From Amoebophrya sp. A120 (lineage: Eukaryota; Protista; Dinoflagellata): a DNA stretch of 64,000 nt. Below, one piece after another: positions 1 through 64,000 of this stretch. The translations under genes and the position numbers were made by a program. Numbering within the stretch: position 1 is the stretch's first letter; each line of letters opens with the position of its first letter. The notes under the pieces were generated by a model. It was given only the letters and a program-made list of their open reading frames with translations, did no database searches and had not been told where the DNA came from. The stretch is from positions 2,934,587 to 2,998,586 of the forward strand of contig CAJINV010000010.1 of the NCBI GenBank assembly GCA_905178155.1, given 5' to 3'.

Positions 1-617
1 TCGTTATGTTGTCTTCAATTGAAAAGATAAAGAGGTGGCAAGCTCAAGTAGTTGTAATGTAAAACAGTGGTAAAATGAAAATAACCGTAAATTTGCAAAA
101 CAATAAAACAAAATTTCATCAAAAGTCGGGGTGCTATTTGTGCTTGGCTTTTTTTACGAGAAAGAAACAATCCGAAGAAAGTAGAAGTTCGTGACCACCC
201 TATTCCACTGCGGGGGGAAGGTCTCAAACCTGGGGGAAAGGATGAAGTGTGTCAATCAGATAAATTTTACGCGCAAACCATCTATTATTGCAAAGCAGAC
301 CGGGAACCACCACGACCACTACAAAAAACTTTTACCGAAAGAAATCAACTTTGAAGCGCCAGCAAAGACGAAAAACTGGGCGAAGGTCGATACTGGCGAG
401 GGCATCAACGAGATTCTTCCTGAGGTACGAAAGCACGACCGATTGTTTGTTCCTTCACTCCACCAAACCGAAGTAAGACAAAAGCTGACTGAAATTATAC
501 CACAACGAATTCAAATAACCATAAGACCCGACTATAGCCGCGGCGCTGATAGACGAGGACTGATGAGCAAGTAATTTAAATAATCAGCATTAGCTGTACG
601 CTGTACGAAGGCACCGA

Positions 618-673
<56 letters not shown>

Positions 674-1300
674 GAGAAGGCTTTGTATTACACTGCAGCT
701 TTCCTCTACTTTACGCTCACCGACACATAATATTATTCTATCTGACGCTAGTTTCTCTACCACTATCTTGCTATGCAGCACCCTTTGAATATTAGTAGAG
801 GGCGGTGGGACAACGTCAACGCAGAAAAACTAGCATAAGTACGACGTAAGATGACAATGGTCGTGGTGCTCGGAGCGCTGATAATATCCGCCTCACGCCA
901 TGGAAAACTGTACAACATGGGGCGAAGAAAATCTCTCATCGGGAGAGAAAGAGGGACCCCTGCTGCTCAATATTGTTTTCAGTCGCTTTGATGTGGCCTA
1001 CTTATCAAAATTTGTTTTTCACAATGGTACTGCGCTCCGGCGGCAAGTTGCCGAAATTATGGACAACACAAAAATAATCTACTCGCGAATGAAAATCGTA
1101 AACAAGAAAGTGAGATACGGAGCAGTGATCTTGTCATGTGATAAATGCAGAAATAAATTGCTGCTCCGAGAATACGCCAAATCAAGAAATCAATGTTGCA
1201 AAAAAAATGGAAATAGCAATACGACAGACTATTATTAATTTAGAAAAGGATGTCAATTTGAAAAGGATGTCGATGTGGAGATGCTGGATGCCTCCTCGCC
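1..1300. repeat. Segmental duplicate of the kinase upstream intergenic region (matches about 8397-9570, partly 22495-22730)
   Basis: Shared blocks such as TCGTTATGTTGTCTTCAATT and CCACTACAAAAAACT. Implies another array unit just left of the window. Confidence 0.75.
618..671. repeat. (GAT)18 microsatellite
   Basis: Read directly from the sequence. Confidence 0.95.
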
Positions 1301-2380
1301 TTGGTATATAGCAATCAATGTAAATCTCAAAAGTTGAAGTTGATAAAATTTGCACAGAAAGTAAATGTGAATGTTTGAACAGTGGCAGATGATCTTTGTT
1401 GTGAATCACAAGAGTGGTTTTTCGCACTGAAGATTAAACTTACGCGGAGAGAACGGTGTTGATAAAAAGAAGAAGCAAGGTGAATTACAAACGTTATACA
1501 ATTGACTACCATAGCAGCCTGCTTAGTCTCAGAAGATGTTGATAGTTTTTGTTTTTGTCAAAGTATGCTGGAAAATAATTCATCTTCATCTTGTTCGAAC
1601 AAAATAAAGCAAAAAATGCAGCTCGTCGCCCCGCTTGCGCTTCACTCGCAGCCGCGTTTGTTCAGTCTGCGCCGGCCTCGTCCCCCTCCCAACCCTCCGA
1701 GGCGTTCCCGCTTTCCGCCGGGGCCGGCGCATCTCGATCGCGTTCATTTTTGGAAGTAGAGCCGTCGACGTTTCCACCACTATAATCCACGTTCTCGTCA
1801 CCGCCCTCTCCCCGGTCGTCGGGGACTTGCGAAGCCGCTGAAAGAAAGGGATTCTGCTGGACGAAGGACGTCGAAGCTGTGCTCTGGCGTAGTCGAGCTG
1901 ATGAAAAACGGGAAAGCGACCAAGGAGATGAGGTCCGCGATTGCCGATCTGAAAACATCCTCCGCAATGATCCCGACCGCGACGCCGGCGACCGACTGGC
2001 CACTGGAGAATTTCTCACTAGTGTATCCTGGGTAACAAAAGCGTGCCCACACTAAATTTGTCGCGCAAGTTTTCAAGAGCTGTAGCCTCAGGGGCAGTAT
2101 GAAGATTTTCTACTAGAAAATCTTCATACTCACACGACAAATATAGCCACTAAGGTCGTGTGATGCTCTAGTAAAACTAAAACTAAAAATGATAATCAGG
2201 ATTGCCACGTGCTACACGTGCGACACGGGTGCGCTAGCTAACCACGACTTCTGCGCAGTGATCTATGTATCATATGCAACAACCGAATAGCCTTATTCTC
2301 GGCTTGTACTTCATCTGTAGCAGTGCTCCAGGAGCTCCACCCAACTTGATTATGAGGTGAGTACGTCGGCTACGTTGATT

Positions 2381-5300
2381 TTACTCAGGATACGATGATC
2401 GTAATCCTCGAAGAGGATTTGCTTTGCTAGTGCTGCTGGTGGCGAGGGCCACAGGAGTTGTAGGATCCGGCCTCGCGGCCCTGCGCCCCGAGATCGTCCT
2501 CTGCTTTCCTTTGCTAGCGCTCTTCCGCAGTTCCTGCGCTCTGTTGACCACTTGGTCCTGGAGTCGTTTCAGATCCACCGTGAATTCCTCCCATTCTCCG
2601 ATGCTTTCCTGAACGACAAGGCCCTTACGTTCGGGGTCAATTGTGTTGTCGTCTGGCACCGGGTCTTCCTTTCGTCCTTCACGGAGAGCGGGAACACGTC
2701 GAAGCGTCCTATCCCGGGCCTGCTGCTTTCTGATGTACTGGACGTGATCCCCCCGCTGGCCGAAAGGGCGGCCAGGTCGTGACGTAACCAGAGACGCGAC
2801 CGTAAGGGCTGCGGAAAAAGGCCTCCCTTTCCGCGATTCCTGGTAGGGGCGGAGAATGTAGTTTTTGTACAATTGCTCTCCTTCTCCGTCAGGTGGCTTT
2901 GTTGTTGTTCGCAAATAATAACTTCGTCGTTTTGTTTCAGGGGCAGGGTAGACCTTCCGCAGATTCTCCCGCGCAACGTTCCATGGCTCCTGACTCCCCT
3001 TGCCGAGCAAGACCAGGCCGCCCTCCGAACCGCCCACCGCAGGCTCTCCGAAGAGGTCCGATAGAGTCCGCGCAACGGCGTACAAGTCGAATGCCGGACC
3101 GTAGGGCAGGTTTGCGAGATCGTCCCACAGCGGCCCAACCATGAAGCACGTCGTGTCAGCCACGGGGTTGATGTACCCTGGAGAGCCAAACATTCCCGAG
3201 TACAGCGGTGGGCCGTACATTAGTGGCCACGTGGTGTACCCCGTTTCGTCATCAGCGGTCGTCATCTGATCATGAACGGCGACGAAGGAGGACAGCCCGA
3301 AGTCAAAAAATACGGGTTCGTATGGATGTGTCAGGATCGAAATCGACAAAGTCGAAAAATTTGTGATGCACAAAACCGATGCCAGTTGGAGCCTCAGTTT
3401 CCAAGTGGCGCATGACAAATTTAGGGAGCACCCAAATCCAGGCTGTCATGCTGTTTGGACGAAGAAGGTTGGTCCTGTCATGCTACTCTGGCAGCACAAG
3501 GCATACCCCTAAACAGGCTTACAGTCGGTCTCATATGCCTGCTCTCCAATACAGGCCTTCAGTGCTCTTCATTTTATGCATCACAAATTTTTCGACTTTG
3601 TCGATTTCGATCCTGACACATCCATAGTTCGGTGTATAAGGTTACCCCGTTCGCGTGATCGATCCGAAATCCCATGTTTTCCGGTTTTATGTCATTGTGC
3701 ACAAACCCAAGGTCGCCAAGCTCCAGGATTTTGGCATACATCGACTTTGCCAGGCCGTCGGCGGATCGCAGGGCGCCGGCAATCATGTCGACAGGAAGAT
3801 GAGCAAAAGAATGGGCGCCGCCATTGCTGTCAATCACTTCTATTGTATTGAAAGCCGGAGTGGTATCCTGTGTAAAAAAGAACGTAGTTTTTGATTGATG
3901 TAGCGACGCCCCGCCCGCCCCTGACGTCACTCGGTACCCGATCGCGATCGCCCGAAGGACAGAGGGCTTATCATGCATGATTTGCTTGTTCTTGCACAGT
4001 CCATGCCTAATGCTCATGCGGCTCTACTACAATCATGATGACAGGCATGCTCTAGTATTGACATACGGAATGCGGATTTCATCCAGTGTCGTGAAAGCTT
4101 TTGGATTTGTAATGCAGAGTTCGCATCATGAATGTAGGTCTAGGTATCATCATGTTACACGTTTTATTTACACAGGATAGATGGCAACCCTCTCCAGTAC
4201 AAAGTGGAAGGAAGTCTCGTATTCATTCGCGATATGCATTGCAAATACTAATGCATCGGGGTCTGGAACTGGACTTGCGCTTGTAATGCGAGCGGAAGCA
4301 GAAGCGGATTTCATTTGGTTATCCTTATCACAGACAAGGACCTGGTGCCGCGTTCGCTGCAGCAAGAGAATGACTCGCCATGTTTCTTCTTGTCGCGCTA
4401 GGAGGCGCTTTGTACATGTAGAAGACGAAAATTCCTATGTATACAAAAGAAAAACCAATAAAAAAAATTGATGTGATCATGACTCAGCAAGGAAGACCGC
4501 CGCTGTGTCATGATGCGTGCTTTTCATCTCGTCCAGAGGACCCGGACGGTTTTGTATTGACAATGCATACACCGGGGTCGGGACAAAATTGCCAGCTTCG
4601 TCGAGCTTTTGGTATGCCGCAGAAAAGTCCATCCACACCAGAGGAAAATATATTTGCGTAGCGGTTTTCAAGAGTCCTGCGTCAGCCCTTTTTGCCGGAT
4701 CAGCGTAGGAGCAAACTTTTTATTTTGTCGGTGAGTGTTTATGTATCAATGAGGAATTTTATGTATCAGTATGATCACAAGCCAAATAAAACTCCGGATG
4801 AACTGCGGCCGCCCTTGTAAGTGTTGCGTATCGTATCCACATGAAAGAATCGGAGTACTGACACGAACTACTAAATTATGCTTTGCCTTTTTGTCTGGTG
4901 TGGGTGTACTTCTTTGCTGTGGGATATTTGCACCTTCCTGGTCACCACAACGCGGTCGAAGGGTACCACGGCGTTTGGGGCTGCCTGGGTCAGTATCAAA
5001 TGTAAAAATGTCTGGGTCTGGAACAATGCAACTTGTGATGCTGCATTTGGATTTCAAAAAAATCTATATTGCATGAGTGCTAAAGGAAATGCAATTTTTG
5101 CTACGTCATGCGGAATACGCATCGAGAAGCCCTCAGAAAATCTGTATTGCTGCGGTATGCATCACAGACATCATGGCCAATGCAAAGCGTGCATGACAAG
5201 TGTCAGAAGCTTCCAGACCCAGACATTTTTGCGTTTGATAGTCAGCAGAGTGTTCATGATGATTTCCGCGTACACGTCGTAGCCACATGTGTGCAGTATC

Positions 5301-8061
5301 CTGTGTAAAAACGTACCCACCCCAGAGTTGTCATGCAGATTTGCAATGACAGGAACACTTGTAATGCGCTTCCCCATGAAAGGCATTTCCAATCGTGTTT
5401 CGGCATTTGTAATGCTGTGACCAGGATGAGCAGATGGATTTCTGATGCAGCTGGCCTTGCGAACCTGCACTACACTACGGACTGCAACTTGTGATGCGTG
5501 ACCCCCAAAAGCTCTAGGTTTGTGTTGCAAAATCCCCATCTCGACTCTGGTGTGGGGACGTTTTTACACAGCATATCCATCTTGAATTCTTCATCTTTCT
5601 TTTTCTTTTTTTGATTCCTTGTCTCTTCGTCATCGGATTCCTGCACCTCGAAAAATGCTTTCACCCGAAAATGCTGGCACCGAACTGTTTTGACGACTGT
5701 GCTATCCATTCGACAAAAGCACCCCGCGGACATTTGATGTTTCTCTGCGTCTACTGTGCGCACTACTTCTATTTTAATTTTGTTTTTGATGTCGTACAAC
5801 TACAAGCATTACTACACAGCAAGACCACGGAAGAAGATGTTTCTGAAAGAGCGCCGGCACTGATACTAGTACATATCAGAACATCTTCAAGGAGCAATAG
5901 AATTATTCGTACTGCCACGACCCTGCAACATCAGGCATGCTTACTAGAAGAGTGGCTCAGACTGACAAAAATAAACGCCACGATTGTGCTTTGGTTCTTT
6001 CACGGGATAGCTCGTGGGGTCGTCTGGCAAATCCTGGACAACGCCGAACGAGCCCGAGCCAAGCTCTTTTCCAATACGACCCAGTGTGCTCGTACTCGTT
6101 TGCGCTTCCCCGGGTTTCGGCTTGGACGGTTTCCACGAAAGATGAGCTAGGTCGCCGAGGTCGTGCCCTTCATTCGTGCCACCATCGCCTTCTTTGTTTT
6201 GGTCGTAGTTTTGTGTATACGTATACCCGGCCCATCCTTCAACCATCTTCTCATCCAGTACTTTGTTCCATTCAGTAAGCATTTCTTCCTTGCTTTTGAA
6301 CTGTTTACCGAAAGCCTTCTCGGTCAGATGCTTGAAGGTTTCCGGCCCCTGCTCTTGCATTTCGCGAAAGGCCTGAGCTGTCAGCCATTTCATCTTGTCG
6401 TAAACCTGTGTCCTGCCTCCACTTGCTTGCTTTAGGAATTCCTCGCTGCGGTAGCTGCCGATCAAGTCCGCGTACCATGCATTTTGCACAACTTGGTCAT
6501 TCGCTGCGTCCGAAAAAGCGTACTGATCCTTCGCTCGTACTCCGGTATCCTGCAGCGCCACAACCGCGCGCAAAGTGTCCGCCTCACCTGCGGCGTCCAA
6601 AGGAGGCCGCGGAGCGCCGGCTGTACTGGACAACCGCGATGATGGACCACGTCCAGATATCCTGAGTAAAAACGTACCCACACCAGGGTCAGGATGGGGA
6701 TTTTGCAGCACAAACCTAGGAGGTTTGTGAGTCACGCATGACAAGTTGCGCTCTGCAGTGTAGTGCAGGTCAGCAAGTGCAGCCGCGTCACAGATTCATC
6801 TGCTCATCCTGTTCACAGCATCACAAATTCCAAAACACGACTGGAAATGGCTCTCATGGGGATGCGCATTACAAGTCTTCCTGTCTTTGCAAATCTGCAT
6901 TACAACTCTGGCGTGGGTACGTTTTTACTCAGGATACCAGGGGGCGATGAGGCCGGCCGCGGAGGCGTCGATTGAGAACGCAGTCCACGATATCAAATGC
7001 AAAAGTGTCTTTCTGGAAAGTTGGAACTTGTGATGGTAACTTTGGACTCTAAAAAAATCTGTATTGCATGACCAGCAAGAGGAGCCACATTTGTGCTACG
7101 CGAGGAGGGCATTTGTGATGCGGAAATGGCATCAGGAAGCTTTCCAAAAATCTGTGATGCTGGGTCATGCGTTACAAGCATCATGGGTCATGCCAGACAA
7201 GCATGACAAGCCTTCCATTCTTCCAGACCCAGACATTTTTACACTTGATACACGACTGGGAGGGCCGACCATGGAAGAAGGGGACCGGAACATCCTCAGA
7301 GTAGGCTTAACGGACGACCTGGATGAAGTGAACGAAGTGCCCTCTACTCCTGCTTGTGGCGGAATTCTTGCCGCTGCCTCTTGTTCTAAGAGGAAGCTGG
7401 TGGAGGTTGCACTAGCATCCGTGGCACCCCCTCCGGGGGAAGGTGGGGATGCAGTAGATTCTGACTCCGATTGGACATCGGCGACGGCCGGCTCTTGCTG
7501 CAGCGGGTCTCCGCTTTCGGCGCTGGGTGAAGTAGACGGCGTAGAAGAAATAATCGTGTCACCAACAAGAACATCATCTTGATGCTCAAGTAGAACATCC
7601 CGGCCGCCTGCAGTTGCTGGTGTTCTTGGCGCAGAAACAACATCAAGCTTTCCGCTCTTACCGCTCGAAGAAGTAGAAGTGCCCGACGTGGTCGTTTGGA
7701 AGAAAGAAAATGACGACATCAGCCAATCGGTGCCTTGTTGCAGCAGCCAGTGACGCTTGGCGCCCGGGCGGGGTGATAAAAACTTCCGCTCCTGTTTATT
7801 TTCTTCTTCTTGTTGCACCGGCGGAGGCGGAGCTGCTGGTGATGCGGCCATGATAGGCGCGGCCCCGACAAGGACATCCGTTGGAGTGGTCTCCGTATTG
7901 GGCGGAGACTTGGCGGCAATCCAGCTTGGCGGATCTTCAGGTGCATTTTGTTTTTTGTCAAACCCCGAATCCCGCCCGGCGACAGAGTCAGAGAGGACAA
8001 GGAGTATTAAAACCGCTTTGATATAATTACTTAATGGCGGAAAGAACAGCGACACCACCAT
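2381..8061 (-). CDS. Secreted (signal-peptide) Ser/Thr protein kinase, copy 1; 10 exons, about 996 aa
   Basis: Hydrophobic N-terminus MVVSLFFPPLSNYIKAVLILLVLSDSVAG. Removing 9 introners (each element plus 5 nt) gives a continuous 2991-nt ORF with GSGSFGVV, VVK, AEIIMN, HNDIKPEN, DFG, GSPGY and FDLYAV motifs. Confidence 0.85.
3321..3626. mobile_element. Introner family D (kinase copy 1)
   Basis: Perfect TIR of about 50 bp beginning TATGGATGTGTCAGGATCGAAATCGAC; DR GTTCG/GTTCG. Confidence 0.92.
3864..4179. mobile_element. Introner, B-like (kinase copy 1)
   Basis: TATCCTGTGTAAA...TTTACACAGGATA; DR AGTGG/GATGG; site empty in copy 2. Confidence 0.85.
4233..4569. mobile_element. Introner, diverged (kinase copy 1)
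   Basis: TATGCATTG...CAATGCATA; DR decayed; frame restored by removing element plus 5 nt. Confidence 0.8.
4613..4926. mobile_element. Introner, B-like, diverged (kinase copy 1)
   Basis: TATGCCGCAG...CTGTGGGATA; DR TTTGG/TTTGC. Confidence 0.8.
4994..5240. mobile_element. Introner family A (kinase copy 1)
   Basis: TATCAAATGTAAAAATGTCTGGGTCTGGAA TIR; DR GTCAG/GTCAG; empty site with a single GTCAG in copy 2 near 17430. Confidence 0.93.
5297..5575. mobile_element. Introner family B (kinase copy 1)
   Basis: TATCCTGTGTAAAAACGTACCCA TIR; DR decayed. Confidence 0.87.
5703..6009. mobile_element. Introner, diverged (kinase copy 1)
   Basis: TATCC...GGATA ends; absent from copy 2 (DATKVVK is continuous). 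Confidence 0.75.
6658..6936. mobile_element. Introner family B (kinase copy 1)
   Basis: TATCCTGAGTAAAAACGTACCCA perfect TIR; DR CCAGA/CCAGG. Confidence 0.9.
6991..7250. mobile_element. Introner family A (kinase copy 1)
   Basis: Family A TIR; DR CACGA/CACGA. Confidence 0.9.
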
Positions 8062-10397
8062 CTTCCGTGACTGCGGTGGTCTTATTTTCAGGAAACCGGA
8101 AGATACTAGAAGACGGCCGATTTTTGCTCTCTTCCCGTTGTCGTGGCGACTGCGGCTGTGCCGTTCACTTCGCACAGCGCCGTTTACTGTCCACCCTCCC
8201 AGCCCTTCTAAGCTCCGTTTCTGCGAAGAGAAATAACCGAGTGCGTTCTGGTTCTCGTTTCACCGTTGTTTTGTCATCGTGGTTGAGAATGATAATTTCA
8301 AAGTTATATTTGGGTCGTTTCGAAAAAGGAAAGTGGGTACTGCACGAAAGATGAAAACTACGGCATTTAGTCGTTGTGAAATACAGATTCAGATCGTCGT
8401 TATGTTGTCTTCAATTAATTTAAGTGAGGTGAAAAGTTCAAGTACTTAGTTTGTTTGTTTGTTGTAATAAAAGCCGTAAGTTTACAAAATTATACCTGAA
8501 AACAAAATTTTCTCAAAAGTCGGGGTGTTGTTTGTGCTTGGAGTTTTTTTTCAAGAAGAAAACAATCCGAAGAAGGGAGAAGTTCGCGACCGCCCTATTC
8601 CACTGTGGGGGGAGGGTCTCAAACCTGGGGAAAGGGATGGAACATTCCAAGCAGATAAATATAAAAATTTACGCACAAATCATAATCATTGCAAAAGAGA
8701 CCGGACGCCGCGACCACTACAAAAAACTTCTACCGAAAGAAATCAAGAATTTTGAAGCACCAGCAAAGACGAACTGGGCGAAAGTTAGAAGTAAGTGGCG
8801 ATGGCCCATGAACGCAATTCATCACAAGGTGCTACGAAAGCACGACCGATTGCTTTTTCGTTTTCCTTCACTCCACCAAACCGAGGACATCAAAAGCTAT
8901 ACTTCTGAAGTACCACATCAACGACACGTCGACCTCCACAACGCCCGGCTTTAGCCGCGGTGCTGACGAGCAAGTTGTACTTGTAAATCAGAATAACTTT
9001 ACGCTGTACAACGAAGGCACCGAGAAAGATGCTGATGAGTAGAGCAGGCTTTCTTATAATTGCAGTGTCTTCCTCTATTTCTTCACGCTCACCGACTTCT
9101 ACACATGATCACTTTACTTCCAACCATGGTTGCAAAATCCTCGAATGCGTGAATGCTAAGAGAGGATAAAGAGGGCGGTAGGAGGACAATAAAGTACTGG
9201 TCGTGCGGGTCTCGGCTTTTTTCATAGTGTCAAAAAAGTTCGTGTTCGCTTCCCTCCATGGAAACCGGTACATGGTGCGAAGTGTCTTCGAGGCAACAAA
9301 AGATGTGTTTCGTTTCATGTGTCGTGTATTTTCTGATACTGCTCTCCCGCAACGAATCGCCGAGGACGACACGAAAATCAGATATTTTGTATTAATTTCT
9401 TTTTTTTGTTGCAGAGTGGTCACGTGAGTAGAAGTGCAAATGAAAATGACTGCAACGAGGAGAGCGGTAATGTTGCCAAATCAAAGAAATCTTCAATGTT
9501 GTAAAAAAAAAGTTAAAGTAGACACTAGCACGACATGTCAATTTTCGAAGGATGTAGAGATGCCTCGTCGCACTGTCGACGTTAGCCATACTTTTTTTAC
9601 AACGTCAACGGTCATAGTCAAAATGCGAGGTGAGACAACAACAAACACAAAAACAAGAAGTAACTCTTTTATCAAGCAAGTTTCGTAGGAAAGGTGAAGT
9701 AGGTAGTAGTACACTCTTCAATTCGACGCAAGAGTAGGAAGTGTCAAACCAACAGTCAATTTCAAGTAATAATACAAACATAGAAGCAGACAAAACATGA
9801 CGTGAAGCTACAGAAATTATGAAAAATTAATCATGTGCGTGGTGGTCGTGAAGACCCCGTGAAGTTCCAATTTTCGTATTCAAAAATGTGAGGAGCGTTG
9901 CTCCTGTTGAAAGTGGAAAATGCGAGCTGTGGCGCTTCTCGAAAATGTAAACGGATGTTGACAAGCAAGTGCGATGAAGCTGATTAAAGTACTTGCAAGT
10001 AGAAGATGGAGATGTTGTACTTAGTATGAACAAGTTGTGATGAAAATACGATGAAAATGCTGGCTCGCCTCACGTGTCGTGAGTCCATGTAGGACCAGTG
10101 TCCACAGTCTCATGGACAACTTGGCTACAAATAAAAATCCCAGAATGTTCCTCCAACTAGAAGCACTATCTTCGCGAGCGGGTTCTTGGTCAAATACATC
10201 ACGAAAAAGGCCTGTGTCTGGCAGAGACACTGCGACGACACGCCGGTGGGGAACTTGACTCAAGGCATCTTCCCGCCATCTTGGTTCGACAGGCAATGCC
10301 TTCGTTCTGCTTTGTTTCTTCACAGTCAGATTTGGAGGTGGACGAAGACGACGTCGATTGAGAACGCCGCCGCCGGCGGATGGGAAGGATGGGAGAT

Positions 10398-10660
10398 TAT
10401 CAATATGTGAAAATGTCTGGGTCTGGAAGATTACCAGGTTTGTCATGCACATTTTGCATGACTCCTGACGTTCGTGATGCATGCCCTAGCATCACAGATT
10501 TTGTGAGGGCTTCCTGATGCCTATACCGCATGACAAATGCTCTTTCCGTGTAGCAAGACTCGGGCTCTCTTTGCTGCCCATGCAATACAGATTTTTTTAG
10601 AATCCAAAATCAGCATGACAAGTTGGATGCTTCCAGACCCAGACACTTTTACAGTTGATA
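10398..10660. mobile_element. Introner family A (kinase fragment)
   Basis: Family A TIR; DR GAGAT/GAGAC. Confidence 0.88.
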
Positions 10661-10819
10661 GAGACCGGCGGGACGCCTTCTTCCGAGGCCGAGCGGACAC
10701 CGAGCTGGAGGTGGAGGACAAAGCGCCTCCTCGTCCTGCTTGTGTCAGAGTTCTTGCCGCTGCAGCCTCTTGCTGTTCCAACAGGAAGCTGGTGGAGGTC
10801 GTTGTACTACCGTCACCTC

Positions 10820-11028
10820 TATCAACTGCAAAAATGTCTGGGTCTGGAAGATTCTGAGGCCTGTGATGCACGTCTTGCATGAGCCATGATGTCTGTGATG
10901 CACGCCCTAGCACCACAGATTTTTTGAGTGGGGGCATCTTGATGCCTATTCCGTATGAGGAATGCACTATCCTTGTTGCAAAAATTATATTTGCTACTCA
11001 CGCAACCCAGACATTTTTGCAGTTCATA
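10820..11028. mobile_element. Introner family A, internally shortened; same site as 20757-21022
   Basis: Family A ends; left flank ACCTC equals the right flank of the copy-2 element. Confidence 0.8.
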
Positions 11029-11086
11029 ATTCAAGGCACCTTCCCGCCTTCCCGGAGGTTCGACAGGCAAGGCAATGCCTTCGTCG

Positions 11087-12363
11087 ACAAAAAAGTGTTA
11101 ACGTTACGGCTTTGGCGATTTTTGGAACAAAATTTTTTTTTCCGCACAGTGGCTTTTTTTTCATGTAGAAGCCAACACTTTTCATGATACTAGCTACCGC
11201 GGGAGACTCTGTTGTAGCGTCATCCTCATCGGTTTGAGCTAGCTAGTACACAAAGCATTCCACTCCGCGCCCGGGTCTAGCGCAACCTCCGGAGGAATAC
11301 CACGGGCGCCGCGGCTCTGACTGTTTTGGCATGATATGGCGGTGATGTTGGCGACCTTTCGCCATGAAGTCTGTCACGCAAGGCGTGCGCCATGTGTCGG
11401 CATATGAGCCTATGCGACAACCCCCCGAAAGGTCCGCGCAACTCTTTACCATATCGCCACCTTAGAACAGTATAGGCTCGCTGCGTTTCTAGTCATTGCG
11501 CTGCAGCTTTTGAGCCATCTCACCAAGTTCTCTCCATGAAGCAGAAAAGCTGTGACTTCGAGGATGAGGAAAGTTGGCAAATTTAGGGCACCAAAGTGCC
11601 CAAGTTTTGCAGTCACCCATAAAACCGTTAACACTTTTTAGAATGGGCGGTATGATCGCCCCAGCCTGCCAAAAGCAGGCATTTTTGTATGAAAATGCCA
11701 AAAAATGACCGTTAACACTTTTTAGACAGCACGCTATGGTCGATTTATCCTCCCCAGAGACCGCGCTTCTTGGCCTGCAGGGTTTTGGACAGGGTAAGTC
11801 GATCATAGCATGCTGTCTAAAAAGTGTTAACGGTTTTTCTGGGTGACTGCGAAATTTGGCCTCAAATTGATAGCAAATCATGGACTTTTTCGGCGGAATT
11901 CCCTATGACCCGAAAAAACCGTTAAGACTTTTTAGACAGCACGCTATGATCGATTTTGCCTGCCAAAAGCAGGTCCATCCTCAGTGTCGATAGCGGGGGC
12001 GAGGATGGTGGCAACTCGAGACCATCTCTCAATGAGGTGGCTTGCAGTAGCTGCCGTCCACGAAGCGTCCCCAAACACTTGAAAAGCAGGCTCCGATGAC
12101 ACCGAGCTGGTGCGGAGGCGCTGCGACCGGGTCCAGGAGCCCAAGTGGCGCGGAAGGTTCGCCATGGAGCGGCCCCTGTGGGCGAAGTTCCGCGCCGTCA
12201 GGCCTTGTGCACCAGCTAACTCAAACAAAGTTAGTCACTCAGAGTCCCACAATAGTGAAAAGAGTGAGCGGGGCCCTTTACGCATTCATGTGATGCCGGC
12301 AGGGAACCCACAAAAAATTTTTAATGCCAAAAATGCCAAACCGTAACGTTAACACTTTTTTGT
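11087..12363. mobile_element. Non-autonomous DNA transposon (MITE-like), about 1.28 kb
   Basis: Perfect 23-bp TIR ACAAAAAAGTGTTAACGTTACGG, continuing with mismatches. Internal repeats of CCGTTAACACTTTTTAG in both orientations (about 11620-11960). No transposase ORF. Confidence 0.75.
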
Positions 12364-12462
12364 GGTTAACTCTGGTGGGGAACTTGACTCAAGGCATCTT
12401 CCCGCCTTCCCGGAGGTTCGACAGGCAAGGCAATGCCTTCGTCCCGCTTTGTTTCTTCACAG

Positions 12463-15400
12463 TCAAGGAGCAACGGGTCCGTCGCCTTGGTCGTGCCCTT
12501 CACTCCCAGCACATGCTCCACCGTCTTGCAAGCACGACGAGCTGGATTCTCCCGCCCGGAGCCGGTCAGGCCATTGTCCTTGTTGCGAGCCACCTGGTCG
12601 TGACACAGCAGGTGGAGAACCACTGACGGCCGTGGCGTGGCTGCTCGTCCTGAGGCCGGCCGAAGCTCCGCCTCGACCCCCGGCTGCGAGCGAAGAAGCG
12701 GGCTGCGGCAGAGAAGGAGCACCACTGCGGGCCGCGGCTGCGAGCGAAGAAGCGGGCTGCGGCAGAGAAGGAGCACTGCGGCCCGTGCTATGCCCGTGGC
12801 CCGCGTAGGCGGGGAGAGAACTAGCGCCACCCTGTGCTACCGGCGGGCTGGGTGGGTGCACCAGACGAGAACCCGCGCTGGAGCTGCGGCTGACTCCGCT
12901 CCCGACACTGATGAAGTCGGGCCCGCCATCCGGCTGGTTCGGCATGCTCGAACAGGGCGGGCGCAGCACCGGAGAACCCGTGCTGGAGCTGCGGCTCACC
13001 CCGCTCCCGACACTGAAGTCGGGCCCGCCATCAGGCTGGCTCGGCATGCCCAAACTGCGAGAGGACAAGGGGTCTGCGGCCATCCCGCCATCCGGCTGGC
13101 TCTGCGAGAGGACAGGGGGACTGTGGGTATCCCACAACCCGGCTTGCCCGGCGTGCTCAAACGGCGAGAGGACGGGGCCAGGGGGACTGTGGGTATCCCA
13201 CAACCCGGCTTGCCCGGCGTGCTCAAACGGCGAGAGNNNNNNNNNNNNNNNNNNNNNNNNNNNNNNNNNNNNNNNNNNNNNNNNNNNNNNNNNNNNNNNN
13301 NNNNNNNNNNNNNNNNNNNNNNNNNNNNNNNNNNNNNNNNNNNNNNNNNNNNNNNNNNNNNNNNNNNNNNNNNNNNNNNNNNNNNNNNNNNNNNNNNNNN
13401 NNNNNNNNNNNNNNNNNNNNNNNNNNNNNNNNNNNNNNNNNNNNNNNNNNNNNNNNNNNNNNNNNNNNNNNNNNNNNNNNNNNNNNNNNNNNNNNNNNNN
13501 NNNNNNNNNNNNNNNNNNNNNNNNNNNNNNNNNNNNNNNNNNNNNNNNNNNNNNNNNNNNNNNNNNNNNNNNNNNNNNNNNNNNNNNNNNNNNNNNNNNN
13601 NNNNNNNNNNNNNNNNNNNNNNNNNNNNNNNNNNNNNNNNNNNNNNNNNNNNNNNNNNNNNNNNNNNNNNNNNNNNNNNNNNNNNNNNNNNNNNNNNNNN
13701 NNNNNNNNNNNNNNNNNNNNNNNNNNNNNNNGGGGCCAGGCGGACTGCGGCTATCCCACAACCCGGCTGGCTCGGCTGGCCCAAACGGCGAGAGGACGGG
13801 GCCCGGGGGAGGACTGCGGCTATCCCACAACCCGGCTGGCTCAAACGGCGAGAGGACGGGGCCCGGGGGACTGCGGCTATCCCACAACCCGGCTGGATTG
13901 GCTGGCTCAAACGGCGAGAGGACAGGGGGGCTGGCTGTGGCCATCCCGCCACCCGGCGCCGGCGCAAAACCACTAGAGATCCATCCGGGGCCGCCGCTCG
14001 AAACGGGGGCTCCGGCCCCTGCGACAGGAGGAGGCGTCCGCGCATCATTTTGGACCTGCCTCTGGAGTTCCTTGAGCTTGTCGTGGTCTGGGATGCTTTT
14101 CTGGACGACAAGGCCGTCAGCTTTTATGTTGTTTGGCCACGGGGCTCCCTTTTGTCCTTCACGGAGAGTGGGCAGCGTCAGCGTATTCCCGCTCTGCAGC
14201 TGGTGCTTTTTGATGTACGTGACGTGATCCTCGTGCTGCCCCTGCCCGGAGAAACTGGAGGGCGTAATCGTCACCAGAGACGCGACCGTGAGCGCTGCGG
14301 AAAAAGGCCTCCCTTTCCGCGACTCCTGGTAGGGGTTGAGGATGTAGTTTTGGTAAAGTTGCTCTCCGTCAGGCGCAGGCTTCGTCAGCAAATCATAACT
14401 TCCTCCTCTTCCAGGACCACCAGGGTAGACCTTTTGCAGGTTCTCCCGAGCAACGTGCCATGGCTCCTCACTCCGCTCGCCGAGAAAGACCTTCTCGTTC
14501 CCCCCGTCTTCCACCCCAGGCTCTCCGAAGAGGTCCGCCAGAGTCCGCGCAATGGCGTACAAGTCAAATGCCGGACCGTAGGGCTGATGGAAAGGAGAGC
14601 CCCCCAGCGGCTCAACGTTGAAGCACTTATCGTCAACCAAGGGATTGATGTACCCAGCAGTCCCATTATGGGGATGTCAGGATCGAACTCCACAAAGTTG
14701 AAAGGATTTTAGCTTGTAATGCCAAACCGACCTCCGCAGCCACTACACAACCTGCGTAACTCTAAGAACTTGCAAATGCATATTAAAACAATATATAAAT
14801 GCCTGTAATTAGAGGGCACGCAAGTGAGGGCGATAGTAAGCCTGTTTGGGGTCGGAGATAGCGCTGCCAAAGCAGCACGACCGAGGACGCCTTTTTTGTC
14901 CAAAAACATAGCACCATGATAAATTGGATTGCGATCGTGGTCAGGAAATTTTTCATGCGGCGCTCAGTAACTGGGGTCTCAACTGGAACTGACTTTATGC
15001 ACGGCAAGTCATCATCTCAACTTTGTCGACTTCGATCCTGACACTTCCATAACCCAAGACGTTTCCCCCGTACAGCGGATCGCCGTACATTAGCGGATCC
15101 ACAACAAAAAAATTCTCGTCCGTACAGACAGTTATTTTCTTGCATGGCAATGGGAAAAGTATATTTTCTTCATCTTCTGTCCGTATTATTGTACTCATGC
15201 GCCATGATAAGACTTGGTAAATAAACCTAAACGTGTCATGCACGACACAAAATGCAGCATTTTTTGTGTAGTATGATGATGTGTAGTACGGAAAACAACT
15301 ATTGTCGAACTTTGTGTTGCGTATAGTGTCCAAGTGGTGTACCCCGTGTGGATAGATTCCCCTTCATGATCAACCGGAGTCGTCATCTCATCATGAACGG

Positions 15401-18400
15401 CCACGAAGGAGGCTATGAAAGTGCACCACTAACCCCCCCTCCGCCTCATGTGTAGTATATTTCTAGCAACAGAAATCCGGATCACCTCAAAAATGCAGCG
15501 CTTGCATGACAGATCTTCTAGGTCCGGCCTTTAGTGTCTTTCGGGGCTCCAGAACTTCCCATGCAAACACGATGAAAAGGCTCTGGCAGGCCGAGGATTT
15601 GGCATTTTTGCATAACAAATGAAGCGAGAGGGAGTTCTTGTCGACTTCCATAGAGTATCAAATGTAAAAATGTCTGGGTCTGGAAGATTCTGACACTTGT
15701 CATGCACGTTTTGCATGAGCCATGATGTCTGTGATGCATACCCTAGCAATACAGATTTTTTGAGGGCTTCTTGATGCGTATTCCTCATGACAAATGCCTT
15801 CTCAGCGTAGCAAGAATTGCATTCCCTTTGGTACTCATGCAATACAGATTTTTTTGGAATCCAAATGCAGCATCACAAGTTGCATTCTTCCAGACCCAGA
15901 CATTTTTACAGTTGATATAGAGGACATCCCGAAGTCAAAAAATACGGGCTGGTCGTATGATATGGGAGTGTCAGGATCGAAATCGACAAAATCGAAAAAT
16001 TTGCAATGCATAAAATGGATTCCAGATCGAACCTAGTTTCTAAGTGGCGCATGACAAATTCTGGTAGTGCCTAAATCGAGTTTGTAATGCTGTTTAGGCA
16101 GAGAAGGCTGATTCTCTCATGCTGCTTTAGCAGCTCGAGCTATAACACCAAACAGGCCTACAACCGGCCTCACTTGCCTGCTCTGCAACACACGTGTTTC
16201 GCGTCATGCATTTTATGCATCACAAATTTTTCGATTTTGTCAATTTCGATCCTGACAGTTCCATATATGAGGTTACGCCGGTCGTGTGATCGCTCCGAAA
16301 TCCCATGTTGTTCGTTTTTATGTCATTGTGCACAAACTATCAAATGTAAAAATGTCTGGGTCTGGAAGAATGCAACCTGTCATGCTAAATCTGAAGCATG
16401 CAAAAATCTGTGTTGCGTGATTTTTGCCAAAAGTCGTCCAGTTTTGGCCAAGTCGGGAGGGAGTTTCTCACGCAGGATAGGCATGAGAGAGATCGCACAG
16501 AATCTGACATGCTTCTAGGTCCTGCATTTTTCCAGGCTTCATGGGTCATGGAAAAGCTGCATGACAAATCGCGCATTCTTCCAGACCCAGACACTTTTAC
16601 ATTCGATACAAACCTATCCACACCAAATTCCTCCCCATACACGCCGTCAAACTACTGCGCCTCCATGACGAGATAAACAGCAACAATACCAATACTTGCT
16701 GTGATTTATCATGCATGACGTCACACCTTTTCGCTCTGTTCTGTCCAGCAGCATTATAAAGTAGAGGGAGATAAAGATGATGACAAGTGGCTTGCGACGT
16801 ATTGAGGTGAACACAAATTTTCACTGTGTCATGCGTTTCTTTCCTGTAGTATACGTGTTCGGGGGAGGTTGTAAATTTGTATTGCATAAAACCCAAGGTC
16901 GCCAAGCTCCAGGATTTTGGCATACATCGACTTTGCCAGGCCGTCGGCGGATCGCAGGGCGCCCGCAATCATGTCGACACTAACATGAACATAAGTAGTA
17001 GTTGCACCAGTGACTGGTGTCTCATCGAGCTCCGGAATGGCAACCCTCTCCAGTACAAAGTGGAAAGACGTCTCGCCTTCGTTCACCAGATTCGTCGAGC
17101 TTTGCCCTTTCCTGGTCACCTATCAAATGTAAAAATGTCTGGGTCTGGAAGCATGCAACTTGTCATGCTAAATCTGAAGCATGCAAAAATCTGTGTTGCA
17201 TGATTACCAAAAGTCGCACAGTTTTGACCAAGTCGGGAGGGAGTTTCTCATGCAGGATAGGCATGATAGAACTCTCACGCAATCTGTCATGCTATGTCCT
17301 ACCTACCAGACCTCATGGGTCATGGAAAACCTGCATGACAAGTCTGGCATTCTTCCAGACCCAGACATTTTTACATTTGATATCACCACAACGCGGTCAA
17401 AAGTTACCACGGCGTTTGGGGCTGCCTGGGTCAGCAGGGTGTTCATAATGATTTCCGCGCGCACGAAAACGCCACAGTCGTATCAAATGTAAAAATGTCT
17501 GGGTCTGGAAACTTGTGATGCTGGGTGGCGTCTCATGATGAGGCTACAAATGCTGGCTCAGCATGACAAGTTTCTGAGCTCCTCGGTGTTGCCTATTCTG
17601 CATGACAAACTGCGCTTCTGCATCACAGAAAAACGGAGCTCTTGGGTAACGTGCATGACAGATTTAAGAGTCATGTCAGACAAGCATGACAAACATGAAT
17701 TCTTCCAGACCCAGACATTTTTACAGTTGATAATTCGTCACTGTCAGCCACTGAGTCTTCATCTTCCTCGCCATCTTCCTCGCCAACGAGGACCCGAAAA
17801 TGCTTGCACCGAACTGTTTTCACGACCTTCGTGGCGTCTCCTGACACACTATACACAACGCCATACGTGCCCGAGCCTAGCTGTTCTCCAATATCCAGCG
17901 CGCTCTTTTCCCCGGGCTTGGACGGTGTGGGTGTCCACGAAACGCGAGCCAGGTCGCCTCCGTCCGAAACTTCACTCGTGTCATCATCGCCTTCTTCGTT
18001 TTGGTTTTGTGTATCCGTATAGTACTCGGCCCCTGCTATGCCCCGCTCAGGTAGTTTTTTTACCATCTAAATTGCGAACAAAAAACTAGTTGTACACAAA
18101 AAAGAAATAAGTATAGAAGTCTCGTGTAGTCCACGAGGTGAACCACTTCGTGCGGCATGCATGAACAGCATGAGGACGTTGAACAACTGGAGCAGGCAAC
18201 TACGCGCGGCGTTCTTTATTTTTTGCGCTGCAGTAGATAAGCATGAACCACAAGAGCCAGGTTCTTCACAGCAACCTGACCTTCATCCGGTTTGCCAGTT
18301 GATGAGCCTCGTCCAGAACTTGCCAACAGCACGCCCAATCGTGTACTAAGATGAAGATGAACAAGGGTGCGATATTAATGATCCTGGTGCAGCTTTTGCA

Positions 18401-21400
18401 TTTGCAAATCCTTGTAGTTGAGGGGCCAATCGTAGTTGCAACAACGAAGATGGTAAAAACACCTGAGCAGCCGATACGTCCTTCAACCATCTTCTCATCC
18501 AGTACTTTTTCCCACGCAGCAAGCATTTCCTGCTCGTTTCTCAACTTACGATTTTTAAAAGCCTTGTCGGTCAGATGCTTGAAGGTATTCGGTCCCCTCT
18601 TTTGCATGTCGCGAAAGCCCTTATGCATTGCAAATATGTCTGGGTCTGGAAAACGGCTGATTGGGACGCCTGCAAGAACCAATGGCCTAGCGGCTAGGCA
18701 TAAATAGTTTTTTGCTTCTGGAATGCATCTGAAACTGAATTTGATTCGTAAAGCACGCATTATCAATTGCGTTTTTGCAACATCACAGAGGAAGCAGCTG
18801 CCCTCTCGCTGCTCATGCAACACAGATTTTCATCTAGGAATGGTGATCGCCATGGCTATGGCGCAAGACACGCATTATATACAACTCCCGCTTTTCGAGA
18901 CAAAAACACAGTTGCAATGGATAGCCGTCTTTTGTCAGCTTTTTCATCGTGTCGAACTCCTGCTCTGCTTCTGCATTGCAAAAGTATCGCACTCGTAATA
19001 ATTACAATCATGCCCGGCAGCTTCCTTCTCCTAGGCAAGACATCATAACGAAATTTCATCTAGGGCTAGACAGTTCACGAGAAAATTATACGAGCAAGAA
19101 TTTGCGAATGCGATCATCATGAAATTACTACGTAGTGCGATATTTTTTACTTTTGCAATTCATACTTTCCTGCCTCCACTTTTATCGAGTAGTTCCTTGT
19201 ACCATGAATTTTGCACAACTTGTATCGTAAGGAAAAATCCCCCCTCCCCATATCGAAAAGGTATGTTTCCGAAAATTTGTGTTGCTGATTTGAGACCCCA
19301 AATCACGTGTGTCTTGCAAGAAGGCAACGCCACAACCTCCGCAGCATTGTGTAGGCGGTTTGTGATGCTGATGGGCCTACAGCGTGGACGTTTCTCATGC
19401 TAGACCCCTAGGTCAAAACCTCTCGACTTAGGCTTAGTATGGGCCTGCATTCCTCCCCAGCAAGACAAATCTGATTTGTGTACGCAAATCCTGCATCAGA
19501 GACTTCATTTTGATATGGGGAGGGGGGATTTTTCCTGTTGATAACTTGGCCGCTCGTCGCGTCCGAACAGGACATCACAATGAAAAACGTTCCCTCGTTA
19601 TCCAAGAAAAAAACGTTGTTAGTGTAAATTTGTGATGCGCAACATGCAAAATAATTGCGTCTGTCATGCTTGGCATGCATCGTAGGGTCCATTAAAGGGC
19701 GTTTTCGCGTACTATCTGCGCATGACAGGTTTCTGCTGTCATGCCAGACAAATTTGTAATGCTGTTCCTCCAAAAAAGTTACACCTACAATGTTTTTTTC
19801 TTGGATACTCGTTTTCCCATATCTGTGATGCAGACTTGTGGCCACGACAACCCACCAGTTTTGTGATGCTAGAAGGCAAATAAAGCTGCTGCGGCCTCAC
19901 TGTAGAAGTGCTGGCGAGCGTAGGAAAACGACCTTGCATCTCCAACATGACAGGAAGCAACTCGAAGTCGTGGGCAACAGCATGAATAATTACCTGCAAA
20001 AATTCAGGCCACAGCTGCGTCTCTTGCCTTCTAGCAAATATACAAATCGATTTGTGTACGCAACTACAGCATCACAAATTTCGTTTCCGATATGGGGAGG
20101 GGGCATAATTTTCCCTTGTGATAGGCGCGGAGTCGGACGAAGACGACGTCGATCGAGAACGCCGCCCACGACGGGGGGACCTCCTGGGGGGGGTCCTGTG
20201 AGAACGGGCGGAGGCGGCCCGGGACCTCCTCGGAGTATCAAGTGTAAAAGTGTCTGGGTCTGGAAGAATGCAAGATTTGTGATGCAGGTTTTCCATGACC
20301 CAGGAGGTCTGGAATGCGAGACCCAGCATGAAAGATTCTTTGAGGTGGTCCCTATCATGCCTTTCCTGCGTGAGAAGCTCCCTCTAAACTTGGTCAAAAG
20401 CGCACACCTTTTGGCACTCACGCAACACAGATTTTTGCATCATTCAGATTTTTTAGCATGACAAGTTCTAATCTTCCAGACATCCAGGGACTTTTGCATT
20501 TGATACGGAGTCTGATCAGGCGATTTGGAGGTGGACGAAGACGACGTCGATTGAGAACGCCGCCGCCGGCGGATGGGAAGGCGGATCATGGAAGAAGGGG
20601 TTCGGCGGGACGCCTTCTTCCGAGGCCGAGCGGACACCGAGCTGGAGGTGGAGGACCCAGTGCCTGTACTTCCTGCTTGTGTCAGAGTTCTTGCCGCTGC
20701 TGCTTCTTGTTCCAACAGGAAGCTGGTGGAGGTCGCTGTACTAGCGTCACCTTTACTATCAACTGCAAAAGTGACTGGGTCTGGAAGATTCTGAGACCTG
20801 TGATGCACGTCTTGCATGAGCCATGATGTCTGTGATGCACGCCCTAGCACCACAGACTTTTTGAGGGCATCTTGATGCCTATTCCGCATGAGGAATGCCC
20901 ACCTATCCTTGTAGCAAAAATATATACTCCGTTTGCTACTCATGCAATACAGATTTTTTTGGAATCCAAATGCAGCATCACAAGTTGCATTCTTCCAGAG
21001 CCAGACATTTTTGCAGTTCATAACCTCCCTCACCAGTACCGGAAGCTGGAGATGCAGTAAATTCGGATTTTTCCGAATGGACGTCGACGGCCGGTGGTTC
21101 TTGCGGGTCTCCGCTTTCGACGCTGGGTGAAGTACTAGACAGTGTAGAAGAAACAATCGTGCCATCAACAAGAACGTCTTGATGTTGAACATCTTCCCGG
21201 CCGTCTGTACTTCCTGGTGTTCTTGTTGGCGCAGAAACACCATTCGGATTTTCGCTCTTACCGCTCGAAGTAGGAGTCGCACCCGACGTTGTTCTTTGGA
21301 ACAAAGAAAATGAAGACATGTTCCAATCGGTGCCTTGTTGCAGCAGCCAGTGACGCTTGGCGCCCGGGCGGGGCGATAAAAACTTCCGCTCATCTGTAGT

Positions 21401-21829
21401 TTCTCCTTCTTCTACTTGCACCGGGGAAACTGCTGGTGCTGCGGCCATGATAGGCGCGGCCCCGACGACATCCGTTGGAGTCTCCGTATTGGGCGGAGAC
21501 TTGGCGGCAATCGAGCTTGGCGGGTTTTCGGCTGCATTTTTGTCAAACCCCGAAACCCCGGCGACAGAGAGACCGAGGAGCAAAGCCGCTTTGATATGAA
21601 CATTATCCTGCGTAAAAAACACGAGCGTAGCCCAACTATGTTTCCTTATTACAACTTCTGAACAACTTTCTTTGCAGCGAAGTTTCAATACATGGTCGTA
21701 CCAGCATCTTCATCATTGCTCCGCAAAGACATAGCCTGCTAATTATATCGCGCACTAAAAGTCGTAGCTGATCCTCGTAGTATTTTACACAGGATATCTT
21801 AATCGCGGAAAGAGAAGCGACACCACCAT
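12463..21829 (-). CDS. Secreted Ser/Thr protein kinase, copy 2, with a C-terminal Pro/Gly-rich tandem repeat
   Basis: Paralogue of copy 1: MVVSLLFP..., GSGTYGVV, VVKTVRC, HND, DFG, GTAGY, FDLYAIA. It has 17 introners plus 1 nested element. The last exon spans an assembly gap, so the stop position is tentative. Confidence 0.8.
13107..13930. repeat. Coding tandem repeat (about 57-63 nt unit, PPGPVLSPFE..AGLWD.HS) spanning a gap
   Basis: Repeat units on both sides of the N-run. Confidence 0.85.
13237..13731. other. Assembly gap (495 N)
   Basis: Run of N. Confidence 1.
14667..15051. mobile_element. Introner family D (kinase copy 2)
   Basis: TATGG..TGTCAGGATCGAA TIR; frame restored (NVLG|TAGY). 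Confidence 0.85.
15096..15323. mobile_element. Degenerate introner (kinase copy 2)
   Basis: Decayed ends; DR TAGCG/TAGTG; absent from copy 1. Confidence 0.65.
15414..15652. mobile_element. Introner family G (kinase copy 2); its sense 5' end is interrupted by the next element
   Basis: TATGAAAGT...ACTTCCATA; DR GAGGC/GAGGA once 15656-15917 is removed. Confidence 0.8.
15656..15917. mobile_element. Introner family A inserted at the terminus of the family G element
   Basis: Family A TIR; DR TAGAG/TAGAG overlaps the terminal TA of 15414-15652. Confidence 0.9.
15961..16265. mobile_element. Introner family D (kinase copy 2)
   Basis: Family D TIR; DR TATGA/TATGA. Confidence 0.9.
16338..16608. mobile_element. 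Introner family A (kinase copy 2)
   Basis: Family A TIR; DR CAAAC/CAAAC. Confidence 0.9.
16615..16888. mobile_element. Introner, diverged (kinase copy 2)
   Basis: TATCCACACCAAATT...AATTTGTATTGCATA; DR AAACC/AAACC. Confidence 0.82.
17121..17382. mobile_element. Introner family A (kinase copy 2)
   Basis: Perfect family A TIR; DR TCACC/TCACC; site empty in copy 1 near 4942. Confidence 0.93.
17481..17732. mobile_element. Introner family A (kinase copy 2)
   Basis: Family A TIR; DR AGTCG/ATTCG. Confidence 0.9.
18037..18476. mobile_element. Introner, diverged (kinase copy 2)
   Basis: TAT..GCTCAGGT..TTTTACCATCT / AGATGGTAAAA..ACCTGAGC..ATA; frame restored (MVEG|RAEY). Confidence 0.8.
18622..18923. 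mobile_element. Introner family A, degenerate (kinase copy 2)
   Basis: TATGCATTGCAA...TTGCAATGGATA; DR GCCCT/GCCGT. Confidence 0.8.
18970..19164. mobile_element. Introner family E (kinase copy 2)
   Basis: TCTGCATTGCAAAAGTATCGCACT...TTTTGCAATTCATA; frame restored. Confidence 0.8.
19223..19543. mobile_element. Introner family C (kinase copy 2)
   Basis: TATC..GGAAAAATCCCCCCTCCCCATATC TIR; DR ACTTG/ACTTG; site empty in copy 1 near 6491. Confidence 0.9.
19573..20123. mobile_element. Introner family C hosting a nested introner
   Basis: CATCACAA...TTGTGATA ends; body similar to 46858-47178; frame restored (SAP|SDAT). Confidence 0.8.
19599..19807. mobile_element. Introner family H nested inside the TIR of 19573-20123
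   Basis: TATCCAAGAAAAAAAC TIR; DR CTCGT/CTCGT. Confidence 0.88.
20236..20505. mobile_element. Introner family A (kinase copy 2)
   Basis: Family A TIR; DR CGGAG/CGGAG. Confidence 0.9.
20757..21022. mobile_element. Introner family A (kinase copy 2)
   Basis: TATCAACTGCAAAA...TTTTGCAGTTCATA. Confidence 0.88.
21604..21796. mobile_element. Introner, B-like, in the signal-peptide coding region (kinase copy 2)
   Basis: TATCCTGCGTAAAA...TTTTACACAGGATA; absent from copy 1. Confidence 0.8.
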
Positions 21830-23616
21830 CTTCCCTGACTGCGGTGGTCTTATTTTCAGGAAACCGGAAGATGCTAGAAGACGGCCGATTTTTACTCCAT
21901 TCCCGTTGTCGTGGCGACTGCGGCTGTCGCAGCTGTGCCTGTTTTTATGTTCATATAAACTTAAACATCTCAGAGGATGGGCATGAGCAAACATACTCAG
22001 AGATGACAGGACATTTGAGTACTTATGTAGCGCAAAAGACGCTGCTGACGTTTGAGAAGCTGGTAGGAGGCACAGTAGAAGAGACATTGGCCACCTGGCG
22101 GGCCCTCCGTCTTTATAGACCACTAGTACGAGATCAAATTCGAAACAAGCGCCTCCACCTCCTCAACAACAAATCTACATACAGTACTTTCCGTTTATTT
22201 CGCACTATCCGTATCCCATAGGAGATAGTGCTCGATGATAGTAAACAACTCGTCCGGCTTTTTCGATAGTGAGGAAGTTTTTCGTTGCGGTCACTTAGCC
22301 CCTTTCCGCTCCGTTTCTGCGAAGAGAAATAACCGAGTTCGTTATGGTTCTCGTTTCATCGTTGTTTTGTCATCGTGGTTGAAGAGAATGATTTTTCAAA
22401 GTTATATAATTTGGGTTTCGTCGAATGCTGTAGTGGGTACTGAACGAAAGAAAACTACGGCATTGATTTACTTACTCGGTGCGAAATACAGATCGTCGTT
22501 ATGATGTTGTCTTCAATTCAATTCAGTGAGGTGAAAAGTAAAAGTTCAAGAAGTACTATAGTATGTGAAGATGTAAAGCAAAATTAAATAGAAGCCGTAA
22601 CCGTAAGTTTGCAAAGTTGTAAAACAAAATTTTTTCAAAAGTCGGGGTGTTGTTTGATGTGCTTGGTTTTTTTACAAAAAGAAAACAGGCCGAAGTAGTT
22701 CGTGACCACCCCGTTCCACCTTGGGGGCAAGGTCCTCTCAAGCCTGCATGCAGACGAAAACGAATGGGAAATCGACATGAAGATAATGCAAATATTACAT
22801 GGCACACCAGCTTGCCATGGTCACACAACCACACGAATGCGGAAACCAGCCACAAATGCTACACCTAGGCACGACGAGGACGGATAGCACCGATGAAACT
22901 GAAATTGAAATAGCCGCTCAGGCAAAGACTAAGTAACCGACGCGTCGTCTGGAAGCTTTACGATTTTATCCGGTCGTGAAAATGAAAAAACAGAAAACCG
23001 TTCGTCAGCAACTACCGATGTATGGAAGGAAAAAGCACCAGTTGAAAAGCAGTAGAGCTGGCTCGTCCTACTTAGGTACTGTTACATAGAACGTCAACGT
23101 CGACAACATATCATGAGGCGCATAAGTAGAAGTACGGAAGCACCGAACAAGTTTCGTTCTTCACTCAAACCGAGAAAAATTAGCTGACACGAACGACAAG
23201 AGCAACACAAAGAAACGACTATTGTAGCGTTTCTCTATGCTGAACGAAACCGACAATACAGCATACTGTATAACCAACTAGGTCTAGGATTCATCAATTT
23301 CAACCGACCTTGACTCATTCTTGCTTTTCCACAAAAATCTTCAACCGATGAAACACCAAATTCTGGCACGTCCGCTCTTAGAACGCATATTGAAGACCAC
23401 CACAAAGGATCGATCATGACTGGAAGTGGAACAAAACAACCGTTTACAGGTGATACAAATTCACGACAAATAAAGGCTCCATGATCCACAATAGCCTCAT
23501 TGGTTTTTTTTTTCATCATGTAAGCGTCGTGGTTTACCTTGATTTCCTAGACTACAAGATAATCTATGTATAAAAAACATCACAGATTTATTCACTCGTC
23601 CTGTCAACATCAATGA

Positions 23617-26600
23617 TCATCGACGTAAAACCTGGCTCCGCAAAAGCGACAGCTCCGCTTCCCGGGTTTGGATCAACTTATCCAAAGAACCCGAGACAGA
23701 AGCATGCTCAGTTGTGGTTTTGTTACCTTCGTTCTGAAAACTTCTCACAACCTCGAGGTGCGGCTGAGAAAGCTTCGACCCTTCTTGTTGCTGTTGGCCA
23801 GCACAACTCCTAATCTGTCCCAGCTCCCTAACGTCGGTTTTCGCACTCTTCTTTTGCTCGCAGCTGCTATCCCTGCTGTCCTGCTCCATGTAGTGAACGT
23901 GAGTCTGCGGCCCGGGAACAGACCGATGACGCACTTCCTCCGGAAGAAGTCCTCTCGACTCGGACTCTAGTTGTACAACAAGCGCTGAAGCTGATCCTGC
24001 TGCTGCAACATGGGGCTGAATTTGAGAAGATTTACCTGCAGAACCGGCCTCTCTCGTAGTGTCGTAGCCGCCGCCACACCTTCCTCCGTTTTCCTCAAAA
24101 TACCCTTCCAGCTCCACGTTTCTGCGGTACATATTTGCGACTAGGGAGTATGCAGGTGGAGAAAAGTATTTTAGTTGAGTCCTCAACCACGATACTGAAA
24201 GATGAACACCAGGACATTCACGAGCTTGTGCGTACTGTTTTTGCGCAGAAATTCCGTCTTTATTACGAGGTCTCGAGGATGATGCCTGAACCTGGTCTTC
24301 TCGTTCTTTCTCATCATGCAAGCATTGGCACTTCTGGTTGAATCATATCTGTAGTTTGTGATTTGACTCAACAGATGAAGCTGTTGATGTAATTGCTTGT
24401 TCTACTGTGATAAAATTTTCATCAAATTGCTGCGCGGCCGCACAGGAGGTCCTGCTGTCGAAAGCATCAAGCGGCTGTTTCTAGATTTGGATTTGGTTGA
24501 GGTTGTACTGGTCATCCTCATCTCTTCTCTGCAGCTCGACCCGTAGTTCCTCGTGCTCGTTCCGTGATTCTGGGTCTCTTCTTCTTTTCCGGAAGTAGAT
24601 GAACAAGATGACAGGCTATTTTTGTAGTACTCGACGAGAAAAGCGTAGAAAAGGTACGGCTTGCTCTATGCAACGCAAAACTCACGCCCGCACACAGAAT
24701 CTCCTCGTTGTACTACAAGCACTTCTTGAGTAAGACAAAAACACGAGACGCTCTATCGAAAAGAGAGTCAGAGTGTGAAGTTCAATATTAAATCTTGTAA
24801 ATGACTGTATGCCATTCTTTTTCTTTGCTGTCCAGCATGACAAATTGCAATCGACGCGTTGCTTGCGGTGAAAGTGAGAGAAATGATTTCAAACAGCCAT
24901 ACGTGCCAGTGCGTCACCAAGTGGTCCCACAAGTAGAGCCAGTCGTGCTTATGCGTCAACAAGTTGCTGTATGAGAGTGCACAGCTCCCCCCCCCCCTCA
25001 TTTGTCATGCAAAATCGCAAATCCAGGCTGTGCCTGTTGGCACTGTTTGCGTGACAGGTTCTGGTAGCCCAAATAGCACTACACTCCAGTGGAAATTTGT
25101 CCTGCAGAGCCGGCATTTTTATTGATGCTTGTATTGCCGTTCATGATGCTACACAAATGAGGGGGAGGGGGAGTTGTGCACTGTCATATGCTACCGAGCT
25201 GTTGGCAAGACGGCAGGAAGTAATCATCGATCACAACGTTGTAGTTGCAGGACGAGTTCTTCTTGCGCGGTTCTTTGTCATGCCATTTTCGCACGACAGT
25301 AGAATCGGAATCGGCGACCTCTGAAGAACAAACTCCACGGGTGGATTCCTGCTCACGCGCTTTTTGCAACATCAACGAGTTGTATAGCTCCGGTTCGCGG
25401 TCCCGGAGATAGCCATCGATATCAACTGCAAAAGTGTCTGGGTCTGGAAGAATGCAAGATTTGTCATGCATATTTCTCATGACCCAAGATGCCTGTAATG
25501 CTTGACCTAGCATCGCAGACTTTTAGAGGGCTTTCCGATGCACGGTCCGCATGAGAAATGCCCTGTCCGTGTAGCAAAAACTGTACTCCTCTACTTGCTG
25601 GTCATCCATGCAATACAAATTTTTTTTACAGTTCAAAAACAGCATGACAAGTTGCAATCTTCCAGACCAAGACACTTTTGCAGTTGATAATCGAGGGTGA
25701 TGTGCAGAATATCGACCACAGCAGGACGAGGACCAGGACCCCCGGGAGGTCTCCAATTTCCACCTGAGCTGCTTACTGTACTTCGTGTAGTTCCTCCCTC
25801 GGTGCCAAACCACTCCAGTATGGGGTTCCCAAACGCTACATTCTCAACTGTTGCATGAGTTTGTCATGCAAAAGCACCATCATCATCCAAGCGATCAAGC
25901 TGCTTCGCATGACAAATTTGCCTAGGGCTAAACAGCGCCTAAATGATCAGTGCGGAATTTGTAATTCTACAGGCGCAATCTCCCCCATGTCAGTTTTCCC
26001 TTTCTTACATCAAAAATCCATGCAACAGTTAATGTAACAGTTGAGAACGCCATATCCAGCACACCGAACTTCTCACACACCATTTTCGCGACTTCGTAAG
26101 CCTATCAAATGCAAAAGTGTCTGGGTCTGGAAAAGTGCGCGATTTGTCATGCAGCTTTTCCATGACCCATGAGGTCTGGAATGCAGGACCTAGCATGACA
26201 GATTCTGTGCGGTCTCTCTCATGCCTATCCTGCATCAGAAACTCCCTCCCGACTTGGTCAAAACTGAACGACTTTTGGTAGTCACGCAACACAGATTTTT
26301 GCATGCTTCAGATTTAGCATGACAAGTTGCATTCTTCCAGACCCAGACATTTTTACATTTCATACAGCCAAGAAGGAGCTGTCTCCGAAAAGTTTCGCGA
26401 ACGGGAAGAGGAACCGCGGGAAATTGATATTGTCTACTTCTTCTTCACTACAGCACTTCAACGAACGTGTAGTTACGACACCACCGGAGTGGCTATTGTT
26501 CCTGCTGTTGGTGTGTTTTATCCTTTCAGCGTCGCTGGCGGAGGCAAGATGAGCTCGTCCGTTATCAGGAACAGCACGACCGTCGAATCTGTCATGCTGA

Positions 26601-29600
26601 AAGCAGATTAGAAGCGCGTGCAGCTTCTCATAGGTCGCGGCAGAGTGACCGGGGAACCGGGTCGCAAGCTCCGCGATGGTGGGTGTGGAGGCCGACGTAC
26701 CATCCTGTTTGTCATTTCTACGGCTGTTGTGGCCGTGGTGGTTGTCTTCGATTTCAGCGACCAGTTCTTCAAACCTCGGGTAGCTCTTATCGAAGTCTAG
26801 CTGCAGACAGGCAAGCCAGAACAGAGGGCGCATTTTCTCTGGGTACGACCCGTTTTTCAGCAGCAGCCGCTTGCAGAACAGCGGGATGTTGGTCGTGATA
26901 GATGATACATCTTCCACGTGGTCCTGCTCGTTGTCACCAACTATGCCAAGAACCGTTGAAGGCTGCTGCTGTTGTTGTACCGAAGCCGAGAAGTAAAAGT
27001 CCTCCAATCTGCTCCCCGCGTCATCCTCGTGACCACCACGAGGAAACACCAAACTCTCCCCGAATTGGAATTCATCATCGTGCATGGCGCCAGTGCTGTT
27101 CTTGGACCTTGTACCAGCAGAGGAACAAGTGACTCTTCTCATCCTGTGCGCCAATGGCCTGAGCACTTGTTTGCGAAAGAGCTCGGTGAACTCTTCTTGG
27201 GTGGTCAGGTACATATCGAATGTAAAAGTGTCTGGGTCTGGAAGAATGCAACTTGTGATGCTGTATTTAGATTCCAAAAAAATCTGTATTGCATGAGTAG
27301 CAAACGGAATGCAATTTTTGCGACGCTGAGAAGATACTTGTCATGCGGAATAGGCATGATCAAGAAGCCCTCAAAAAATCTGTATTGCTAGGGTATGCAT
27401 CACACACATCATGGCTCACGCACAACGTGCATGACAAGTGTCAGAATCTTCCAGACCCAGACACTTTTACAGTTGATAGTACACCCAGGGCGGCGGCGAC
27501 GGCGAGGACGCCGACGGCGGGGGTTTATTACGATATTTGGATGAGCCCGAAGATGTCACCGAGTGGTCCGCCCGGCTTCGTGACGCGTCTCCATGAAGAA
27601 CGCGTTCTGAGTCAACACTTCGCTTTCGTAGTACGCGCTCTTTTCTCGTCCTACCGCCCCCACCTTGCGATGCAGCATAGACGCGCCTTATCGCCAAGTT
27701 TCCCTTGCGAACTTCCTCTTCTGCAGCCTGTGCGACCTGTTTTTGCTTAGCCGACATATTAGTATTACGAGCTGATATAATTTCGTCTGCACCCAACGAA
27801 GAGAGGTCGCCAGATGCAGCTCCAACGCGACCTGGCGAGGTTTTCCTTGTTCCAAGTGGCGGAACTTGGTAAATCTCGGTCTGCGAATAGGAAAGGGAAT
27901 CATCATCACCGTCATCATCCGCTGCTTCAGGAGGTTGAGCTTGCAGATCCAGTTTTGCGGGAAATGATCCGTCCTTCTGTACTTCACCCAGGAGGCCACA
28001 ACTCCCTTCTTGCAACCGCAGCGCTCCGCTCGGACGAGAAGAAGAAGAAGAAGATGAAGCCGGAACCGGAGCCACGCCACGAAGCGGTAGATCGCAACCC
28101 AGGGTTTTCGACGCATTCTGCGCAGTACAACTGCGACTGTCAGGCTGACGCACACCAGGCTCAGGCGGCTTTCTCGGGGGAGAGGACCTTCTGTCATGCG
28201 CTGTGCTAGGCACTGCGTTGGGCTTGTTTCCTTTCGCGTTCCTACCCGCAGCTGCGGGGATCTGGATCCCGCCCAAGCTTTCACTTAACGACTGGTTTTG
28301 CGACTTCTCTAGAAGCAATCCGGATGAGCCGCCGCCTGTTGCACCGGCGTGGTGGAGAATGTGTTTGTCATCTTGATGTTTGAGGAAGCTGCTACTCATA
28401 GAAAGCATGCCAGATCCACTTCCAATTTGGTCGCTGGTCAAATCTTTGATCTGTGTGAAGTTGAAAGAGCTCAGCTGCATCTCCGTCAAAAGCCGGGAAG
28501 ATGATGTCGCGTCTACTGCTGTTTCCTCCTCTTGACCTTCTTGTCCTCTTTCGTGCGCATCGTGTTCGTGGTCACGACCTCCATCGACGAAAAAGCAGTG
28601 AGAATTATCCTCCTCGTGATGCAGGACCGTTGCTGGCGACGTAGACTGTGCCGCGCTGTTTTCATGCGAGAACCGTTCCGGCAAGAGTTTTCCATCGTCT
28701 GCAGGGGTCGTGTTGGCGTTCTTCACAACTTCGCCTTCGCACATAAGAACGGTGGTTGCGACTGAGGAGGGCGAGTACGAGTAGGACGGGACGACGTGGT
28801 GTGGTGGCAGTCCTGAGAACGACCCTTGGTCCTCTACTGGACCGAAGCCAAATGTTCTTGAGCAAGCACTGCTAGTATCCCAGATGTTGATACCAGGAGT
28901 CTCAGTCTCCAAACCTCCGCCATGGAGGGAAGTAGACAAGCTGGCACAACTACCCGTATCCTCTTCACACCCGTGGTCATCTTCACCCTCGTTCATGGTT
29001 GCTACACTCTGGATGAAATCGTCTTCGCCGAACGCGTATGAATTGCAAAAGTATCGCACTAGTATGAATTGCAATACCAAATATAGCCGCCGGGGCGGGG
29101 GTAGTGAGGTCGTGGGCGTTTTTTTGCCGGCCGCCGCCTTGGCCGCGGCTTTGCTTTTTCTGAGCTCGCCACACCGCCGTGAGTAACATTATGCCGCACG
29201 GCATGGCGGCCACTTGGGAAACGTCACAAATTTTGGCACATTTCCAAAATTCCTTTCCGAAAGCCAGTCCCGATTTTTCGCGTTTTTATTTTTCAAGCCG
29301 GCGCTTTTTGCAAAGCTTCCCAGGCTCTAAAACCGGCGAAAAGGCGGCCGCTTTCGCGGCCGCCCAAAATGCTCCAAAATCGCGGCCGTGCCATGCTGTT
29401 TCGCTGTTCTGATTTTGGGCGCGTTTTTTGCGCGCCCCTTTTTGGGCGCCCCAAATCGCCAGAAACTAAGGCGGCGGGCGTCTCAGAAGGGCGCCCCTTT
29501 TGCCGGCTCCCCTGCGTCGCTTTATCCAGTGCGAATCGATAGTTTTCGACCGGGCTTGTTTGTTGGCAAAGCCCCGGCCGCTTGATAATTCCAAATTTTT

Positions 29601-32600
29601 TATGTCCAAAAACGCTTCCGCCCGCTTGAAAACTGCCGGTCGTTTTTCACGGGAGCTGTCAAAAAAACTCCCTGGTTCGAACCGTTCGGTGACCTCACTA
29701 CATACAAATTGTCTCAGCATTTACCTTAACAACTAGATTTGTAATGCATGACTGCGATTACTACGAGCACGATACTTTTGCACAGTATAACGCGAATGAG
29801 CTGTCCTCCTGCACGACTGGCATTGTGTTCTTACTGCTTTTGCACGGCGGTGATGACGATCCTGCGACCGATCCAGGAGTACGATTTTTGCTCCATCCAC
29901 TTCGAACCGCTGTTCTACTATCGGAGGAAGTCGATGTCGTTGTAGACCTGGACCTGCGCCGTCCTGGGGGGCGGAAATGACTGTAGTCGCCCCCTTGTCG
30001 TCCCTGTCGGATCACACGTCGACCTCCACCAGCAACTCCAAGCAACTGCGCCCGCTGCCTCCGTTCCCGCGCTGCTTGTTGGAAGCACTTCGGCAAGTCA
30101 AGCAATTCAAAATTCCCGTTGCTTTTCAGAATCGTAATGTAGCGGGAGGGGTATGCCGAAGGAAAGAGCAAAGACGAAAGCGTAGTAGTTTTTTTTTCTC
30201 TCGTGTCGTGGTGCTATTGCGCACAGTCCGCGCTGTCCTTGGCGTAGATGTAACGATGCGGAAGGCATTCAAGCGTTGTGCTGTAGTACCTGTGGCACTG
30301 CACAACACGGCCTCCTGCACTCTAAAACTCTACTATGTCAGCTGCATTTCTGAGGAATATGAATTACAAAGCTGAGATGGACTCTGTGCTTTTTCCTCCG
30401 TCATAACACAGGATCAACGTCGAACCGAACGATGGGGGAGGAGGACGACGAGTGCGCGAGAAGACTCTGCCTGAAAGAGAGAGCAGGTATTGAAGATTCA
30501 GCCACTGAATTCTGAGTTTTGTTTCGATGATGGCAAGTTGTGGTGTCATGTCCACGGATAGACTGTATTCGTTTTTTCACAAAAGTGCAAACATGCGTGA
30601 CATCTCCACAGAATCAGAAGTTACTGAAAAGGCGACGGGGGGGATCTGTCTGCCTCACACTTTTTCAAAACTTCCAAAAAACTTTCCGCGATCTGTTTCC
30701 CGCCCTAAAATCATTCGCCCAATTTGGGGCGGGGAAAAGGCCGCAACAATCACACGGGCTGCGTGCTGCCAACACATGGCGCAAGAGCGTAGGAAGGTTG
30801 CCACGCTACCCGTCGCGCGCCCTGTGCTATGACATGGCCCGCCTCCCGGGCGGCGCGGCGCAGGGCCCAGCGGCCGCGGGGCCTCTCCTTTCCTCTCGGT
30901 CGTGGACCACATGAGAGGGGTCTCTCGGGTAATGCCAATCCTGCATCGCCCAGACAAAACAATCCCGGCCAAGGAACGAACATCCACAACCCGGCGCCGT
31001 GATGGCCCCCCCGGGTGCTGCCAAGTGTGCAAAAAAAGAAGCCGCGCAACCTCGCTCGGGCAACCCTCTATGGGGCCTGCGACAGGTGCCAGCCACACCT
31101 CGATGAAGGGTGGTAGACCCCGCCAAACCTCACGCGCCCGACGCCATCGTTCCCGAGAGCGCCAACAATTTCCCACAAAAAAAAGCCCCTGAACTTCGTG
31201 CACGCGAAGGTATGGCGCATGCACAGAAAAATGGGCACGCTCCAAGTTGGCCTCTCGCAACCTCGTGCACGCGACGGCACGGCCCTCCTGAGTGCCAGAA
31301 AAAAGACCCCGCCCAACTTCGTGCACGCGGCGATATGACCCTTCTGGGCGAGGCAGGATTTTGCGAAAAAAATGATTTTTCGAACCGAACGATGGGGGAG
31401 GAGGACGACGAGTGCGCAAAAAGACTCCGCCTGAGAAAGAAAATACGCACTGACTCAGCTACTGAATTTTCAGCTTTGTTTCGATGATGGCAAGTTGTGG
31501 TGATGTCATGACCCACAAATGAACTGCACTCGTTCCTTCGCAAAAGTATAAACATGCGTGACGTCTCCACAGAATGTAAGATTGTCTTTCTGTGCGTGCA
31601 GCCTACAAAACCTATAAAATTCATTTTGTATACCTGCTATCAATGCGGCTGCAAATCTCTTCTTGATCGGCATCTCCATCGGAGGTCGCGTTCGCGCCAG
31701 CTGGCTCCTCCATAATTCTCCTTCTACTTCCTTGCTTTTCGGCGATAAACAGTGCATCTTCGACGACGTCTTGGCTTCTACTCTCTTGACCAGAACTACG
31801 GCCGCTAGAGCGGATATTTGCCATGTCGCACCAGCTAGAAACCACCATCCCCTCACCGTCCATCACCAGTAGCACTTGCAAATTTTTCAGCCGCACCACA
31901 TACAGCCGCCCGTCGTCCGCGAGAAGGAAGCAAACGCTGTGCAGTAGAGGATCTACTTCTGGAGGGTGTAGCCGTGGGACTCCCCCTCCATCGTCAGCTG
32001 GTGCACCGTGAAGACCTCCATGCTGAGCAGAGCCACTAGGGAGGATAGCGTCTAGTTGTGCATTATTGCTGGTCACTGCCACCTGCCCCAGCTGCACTTG
32101 GACGACGGACTTTTGCAGCTTCCTCACTTGCCGGTGTTGATGCAGCTTTATTCCAGCCGTACTCCGCGCTGCCGCTTTGCAGCTGTTTTGCTTGCTGCCG
32201 TTGCTCGTAAAAATACCTGTGCCGCCAGACGCAGATGAAGCTGGAGCAGTTCTGGATGATCCCGATGCAGAAGACAGCACGAGCATCCGGTGCGTTGTGA
32301 CGAGCACGAGATACTTCATGTCTACCGCACAAAACTTCGCCACTTCCTGGTCAAACGGGGCCTCTCCTCGCCCACGACCTGTGAGGCTGTTTGATATGGT
32401 TCTCGATCGTGCTCGTGGTGCCTGAGCCTTTCGCCCACCATCTACATCATCTAGTTCAGGATCGCTCATTTCGTACACCGCATCGTCTCCAAAAGAGTCG
32501 TCAAACAGCAAGTCCACCCGGCCCTCAGCTTTCAAAATGGCTTTGCTCCTCTTCACCGCTCCGGTTTCACCACTCCTGGCGCAAGGTTTAATATTCAGGC

Positions 32601-33751
32601 CCAAAGTCGACGTCCGCCGATCGTGGTCCATCCGAAAAAGATTTCCGTCCTTGCACAGGATCCGCGCGCCATGTTGCTGATCGGCAGTCCTCCCTGCGAA
32701 CATAAATGGTCCACCGCCTAGAGAAAAAAACCCGTCGCAGAATAAATTTCCCCTCATGGGCGTCACGACTTGGAGTTTTTCCCAGCTGCCGACATCCCAC
32801 AAAACCGCGATGTCGGTCGAGAGGGAGAGTAAATACCCCCCGACGCTGGACACTCGCAGGCCGAAAATCGGCCGCTTGTGCACAGAGGTGCTGGAAGAGG
32901 TAGTGGTGGTAAAATTTGCGCAGGACGAGATTTTCGTAGCGTGGTTGACTACTACGCCAGACGCAGAGCTGGGAAAAGCGCGACTCGACGTATTAACCGC
33001 TTTCACATTCGTGCCAGTCGTGCGAACATCTACTCCCCCACCTATTCTCGCCGTCTCCTTCCGGCTGTCGACGGAAAAACAGCGTATGACGTTCCGGACC
33101 GCAACACAGATTTCCTCCACTTTGCGCCTCGTAAACTCGATGCAGTTGATTGGCAGCGAGTGCGGGTCGGATTTTATTAACGTTTGGTAGCGATTCCCCT
33201 TCAGGTAAAACAGCACCACGCCGCCCTTGCGGTCCGACGTCGCGAGCACTATCCACAAAAAAAGGTAACCCATCCCCATCCACTGACTTTGTCATGCAAA
33301 ACATGCATCTAATCCAGTGTCTGTCATGCAAAAAATGGATGTGGATGGGTGTTTCTTCCAAGATAAGCACAGACCCGTCTCCATTGAATTTCAGATCTGT
33401 GAATGGAGCGGTTGTAGAAGAAGATGTCCTTGAAGAAGATGATGTAGATGTTGCGCTGTCGCCGGCGCTCTTGGACACTTTACTTCTGCCTGGTGGCGCA
33501 CCAGACGAACACGAAGTTATTACGGCGTTCCCAGCTTCCAGAAGGCAGTACGGGCGGCTACGATGCTGGCGACCGTGGTTAGTATTTCTGATGCTGCTTG
33601 TACTGGAAAGAGTCGACCACGTGGATGAGCCGGTCGTGGTGGCCTCGGCGGGCGGCAGGCCGTGACTCGTCTGACTCCCTCGTGAAGATCCACCAGCGAA
33701 AATACGCCCACCGTATCCATTGTGCACGGACAGAAACTCGGCCACTACCAT
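23617..33751 (-). CDS. TBC1D31: TBC1D31/WDR67-like protein (WD40 repeats, Rab-GAP TBC domain, coiled-coil-like tail), possibly disrupted
   Basis: WD40 part: LATSDRKGGVVLFYLKGNRY, RRKVEEICVA, HKRPIFGLRVSSVGGYLLSLSTDIAVLWD. TBC part: KRLLLKNGSYPEKMRPLFW, FPRFLFPFAKLF, DWLYLWDHL. These resemble TBC1D31 from memory. Frame breaks near 30190 and 31620 and stops at 24481 and 24343 are unresolved. Confidence 0.7.
24970..25188. mobile_element. Introner family G (TBC1D31)
   Basis: TATGAGAGTGCACA..CCCC TIR; DR TGCTG/TGCTA. Confidence 0.87.
25420..25689. mobile_element. Introner family A (TBC1D31)
   Basis: Family A TIR; DR ATCGA/ATCGA. Confidence 0.92.
25819..26054. mobile_element. Introner family F (TBC1D31)
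   Basis: TATGGGGTTC...GAACGCCATA; DR TCCAG/TCCAG. Confidence 0.88.
26103..26364. mobile_element. Introner family A (TBC1D31)
   Basis: Family A TIR; DR AAGCC/CAGCC. Confidence 0.9.
27214..27478. mobile_element. Introner family A (TBC1D31)
   Basis: Family A TIR; DR GTACA/GTACA. Confidence 0.92.
29037..29789. mobile_element. Introner family E enlarged by an internal insertion (TBC1D31)
   Basis: Family E ends; DR ACGCG/ACGCG; 753 nt against about 150 nt for other family E copies. Confidence 0.85.
29101..29701. mobile_element. GC-rich MITE-like element nested in the introner
   Basis: 11-bp inverted ends GTAGTGAGGTC/GACCTCACTAC; non-coding. Confidence 0.55.
33250..33365. mobile_element. Short introner family H (TBC1D31)
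   Basis: TATC...GATA; DR AGCAC/AGCAC; joins GDGSVL|ATSD. Confidence 0.87.
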
Positions 33752-34200
33752 TTTCGCTTCTCAGCAGAAGGTTAGCCTTAGCTGCAGGAGGAAAAGGTGG
33801 AATTCGTTCATGTAGTTCGAGGCGGAGTTGCCAGGAAGAAGAAGAGTAAGGGATGGTTGTATGGTTGTATAAAAATAAAGGGAGGGATCCACGTCTACTG
33901 GAACAAACTCACACGACTTCCTCTGGCGTCCAGTACGTCTTGTTGCAGCTACGAAATCATGATCTACCGCGGGCACGACTTGTGCTGCCTTTACGCACAT
34001 TTTGAGTAGTCGTGAGAAGCGACAGCACATCAAAAGCAAATCAAAATTTGGATCCAGTTTGAGTTTGCTTTTCGTTTTTTAATTTTTTTGTAGCTGCAGC
34101 GCAGAAAAAGAAAAACAGACAACTCGGCAAAACTTATTTGCTTGGAATCAGGAAAAAAGAGTAGCCCACGCAAGAAAACCCTTATTTGCAACATTCGCGA

Positions 34201-34468
34201 TTCGCTCTGCTTTTTTGCCAAAGAAATACCGCTGGACTGCGAGCGCTTCAAAATCGGTTTTTCCCCTAGCAATGCATCTTGGTGCAGCTCTAGTTGATGT
34301 ACTCAGTGGCTTAATACAGGTGCTTGTTCGCTCTGCAGCTTTTTTGCCAAAGAAATACCGCTGGACTGCGAGCACTTCAAAATCTGTTTTTCCCCTGCTA
34401 GTTCCTAGCAATGCATTGCATCATCTTGGTGCAGCTCTAGTTGATGATGTACTCAGTGGTTTAATACA
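34201..34468. repeat. Intergenic tandem duplication (about 125-140 bp x2)
   Basis: TTCGCTCTGC..TTTTTTGCCAAAGAAATACCGCTGGACTGCGAGC occurs twice. Confidence 0.85.
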
Positions 34469-35967
34469 TAGAAAGTAAAATCCCAAAGGGAAGTTTAGGT
34501 AGAGCACTGTAGCAAGGCGAACTGAGAATTGAAGCGTGCACGTCCTGTAGTGTGAGTTGAAATGTTGAAGCGGACATCCTAAATGAAATCTAGCTAGAAA
34601 TAGGCGCAGGTCTAGCTAGAAAGTGGTTTAATACAGGATCTTGTTGAGGCTTTATGCAGCTTCATATTCCACACAGAGAAATAAGCAAGGACCACCCCGC
34701 TCGCGAACAAAAAACTCACGACGAAAACAAAGCGCTGGCGTGCTATCAGGAACCCGGAACATCCGCACAGTGCCCGTGCTGCCCAAGAACAGGGTATTTT
34801 AGAAGAAGGAGCTCCTGTTCTTGTCCCCATTCATCATGCGATGCGTTTTCTTGAAGATACTTCTTGTGAAATATATCCACTTCCTCTTGCATTCATGTCG
34901 CTGTGTCGTGCTTATGAGAAGTTGCGTTTCATACAATACATTTTTTCATACTCTTCGCCTATTCTTGTCGTCCTTCTTGTAATATCGACGCATCCCGGTC
35001 GTCGCGCGTTCGGCTGCGAAGGAAACAAAAGTCGTTGACTATGTATCTTCTATACGTTGTTTCATAGTTGTTGCCTCTCGGGTTCTTGCTACAACAGATC
35101 CCTAACTGTCAGGAGCTTCTCTAATGATCTCTGCGCTTGGAGGTATAATCCTAGGTAGTGTTTGTCCTGCTCCTGCCTGGTCCTGCAACAGCACAAATGA
35201 AAATCTGTCCTGAGTGCCGTCCAGTTCTAGTCGGTGTAACTCGAATAAATTCGAGGTTGGAAAATTTACAGAGGCTACTATACTTGTTTGTCATCGCAAC
35301 TACACCGAACTTCCGCTATTAAAGGACGCCGATATAATATTCTGTATCACATTTGTTCACATCAAACTGGTTGCTTTATTCCTATGTCGAGGGTGGTACT
35401 TGTGCAGCTGCTGCTGATACCGTCATCTCCAGGGTTGTCTATTGCTATTCGGGGTAAAGAAACAAGATAGATTTTTTTCTGCTAGATTGGTAATGTCGAT
35501 ATGATCCACCACGGCCAACAGCGTCTGATGTTCGATATTCCCCGCAACTACAGGGCGATCAGACAACTGGTAGTCGCAAGATGGTTCTTTTGTCCTCAGA
35601 AGAGGACGAATAATCCGACTTCGTTAGGTATGAAGATCATAGCAGCAATTATCTTCAAAGCGAAAAAGGAGCGGGGGGTCGTACCGCATCTTCGCATTCG
35701 CTGTTGAAGACAAAAGATGCAATGCTATTGGGAAAAAACTTTGGAATACGTTTTTCAAAGTTTTGGAAAAAATCTGTCCTCTGCTACAACTTTTCCTCCG
35801 CTTGACCAAATCTATCAAAAATATTGCTTTTGATTGTGCTTTTGCAATTGTTGGACATCTTGCATATAGAATTTTTGTTTCAGTTTTGGAGATGTAAAAA
35901 AGGTTTCATGTAGTGATTTTAGGGTCTGTTCATATTGATATTGATAAACTGATTTCCATTTCCCATT

Positions 35968-38174
35968 GAGACCGGTACGCGCTGAGGCCCAGATTTTTAA
36001 ACACGATGGCACGGCGAAGGTTAGATTTTTAGCGTCGAGCATACCCTCGAGGAAAACGGGGGGCCCCCGCCCTCCCGCCTCTCGCCCGTTGGGTATCCCC
36101 CCCGCAGGGGGGGGGGCCCCGCCTCCCGGCTCCCGCCCTTCCACCCGCTGGGTACCGCGCCTGCAGGGGGCCCCCGCTTCCCTCTTTCACCGCCCACGCG
36201 CAGGGGGCCCCCACCTCGTCCTTGCCCACGACCCCCCCCAAACCCTTTCGCCCGCGGGGCATCGCGTTTGCAGGGGGGGCCCCCCGGCTCCCGCCCGCCC
36301 AGCCGCTGGGAACCGTGCCTGCCGGGGGGCCCCTGCCTCCTGTTTTCACTGCCCACGCGCTTGGGGGCCCCCGCCCCCTTGCCCGCACGCAGGGGGCCCC
36401 CCGCCTCCCGCGGGCTGGCGGCCGAAAGCTGTCTCCTGCCCTTCCCCGGGGGGCCCCCGCGCCCCTCCATGCCCACAAGGGGGCCCCGCCTCCGTGGCGC
36501 CCCCGCTCGAAGGGGGCGCCCGGTCCCGCCCTATCAGGTCCGGAACGGGCCTCCGCCGTCAGCCTGCCTGAAAGGGGAAAGCTTGGGGGGGCCCCGCCGT
36601 CCTCTTCTTTTGGATGGTTTCACCTTTGGGGCAAAGAGGCGGCCCGCCCGAGCATTTGGGGCCTAGGGTGGGCCGGCCGGCTGCCTTGCTGGCCTAGCTA
36701 CTCCGCCCGCGCGCTTTTCGCCGCGGGCACGCAAGGCGCCGCCCACTTGCGGCGCGCCTGGCATCCGGGCCGCCCGCATGGGTGGTTGGGGGGGGGGGGA
36801 GTGCTGTGGGTTGCCCGTTGGTCCGCCATCGCGAAGGGCGGATGGGCCTGCAGCTATTGTGCCCGCGGGCCCCAGCACGGACCTAACCATTGCGGGCCTT
36901 GTGTGTGTGTTGGGCACAGCTATTGCGCCCGCGGGCCTCACCACGGACCTTAGCACTGTGCCGCCTGCTTCTGTTGGGCGCCTGGCCGGTCCCCTCGTTG
37001 GTGACTGTTATGGGAGTGGTCCGCTCGTCCGCCCGGGGGGCCGCAACCGCAGGGCCCGAACCGTAAGGCAGGGCGACGGGTGAAAAGGTCCACCACACTG
37101 GGCGGGGCGCCCGCGCGCGGCGCCGACGGGCCTCAAAGCGTCCCCAACAATAGTGCTGTTGCGCGGGCCGAAGGGAAAGAGAGGGGCGCCGGCAGTATTG
37201 TACTGCGGAGGCGGGCTGGGTGATTGGTTGTCAATACTCCAGTTGTCAAGTTGGTTTGGTTGTGGTTGGGTTACTTTGGCTGTGGTTGTCAATATGGCGT
37301 ATTGACAACCACAACCAAACCATGGCGTATTGACAACCACAACCAAACCAACCAACCACAGACCACCAGCGAAGGCGGGAAGGGAAGATACCGCCAAGCA
37401 CATGACCAGCGTCGGCGCGACAAGGCGCCAACATGCGCCGCCGCGCGCCACAATGGACACCGCCCGCACATGCGCCAACGCGCAGCAGTGTGGGCGCGCC
37501 AGAAATACTGCCCACATGCGCCAGCGTGATCCCGCGCGGAAGTTGGCAAACCGGGCACGCCATGGCTCGCACAACAAAATTGCCGAAGTTGCGCGAGTAG
37601 CACAAATCGAATCGAAACGCGGCCCCTACCGCCCTGGTTCGGCACAAAGTGTTGGGATAGTTGCACGGCGAGTTGCACCGTGCAACCTGCCGTGCAACTC
37701 GGGCCATACCATCGTGATTCGCAAGGCAAAACGTGCAAAAGTTGCACGAGTTGCACAGGTTTCCGGGACATCTCGGAAGGCCCATACCGTCCTGGTTCGG
37801 CGCGGAATGTTGTGAAAGTTGCACGGCGAGTTGCACCGTGAAACTCGCCGTGCAACTCGGCCGTACCATCGTGATTCGCAACAAAAACGTGCAAAAGTTG
37901 CACGAGTTGCACAAGTTCCCGGGAAATCTCGGACGGCGAAAATTCCGGGATCCTGGAAAAAGGAGAAGAACAACAAAGAGAGAGCAAGAAAACCCGTCTC
38001 GCCCAAACTGCGAACCCGCATGGTATGGCGCGCGTATGCCAATGAATTCGCTATGTTTGACCAGCATAAAAAAAGGCGTTTCACGAGGGTACCGCGCCCG
38101 GGTATATACGCAAGGTTTGACCCAAATCACGATGCTACTACGAATATTTCTGGGCCTCAGCGCGTACCGTTCTG
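35968..38174. mobile_element. Non-autonomous hAT-like DNA transposon, 2.2 kb
   Basis: 26-bp TIR with 2 mismatches, one end reading CAG. 8-bp target duplication TTCCCATT (35960-35967 and 38175-38182). Internal GGGGCCCC and GTTGCAC repeat arrays. No transposase. Confidence 0.85.
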
Positions 38175-38938
38175 TTCCCATTTCATACTGAAAAAATGTG
38201 TCTGAAGATAATTTCTGCTGGTAACATAAATGCTGACGATAATTTCGTCTCGTAAAGAAACTTCAAGATGTGGTTCTGACCATGTTAATTTGGATATCTT
38301 TCTCAATCGTGACCGTGAATCAAGACATACGAGATGCGCTTCATTTTTACCTTGTGGATACAGCCGGCTTCTCGACGTTGCAGCTCCGTATAGTTTCCTC
38401 TTTTACCATCAGAACGTGGAAGTTGTACGAGAAACGAATTTTTGCTCTTAGATGTTGTTTACTCTAGGTCGTGTAGTTGTCTACTTTTGTACTGCTGCCG
38501 TCCTTCCTGCTTTATTGGTTTTCCTTCTTCATAGAAGTACTAGCAACGAGTCGTGCTAGTGAGAACCAGCGCGCACAGATGGTTACCGCCTGGATGTCTG
38601 AGAACCTGAGGAAATGAGGAGGTTCCCCGACAAACAGACACAAAAAATCTTCCACTTTAGACTTCTTCCTTCGCAATCGCAAGTAAACCACGCCTGTTGA
38701 TAACCCTGATCCTGATGGTAGATGAAAAGACAGCTTTTGCTCGTCAATAGCCGCTGTGTTCTTAGTCGTCGCTATCCGATGACCTGTATCCACTTTTACG
38801 TATTTGGTGTTGATTCGTACAATTTTGATTCACTCTCACATTGTTCGGTTGTGGTACATGGTTACATATTATCGGTTCATTCTCATACATTGTCGCTCTC
38901 TTCGCTTTCGTGCGAGTTTTTCGGCTCGCCCCCCGTGT

Positions 38939-41923
38939 TTACAAGTCCAGCAACAGCTTGATACGATCGTACGCGACCAGGACCAAGGCGGAGGAGTATG
39001 AAAGTGCGCCACTCGGCGTCCCTATCCTTGTATCTTTTGCATGACAAGTTTCTGATGAAGTTGAAGCACAAGTGGGTACTACACCTCGACAGCCCGGCTA
39101 ACTACGATATGCAGGGGCGTGATTGGAATATCACGAAGTTACTAAGCAGCTACACATAGGTGGGGCTCTCACGAAGTGGTCGCAGCTTGTATTGTTACTC
39201 ATGCAGTTGCCCTGCTTGCTGCAAATGAGATGGAGCGGGCACGTGTTGTTCACTTTCATAAACCGGCACCACGCACGACATCCGCGACAATGCCCTTGTA
39301 GAGCCCGGTGATACCCTCCGTTTTCACGATGGTGGTGGCGCAGTGCAGCGTGCCCTTGTAAATGCGATCCGCCATTGGTTTCTCGGATTCCATCTGCAGG
39401 AGCGTATGGGACGGAAGAATAGCGTGTAGTCTGTCATTCGCAATCTTGCATGACACACGTCACGACCTTTTGATTGTGCAACAAAGCGCATGACAAGCTA
39501 CACAAAATTCATTGTGATAACGACGGCGGACGGTATCAAACGGATAGTTGAACGGACGGGCGACAACACCGGCGACCTGAATGAAATTTGTCATGCGGCG
39601 GGACAGGGTAAAAATAACTAGTACTCGACACACAAGGACAAGATAATTGATTTCGTCATCATCGCAGTGACATTTGTATTGCCAGAAACCACATGCGTGA
39701 AGCGTTTTGTCATGCCGAAAAAGCAATTATACCTGTGCAGCGACGAAGCAGGTGACCAACCCGAGAATCCCTCTGTCCTTCTGCCACGGGTTCAGGCCCA
39801 TGCGGTTATGCATCACAAACTATTTCACGACCTTTGAGCCAAGAGTCATTGAATCGGTTTGTCAAACTTCCCGCGGTTCCCCTGACGCCACAACATTGGT
39901 TCTGTCGGTACTAAGGTGCATATTATGCTTAAGCGTCACGTCGTGGACGCATGACAAGCTAGACTATGACTACTCTGCCTACTTCTTGACTCAAAGTAGA
40001 AACTGTCGTCATTTCCTGAGATAAATGCTATCCATAAAACCCATCTGCAACCCGTATGGGGTTCTCAAGCGTTACATTGTCAGCCGTTACATGATTTGTC
40101 ATGCAAATTTGCTATCACCCTCCACCTCCACGCGATCAATTACTACTGCGCATGACAAATTCCCGAAATAATGGGCCGAACAGCATGAGCATCTGCGCGC
40201 GAAATTTGTAAAGTAAAAGTAATGCGAGAGGTGCAATCTGAAAAATCTCCCCCCTTGTTTCGCTTTTGCTACTCTTGCATCGCAAATGGATGATGTAACA
40301 GTTGAGAATGTAACATTTGAGATTGTCATAACCCGCGGTACACCACGACACCAGCGACGGAGGCGCCAAACCCATTGTAGAGACCCGCGATGCCCTGTTT
40401 TGCGTTAATATCCATCTTAAACTTTCCCTTTTACGAATGGAAAAATTTTTCTGGTTCTCTTTCTGTTCTTCTTTATTCAGTCTCTGTCTCATGATCAAGC
40501 GGCATATGATTACATGCGTCCTGCGCGAGGAAATCGAATTCCTCTATCAAGATCAACGCATAGTGTCTACCACCTTGTTAATCATTATACCATGCAAGTC
40601 CAAGTCCAAGTCGGTCCTCGGGGACCAGAAAAAATAAATACCTGGTTTGCCACTGTCTTTTTGATGCAGTCCCCGATACCGTTGAAGGTTTTCTTCCCGC
40701 CACCAACGTCGGATGCGAGACGGGTACCTAAAAGAAATTTGTTACTTGCCATGCCGAATTGCCTATCGTAGACGTAGAATTTTCAGCCGGCAACTACAAG
40801 AGCAGCGACGCGTCATGCAGTTTATGCATCACAAGCGCAACTTTCAATCATTTCATGGAACACAAATCCAAAAACTAAAATTCCGTCTTCTACTACTATA
40901 CGTGCGAAATCCAATGGGTAGCAGATGGACAGGGAGCCAGCAGCGGCCATACCCGCAGACGCAAGCGGTTATCAATCGGAAAACGATAAAAAGAGTCACT
41001 GTCATAATTTGTCATGCGAGGGTTGCATAATAATTCATAAAGTTGTAAACACCATACTCAACATAGTACACTGATGCGTGCTTCGCATGACAAATCGTGA
41101 CTCCTTTACAGCTTCTTCGTTTCCATAAATTCACCGCGAAGAACATGCCGAAGTCGGTTTTTGGGGAGTACCTTTATGAGAAAATAGAACTTTGACTTTG
41201 TCATGCTAGACAGCACAGACGAAAAGAACATGTCATGCATGCAACACAATGTAGCAAATAGCATCGAGAGAACAAATCTATACTTCGGGAACAGCTTCTT
41301 GATGGTGTCCTTAAAAGACAAGTTAAACGCCTGCTGGGGGATGTATCGCATCACGTTAGCCCCGTTTCCGCGCCAGAAGGACTGATAATTTTTTTTGATT
41401 CGATTTGTCATGCTGGGTGGGCATAAGCGAAGATTTTTGTCATGCAAAGACTGCAAGATGATGAGCATCAACATTATTTTTAATTTAACTTAATTCTAGA
41501 TAAAGGATTCAAATCATACTTACCAGCATTCCCTGCTCGGCGTGCACCCGTGTGAAGCAGTTCATGATCCCGGTATACCGTGGCACCTCCCCCGACCGGA
41601 TCTTCGGGTTGGCATCCTGTGTCTGAATCAGCAGTTTGACTCGCTCGATCGGTGCGGCGATGGCTTTATGCATTGCAAACGTATAATCGCACTCGTATAA
41701 ATGCATGACAAATTCCCTCAGCATGAGAAATAAAATTTGTCATGCGGATTTACCTTGAGAAACAAATTTGTAATGCATGATTGCAATTACAACGAGTACG
41801 ATACTTTTGCAGTTCATAAGTTTTCGAGATACCGCCCGCGGTACCGCCGATCGCGAAATCCTTCAGGAAAGCGACCATCTCGCTGTCCTTTTCCTTCTTC
41901 GGGGCAGCCTTTGCGTCAGCCAT
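38939..41923 (-). CDS. AAC: Mitochondrial ADP/ATP carrier (adenine nucleotide translocase); 12 exons
   Basis: [80 protein letters not shown]. Contains 6 introners and 5 canonical GT-AG introns. Confidence 0.93.
38997..39260. mobile_element. Introner family G (AAC)
   Basis: TATGAAAGTG...CACTTTCATA; DR decayed; restores GAG|SALVLV. Confidence 0.87.
39405..39519. mobile_element. Degenerate introner (AAC)
   Basis: TATG...GATA; restores DTVRRR|LQM. Confidence 0.8.
39577..39732 (-). other. Canonical GT-AG intron (AAC)
   Basis: CAG|GTATAA...TTCAG|GTC; in frame. Confidence 0.85.
39807..40023. mobile_element. Degenerate introner (AAC)
   Basis: TATG...GATA; restores DSI|MGLNPW. Confidence 0.75.
40055..40330. 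mobile_element. Introner family F (AAC)
   Basis: TATGGGGTTCTCAA...; DR ACCCG/ACCCG. Confidence 0.88.
40395..40641 (-). other. Canonical GT-AG intron (AAC)
   Basis: CAG|GTATTT...AACAG|GGC; restores ANQ|GIAGLY. Confidence 0.8.
40728..40901 (-). other. Canonical GT-AG intron (AAC)
   Basis: C|GTATAG...TTTAG|GT; restores DFARTRL. Confidence 0.85.
40970..41127. mobile_element. Degenerate introner (AAC)
   Basis: TATC...CATA; restores AVN|FASAG. Confidence 0.75.
41172..41283 (-). other. Canonical GT-AG intron (AAC)
   Basis: AA|GTATAG...TAAAG|G; restores FPKYSPK. Confidence 0.85.
41382..41523 (-). other. Canonical GT-AG intron (AAC)
   Basis: CTG|GTAAGT...ATCAG|TCC; restores GML|SFWRG. Confidence 0.88.
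41667..41818. mobile_element. Introner family E (AAC)
   Basis: Family E TIR; restores ISKT|IAAP. Confidence 0.9.
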
Positions 41924-43332
41924 TTTTGCGGCTTTTGTGGTTGTGACTGTGAGCAGAAAGAATAGGGTTTAACTTCTCTCGTCGTGCAACTAACAACTAT
42001 GTGAATGTGTATGTTTGTGAATTATAGAGCAATTGTCGTTCTTGTGAGGAAATTGAGGTGGGCGTGGGCTTGATGCTTCCGGGCGGGCAGCAAAGCGCTC
42101 GATTATATGGATTGGTCGTGTATCAAGAATGTTTCAGAACGTTCCTGCAGACAAGCACCGGAGGTACTCTTATCAATGGCTTGCGAGCGTGGGTTGTTAG
42201 TGAGCTACAGCTACAGGACTGGTCCAAACTGGGAAGATTTATATGCTGATATTGCAGCAAGAGCAACGCTTGCAGTCTTGCAAAAACAAAATGCCGTGAT
42301 TTTTCGTACAACTACAGTCAGACTATTGCTCAGCTGTCTCGGTGGCGATACGTCGCAAAGAAAACACGTACGTCAATGTCGGTGACTATCCCTAGAACTT
42401 GGACGTGCCAAAACTAAAAGGAAGAGCGATAGTTTGTTACTGGAAATTGAAGCACAACTAGTCCTCGTGGGCTTAATGTTGCCTTTTCGTTTTCTACGAC
42501 GAAGTAAAGTGAAACGGAAAAAAAAATGCCGTAGATGACCATCCGCAGCCGGAGACCACCACAGAAACAAAGTTGGAAGGCGCAGCACATTCATCAGAAA
42601 AAACTCTACTTCGCTCAGCACATCCCCACTAGAGACACCACACAGACACGACGACAGGGCGCTTTTACTACTACTTAGTACATCTTCGTACTTTGTTGTG
42701 CGAGTAATCCTCACTGGACTTTTCTTTTCCCCTTGGAAACAAACATCACGAATGTTCTCTGGCAAGGCTCATAACAGCAGCTGGCAAAAAAAGAACAGAT
42801 GTTGTCTTGGAAAAAAACAAGAGCTTCATCATCTCGAGGACTTCTCCGGTAAGCACTCGAGGACACAAAGCTTCTTTATTGCATAGCATACATAGATATT
42901 ACAACGAAAGCTGCTTAAATTGTGTTCTAATTCTAAAGTTGTAGTGATCGAAATGCCCACCTGCTGTTTGTCTTCTGGGATGAATAAATCTGTACGAAGA
43001 TTACAACCTGTAGTCCTGTACATACTAACCATTCGCATTCGCTATGCAGCCTATGTCGTTCTCTGTCTCTTCTTGCTGGAAAAAATGTTGAGGCTATTTT
43101 TCAAAGTGCAAACACCTCGTTCAAGCTGGCAAAGTATTCACGTGACGATGAACAAGCACGACCATCATGATGAAGTAGATCATGCACACCCCTCTTTCTA
43201 CTAGAAATAGGATCTACATCTAGATCCACAACGAAAAAGAAACTGAAACAGTGTTGACAATCTGAATTTACAGCGACGTAGAAATTGAGATAAATCAAAA
43301 GCCAAATATCCATTCCACCACCACTCTCCTCC

Positions 43333-45833
43333 TCACGCCGCCGCCCGCAGTCTCGGGTGGACGGAATTTTGGTCGAACCTGGACACGGCCGCGCCGGTGT
43401 TTACATACATCGACGCCTGTTGCCCGTGGATGGAAGACAACACATTGTCGCTGGCATCCACCGGCCGATGCTATCCAGTGCAAAAGTATCGTACTCGTAG
43501 TAATTGCAATTATGCATGACAATCTGGAGAGGAGGCTTTAGGTACAACTACAGCATTACAAATTCAAGATTAAGATTTCCCTTTGAGAAAACTTGTAATG
43601 CAATCTATACTAGCAGTACAATGCTTTTGCAATGCATAGATACCCACTCGGGGCCATGTGGTTGTAGATGGGAACCGAGTTCATTCCGTTTCCGTTATTC
43701 ATAGTAAACGACCCTGGCATTTGTACCTGCTGCTGCTGCTGCTGTTCCACCACCATGCCGCGGTACAGTTGCGAAGTCGAGGGCGGCGGTTTCGTGGTGT
43801 TCACCAGGTTTGCGTTCGGTCCTAAATTGTTCGGGTTCGGCGTCTTTCCGTTCTGCTCGTCGAAGGGAATGCCGAATTCCGACTCGATCAGCGATTTCGG
43901 TTTCGGGAGATCGGGGTAGCCGAAAATCGAAGTGGCGACTTTCTTATCCACAGAAAAAAACCCATGATCCCCATCCATTTTTTGCATGGCAAGCACAGGA
44001 CTTGATACGTGTTTCGCATGACAAATTGGATGTGAGCGGGTGTTTTTTCCTGGATATTTCTTCGACCCGTCGGGAAAAACCATGCGGTAGAGCGGGACGG
44101 GAACCTTGAAAGGTTTCGGCGTGTTTTTTCTTAAATTTCTGTTCGAGCATGACAAACTCTAAAGCTTCAGGCTTTATCATCAACAAAGCAGTAGCGGAGT
44201 CAGTTACAGCTGCATGATCCTACCTCTTTCCTGACTGGAAATTCGTCGAAAGTGACTTTCTGCACTTCCACGTCGCGCGCTTGCGCCTGCGTTTCCGCTA
44301 TGAACTGCAAAAGTATCGCTGTTGTCGTACAAATGCATTACAAATTTCCTCAGCATGAGAAATAAAATTTGTAATGCTGATTTACCTTAAGAAAAAGATT
44401 TGCAATGCATGACTGCAATACGACTACGATACTTTTGCACAGGATATCCGTGGTGAAAACCGTTTTCGGGGCCGGTCCGTTTTCCTCCCCGGGCAGCTTT
44501 CCCGTGGCCGGCACCTCCATCCGCATAGCGATGGGCTTCTCGACGTAGCGCTTGTTGGTGCGGGTTTCATACTTGATGTCTTCCTCGACCTTGTCGACTA
44601 CGTACTCACGGTATTCCACTTCTTCCGTGTAGATCACGTTCTCCTTGTATTCTACCTTGGGGATCTCAATAATCCGGTCCTCATACACGATCTTTGGAAC
44701 GTAGGTCAGCTTTTCCTCGTAGATAACCTGGGTGAAGGTTTGCGTTTTCGGTGGTAGTTGTTTCACGATTCAGCTGCACTCTCCTTCGTCATCTCATGGC
44801 ACCTTTCAATGCATGACAAATGCAAATCCCGTGCGTATCGCGCTATACAACCAGAAAATAAAAGATCTACATCTGTATTTAAGCTGTACCTCCGGCACTT
44901 CCACAGTTTTTTCCACCGTTTTCACGATCGGAATCTCTTTTACCACTTCCTCGATCTTGATCTTCGGTTTTTCAACCTATGCATTGCAAAAGCATCGCAC
45001 TGTTGTACTGTAGTAGTGTCGGAAAGTGCATGAAACATTTTCAAATTCAAAAGGAAACATGAAAATGGACTTTGTCATGCGCATTGAAGTGGGATAGCAA
45101 GCAAGTCCTGTCATGTTGGAAGGCTAAGGGCAGGGCGTCCCATTCGTTTATAAACTTAAAACGGTAGCCACCTACGCAGCAAGCAAGTCCTGTCATGCAA
45201 AAATTCAGACAAATTATACACAGTACGATACTTCTGCTGCACCAGAGATAGAATCACCCGCTCCACAATTTCCGGCTTCCGCACCACCTTCGTGACCTCC
45301 TTTACCACTACTTGCGGAACCTCGACCACTTTCTCGATGATTTTGAAGGTTTTCACCCCCACGACAAATTTCTCCTCCAGCACCCGCTCCGAGACAAATT
45401 TACCCTCTTGAATGAAGGAGTCCACGATTCGTTCGCTGTATTGGCTGTTCGGATTTGCATTTGCATTTACACCCGGAGCAGGTCCGACGCCGGCCACATT
45501 GACATTGTTGTCATCTCTCCCTGCGTTGTTGCTTCCGAGTGTTTCCACCTGGTTCAGGAGCAGTTCCCCCGCAGACTGGGCGGTGCCGGGCATCACGCCA
45601 CCAGGTCCTGCTCCGCCCGGTGGTCCACCACCTCCGGCGGCAAATTGAAATTCCTGCTGCTGCAAAGAAAACCGCGCCTGTTGCGGGGGCACGTCGAACA
45701 GCCCCCGCTGCTGCGTCGGCGGCTCATCTTCATCCAACGCAAGATTCAGCCCCTGGTACACTTGCGCCGGCGGGGGGTCGGGGCTGTAACCACCGTCCTC
45801 ATCGTAGTTTAGACGACCGTAAACGTCGACCAT
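43333..45833 (-). CDS. Alveolin / inner membrane complex (IMC)-like protein
   Basis: V/E/K/P-rich repeats (IEKVVEVPQVVVKEV, IVYEDRIIEIPKVEY, RYVEKP). Several introners; some internal junctions not resolved. Confidence 0.75.
43472..43638. mobile_element. Introner family E (alveolin)
   Basis: Family E TIR; DR GATGC/GATAC. Confidence 0.87.
43945..44056. mobile_element. Short introner family H (alveolin)
   Basis: TATCCA..AAAAAA / TTTTTTCCTGGATA; DR TTTCT/TTTCT. Confidence 0.85.
44299..44446. mobile_element. Introner family E (alveolin)
   Basis: Family E TIR; DR TCCGC/TCCGT. Confidence 0.9.
44978..45250. mobile_element. Introner family E, degenerate (alveolin)
   Basis: TATGCATTGCAAAAGCATCG...CGATACTTCTGC..GATA. 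Confidence 0.7.
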
Positions 45834-46732
45834 GTTTGTGGCTGGTCGTGGGAGAGAATGGTCTCGTGCACGCGATGATTTTCACATTTTGCTGTAAATA
45901 GGGACTTCCACGGTCGTCGCCCCCCTGTTCATATATTGAATAATGAAAATTTGCAGCTGCTTGTTGTGGCGGCGCAGCTGCCGCTTCGCCTCAGCTCACA
46001 CACTCGTCGCGAATCGTCTGCTCCTCATTGCTCCGGCGTACTACACCGACACGGTTGATTTTATCTAGAAGATGAAGCGAGCAGTTCCTGTTACACCTAC
46101 AGCAGCCGCAGAAGCGAAAACGAAAAGCAACAGCAAGTATAGCTGGCCCTTCTGTGATGTCTCATATCGCGTCTTTTTTAGTTGAAGCCAGAGAGGAGAC
46201 GCTGGCACCAGCACCTCACTGCCGATGGGAATCAATTTGACATTCGTGTCTTTATCAATCTTTCTTGTTCGCTACCAAGGACCCAAGTTCGTTCTCAAGT
46301 GTGAAATCTAAAAATTTTTATCATTTTGCAAGGTGTGACAAGTTGATTGTGAGAATACTACGCTTGTTATTTGAAGTTTAGGTTTTATACAAATTCGAGC
46401 GGACAACGACAATGTCAGCACTATCATTTTTGTCTTTGAATAATTTTACATTGACATGGGTTGGGTCATCTAGTTAAGTTTGTACAAGGAGATCAAAGGG
46501 CACTTCTTGTTTCTTGAAGAACTCTGGCAATATGACATGGGAAACGCAAACGTCAAAAAGCAAAAATACAAGAACTTCTTCCTGTTGAAACGATAAATAT
46601 CACTTTTCTTATTTGCATGCTGTGACAACTCGATTAATCGTGCAAGTGCTGCAACTACGTACCATATTCAATCATACGCGCTAAAGCACGCGGCCAAGAT
46701 GTAACCACAGGCATACTAGGCGCATTCACTTC

Positions 46733-49700
46733 TCATCGTGCACCTCCAGCACCCGTACTCCTGCCGCCGCCCGAAGTACCAACGTCGAGGCCCGCCAGAG
46801 GTCCACCTCCCACGCCTGCCGAAGCCGTTGTCGCCGGTCTGACCGTTAATTCTTGAATATCAAGAAGAAAAGCCCCCCCTCCCCACATCAAAGCGGAAAT
46901 CTGTGATGCAGATTCGTGGCCACAAATCAGCTTTGTCATGCTAGAAGGGAAAAGATGCGGACTGTAGTGCTGGGAGGGCGTGGGAAGGCCGTGCATCTTC
47001 AGCATGACAGGAGGCAGCTGGACTTGAGAAACAGCATGACAAATTGTCTGCAATTCAGGCCACAGCTGCGTCTCTTGGCCTTCTAGCAATACAAGTCGAT
47101 GAAGTCGATTTGTGTACTCAAATGCTGCATCACAAATGTCCTTTTCGATATGGCGAGGGGGGATTTCTCATTTTGATACTGAATCGTGTTCGTGATATGC
47201 TGCGGAACCGCATCCCGCCGGTAGGCGCAGCTGACCGGGCGCTTCCGGGTTTGCTGCTGCAAAGCGGATGCAGCGGGATTTGTCTTCGTCGTGTTAAGAT
47301 CGTGGTCCCGCAGGACGGCATCCCCGCCGAGGTGGTTGTGGTTGTGGTGGTTTTCTTTTTCCCGCATCTGCCGTTCTTGTTCCGCACGGTGGATCATGAA
47401 ATCTGCCGCGCGCTTTTTTATGAGCAAATTCCGCCACTCCTTGTCGGAGTTTTTGTCCCCCTGGGGCGAGAGCTCCAGCGTACTGGGAAATCGGAACTCC
47501 GTGATGAGATTCTGCTGGACCAGATTTTCATTCGTCCTGCTACCCGCAGGATGAGCACCGCTTCCCCCGCGTGTCGTGGGGGCGTTCAGAGAAGACCCCC
47601 GCGGCGTTCGGCTACCGTTGCGTCGCTGAGCGGTAATATTAGAGGAGGCTGCGTGGAGGTTCTTGTCCGCCGGTGGTCTCCTGGGCGCGCCAGCTCCGAA
47701 CGCCGGCTGAATTTGATTTGCTGGACCTCGTGTAGAAGTTCCACTTTGTGTGGCGGCCGCACCAGTAGAGGCTGCAGCTCCGCCACCTCTCGCCTGCTCC
47801 TGTCCCCCGCGACGTTGTACAACAGGCTCTAGTTCCGAGCCCCCTGTTCCTCCCAGCTGCGTCCCTGGCTGTATCTGCACCCCGCCGGCACTGCTCATGT
47901 GCATCATGTTAGACGACGAACTCCCTCCTCCAAAATGACCTTGCTGCTGGCTCGTGGACAGCTTCGACGTCGGGGTGGTGGTGTATGCGATCCTCAATTG
48001 TTACATTCTCAACTGTTACACGGATTCGTCATGCAAAATTGCCATCGACCTCCACTTGATCAAGGTGCTTAGCATGACAAATTTTCGAAGGGCTAAGCAG
48101 CAAGATAATCTGTGGAAAATCTGTAATGCAAAAGCTGCAATCTTGCCACTTTCACTGTTGCTGTCTCTGCATTACAAATCCATGTAACAGTTGAGAATGT
48201 CATGTTTCAGAATGCCATATGGTGTGCACGTGGTGCTGCATCCCCGCTCCACCCTGTCGGTTTGTGACGTTGATCCTAGAAACAGTGGGGGCTACGGTGG
48301 CTGCGTTCTGGGTGATGAAAAAGTCACCGTTATCGTCCAGGCAGTCGTCATCGTCAATGATGTCAGGGTCTTGGAGGGTGTCGACAATCAAATCGGTTGG
48401 TGGAAATCCTGTGTCGTGAGTGATTTTTGTGAAGAGGAGATGCTGATGCAGGAGAACAAGCAGAGGATTTCTGTGTTTAGACCGACATAAGAACACACTG
48501 AGATTCATATCTCAAACAAATCAATCAAATACTTCCCATCGACGCCCCATGCGGGTCCAACACCGGCTGGTTTTGCACTTGAAACACAAAGGGATCGCAT
48601 TCCAGCGGGTTGATCAATTTCATCGCCCCACATTGCTCGAAAAACGCATTTATGCAATACAAATTTCCCGTACATGTACAAGATGCATCACAAATTTCAA
48701 CACCACTTTGGAGCGTAAAACTTGTCATGCTACACTAGTAGGATAGAAGCCCAGTTTTGTCATGCAGAAACTGCATTTGTACGTGTCTGGGAAATTTACT
48801 GTGGATAGCGTTTGCGTCCTCCGCATTCTTCGCCTGCCCTTTCCGCACCCGGTGCTCATACCTCTGTCGCTGCTGGGACACCGCAGTGTTGTGGCTGGTG
48901 CCCACAAAGTTCGCGCCGCCCGTGCCGCCGGCTAGGGTACCAGCTCCTTGAACAGTAGCGGTTCCTGGAGCACCACCTCCCGTCGCACTCGCAGCACTGC
49001 CAGCTGCTCCACCGACTCGTCTTGTGTTTGCAGAAGCTCCCGCATAATTACCACTAGAAGACGTGGAAGCACCCCCTCCTCCGCCCCCCACCGCTCCGCC
49101 GACCACCCCCGCGGCAAACGCGTTCAAGTTTCCGTATTTTTCCTGCTGCGCCCGGATACTCACGTAGGCGGCGAATTTGTGGGGTCTTTGGGGAGCGAAC
49201 GGAGGGATCACAGACTGGTTGACGTCAAAATTATCTTCAGTGTCATCCGTGTTGTAGCCCGTCGGATCAACCACGGTGTGGTATTGGTGGTCCATAAGAG
49301 TTGTAGTTTTATTATTGCTGTGCGATGCTCCTGCTCCAGCTGCACCTAGTCTTCTTGTTCCACCCGCCGTCGAAATATCATCGTGGTACATAACCCCGTT
49401 TTCCTGCAACGGCACGAGACTTCGCGAGGAAGAGCTGCTGTTGTTGCGATCGTACGCTTTGTAGTGGTGCTGATCTTGCTGCAGCTTCTCGCGTTCCACT
49501 TGCTCCGCGGTGCCGGGGAGGGCCTGATAGATTTTTTTGTGGACAAATTTGTGATGCGAGAAACCGAAATACTTCATGCTCATCAACCAGAACCTGCATG
49601 ACAAAAAAAAAGAAGTCAATCTTCTGTATAGTACCTCCTGAATCGCCTTTTTCACGTCCGACAACAACTCCTTGCAGAGGGCGTTTATGTAGGAATACAG

Positions 49701-50588
49701 CCGTCCGCCGAGTCGCCCCGGCGTCCCCGTGTCCCACCGCGTGATAACCACAAGTAAGTTTTCCAGCTGCAGAGAATCGGAAAGTAAACTCAGCAACTTC
49801 CCCCCGGCCCCCTGTTCGCCGCCGTCCTCGTAGCCGGTCCTGGTGGTGTTGTAGAAATCTTCGTCCTGCTCCTTCCCCTGGACGCCATTTGTTCTCATCT
49901 TCTGCTGCATCATCAATATCTCTTCCTGGTGCGGCAAAACCTCCCTGATCCGATACGCGTAGATCCAGTTCCTCACGTTCCTGAACTTGTTGTCCTGCCG
50001 CAAAATCGCCATTACAGGCGCAATTTGCTCTTCGTTGATCACGCAGCAAACGTGGGCTTGTAGGATCGTTTTCTGGAAAACCTTTTTTCGCCCGGAGGTC
50101 AGTGTGGAGAAAGGGAGGGAAAGGGAGGAAGTTTGGGGGTGGTTGCTGGGCTGATTTGATGTGGATGAATTACTTGCGTTTGGATTGGTGGAATTATTGG
50201 TCACCACCAGCGGTCCGACCATGGCTTCGAACCGCGCTCGTAATTGCTCCTCAGCATCGGTGTGTTGGTACGGGAGGGGCGCAGGGACGATAGCACTGGT
50301 AGAACTTATACCGGGGGCTGTGAGAGCTCCAGCTGCCGCTGGTGCTGCTGCACCTGCATGGGAAGCAGCTCCTCCGCTGTTGGATTCGGACGTAGTGGTG
50401 GCACCTTGTATTGGGATAGCTGGTGGTGGAAGGGTTTCGGGACCCTTGAATACGCCGTCGATGGGAACGAGGGGCTGCTGTGGCACGGCCGCGGAAGCCG
50501 GAGGACCATGATCTTCGACATTCGATGTGGCGGCATGATCCAGCGGACGTCCACTGGGTGACGGGGAGCCGGTAGGAAGTGGCATCAT
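46733..50588 (-). CDS. IMPACT/YigZ (UPF0029)-domain protein with long low-complexity extensions
   Basis: TILQAHV, NWIYAYRI, GYEDGGEQGAGGKLL, NLLVVITRW and GRLG motifs. Contains 3 introners and at least one GT-AG intron. Start codon uncertain. Confidence 0.75.
46858..47178. mobile_element. Introner family C (IMPACT-domain gene)
   Basis: Family C TIR; DR TTGAA/CTGAA. Confidence 0.87.
47984..48219. mobile_element. Introner family F (IMPACT-domain gene)
   Basis: Body similar to 25819-26054; DR TGGTG/TGGTG. Confidence 0.88.
48651..48807. mobile_element. Introner (IMPACT-domain gene)
   Basis: TATGCA..AAATTTCCC / GGGAAATTT..GGATA; DR GCATT/GCGTT. Confidence 0.83.
49524..49634 (-). other. Probable canonical GT-AG intron (IMPACT-domain gene), 111 nt, in frame
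   Basis: GAG|GTACTA...ATCAG|GCC; AT-rich; carries GCATCACAA. Confidence 0.7.
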
Positions 50589-52777
50589 GATGTGTAGGAT
50601 AGTCCTACCCCTCCGGAAGGGGGTCAAACTCTTGTTCGTTCTATTGCATTTGTCCACCAGTGAGAGGAGAGTAGAAGAGGCACTTGAAGCAATGACTGAT
50701 TCATGATGTCGAAGATCATACTAGTGCAACTAGCAACATCGATGTTCGCTCGTCTGTTTTTTTAGTTTGTCTTCGGGTTCGGCGGGGGCTCTTGAGGATG
50801 GGCAATAAGTGTGCGTGACCAATCGAAGATCATAGGTGACACACAGATCAGCCCATCTGCGAAGAAGGAAAAATATAGCAAGTTGCTGTGGCTCGCGCTC
50901 GCTCGGCCTCCGACGCCGACGCGAAATAATACGAACAGAACGTGGTCGCGGACACGCTCACAGCAGCCCCCGTCTACTTTCTTTGGATCGAGTAATCTTC
51001 TAGCGACACTGCCAAACAATGAAACGCGGCTGCGCAAGGTCCAAGTCTCACAGACACCGCGCGCCGCGCGCAGGGCTCTTGCGGCACGCGACGTCAATCG
51101 GGGCTGCGCGGGCGCTTTCCATCTCAACGGCCGAACGAGCTAAATTAGCCCCGCGGGAACGCAAAATTGAGGGCGCCGGCAAAGCGGGCCCGCCCAGCGG
51201 GGTTCGCCAGCTACCTAGCTGCCGCCCGCCGTGGCCGAAACACAAGGGGTCGCCGCGCTTCTGCAGATAAAGACCCCCCCGCCCGGGCCGCGGGGAGGCC
51301 CCGGGCGTCCCGGAACCCGCTGGCAGGCCGGCCGCACCCGTGCACGCGGCGCGCCGCCGGGGGCCACGCGGGCGAAGGCCGGCGCCCGCGCGCCCGCCCG
51401 GCGGCCGCTGGTTTCCCGGGGCCGGGGCCAAGCTCACAAGGCCGCGCGCTAAGGTGTCGCGAGCGGCTGCCCGAAATAGCGGGGCCGGTGGGGGCGCGCG
51501 TCTGGCTTGGGCTATCGCCCGGGACTGATGAAGCCGGATGCGCTGCCGCACACAAGGGCGGCCGCGTCGTCGTAAACCTCACACGGCGGCGTCCCGAGCC
51601 CGGAGGCCTTCTCGAGCTCCACGCTCGCCACCGACAAATCATGGACGCGCCCACCCCCGGAAGCCGCAGCCCTGTTTTTTGCCGCCTGCGCGACCAGCGC
51701 ACGCAGCTCCGTCCCCACCGGCGATGGCGTGGCCCCGTCCCGCAGGGCCGCCCAGATCAGAATCGAGCTCATCAAGATCCTGCGCTGAGGACCGCCCGAC
51801 ACGCGCCGGCGATCAAACTCCGGAGGCTGCAACTCTTCCTGCCGCCGGCGACACGACTTCAGGCGCCGGCCCCTGCTCGTGCGGCACCACGGCCCATTCG
51901 CAGGCTGCGCGGTCGGCGGAGTGCCATCCGTCCTGCCGCGCTCTGTCGTGCTCTTCACTATCATGCGTGATGCTCCGCCACCGTGGGGCCATCTTGAAAT
52001 GATTTCTGTACGGACACACGACCACGTCTGAAGCGAACAACCCAAAATATCACGAAATTAACATACACGATCACGACGAGGACGAAGATTGAGAGTCAAA
52101 ATATATCTCACTCCTCCTCCTCCTCCTGCGGCAGCATGGGCACAGGGTCAAGACTCAAGCTGGCATAAGATCGGAACATTATCGCTCACTCATCTCTCTC
52201 TCTCAACGCCAACACGCATTCTAGCATTAAAATCGCTTCTCCGTCTCCACCGCTCGCTACCTTCGACCTCAAATCCGCTCTTTGGCCATATGTAGGATCA
52301 CACACAAAGTGATTCTCACCGGGGCAGACTACAACATCGAACTGCATCTACATTCTGTAGGTGAAGTTTCCATCATTGTCTTGGCCGTCGCTTCATCATT
52401 CGCACTATTGGCCGTCGCCTTATAATTTGAATCTTCCAAAAAACCCAAAATGGCCGTCGCGATACACGACCAAAATCAATTCTACGATCTGCATGGTTGT
52501 CCTTATGTTTTTTGCAATGCCAGCAGCAATTACAAATCATGCCGCCTTTCATGCTCGGAAGCTACGATTTCCAATTACAACTTGTACTCGGATCATCTCT
52601 AGATGTACTAGTAGTCCACGATCTACAACTTCTTGTTCAAAACAAGCAAATCCTACTCCCAAAATCTTTGAATGTCCTCCTTTTGAGGACGCGGTCGCTA
52701 CCATTCCCCGCATCGGCGCCGTAGCTTCCATCTCCACTCCGAAATCACTCGCAAGAAGAATAAAAACTTCTACATGA

Positions 52778-53786
52778 TCAACTGCCGCAGGACGAGGAAT
52801 TCCCACTCATGCTAGTTTTTCGTCTACCAGTACTAGATGAGCAGCCCCCGGCCGCCTCACAGTAGGCCGCGGTCGACGAGCTTTGGCTTTGCTTGCCCGG
52901 AAGATGAGTTCTTGTAGCAAGCTGTTGATAGGGCTGGTGTTGACCAACTGGTTGATGTAGCGTCGACCGACTCGACATCATGCCGTAACTACAGGTAGAA
53001 AACGGTCTCGTGCTGATCCGTGTGTCCGTGATCACTTCTACCTTAAGACTAGTATTCGGCTGCTGGAGAACGGAAGTTTCGTACTTTGCGTCGAGTAAAT
53101 TGAAATCATATGAACTGTAAAAGTATCGTAATCGTACTCGTATAAATGCATGACAATTTCCATCAGCATGAGAAATAAAATTTGCAATGCGGATTTACCT
53201 TGAGAAAAAAATTTGTAATGCATGATTGCAATACGATTACGAGTACGATACTTTTGCACAGGATAAATCCGGGTACTTGAAAAGGCGGCGGATCACCTCG
53301 ACCTGTTTGGTCTTCGGAAGTTGCCCGGTGGAAGCTTGTGATGCTGCTCCTGCTGCTCCACCTCCAGGGTTATTAACATTAATTGCGTCATCCTCTTCAT
53401 CGTCCACTACCTGGGACAAGCAGCTTTCCAACTTCTCCTTGGAGAAATCTGCAGCGGACTTCGTATCCTGTGCAAAAGTATCGTACTGGTACTCGTATAT
53501 TAATGCATTACAAATTTCCTCAGCATGAGAAATAGAGTTTCTATATGCGGATTTACCTTAAGAAAAAGATTTGCCATGCAAGACTTGCATTTATACGAGT
53601 ACGCTACTTTTGCACAGGATACTTCGCGTCCTCAAACGAGCGGAACGTGTCTCCGGGACTGGTCATATAAAAATCGTTGTAATTATTCAATGTCGATGAA
53701 TCATGATCGCTCTTCGACTTCGCCAAGTTCTTGTCGTTGTCCCCCGACTGCTGCTGTGTGGTTGAAATGAATTGCTCCACCTCCAT
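52778..53786 (-). CDS. Hypothetical protein or gene fragment with two introners
   Basis: Removing 53464-53621 and 53109-53265 (each plus 5 nt) joins three ORF pieces in frame. No recognisable domain. Bracketed by a 51-bp direct repeat. Confidence 0.5.
53109..53265. mobile_element. Introner family E
   Basis: Family E TIR; DR AATCA/AATCC. Confidence 0.9.
53464..53621. mobile_element. Introner family E
   Basis: TATCCTGTGCAAAAGTA TIR; DR CTTCG/CTTCG. Confidence 0.92.
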
Positions 53787-53858
53787 TTGGTCGATTTCCA
53801 ATTCGTATCAAACCTAAACTTCTACATGATCAACTGCCGCAGGACGAGGAATTCCCAC

Positions 53859-56332
53859 TCATGCTACAATCCGCAGCTCCTTGTGTCCCCAGCCGTACGC
53901 GTGCTTGTGCGTCTCAAAAATGTTTTCAAATTCTTCACATAGTTTCCCGTGGTACAGGTCCACCTGGTCGTTCGTAATTGCGGAAGTTACTCCTGACCCT
54001 GAGCCAGAACCCTCCACAAAGCAATCAATCGGTTTTCCGAATACCACCGCAACCGGTTTTCGATACGGCGGCCCATACGGCATTCCGAACCGGCCGAAGA
54101 ACGGGAGGATGCTGACGTTCAATTTTGTGGAGACCGTCGCCAAAATCCCAAAAGGGTCTTGCAGCACCGAGTATAATTCCGATTGCCCGAACGCGTAAAC
54201 TGGAATCAATGGCTTCCCCGTTTTCAGCGCGATCTTCACGATCCCCTTCCTATCCGCGATACACGCCGTTTCGCGCTTTTTCGATTGGTATCAAGTGTAA
54301 AAGTGTCTGGGTCTGGAAGAATGCAACTTGTGATGCTATTTTTGGAATCGAAAAAAATCTGCATTGCATGAGCAGCAAGAGGCGTCCAGTTTTTGCTCCG
54401 CGGAGAGGGGATTTCTCATGCGGTATAGGCATCAGAGAGCCCTCACATAATCTGTGATGCTAGGGCATGCATCACAGACATCAGGACTCATGCAAAATGT
54501 GCATGACAAACCTTGCATCCTTCCAGACCCAGACATATTTGCAATGCATAACTGGTAAAACATCCCCTTGATCCCGTCCAACACGATCCCGATGGACTGC
54601 TTCAGCTCCAAATATTTCTCAATCTTCTTCCCGTTCGCTATCAAATGCAAAAATGTCTGGGTCTGGAAGAATCCGAACTTGTGATGCTGCATGTGGATTC
54701 CAAAAAAATCTGTATTGCATGAGCAGCAAAGGGACTGCAGTTTTGGCTACGCGGAGAGGGCATTTGTCATGCGGAATAGGGATCGCGAAGCCCTCAAAAA
54801 ATCTGTGATGCTAGGGCATGCATCACAGACATCACGACCCATGCAAAACGTGCATGACAAGTCTCAGAATCTTCCAGACCCAGACATTTTTGCAGTTGAT
54901 ATTCGCCGGAATGTAGCCCAGTGACCGCAGCAGCGCGGAAACGAAGGGGAGCTTGAACAACACCGGCGCACAGGTCCACCGGGTCAAAGCGCAGGGCTTT
55001 GTCTCTGCCGTCCCAAAAAGCTTGCTCCACATGCTGTAGCAGGTCTGCGCTAAGGGGGCCGGGCCGTGGGGAATCATGACAAAAATCCCGTTTTCGTACT
55101 TGTCCAAGATTTCGTCGACCTCGGTTGGCCAGATAAGTTGCAGAGACAGGTACTTCATGGACAGCCACTCGGAGAAGAGGTACTGATTTTTGAAAAAATT
55201 ATCGTCCCCCTTCGTCTGGTTGAACATCAAATCGTACGCGTAAATGAGCTTCGGATAGCGTTTATGCATTGCAAAAGTATCGCACTTAGTAGAAATAGCA
55301 TTTTACAAATTTTATTTTCACCAGGAAAATGTGTAATGCTGGATTACCCACAGAAACCAGGTCTGTCATGCATCACTGCAATTTATACGAGTACGACACT
55401 TTTGCAGAGCATAGCGCTTTCTCAACAACGGCTGCAGGATGAAGAACTCGAGAGAGAACAGGAACGCGGGGAAGAGTATTGTGTATGGATTGCAAAAGCA
55501 TCGTACTAGTATAAATTGCATTACAAATTAGCCCAGCATAATACAAATCAAATTTGTAGTGCTGATTTACCTTGAGAAAGAGATTTGTAATGCATAAATG
55601 CAATTACTACGAGTACGATACTTTTGCAGTTCATACTGTCAGTAATATCGCGATGTTCAAATAGTACCCAGCGGATTCGTATCCTGTGCAAAAGTATCGT
55701 ACTCGTATAGCAATCATGCATTACAAATCTTTATCTTAAGGTAAATCCGCATTACAAATTTCATTTCTCATGCTGGAGAAATTTGTAATGCATTTATACG
55801 AGTACGATACTTTTGCAATGCATAACTCGTACACCAAATCAGACAACCCGCAAAACGGGAGCACCAAAAACCTGCTCAGGAGAAAAAGCGGTAGCAACCC
55901 GGGCGTCACATTGAGCGACAGGTACAAAGTGATTCCGATAATCCGCTCGGTGTGCATCAGAGGGTCCATCGGCTCAATTTTGTCCAGGTCGGGAACTACC
56001 GGGGCCGTCGTCGATTTTTTTTGCATTTGCTCTACATGAAGATCTCCTGCAGCTGCGGTACCGTCCTTGTCTTTCACCTCAATCCTTTCCGCGAGCTGCC
56101 TCCATTCCTCCCGAGAAATATCCTTGTTGTGCAGTTCTGTGGGGAACGTGCCGAGCCTCAAGCGGTAGTAGGTCGTCGGTGCCGAGGAGGTGCCGGTGGG
56201 TCTGCTTTTCGAGGAGGTGGTGGACAACGACGACCCACTAGTTGAGCTTGTAGTTGTTGTCGCGCTGGTAGAAGCATTTGGTGCGGCACGGTGGCGCAAA
56301 GAACTACTCCCCGCTTGTTCTCCAGGTGCCAT
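53859..56332 (-). CDS. DGAT2: Diacylglycerol/monoacylglycerol acyltransferase (DGAT2/MOGAT family)
   Basis: FVMIPHG (HPHG-like), IVLDGIKGMFY, RKGIVKIALKTGKPLIPVYAFGQ, GRFGMPYGPPYRKPVAVVFGKPI. Contains 5 introners. Confidence 0.85.
54289..54550. mobile_element. Introner family A (DGAT2)
   Basis: Family A TIR; DR ATTGG/ACTGG. Confidence 0.9.
54639..54901. mobile_element. Introner family A (DGAT2)
   Basis: Family A TIR; DR TTCGC/TTCGC. Confidence 0.92.
55263..55413. mobile_element. Introner family E (DGAT2)
   Basis: Family E TIR; DR GCGTT/GCGCT. Confidence 0.88.
55484..55635. mobile_element. Introner family E (DGAT2)
   Basis: Family E TIR; DR TTGTG/CTGTC. Confidence 0.87.
55680..55824. mobile_element. 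Introner family E (DGAT2)
   Basis: Family E TIR; DR ATTCG/ACTCG. Confidence 0.9.
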
Positions 56333-57130
56333 TGCTCTATGCTGAGATGAAAACCTATGCAATACAAGCAGGACGACACGGCGCGAATTGCAATCGCGTA
56401 ATTAAACGTGGGTCCTAAAGTATTACACGATGCCGAACGATAATTGCGGTGGAAATGTTGATGTTGTCAATACAGGCACGATTAAAAAACCAAGATTCTA
56501 CGGCTACATACAATACTTAATCATGATGACAGAGCAGAATCAGAAAATTTTACGTGTCGTGAATCCTCGTCAAACATTGACGCATGGACAAAAAAAAGAA
56601 TAAGAAAGATGATAAATCGAAATATTATATAGCGAAAGCTGCATATGCCTCTTGTAACTGAGCATCTAACTCTAAGTTGTAGTACTGGCTTCAGAAGCAG
56701 ACTCAGATTTGCTTCAACGGAACGTTAAAAGCCGAGCTATGCTGTGCTGACTCCGAAAATCCTCCTTGAGGGCGGAAAATACTAGCTGGCGCGGGGAACT
56801 ACAACCAGCCTGAGCCCTGCCTTTTGATGGAGTGATCAGATCGTGATCTACAACATCTTTGTTTTCATCGCGTTTTTAGGTGATCCTCTTCTGGAAGATG
56901 ATCTAGCTGCGTGTGCTTGTGATGATCAAAACCGATTCTTTTTCTTGCTGCACTAGAGACAGTGCGTAGTTGCCGTTGCCTTTGGAACACGTATGGATGC
57001 CGAGACAGCAAGAACATGGAGTGAGAGCAAATAGGTGCACTACCATCGTGATTTGATTTTTTGTCCTAGATAAGACTGAAAGTAGAAAAACAACCACCAA
57101 CGACCTAAGGTGGAAAGTTGAAAAACACCA

Positions 57131-57250
57131 CCACCCACCACCACCCACCGCCACCCACCACCACCCACCGCCACCCACCACCACCCACCGCCACCCACCG
57201 CCACCCACCGCCACCCACCGCCACCCACCGCCACCCACCGCCACCCACCG
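57131..57250. repeat. Minisatellite (CCACCCACC[A/G])12
   Basis: Read directly from the sequence. Confidence 0.95.
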
Positions 57251-57655
57251 CCCCCCGCTTCTGCCCCTAGCTTGCGCGTTGGTGTCTGTAGAGTCGTAAG
57301 GCTCGTGGCGCCCTCCCCCGCGCGGCGCGCCCGCGCCTGCTACCAGCGGGGCCCCCGGGCCGCGTTTTCTTTTGGGCCCGAGGCCCGTGCCGCTTGCGAA
57401 AGATTCACGACGCCCGGTAGCGCGCGCGCTGTCGTTCCGCGCCTGCCCTGGCACTGCCGTTCCCGCGCTTGTGAGTGTGTTCCGCGCCTGCCCAGATATA
57501 ATTGCGCCGACGAGCCTCGCGCCCCGCTTTTGTTTGCTGCCCCGAGCGAGGTATGTGCTGCTGCTTGTCATAAGTGATTGCGATTCATCCCGTTGTAGAC
57601 GCTCGCCGGTCAGTTTCAGAATATGGCAGCTGGCGGGACGGCTTTTGGGTGGAGG

Positions 57656-57853
57656 TATAAAGTGCAAAAGTGTCCGGGTCTGGAAGGTTCTGAGATTTGT
57701 CCCGAAGTTTTTGCATGGGCTGCGATGCCTGTCATGCATGCCCCAGCATGATGGGGCGACTGAGGATTTCGATGCCTATTCCGCATGACAAATGCCCTCT
57801 ACGCAGCCGCAGCTGTTGCAGTCTTCCAGACCCAGACACTTTCGCACTTGATA
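57656..57853. mobile_element. Degenerate introner family A outside any intact gene
   Basis: Family A TIR with mutations and an internal deletion; DR GGAGG/GGACG; a truncated half-element follows at about 58054. Confidence 0.75.
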
Positions 57854-58210
57854 GGACGAGACTTCTAACAACATCTTCAGAGCACCGGTTCCGCAGTGGC
57901 TCCAGGCGACGGCGCGAGAAAAGGAGCAGAAAAAAGAGGACAAGCACTTCGCGGAGCACGAGAGGTGGTGCATGAAAAACCTCCCGCGGCTGGACTTCCA
58001 CAACACCAAAAAACACGGGTACACAACGTGGCCGACTAACGCCATCAACGGCCTACCAAATGCAAAAGCGTCGAGGTCTGGAATTTTGCCAGGTTTGTCA
58101 TGCATGTCGTGCATGACTCGAGTGCTCATGTTGCCAGGTTTGTCCTGCATGTTTTGCATGGCTCAGCTGCGGCCGCGTGGTCGCAGCAAACTTTTTTGCT
58201 CACGACCACG

Positions 58211-58480
58211 AGGAAGATCTTTTCTCCAAGAAGAAGAAGTTCAAAAAAAGGATCGCTTTCTTTTTAGACGAAGGCGATCTTTTTTTTTTTTTTGAAGAAG
58301 ACGCAGAAGATCTTTCTTTTGAAGAGGAAGAGTCGTCTTCTTCAAAAAAAAGATCTTCCTCAAGAAATGATCTTCTTCAAAAGGATGAAGAAGAAGATCT
58401 CCTTCATTCTTCGTGCAGAAGATCTTCCTCTTCTTGAAGAAAAAAAGATTCCTGTCTTCTAAGAAGACGACGATCTTTTT
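58211..58480. repeat. Low-complexity GAAGA/TCTT-rich quasi-palindromic tract
   Basis: Repeated GAAGATCTT-type words in both orientations. Confidence 0.7.
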
Positions 58481-58886
58481 TTTTGCCTTTCCTTTGGAAC
58501 ACGTATGGATGCCGAGACAGCAAGAACATCATTGCTCGCGTCTTTATCCACTGGGCTACCGTGGCAGCTGCACAAACGACGATGCTGCAATTCCGTCGAT
58601 AGACACACGACGAGATTCCCTACTTGCTGTGCTACCCTGCGTTTCGCAGACATCTTTTCACTTTATTTTGCGCTCGCGGAGGTATTGACAAGCAGCACAG
58701 GCGGTGACTTCTTGTACTTTAGACTGATCTACGTTTTCACGACTGCGGTTATTTCCTGAAGTGCATAGGATGTTTCACTTTCAAAAGGCAAGTATAACTT
58801 TGACTTTGCAGGTTTCGTCAAATACAAATTCTACATTCACAAGTCCAATGCAGATTTCATCACGCAGAGCAACTTCTACTGCACCG

Positions 58887-61800
58887 CTAAATCCACTCCG
58901 CTTCATACAGTTCCTCCAGATCTTCGTCATTCATCATGCTGTTTTTGCTGCGCAAATGACTCACTGACGGACTGCTGGTTTTACTACTTGTACCACCTTC
59001 CATACCGATCCCCCCACCGTCGAATCCCTCGCCGCTTTTCGACTTTGCCAACCTAGACTTCCATGCTAGCAGCCACTTGTTATTCGCGAAGAATCTGTTC
59101 CAGGACAGGCAGAAGCACAGCATTATCCCCTGACACGCTTCTTTCAATTCGATCGCCGGAACCAGAAAGAACGCAGAAACGACGGCGATGAGGCTGCAGA
59201 ACAGGAAAACAAATTCCGTGTCGTGGTACCCCTGCAGTGCTCCGTCCCTCGAAACCGCTGCACCGCTGCCTTCCGACGCAGGGGGATGCTCGCTGTTTTC
59301 TTCAGACATGTAGGAGCCGACGATTAGTGGGACAATTACCAACCCGGTGTTCTGCAGTGCGGTCGCTATTCCGTAAGCGATGCCTAAAATTGCTTCGGAG
59401 TTCGCCGAGGGAGACGTGGGTGAAGACCCACTTGCTCCCCGCGCTGATGGCGAGGTTGTCAAAATGTGTTGACCGTTACCGACATTTCCGTAGAAACTGC
59501 CAAAACTTCCACTGTTTTGCTCCATCACGATGGCGAAACTTGGCCAGAGCACCGCTGCAAAGAGAGTGTAGACGAGGATGAGGAGAATCGCTAACATTGT
59601 TTCGACGATGAATGTCGCAGAGAAGATCGCTTTGGGGAAGCAAGAGATCCACTCCGGAAGGAGCGACGGTAGTGCCCAGGGCGTAGTCGCAGTAGAAGAT
59701 TCGGGATCGTCGATGCTGCTGCCCCATCTCGAGTTGCTGGTGGTGCTGTTGGTCAAGACGTACAGGAACAGGTGCGTTCCGAACAGCAAGCACGCACAGA
59801 AAAACAAAATTGTCGTGTGTTGCCCCACGCGGTCCACAAATTGCCCGAATACTGGCGTGAGCAAGCCTGAGATATGCATTGCAAAAGTATCGTACTAGTA
59901 TAAATTGCATTACAAATGCAGTTAGCATTACAAGTGAAATTTGTAATGCGGATTTGCCTTAATAACGAGATTTGGAATGCATAAACGCAATCAGTACGAG
60001 TACGATACTTTTGCAATGCATATGAGATCAGAAACAGTAAGGCCACGTCCCGTCCGGCAGATGTGGCAGCGACGTTTTCGCTCTTCAAAAGAACTTGCTG
60101 TGATGGCGCTGCTGCGGCAGCTCTCCCTTCTCCTTCTACACGCGACGATCCAATATCTCCTTTGTCATCCCCACGTACTGTCTCCGTGCCAAACGACGTT
60201 CGCCAAGTCGTTGGCGGCGCAATGGCCCCGTGGTCTGCCTCGATGCTTGGCTGAGGCTGCTTTGATACAACCCGTTGCTCTACTTCCGCGAGGGCAGCTT
60301 CTGTTGTGCCTCCTCCTGTGGACGGCATGATCCCTGCTCCACCAGACGTTCCAGCTGCCTCCTCCAGAAGGGTCGTGACACGACCAGATTCTGAGTCCTG
60401 GTCGTGATTTATTCCATTTGCCTGTCCACCCATATTAGATGAAGCATCGGCTGCAGTGTGTGCACCATCCTGAAGCAGCGATGCAGCGCCTCCGATGAAA
60501 TTTTTCCCAGGTAGCTTGGAAACGCCAATGACACTCGCTATCACGGCTGCAGGCTCCGCTGACGATGAGTCCCGGTCTCGGTCGGCAGTGAAAGAGCCCG
60601 AAGATAGTCGCGCTGCAGCAGCCGTGCCGTCGGAACCTGACATTGTGCTGGCCGGCAAATGATCCATACGCGGTCCTCCGCTGTAGAAGAGCTGTAGAAA
60701 CAAGCCCGGCACCAGGTTGTTGAAACTGTAGATCGCACACGACATGCTGACGCAGATGCAGCACAGCAGCCAGTATTGTCTAGGGAAAAACCTCGCGACC
60801 TTGAGCGGATTTTGGTACGCAATTCCTCCTGAAGATCCCGGTCCTGCCTTGCCCCTCGCGCCGCCCTGTGTCGAAAGAGACTCTCGTGACCGACCAGGTC
60901 GGAGGGAATTATCCGTCTCGTCAAAATCATCATGTGGTATTTCATACTGGATCGCGTGTGCCACACTTCCCCTACCTACTCCCCGTCGCGCTGGCGAAGC
61001 ATTAGGCGACCGCAATGCGAAGATCGACGTCCCTTCCGTTCGGCACAGATCGATGCTCCTGTGGTTGTCACCTGCGTGTCCAGCTATCCTCTTATCCACG
61101 TGGCCACCTCCACTGCCATTCGTTCCTTTGTCATGCCACGCTCCAATTATGCCGAGCGAAGAAGCTCCACCTCCCGTCGCAGCCCGTGCAGCCACCGCAC
61201 CTACACCCGCAAGCACACTCCCACTCGCAAACACCGTTGCCGCATCTGAGTATCCAGCGATCAGCGGTCCGAAGTAGTAGACGCAGGAACTCCCAATCCT
61301 CGACACGCACGCCAAACAGGCGAGCGCAAATGCTCCTCCCCGACTGTATTTTGCGAAGGTTTCGACGATAAGGACGTTCCAGGCAACGTAGATGCACTCC
61401 CCGGAAATCCCGAATAAAAGCCTTCCGAATAGCATCACCATCCAGGAGCGCACGAAGCAGCCCAAGAAGATGACCACCGACGCCACAGCGCTCCAGGTCG
61501 AGAGGTAGCGGAGCGCGGCTTCCACACCGAATCGTTGGAGTAAAACTCCACTGCAAACAGGGAGAACGACGTTCGGAATGCTGTAGAGACTGTAGAGCAG
61601 GTTGAAGCAAACATCGAAGCTAGGTTGGTGGAAAAGAGCGTCAATCGCACCCGCCTCAGTTGTCGATCCTGGCGTTGCACTAGCTTGTTCTCCAGTCGCA
61701 CCATAGGAGCCGCTGTATGAGTCAGTCTGCAAGAAAATGAATGAGCTCGTGGGCAGCTGCGACGGCGATGTCTCTTGCGGCCCTTGCTGCGTCATCATCC

Positions 61801-61918
61801 ATTGTCGCAGCGCGACGTACAACCCGGTGGGACAGTCGTACACGTAGTTCTGGGCGAATAAGTTAAGACACGCTCCTGCCAACACGAACCACCGGTGGTG
61901 CTTCGAGGAGGAGGACAT
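58887..61918 (-). CDS. MFS transporter, MFSD1-like
   Basis: RWFVLAGACLNLFAQNYVYDCP, FNLLYSLYSIPNVVLP, GRLLFGISGE, GIAYGIATALQNTG. One introner (59873-60022) joins the two ORFs in frame. Confidence 0.85.
59873..60022. mobile_element. Introner family E (MFS gene)
   Basis: TATGCATTGCAAAAGTATCGTACT TIR; DR TGAGA/TGAGA. Confidence 0.93.
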
Positions 61919-62750
61919 GTTGGCGTTGTGCTACGTATCCTCTTGCATTCACATGTGTTCTTTACCGAAATGGGAGGCACAAATACATTTCTCAACCACG
62001 GAGCGACGCCTCGTTTTATTTTTAAAAAGGGAGCAACGCCTCGTGTTACTTCTAGGTTTAGAGTCTTGTTCTGCGGCAGAAAATCATGCAGTCGTGGCTC
62101 ACACGACACACACGATCAATCACAAAGACAAAATCAGAACCAGCACGGAGACCTTCGTACACGATGAACCGCAGCTGAAAATCAAGCACACAAGCTAGTG
62201 AAGATCGCACAATAACCTTGAAGATCGTAGAGCAGTTTGGTTCATGGTAGAAGGAAGAGTATCGAAGAAGATCATCTTTAGCTGCCTTTACTGCGAGAGA
62301 AGATGAAACCGAAACCGAAAATGTATACACAGTACCAAGGCCTGGAAGTTCTGTCTCAGGTAGGTCAGAAGTGGAACGCACGACACGTACTGAGTTTCGT
62401 CACAAAGTGCGCCCTACACAGTCTGGCTCTACTTTATTTTAACTTTTGCTCTACAACTAGACTTCTTTGTCTATGCTGCTTCTTTGAGCAAACAGTTTTT
62501 TCGCAACATACCGTCTCTTCTACATAACGTGGGTATCGAAATTCAAATTCTACAAGACCTCCCTCTCAACCACCTTTTCCAGGGGATGTTGAAATCAAGT
62601 TAAAGTTGACACAACCTACTTGTTAGATCAGAGCATCAGACAGAAGAGTATAAAACGGCAGACCGAGATTTTGAAGTGATACTATTTTCACGCTATTTCA
62701 AATGAGTTTTAATGTTGTCGTTTCAACTTCAAGTTGGTGATCTTTGACAC

Positions 62751-63407
<657 letters not shown>

Positions 63408-64000
63408 CTAGCAATCTCTCCAATTTTTGAACAAGAAAGCAATCGTGCGTTCTTCACGCTCGCTCCTAGGTCTGATATGGAATCATTATCATTAACTCTA
63501 GACTGCGCGGGCTGTAATTCTAATTCAAACCAATTTCAAACGAATTTCAAAATTCCAGCATTTTCATGCTGTGGCAACCCCGCGGGCCTCCGCGGTATGC
63601 GATTTTTCATTGCCTACAGACCCACAAACTTGACTACAGCGGGAATGCCAAAAGCCCGCCAAGGAGCTGCCGGGCCTACCGACGGGCTGCCCGCGGCCAT
63701 GAGTGTCGGGGTCCGCGCATCTGATGTGGCCTTTCCGCACGGGGCCCCACACTCGGAGCGGCGCCGGCCTTTGCAATATGTGCCAGTACTCGATCCGAGC
63801 GATTTATACTGGCGGAGCAAACCTCCCGCACGCAGGGGTGGCGCAGTCAAATAATGGGCGCCGGGCGCCTGGCTGCCATCCCGGTTTGGCAACCTCATAC
63901 AGGCACAGACACTGCGCCATGGGCAACAAGACACGGGGCGCCCACGCCCACCCCAGATCGGCACGGGCGATACGAATCGGGCAGGCGCGGCACCTCTCCC

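What the first reader, a model, noticed from the sequence alone, without database searches (positions are those of the whole stretch)
2381..21829. Two tandem kinase paralogues share none of their 9 versus 18 introner positions
Seen: the exons align readily at nucleotide level, yet in the alignable regions each insertion in one copy is an empty site in the other (4994 against about 17430, 17121 against about 4942, 19223 against about 6491). The fragment at 10330-11028 shares one site with copy 2 and has one private element. Inference: about 27 independent intron gains (or precise losses) occurred since a fairly recent duplication. This provides an internal control for insertion age, target preference and DR decay.
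Basis: seen in the sequence. Interest (0 to 1): 0.8.

Follow-up and report, generated by a model that had tools for sequence, protein, structure and literature searches.

The report
Twin genes, entirely different transposon introns
Two neighbouring copies of a kinase-like gene in a marine parasite carry 10 and 18 transposon-derived introns, none at the same place, so these introns were likely all gained after a fairly recent duplication, which would date a known intron invasion and imply an unusually fast rate of intron gain at this locus.

Summary
Confirmed, with corrections. The elements are the published introners of Amoebophrya sp. A120 (TAT...ATA inverted ends, 5-bp target duplication). 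Copy 1 has 10 elements, not 9; copy 2 has 18, giving 16 exon junctions. My spliced proteins match the public A120 models at 26 of 26 junctions, and likely-RNA contigs skip 12 of 12 elements tested. None of 19 well-aligned junctions is shared. The duplication is unsaturated (dS 0.29, 95% 0.24-0.35) and was at DNA level: the intergenic spacer was duplicated too and gives 0.21. Best reading: independent gains after duplication, 28-42 per kb per unit dS, against about 1 reported for core dinoflagellates; this locus is 2-4 times richer than the genome average. Caveats: one same-family pair sits 8 nt apart (chance about 0.05); target duplications decay faster than dS allows, with a G-to-C bias, so they are a poor clock; the outgroup paralogue lies outside the window, so some precise losses are not excluded. 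The scan had noted the fixed cut (1 base before, 4 after) on other DNA of this genome, but showed no note on this paralogue contrast.

The parts
1662..8061 (-). copy 1 kinase-like gene, CDS 1111 aa, 10 introners
   Evidence: spliced translation identical to P0001; 10 of 10 joints in likely-RNA contigs
12463..21829 (-). copy 2 kinase-like gene, 18 introners, N gap at 13236-13730
   Evidence: open frame after splicing; agrees with P0002 and P0003 at 16 of 16 junctions
   Evidence: unique joint 2019|2394
3321..3626 (.). copy 1 element, family B, TSD 5/5, 54 of 55 nt inverted ends; 8 nt from the site of 15961
3864..4179 (.). copy 1 element, TSD 3/5
   Evidence: unique joint 3859|4181
4233..4569 (.). 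copy 1 element, TSD 2/5
4613..4926 (.). copy 1 element, TSD 4/5
4994..5240 (.). copy 1 element, family A, TSD 5/5; empty site at 17430
5297..5575 (.). copy 1 element, family C, TSD 3/5
5703..6009 (.). copy 1 element, TSD 1/5, weak inverted ends
   Evidence: unique joint 5698|6011
6658..6936 (.). copy 1 element, family C, TSD 4/5
6991..7250 (.). copy 1 element, family A, TSD 5/5
10329..11029 (-). partial duplicate of copy 2 (20522-21023), downstream of the copy-2 stop, likely in its 3' UTR
   Evidence: 90-97% exon identity; joints; breakpoints
10398..10660 (.). element private to the fragment, family A, TSD 4/5
10820..11028 (.). element shared with copy 2 (20757); right-hand repeat replaced by unrelated sequence, still skipped in register
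14667..15051 (.). copy 2 element, family B
   Evidence: contig piece ends at 14662
15096..15323 (.). copy 2 element, TSD 4/5, decayed ends
15414..15652 (.). copy 2 element whose end is interrupted by 15656
15656..15917 (.). copy 2 element, family A, TSD 5/5, nested in the end of 15414
15961..16265 (.). copy 2 element, family B, TSD 5/5; 79% identical to 3321
16338..16608 (.). copy 2 element, family A, TSD 5/5; one exon base from 16615
   Evidence: loose end at 16337
16615..16888 (.). copy 2 element, TSD 5/5
17121..17382 (.). copy 2 element, family A, TSD 5/5; empty site at 4942
17481..17732 (.). copy 2 element, family A, TSD 4/5; 5 nt from the site of the unrelated 5297
18037..18476 (.). copy 2 element, TSD 3/5; the only one of 28 with GT-AG ends under the fixed cut
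   Evidence: contig piece ends at 18032
18622..18923 (.). copy 2 element, TSD 4/5
18970..19164 (.). copy 2 element, TSD 2/5
19223..19543 (.). copy 2 element, family D, TSD 5/5; empty site at 6491
19573..20123 (.). copy 2 element, family D, TSD 1/5, holds 19599
19599..19807 (.). nested element, TSD 5/5
20236..20505 (.). copy 2 element, family A, TSD 5/5
20757..21022 (.). copy 2 element, family A, shared with the fragment
   Evidence: contig piece starts at 21024
21604..21796 (.). copy 2 element in codon 11, TSD 0/5; spliced exon 5-mer equals the copy-1 empty site
8627..9215 (.). spacer between copy 2 and copy 1, homologous to 233-873
   Evidence: 519 aligned nt, distance 0.21 +/- 0.04
233..873 (.). 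spacer downstream of copy 1, upstream of a likely third paralogue left of the window

Best explanation
A kinase-like gene was duplicated in tandem together with its 3' UTR and intergenic spacer, likely while it carried few or no introners, and each copy then likely gained its own set of small inverted-repeat transposons that the cell removes from the transcript. Shown: tandem homology including non-coding spacer; unsaturated divergence (0.20-0.29); 10 and 18 elements with no shared site; clean empty sites; removal that restores both frames. Inferred: the duplication came from unequal crossing-over between the 5' UTRs of copy 2 and an older third paralogue; each element entered as a MITE-like DNA transposon making a 5-bp target duplication; removal is set by position relative to the inverted ends (intron starts 1 base before the element and ends 4 bases after it), so exactly one duplication's worth is lost whatever the site, which lets almost any insertion survive. 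Inferred too: gains were spread over time (one before and one after the fragment split off at about 6% divergence), and the intron-side copy of the duplication is then remodelled, so it is not a neutral clock.
For: Spliced copy 1 is identical to P0001; copy 2 agrees with P0002 and P0003 at 16 of 16 junctions. 12 of 12 elements in 1400-11100 are skipped in contigs X1-X3 (RNA by guess, one sample); 3 joints are unique at 4+1 on the plus strand and all 12 allow it. dS 0.29 (0.24-0.35) over 626 codons, four-fold sites 0.20, spacer 0.21 +/- 0.04: three clocks agree. 0 of 19 well-aligned junctions shared; an all-ancestral model needs retention under 0.26 per copy, and the sites interleave between copies. 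Where the exon 5-mer differs from the paralogue, the intron-side repeat follows its own copy 9 times, the paralogue 2 times, neither 3 times (P 0.03 against 50:50). At 3321 both repeats carry a Glu codon where copy 2 and the third paralogue have Gln, so that insertion likely followed a copy-1 change. The fragment's shared element diverged 4% while its exons diverged 3-10%, so dS is a fair proxy there.
Against: Repeat decay is too high for neutral post-duplication ages: 26 mismatches in 120 sites (4 indel-affected elements of 28 left out; 41 of 140 with them) against 10-18 expected for even ages, P 0.0001-0.05, although it fits if most came early. 12 of 28 elements have no relative in the window and several have weak ends, as old elements would. 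The polarisation drops to P 0.14 without one doubtfully aligned site. The 3321/15961 pair is as divergent (79% identity) as the genes. The longest run of synonymous identity is marginally long (41 codons, P 0.04), a hint of gene conversion. No outgroup DNA was available. Copy-2 joints were mostly hidden (586 rows not shown), and the public protein models may rest on the same RNA as X1-X3.
Confidence: 0.72

Rival explanations
1. Turnover: several older, decayed elements predate the duplication and were removed precisely from the other copy, by recombination with spliced cDNA or with an empty paralogue.
For: Excess repeat decay; 12 of 28 singletons; 17 against 9 elements in the aligned part; for 8 old-looking elements retention up to 0.48 is not excluded. 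Precise loss leaves the same clean empty sites.
Against: No survivor in both copies; sites interleave rather than vanish in blocks; polarisation favours own-copy states; decay has a directional bias that can explain the excess (G lost 17 times, gained 5; C gained 20, lost 8; 45 elements; P 0.02-0.04, post hoc).
Confidence: 0.17
2. One exception to independence: 3321 and 15961 descend from a single ancestral element that hopped 8 nt in one copy (cut-and-paste with clean repair), or one seeded the other locally. Positions would still be unshared, but the gain count drops by one. Not exclusive of the best explanation.
For: Same family, same orientation, colinear, 79% identical; all 3 family-B copies among 55 elements lie in this kinase lobe; chance of a same-family, same-orientation pair within 8 nt is about 0.04-0.06 (0.66-1.1 pairs expected; 0.106 same family; half for orientation). 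Same-family elements cluster along the window (P 0.002-0.003).
Against: Each has its own perfect 5-bp repeat; both arms of 3321 differ in concert from both arms of 15961, as two subfamilies would; contigs show the 3321 ends with other flanks at 99% or more (loose ends); members of family A are also 75-92% alike.
Confidence: 0.2
3. The duplication is older than dS says because gene conversion has homogenised the exons; the insertions then accumulated more slowly.
For: A 93-nt identical run in the kinase core; runs test P 0.04; tandem arrangement.
Against: The non-coding spacer gives the same distance, 0.21; four-fold differences are spread along the gene; conversion should sometimes copy an element across, and none is shared.
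Confidence: 0.07
4. One copy is a retrocopy of spliced mRNA, which wiped its earlier introns in one step.
For: Copy-2 upstream homology ends at 22746, matching the place (8626) where the longest copy-1 contig ends; copy 2 has an inferred GT-AG 5' UTR intron that copy 1 lacks; mRNA recycling in dinoflagellates (recalled, not checked).
Against: About 600 nt of spacer between the transcript-contig ends was duplicated with the gene; the upstream boundary is explained by the older split from the third paralogue; it would not explain why the parent's old elements are not simply fewer gains in copy 1, which still has 10 of its own.
Confidence: 0.04

Closest known systems
Introner elements / non-canonical introns of Amoebophrya sp. 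A120 (Farhat et al. 2021, PMC7789003; read: abstract, passages, sections 5, 7, 11, 12, 16, 31, supplement passages)
   Same: TAT-starting inverted repeats followed by an A run, 3-5 nt direct repeats over the boundaries, non-GT-AG ends; positions unshared between A25 and A120 orthologues; the Fig. S23 legend places A120 inverted repeats 1-5 nt from the splice sites. The tools name these proteins as A120.
   Different: The published comparison is between strains at about 50% protein identity, which gives no useful age. Here the comparison is within one genome at dS about 0.3. The word 'paralog' did not occur in the supplement text; its figures were not visible to me.
Amoebophrya A120 introners in Gozashti et al. 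2025 (PMC12130899; passages) and 2022 (PMC9860276; passages)
   Same: [quoted passage not shown]
   Different: In the passages seen, paralogues are filtered out as false positives, not used to date gains.
Introner-like elements of Symbiodiniaceae and Polarella (Roy et al., bioRxiv 10.1101/2020.10.14.339549; passages and section 4)
   Same: DNA-transposon introns with target duplications; gain rate scaled to dS; biased conversion of boundary bases with age.
   Different: About 1 gain per kb per unit dS there, over 562 orthologue sets; 28-42 here at one intron-rich locus. There the 4-nt repeat supplies a G-starting splice site; here no dinucleotide is fixed (25 end pairs among 28).
MITEs (non-autonomous TIR DNA transposons)
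   Same: Short, terminal inverted repeats, constant-length target duplication, nesting, both orientations within a family.
   Different: Removed from transcripts; no cognate transposase known in A120 according to PMC7789003 section 16.

Membership tests
Amoebophrya A120 introner elements | 8-20 nt inverted repeats at the intron ends | tested here: met
   8-14 of the first 14 bases pair in all 28
Amoebophrya A120 introner elements | ends start with TAT | tested here: met
   25 of 28 have TAT at both ends; 15096, 18970 and 19573 deviate
Amoebophrya A120 introner elements | 3-5 nt direct repeat overlapping the exon/intron boundary | tested here: met
   5-bp repeat perfect in 11 of 28, one mismatch in 6, two or more in 11
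Amoebophrya A120 introner elements | removed from transcripts without GT-AG | tested here: met
   12 of 12 skipped in likely-RNA contigs of one sample; 1 of 28 has GT-AG under the fixed cut
Amoebophrya A120 introner elements | repeated in the genome as families | tested here: inconclusive
   16 of 28 have a relative in the window, 12 do not; the whole genome was not held
MITE | mobilised by a cognate transposase | not testable with these tools
   no genome held
Protein kinase (PF00069) | reaches the Pfam cut-off | tested here: not met
   13.4 bits against 31.7, E 0.05
Protein kinase (PF00069) | Gly loop, catalytic Lys, HxD..K.N loop, DFG, subdomain-IX Asp in order | tested here: met
   seen in all three paralogues (motif names recalled); Atlas feature score 0.98 to Pkinase clusters; 20 of 20 weak PDB matches, E 0.13-0.96, are kinases or kinase-bearing proteins
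Secreted (rhoptry-kinase-like) effector | signal peptide and export into the host | tested here: inconclusive
   one N-terminal hydrophobic stretch at residues 14-28; no predictor run, no apicomplexan hit

The most novel reading that the evidence does not exclude
The A120 intron invasion, including its decayed singleton introns, is younger than about 0.15 substitutions per site per lineage and ran at tens of gains per kb per unit dS, an order of magnitude or more above the fastest published eukaryotic rates; elements spread partly by local hopping, and selection rewrites the last four intron bases soon after insertion. Paralogue pairs in the public assembly would then give a ready-made time series of how a eukaryote acquires most of its introns.
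Probability: 0.4. Interest if true: 0.72.

Novelty: new member of a known kind. Interest (0 to 1): 0.5.

Why it matters
The age and speed of the Amoebophrya intron invasion are open: the published strain comparison is too distant to date it, and its authors say they cannot tell gain from loss. A recent tandem duplicate with a matching non-coding clock bounds the age from inside one genome and can be scaled to all A120 paralogue pairs at once. The empty sites also show which copy of each target duplication stays in the exon, and the fragment is a natural deletion test: an element that lost one direct repeat is still removed in register, which points to the inverted ends as the ruler. The limits are one locus, chosen for being intron-rich, in a gene under weak constraint (dN/dS 0.53-0.83).

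Tried and rejected
No whole genome was held, so family sizes and the third paralogue's introns could not be read. No RNA holder was listed on record; X1-X4 are RNA by guess. X9 (raw RNA reads, same species label) laid only 161 reads, all partial, on copy 2: no use. Including the DNA-like run X5 swamped the joint table. Metagenome scan: 1 locus of 85 stretches, 34% identity over 92 residues, not a usable relative, not followed. Protein searches found only four A120 models, no A25 or AT5 orthologue. AlphaFold model had mean pLDDT 31; no fold search run. Rfam: 2 chance matches in 1-24000. A relict spliced leader at the copy-2 upstream boundary was considered; only the last five leader bases were available from a paper and they fit 3 of 5 by eye: dropped. 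Candidates 8305-8663 and 22403-22590 rejected as introners: they are homologous UTR sequence and contigs run through 8213-8626. Cross-copy hot spots: not found. Literature searches for the paralogue contrast: 12 of 14 listed; 6 of 9 listed; no listing or passage seen reports it; subscription papers, including the final Current Biology version of Roy et al., were not searchable. Scan notes: searches returned nothing.
Full report
What is there. A self-comparison and an inverted-repeat scan and boundary checks give 10 elements in copy 1, 18 in copy 2 and 2 in the fragment. They are 193-440 nt long (nested insert excluded), mostly start TAT and end ATA, and are flanked by a 5-bp duplication in various states of decay. 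This matches the A120 introner elements of Farhat et al. (PMC7789003, section 11), and the proteins are public A120 models. The system is therefore known; the question is the paralogue contrast.

Are they introns? In contigs of runs X1-X3 (RNA by guess, one sample) all 12 elements in 1400-11100 are skipped. Three joints are unique and remove 4 bases to the left, the element and 1 base to the right on the plus strand; all 12 allow this cut. On the gene strand the intron thus starts 1 base before the element and ends 4 bases after it. I noted this before seeing that other scan notes report the same cut on other DNA; the legend of Fig. S23 in the paper points the same way. Applying the cut blindly gives an 1111-aa protein identical to P0001, and an open copy-2 frame that matches P0002 (two blocks, 252 and 404 residues; the model lacks 7 of my residues, away from any junction) and 299 residues of P0003. 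All 26 junctions agree with the public models. Direct evidence for copy 2 is thinner: contig pieces end at 14662 and 18032 and start at 21024 as predicted, and one loose end fits the double skip at 16338/16615.

Are positions shared? In a codon alignment, none of 19 well-aligned junctions coincides, nor do the 7 in poorly aligned parts. Near misses occur at chance frequency. One needs care: 3321 and 15961 are the same family, same orientation, 79% identical and 8 nt apart. Each has its own perfect repeat, both arms of 3321 differ in concert from those of 15961, and the 3321 repeats carry a codon state that looks derived against the third paralogue. At least one is therefore a post-duplication event, but a hop of one ancestral element remains possible; the coincidence has a chance of about 1 in 20.

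How old is the duplication? NG86 dS is 0.29 (95% 0.24-0.35) over 626 well-aligned codons, dN/dS 0.53-0.83; across regions and methods dS ranges 0.20-0.43; four-fold sites give 0.20 (44 of 254). The spacer downstream of copy 2 (8627-9215) is homologous to that downstream of copy 1 (233-873) at 0.21 +/- 0.04, and the 3' UTRs align more loosely (0.36, many gaps), whereas the region upstream of 22746 has no clear counterpart (scores 50-52, shuffled maximum 39). A third, older paralogue (P0004, 38% identical, adjacent model number) likely lies left of the window. I infer unequal crossing-over between the 5' UTRs of copy 2 and that paralogue; the informative UTR sites are mixed, with 8 of the last 9 siding with the third copy, which is partial support only. 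The duplicated spacer argues against a retrocopy and against exon-only homogenisation.

Gain or loss? With nothing shared among 19 sites, an all-ancestral model needs each copy to have kept under 26% of its elements, in an interleaved pattern. Where the exon 5-mer differs from the paralogue, the intron-side repeat follows its own copy 9 times and the paralogue twice (3 neither; 3 indel-affected sites left out): P 0.03, or 0.14 without one doubtful site. Against this, repeat decay is higher than neutral post-duplication ages allow (26 of 120 against 10-18). The changes are directional: in the last four intron bases G is lost 17 times and gained 5, C gained 20 and lost 8, over 45 elements (25 from the paralogues and fragment, 20 from other minus-strand frames in the window; P 0.02-0.04, post hoc; not significant in the 25 alone). 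Biased boundary conversion has a precedent in core dinoflagellates.

Rate. 19 junctions in 1.88 kb give 28-42 gains per kb per unit dS, against 'on the order of one' in Roy et al.. The locus is biased: 3.0 and 4.8 elements per kb of CDS against 1.3 non-canonical introns per kb genome-wide (Table 1 of PMC7789003; arithmetic). If the genome's non-canonical introns were as young, the average would still be near 9 (my arithmetic, an inference).

The fragment. It copies 20522-21023 of copy 2, beginning on the gene strand at the end of element 20757, at 90-97% exon and 96% element identity. It lies beyond the copy-2 stop; a contig joint at 11078 is best read as skipping a GT-AG intron 11079-12370, which would place it in the copy-2 3' UTR (inferred, since the laid stretch ended at 11100). 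It brackets ages: 20757 came between the two duplications, 10398 after the second. Its shared element lost the repeat on one side and is still skipped in register.

The protein. Kinase motifs are intact in all three paralogues and the Atlas places the domain with protein kinases (0.98), but Pfam's cut-off is not met and the fold model failed. An N-terminal hydrophobic stretch suggests secretion (inference).

Verdict. A real and cleanly supported observation about a known system. Its value is as a dated example, not as a new kind of element. I found no report of it in the searches named, whose reach is limited. Interest 0.5.

Noticed in passing
window 2024-60022: Elements of one family lie closer together than shuffled labels give (median 10.5 kb against 17.5 kb, P 0.002-0.003; 54 elements); a 145-167 nt family has 9 copies in 41.6-60 kb and none in the kinase genes. 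Suggests local hopping; detection favours intact elements and one window is a small sample.
   Followed up: partly
window 16610: Under the fixed cut a single exon base separates introns 16338 and 16615; a contig end fits the doubly spliced form.
   Followed up: partly
window 15414-15917: Element 15656 sits two bases inside the end of 15414, so removal must be sequential or as one composite intron; 19599 likewise sits in the end region of 19573.
   Followed up: partly
window 11079-12370: 1.3-kb element with long inverted ends of another type (TTA-like start on the gene strand) that appears to be removed as a GT-AG intron.
   Followed up: partly
window 21939-22187: Inferred 249-nt GT-AG intron in the copy-2 5' UTR, absent from copy 1 (contig piece starting at 22187; ends).
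   Followed up: partly
window 8626 and 22746: The longest copy-1 contig ends at an AG (gene strand) with 4 unlaid letters, a likely trans-splice acceptor; copy-2 upstream homology ends at the equivalent base.
   Followed up: partly
window 20129-20174: Internal duplicate of 20522-20581-like exon sequence within copy 2.
   Followed up: no
window 13080-13950: GC-rich tandem repeats around the N gap in the copy-2 tail; copy 2 and the third paralogue share their last residues while copy 1 has a different tail.
   Followed up: no
window 1662-21829: The three-gene kinase-like family had no hit outside A120 in two large protein collections, has an N-terminal hydrophobic stretch and high dN/dS: a candidate fast-evolving secreted family of this parasite of dinoflagellates.
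   Followed up: partly

Follow-up and report, generated by a model that had tools for sequence, protein, structure and literature searches.

The transposon-derived introns (introners) of Amoebophrya sp. A120 are probably excised at fixed positions relative to their own termini, with the intron starting one nucleotide before the terminal TAT and ending four nucleotides after the terminal ATA (register -1/+4). The element would thus leave the pre-mRNA together with five flanking bases, its 5' end cut as a canonical donor is, its 3' end cut by distance, with a spliceosome lacking U1 as the putative agent. Thousands of transposon-derived non-GT-AG introns have been published for Amoebophrya, and the introner (non-canonical intron) class was described for this same A120 genome by Farhat et al. 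(2021, BMC Biol 19:1; PMC7789003); the system is already known and the fixed register is a refinement of it. We are dealing with the same elements as that study, with direct repeats of 3-5 nt over the borders, a hairpin at the ends, no GT-AG and no U1 found. However, that study treats where the cut falls with respect to the hairpin as variable or unknown, whereas here diverged repeats pin it to -1/+4. We found no later paper in the literature that states a fixed -1/+4 border for A120 introners. With eight discriminating sites and one exception, the register evidence constitutes a lead and no established law.

To characterise the elements themselves we scanned the window, i.e. the whole 64,000-nucleotide stretch of A120 DNA under analysis, for TAT...ATA pairs with at least 11 of 14 terminal inverted-repeat matches. 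This returned 70 pairs, and in 28 of these the flanking 5-mers matched at four or more of the five positions (17 perfect, 11 at 4/5), versus 0.15 expected in shuffled windows. Shifting the 5-mers outward abolished the repeat signal, and immediately beyond the repeats the bases matched at chance (4/17 each), indicating that the duplication is exactly 5 bp. The element termini read TAT(C/G)...(G/C)ATA, and the inverted repeats consist of TAT, 7 nt and AAA(A), e.g. TATCAAATGTAAAA, TATCCTGTGTAAAA and TATGCATTGCAAAA; those given by Farhat et al. for A120 are 8-20 nt long, with TAT, ~7 nt and at least three A (PMC7789003). In strain A25, the inverted repeats begin with TTA. Starts of subfamilies include N+TATCCTG (plus sign, element end), and others are TATCAA, TATGCA and TATGGA. 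The elements are 110-390 nt long, and the genome contains hundreds of matches to peptides translated from their sequence. With their terminal inverted repeats, target-site duplication of fixed length, short size and many copies, the introners are MITE-like; integrase-like TIR elements have been reported in the A120 literature.

The RNA evidence comes mainly from the ADP/ATP carrier gene (Table 1) and from a single run of assembled contigs; three raw RNA runs under the same species label placed no read on the 5,981-base stretch and do not bear on the register. All 11 of its intron joints, five GT-AG and six non-canonical, are present in a single 1652-nt spliced cDNA contig of depth 70, which reports the dominant isoform only, and the joined coding sequence translates into a 307-aa protein with the RRRLQM signature. 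Searched one by one, the carrier exons match the Pfam Mito_carr profile as well as bovine and yeast ADP/ATP carriers (PDB 1okc/4c9g/4c9j).

Table 1. Genes and introns used to define the splice register (plus sign, element end; slash, splice border; ambiguity, number of alternative positions of the cDNA joint)
Feature	Coordinates	Strand	Borders and repeats	cDNA joint (ambiguity)
ADP/ATP carrier gene, 12 exons	38939..41923	-	ATG at 41923, TAA at 38941-38939	
Carrier non-canonical intron 1, 157 nt	41663..41819	-	T+TATGAACTGC...GCATA+AAGC; repeats AAACT and AAGCC	41662>41820 (1)
Carrier canonical GT-AG intron 2	41382..41523	-	joint CT..AC on + strand, GT..AG in sense	
Carrier non-canonical intron 4, 163 nt	40966..41128	-	T+TATGGAAACG...TGATA+ACCG; repeats GAATT and ACCGC	40965>41129 (0)
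Carrier non-canonical intron 7, 281 nt	40051..40331	-	perfect 5-bp duplication CGGGT; coordinates drawn as -1/+4	40048>40330 (6)
Carrier non-canonical intron 8, 222 nt	39803..40024	-	T+TATCTCAGG...GCATA+ACCG; repeats GCATT and ACCGC	39802>40025 (0)
Carrier non-canonical intron 10, 120 nt	39401..39520	-	T+TATCACAATG...CCATA+CGCT; repeats GTCGT and CGCTC	39400>39521 (0)
Carrier non-canonical intron 11, 269 nt	38993..39261	-	T+TATGAAAGTG...TTCATA+CTCC; repeats CGGTT and CTCCT	38991>39261 (1)
Other canonical GT-AG carrier introns	41172-41283, 40728-40901, 40395-40641, 39577-39732	-		from cDNA joints
Non-canonical intron, neighbouring gene	43468..43639	-	repeats GTATC and GCATC	43466>43639 (3)
Non-canonical intron, neighbouring gene	44295..44447	-	repeats ACGGA and GCGGA	44293>44447 (4)
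Kinase-1 intron	5699..6010	-	C+TATCCCGTG...GGATA+GCAC	
Kinase-2 intron	21600..21797	-	A+TATCCTGTG...GGATA+ATGT	
Kinase-2 intron	19569..20124	-	C+TATCACAAGG...GTGATG+TCCT; 3' triplet ATG instead of ATA	
Kinase-2 introner, GT...AG in the -1/+4 register	18033..18477	-	G+TATCGGCTG...GCATA+GCAG/G	

At three carrier introns (4, 8 and 10) the cDNA joint has no positional ambiguity, which fixes the borders exactly, in each case at -1/+4. The junction codon of intron 4 is CTT (Leu), in agreement with the LASGG of solved carriers, while intron 10 interrupts the RRR(L/M)xM carrier signature, the mRNA reading CGC CGT CGC CTG. Intron 1, with AAAC+C in the mRNA, allows +4 or +3 and excludes +5; intron 11 allows +4 or +5; and the perfect repeat of intron 7 is compatible with several registers, including -1/+4. 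In the neighbouring minus-strand gene, upstream base 2 is kept at the first intron and upstream base 1 at the second, and both joints fit -1/+4. Spliced cDNA supports six non-GT-AG joints in the carrier gene and two in its neighbour. What remains in the mRNA is bases 1-4 of the upstream repeat copy, followed by base 5 of the downstream one. The initial annotation had run each intron from the TAT to 5 nt after the ATA and had named cuts inside the direct repeat as evidence against this; the three unambiguous joints place the cuts exactly there, and a rule just as exact, offset by one base, fits instead. Its view that the upstream repeat copy is exonic stands for bases 1-4 and fails for base 5. 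Four of the five peptides that it predicted across carrier junctions are read in the cDNA (DTVRRR/LQM, ISKT/IAAP, GAG/SALV and DSI/MG), while the fifth, AVN/FASAG, is AVN/LASAG.

For the kinase genes we took as registers those border pairs that reproduce the annotated protein sequence. Over four genes besides the carrier, annotated proteins fix three sites exactly and rule out the +5 register at a fourth. Proteins P0001 and P0002 (Amoebophrya sp. A120) have exact matches in the window; P0007 and P0079 differ from the assembly and were left out of the exact mapping. A single border pair, exactly -1/+4, reproduces P0002 at the kinase-1 intron (junction codon AG+A, Arg; Lys in the paralogue), and the same holds for P0003 at the kinase-2 intron 21600-21797, where the junction Ser is common to the paralogue P0002; this second site, listed as 21604, had been considered ambiguous. 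At 19569-20124 a single pair again reproduces P0003, and -1/+4 is retained despite the mutated ATA. The introner at 18033-18477 allows +4, +5 or +6, with +4 yielding a canonical GT-AG intron. Comparison of kinase-2 with its paralogue at 15923 (repeats TCCTC/GCCTC, Ser kept) supports polarity only. Outside these genes, the annotated protein excludes +5 at a site of contig C2 (L031, repeats TTTGA/TTTGG). On the same locus, the intron L031:1435-1913 (-) has clean TAT/ATA termini and removes the element plus 3 nt (registers -1/+2, 0/+3 or +1/+4), indicating that the -1/+4 ruler is not absolute. Two of three homologue searches with large exons, those with 20443-21393 and 27470-29080, gave no match. 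All eight introners of P0057 have perfect repeats and are register-uninformative. The introns of the HSP70 paralogues, which served as references for one another, are mostly GT-AG; the repeats of their six introners are perfect or synonymous and do not discriminate registers. Tubulin loci were located as well and contain few introns.

Taken together, the register is exactly -1/+4 at six sites in three genes, three of them resolved by cDNA and three by proteins, the latter resting on published annotation that probably stems from the same RNA study as the contig and is not independent data. Most introners have perfect duplications, and +4 is discriminated from +5 at only eight sites. All partly resolved sites include +4, and among about 46 introns that remove the element plus 5 nt, the majority of them uninformative, none contradicts -1/+4. 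The introns begin with T, C, A or G and end with C, G or T at the sites observed, and all four bases occur at the start of the downstream exon; the introners therefore do not have the GT/GC...AG termini of U2-type introns, and GT...AG occurs only when the duplication happens to provide it. Either end of the intron can carry any nucleotide. Other parts of the initial annotation are borne out by these data: the 3' site is set by distance from the terminal ATA without an AG, the net removal of the element plus 5 nt undoes a 5-bp target-site duplication at the RNA level, and the spacing outlasts decay of the direct repeat and of most of the inverted repeat, the three unambiguous carrier sites being exactly the decayed ones.

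How might such borders be recognised? The 5' cut would be placed by a recognition step that reads the canonical donor. GTAT is the donor in 4/5 canonical carrier introns and in 9/17 introns of the HSP70 paralogues, and the 5' register of introners coincides with it; the consensus G+TAT has the same register as N+TAT, with position +1 relaxed. The 3' cut would depend on distance from the terminal AUA or the terminal helix, and not on an AG. A major spliceosome without U1 would be the likeliest agent. A nearly full spliceosome has been reported for the A120 genome (PMC7789003), and the genome (115.5 Mb) has a U6 whose ACAGAGA box is normal, while our genome search did not find a U1 snRNA, as published (PMC7789003). 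U11, U12 and U6atac were not found among the ~41-45 candidates scored out of thousands, in agreement with their published absence, U11 being unmatched in control genomes too.

Since spacers of 1 and 4 nt sum to the length of the duplication, removal of a fresh exonic insertion would leave no scar. If true, this would explain the immediate tolerance of insertions in essential genes such as that of the ADP/ATP carrier, and the fixed register would turn a border described as variable and unknown into a testable code, giving gene predictors for the A120 genome an exact border rule. The one-base shift alters residues: the carrier has Leu and not Phe, and the kinase genes Arg/Ser/Arg instead of Ser/Arg/Pro. 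A broader proposal, which we advance tentatively and consider somewhat short of an even chance, is that A120 uses a dinucleotide-free code, N/N-UAU ... AUA-NNNN/N (slash, splice border), with spacers summing to the 5-bp duplication and every exonic insertion self-healing. On this view, the borders published as 'variable' would be artefacts of aligning identical repeats, and the code, read in the canonical GUAU register by a U1-less spliceosome, would join that of Euglena as the second non-GT-AG code that can be defined, with an independent origin in an alveolate.

The nonconventional introns of Euglena (Nomura et al. 2025, PMC12501133) suggest the most serious alternative, namely that a non-spliceosomal machinery measures from the paired intron ends, as proposed there, possibly releasing a circular RNA. 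Like A120 introners, these introns have no conserved border dinucleotides, a complementary triplet near each end, fixed asymmetric spacers with the 3' spacer ~3 nt longer, a suspected MITE origin and duplication-like junction repeats. Their code, 5'-N3-CDG...CH'G-N5-6/R, follows the same logic of a paired triplet and asymmetric spacers differing by 2-3 nt, and in A120 the terminal inverted repeats bring the ends together, no terminal dinucleotides are conserved and U1 was not found. The details differ, however: Euglena has CAG/CTG at +4..+6 and -8..-6 whereas A120 has TAT/ATA at +2..+4 and -7..-5; the spacers are N3 and N5-6 versus 1 and 4; Euglena prefers a purine at the downstream exon start, a preference that A120 introners do not have; and the circular product is a feature of Euglena, an unrelated lineage. 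Moreover, A120 introners are cut in the register of the canonical GTAT donor, an element of this type can be a bona fide GT-AG intron, and the genome reportedly encodes a nearly full spliceosome. In predicted folds, intact inverted repeats pair intron bases 2-6 with bases 5-9 from the 3' end, but the decayed introns have no terminal helix, and the register outlives it; this weakens a pure helix-ruler, while an explanation built on the sequence motif is unaffected. We therefore regard a non-spliceosomal route as unlikely, at perhaps one chance in a few, and favour the U1-less spliceosome cutting at -1/+4.

It is much less probable still that there is no fixed register, with the cut falling anywhere in the repeat and -1/+4 being a small-sample accident. 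In the data of Farhat et al. the inverted repeats lie 1-5 nt from the splice sites as called, and the authors describe the position of the border as unknown; one element-plus-3 exception also exists. Yet the six sites that are fully resolved, spread over three genes, all share one register (chance ~(1/6)^5 if registers 0-5 are equally likely), every partly resolved site includes +4, and identical repeats alone would spread the output of an aligner.

The exact rule from TAT to +5, with the whole upstream 5-mer exonic, is almost certainly wrong. It keeps the right frame, gives the right amino acids at 4/5 listed carrier sites and is compatible with carrier intron 11 and all perfect-duplication sites, but it is excluded at eight sites (carrier introns 1, 4, 8 and 10; kinase introns 5699-6010, 21600-21797 and 19569-20124; and the L031 site with repeats TTTGA/TTTGG), and the Phe that it predicts is a Leu in the cDNA and in solved carriers. 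Rescue of this rule by RNA editing was rejected, as it needs T>C at four carrier sites, plus C>A, A>T and C>G at others.

We give just as little credence to the idea that no RNA splicing takes place and that the joints reflect reverse-transcriptase template switching between direct repeats, of which direct repeats at borders are the classic signature, or excision at the DNA level, as occurs precisely for inverted-repeat-bounded elements in ciliates: the three decisive joints have zero microhomology, the unspliced carrier gene is full of stops while the joined form is a complete conserved carrier, the spliced contig has depth 70 versus ~4-6 for intron-bearing contigs of the same run, and two other runs contain 90% of the words of the unspliced stretch. 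In addition, carrier exon 39262-39399 (46 aa), the one exon covered by this check, matches a single locus genome-wide, that of the carrier gene, and no second copy was found in the assembly, which argues against an intronless copy.

The -1/+4 register also bears comparison with known intron classes. The donor of U12-type introns, /RTATCCTT, has the same register and nearly the same letters as the N+TATCCTG subfamily of A120; however, its first base is restricted to purines, whereas A120 introners accept any first base. The U12 branch motif TCCTTRAY, which lies 10-20 nt from the 3' end in U12-type introns, is absent from the 28 A120 introns examined. A U12-type reading was rejected on these grounds, with the TATCCT donor confined to the subfamily and U11, U12 and U6atac not found among the ~41-45 candidates scored.

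The tunicates Fritillaria and Oikopleura (PMC13326754) likewise have many non-GT/AG introns of probable MITE origin, credited to a modified major spliceosome, but with other motifs and in another lineage; the abstracts describe no hairpin or duplication ruler. In Micromonas, Aureococcus and Polarella, introners with canonical sites, like other transposon-derived introns (PMC9860276, PMC12130899), are exonic DNA transposon insertions that are spliced at once, and the target-site duplication either flanks the splice sites or forms part of them. Such elements carry or create GT/AG, whereas A120 introners have unconstrained terminal dinucleotides and their splice sites are set by distance from the ends of the element.

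The ADP/ATP carrier gene, searched exon by exon for homologues, yielded a joined coding sequence of 307 amino acids that includes the DTVRRR-LQM signature, and the bovine and yeast ADP/ATP carriers align with one of its exons. All 12 exons are joined in a 1652-nt cDNA contig (depth 70) from RNA run X1; exon lengths add up to the contig coordinates, and therefore nothing has been inserted at the joints. A second, intronless carrier copy is an unlikely source of this contig, because the 46-aa exon, the only one so examined, matches a single locus in the genome. By these joints, five of the introns are GT-AG and six are non-canonical. The latter place the borders of an introner (a TAT...ATA element with terminal inverted repeats and a 5-bp target-site duplication) one base before the TAT and four bases after the ATA, hereafter -1/+4.

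The initial annotation had drawn the intron from the TAT to 5 nt past the ATA, which is off by one base and excluded at eight sites. At the three carrier junctions that it had singled out for checking (39405, 40970 and 41667), +5 is excluded throughout, with the first two being exactly -1/+4 and the third +4 or +3. The proposed polarity, with the upstream repeat copy exonic, holds in that the spliced mRNA carries bases 1-4 of the upstream copy, though base 5 comes from the downstream one. The predicted reading AVN|FASAG at 40970 is replaced in the cDNA by AVN|LASAG, with Leu also present in solved carriers. Three RNA-seq runs from 2026 under the same species label (X9-X11) gave zero reads at ≥95% on the 6-kb carrier stretch and probably derive from a different strain or from a sample dominated by the host.

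Carrier gene and informative introns of the window (ambiguity, positional ambiguity of the joint; 0, none)
Feature	Position	Strand	Ambiguity	Observation
ADP/ATP carrier gene	38939-41923	minus		12 exons; Pfam Mito_carr exon matches
Carrier intron	38993-39261	minus	1	+4 or +5
Carrier intron	39401-39520	minus	0	T|TATCAC...CCATA CGCT|C
Carrier intron	39803-40024	minus	0	T|TATCTC...GCATA ACCG|C
Carrier intron	40051-40331	minus	6	perfect CGGGT repeat, uninformative
Carrier intron	40966-41128	minus	0	T|TATGGA...TGATA ACCG|C
Carrier intron	41663-41819	minus	1	+4 or +3
Next-gene intron	43468-43639	minus		upstream bases kept where copies differ; compatible with -1/+4
Next-gene intron	44295-44447	minus		upstream bases kept where copies differ; compatible with -1/+4
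Kinase-1 intron	5699-6010	minus		single border pair, -1/+4
Kinase-2 introner	18033-18477	minus		-1/+4 gives G|TATCGG...ATAGCAG|G, a canonical GT-AG intron
Kinase-2 intron	19569-20124	minus		single border pair, -1/+4; 3' triplet ATG instead of ATA
Kinase-2 intron	21600-21797	minus		single border pair, -1/+4

The window belongs to a 115.5-Mb assembly, and two annotated proteins found via one of its large exons, both with the source name Amoebophrya sp. A120, map exactly onto it. We mapped P0002 (kinase 1) and P0003 and P0001 (kinase 2) and enumerated, for each intron, all border pairs that reproduce the protein. Exactly one pair, always -1/+4, was obtained at three kinase sites. One of these is site 21604, previously regarded as ambiguous and resolved here by P0003; another has lost the last A of its ATA and retains -1/+4, so this base is dispensable. 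The same ATA-to-ATG change is seen in an introner at another locus (L030, sense 4053-4245), where a perfect AATTC repeat does not resolve the register. Kinase sites 3864, 4233 and 18037, cited in the initial annotation, are compatible with +4 or +5 (18037 also with +6) and do not discriminate. On other contigs, one P0022 site with repeats TTTGA/TTTGG rules out +5, another requires at least three upstream repeat bases and a further one at least one, while the P0057 introners have perfect repeats only.

Overall, of the approximately 46 element-plus-5 introns, the majority being uninformative, none rules out -1/+4. The postulated net removal of 5 nt beyond the element stands, with a single exception found: at L031:1435-1913 (minus strand, contig G000:C2), which has intact TATCCTGTG.../...CACTGCATA termini, the element plus 3 nt is removed, not plus 5, in register -1/+2, 0/+3 or +1/+4. 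This intron may be a composite with ends from two different elements. The -1/+4 register, which appears to be unreported in the literature searched, rests on few discriminating sites, with one exception.

Scanning the window for TAT...ATA pairs with at least 11 of 14 inverted-repeat matches returned 70 pairs, with flanking 5-mers identical at 17 and matching at four of five positions at 11; shuffled windows gave 0.15 such pairs, and 5-mers moved outward from the window's pairs gave no signal. Since the positions immediately flanking the 5-mers match only at chance (4/17 each), the duplication is exactly 5 bp. The termini, TAT(C/G)-7 nt-AAAA, are exactly those of the A120 inverted-repeat families of Farhat et al. 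2021 (PMC7789003), and this introner class is already known from that study. It found more than 60% of introns to be non-canonical and described inverted repeats of 8-20 nt, direct repeats of 3-5 nt and hairpins, but no U1. In its drawings the border is marked 'unknown', and the place of splicing with respect to the hairpin is 'variable'. In the window, an adjoining introner pair (16333-16893, minus strand) has overlapping duplications, GGTTT then GTTTG; -1/+4 leaves a lone exonic base between them, T 16610 (G 16609 in the +5 register), and successive removal would spare a true 1-nt exon.

Comparison of the window's introns indicates that the first and last introner bases are unconstrained. 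When the inverted repeats are intact, intron bases 2-6 are predicted to form base pairs with positions 5-9 counted from the 3' end, leaving tails of 0-1 nt (5') and 4 nt (3'). Because the three decisive carrier introns have lost this predicted helix and kept the register, the terminal triplets themselves seem to matter for splice position; the earlier proposal that the 3' site is defined by distance from the ATA holds, at 4 nt. GTAT is the canonical donor of the A120 genome, found in 9/17 HSP70-paralogue introns and 4/5 canonical carrier introns, and its register is the same as that of N|TAT. The genome contains a U6 with a normal ACAGAGA box; a genome search found no match to U1, U11, U12 or U6atac, a weak negative that agrees with Farhat et al. 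2021.

Given the GTAT register match, the presence of U6 and the other splice-signal observations, we favour removal of introners by a major spliceosome lacking U1, which would read introner positions +2 to +4 and have its 3' site set by distance. The main rival is a separate, Euglena-like machinery: the nonconventional introns of Euglena, with the code N3-CDG...CH'G-N5-6|R (Nomura et al. 2025, PMC12501133), share the architecture of the A120 introner borders. A U12-type reading, suggested by the donor-like TATCCT subfamily, was rejected on the missing U12 branch motif (28 introns checked), as were template switching and excision at the DNA level as sources of the joints, and RNA editing as a way to reconcile the joints with the +5 register.

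A GCAT[G/C/T]AC motif is frequent in introns, lying 44-300 nt from the 3' end where present and often within sub-terminal inverted-repeat arms. It is missing from 11/28 introners, including carrier introns 8, 10 and 11, and cannot be an obligatory branch signal. Introns of conserved genes are mainly canonical or else very young, perfect-repeat introners. The canonical introns of the HSP70 paralogues (L019-L028) run from GTA(T/A) to CAG|GT; in 14/17 the downstream exon begins with GT, which places a GT at each of the two borders.

Introners that are retained or mis-called in gene models appear to be common: P0007, P0022, P0079, P0021 and others start or end in introner-derived peptides (for example ...HQEALKKSVLLGYASQTSWLMQNVHDK...), and such peptides match hundreds of genomic sites. 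In kinase 2, an exon carries a 21-nt tandem duplication (CCGAACCCCTTCTTCCATGAT twice; 20584-20605, minus strand), one copy of which is absent from P0003, either called as a 21-nt 'intron' or polymorphic. The large, repeat-rich C-terminal exon (12466-14640, minus strand) contains an assembly gap (run of N) at ~13,700, where P0001 omits 687 nt. Among 2-kb bins, G+C is high at 36001-38000 (0.66) and 50001-52000 (0.63), against ~0.45-0.54 elsewhere in the window.
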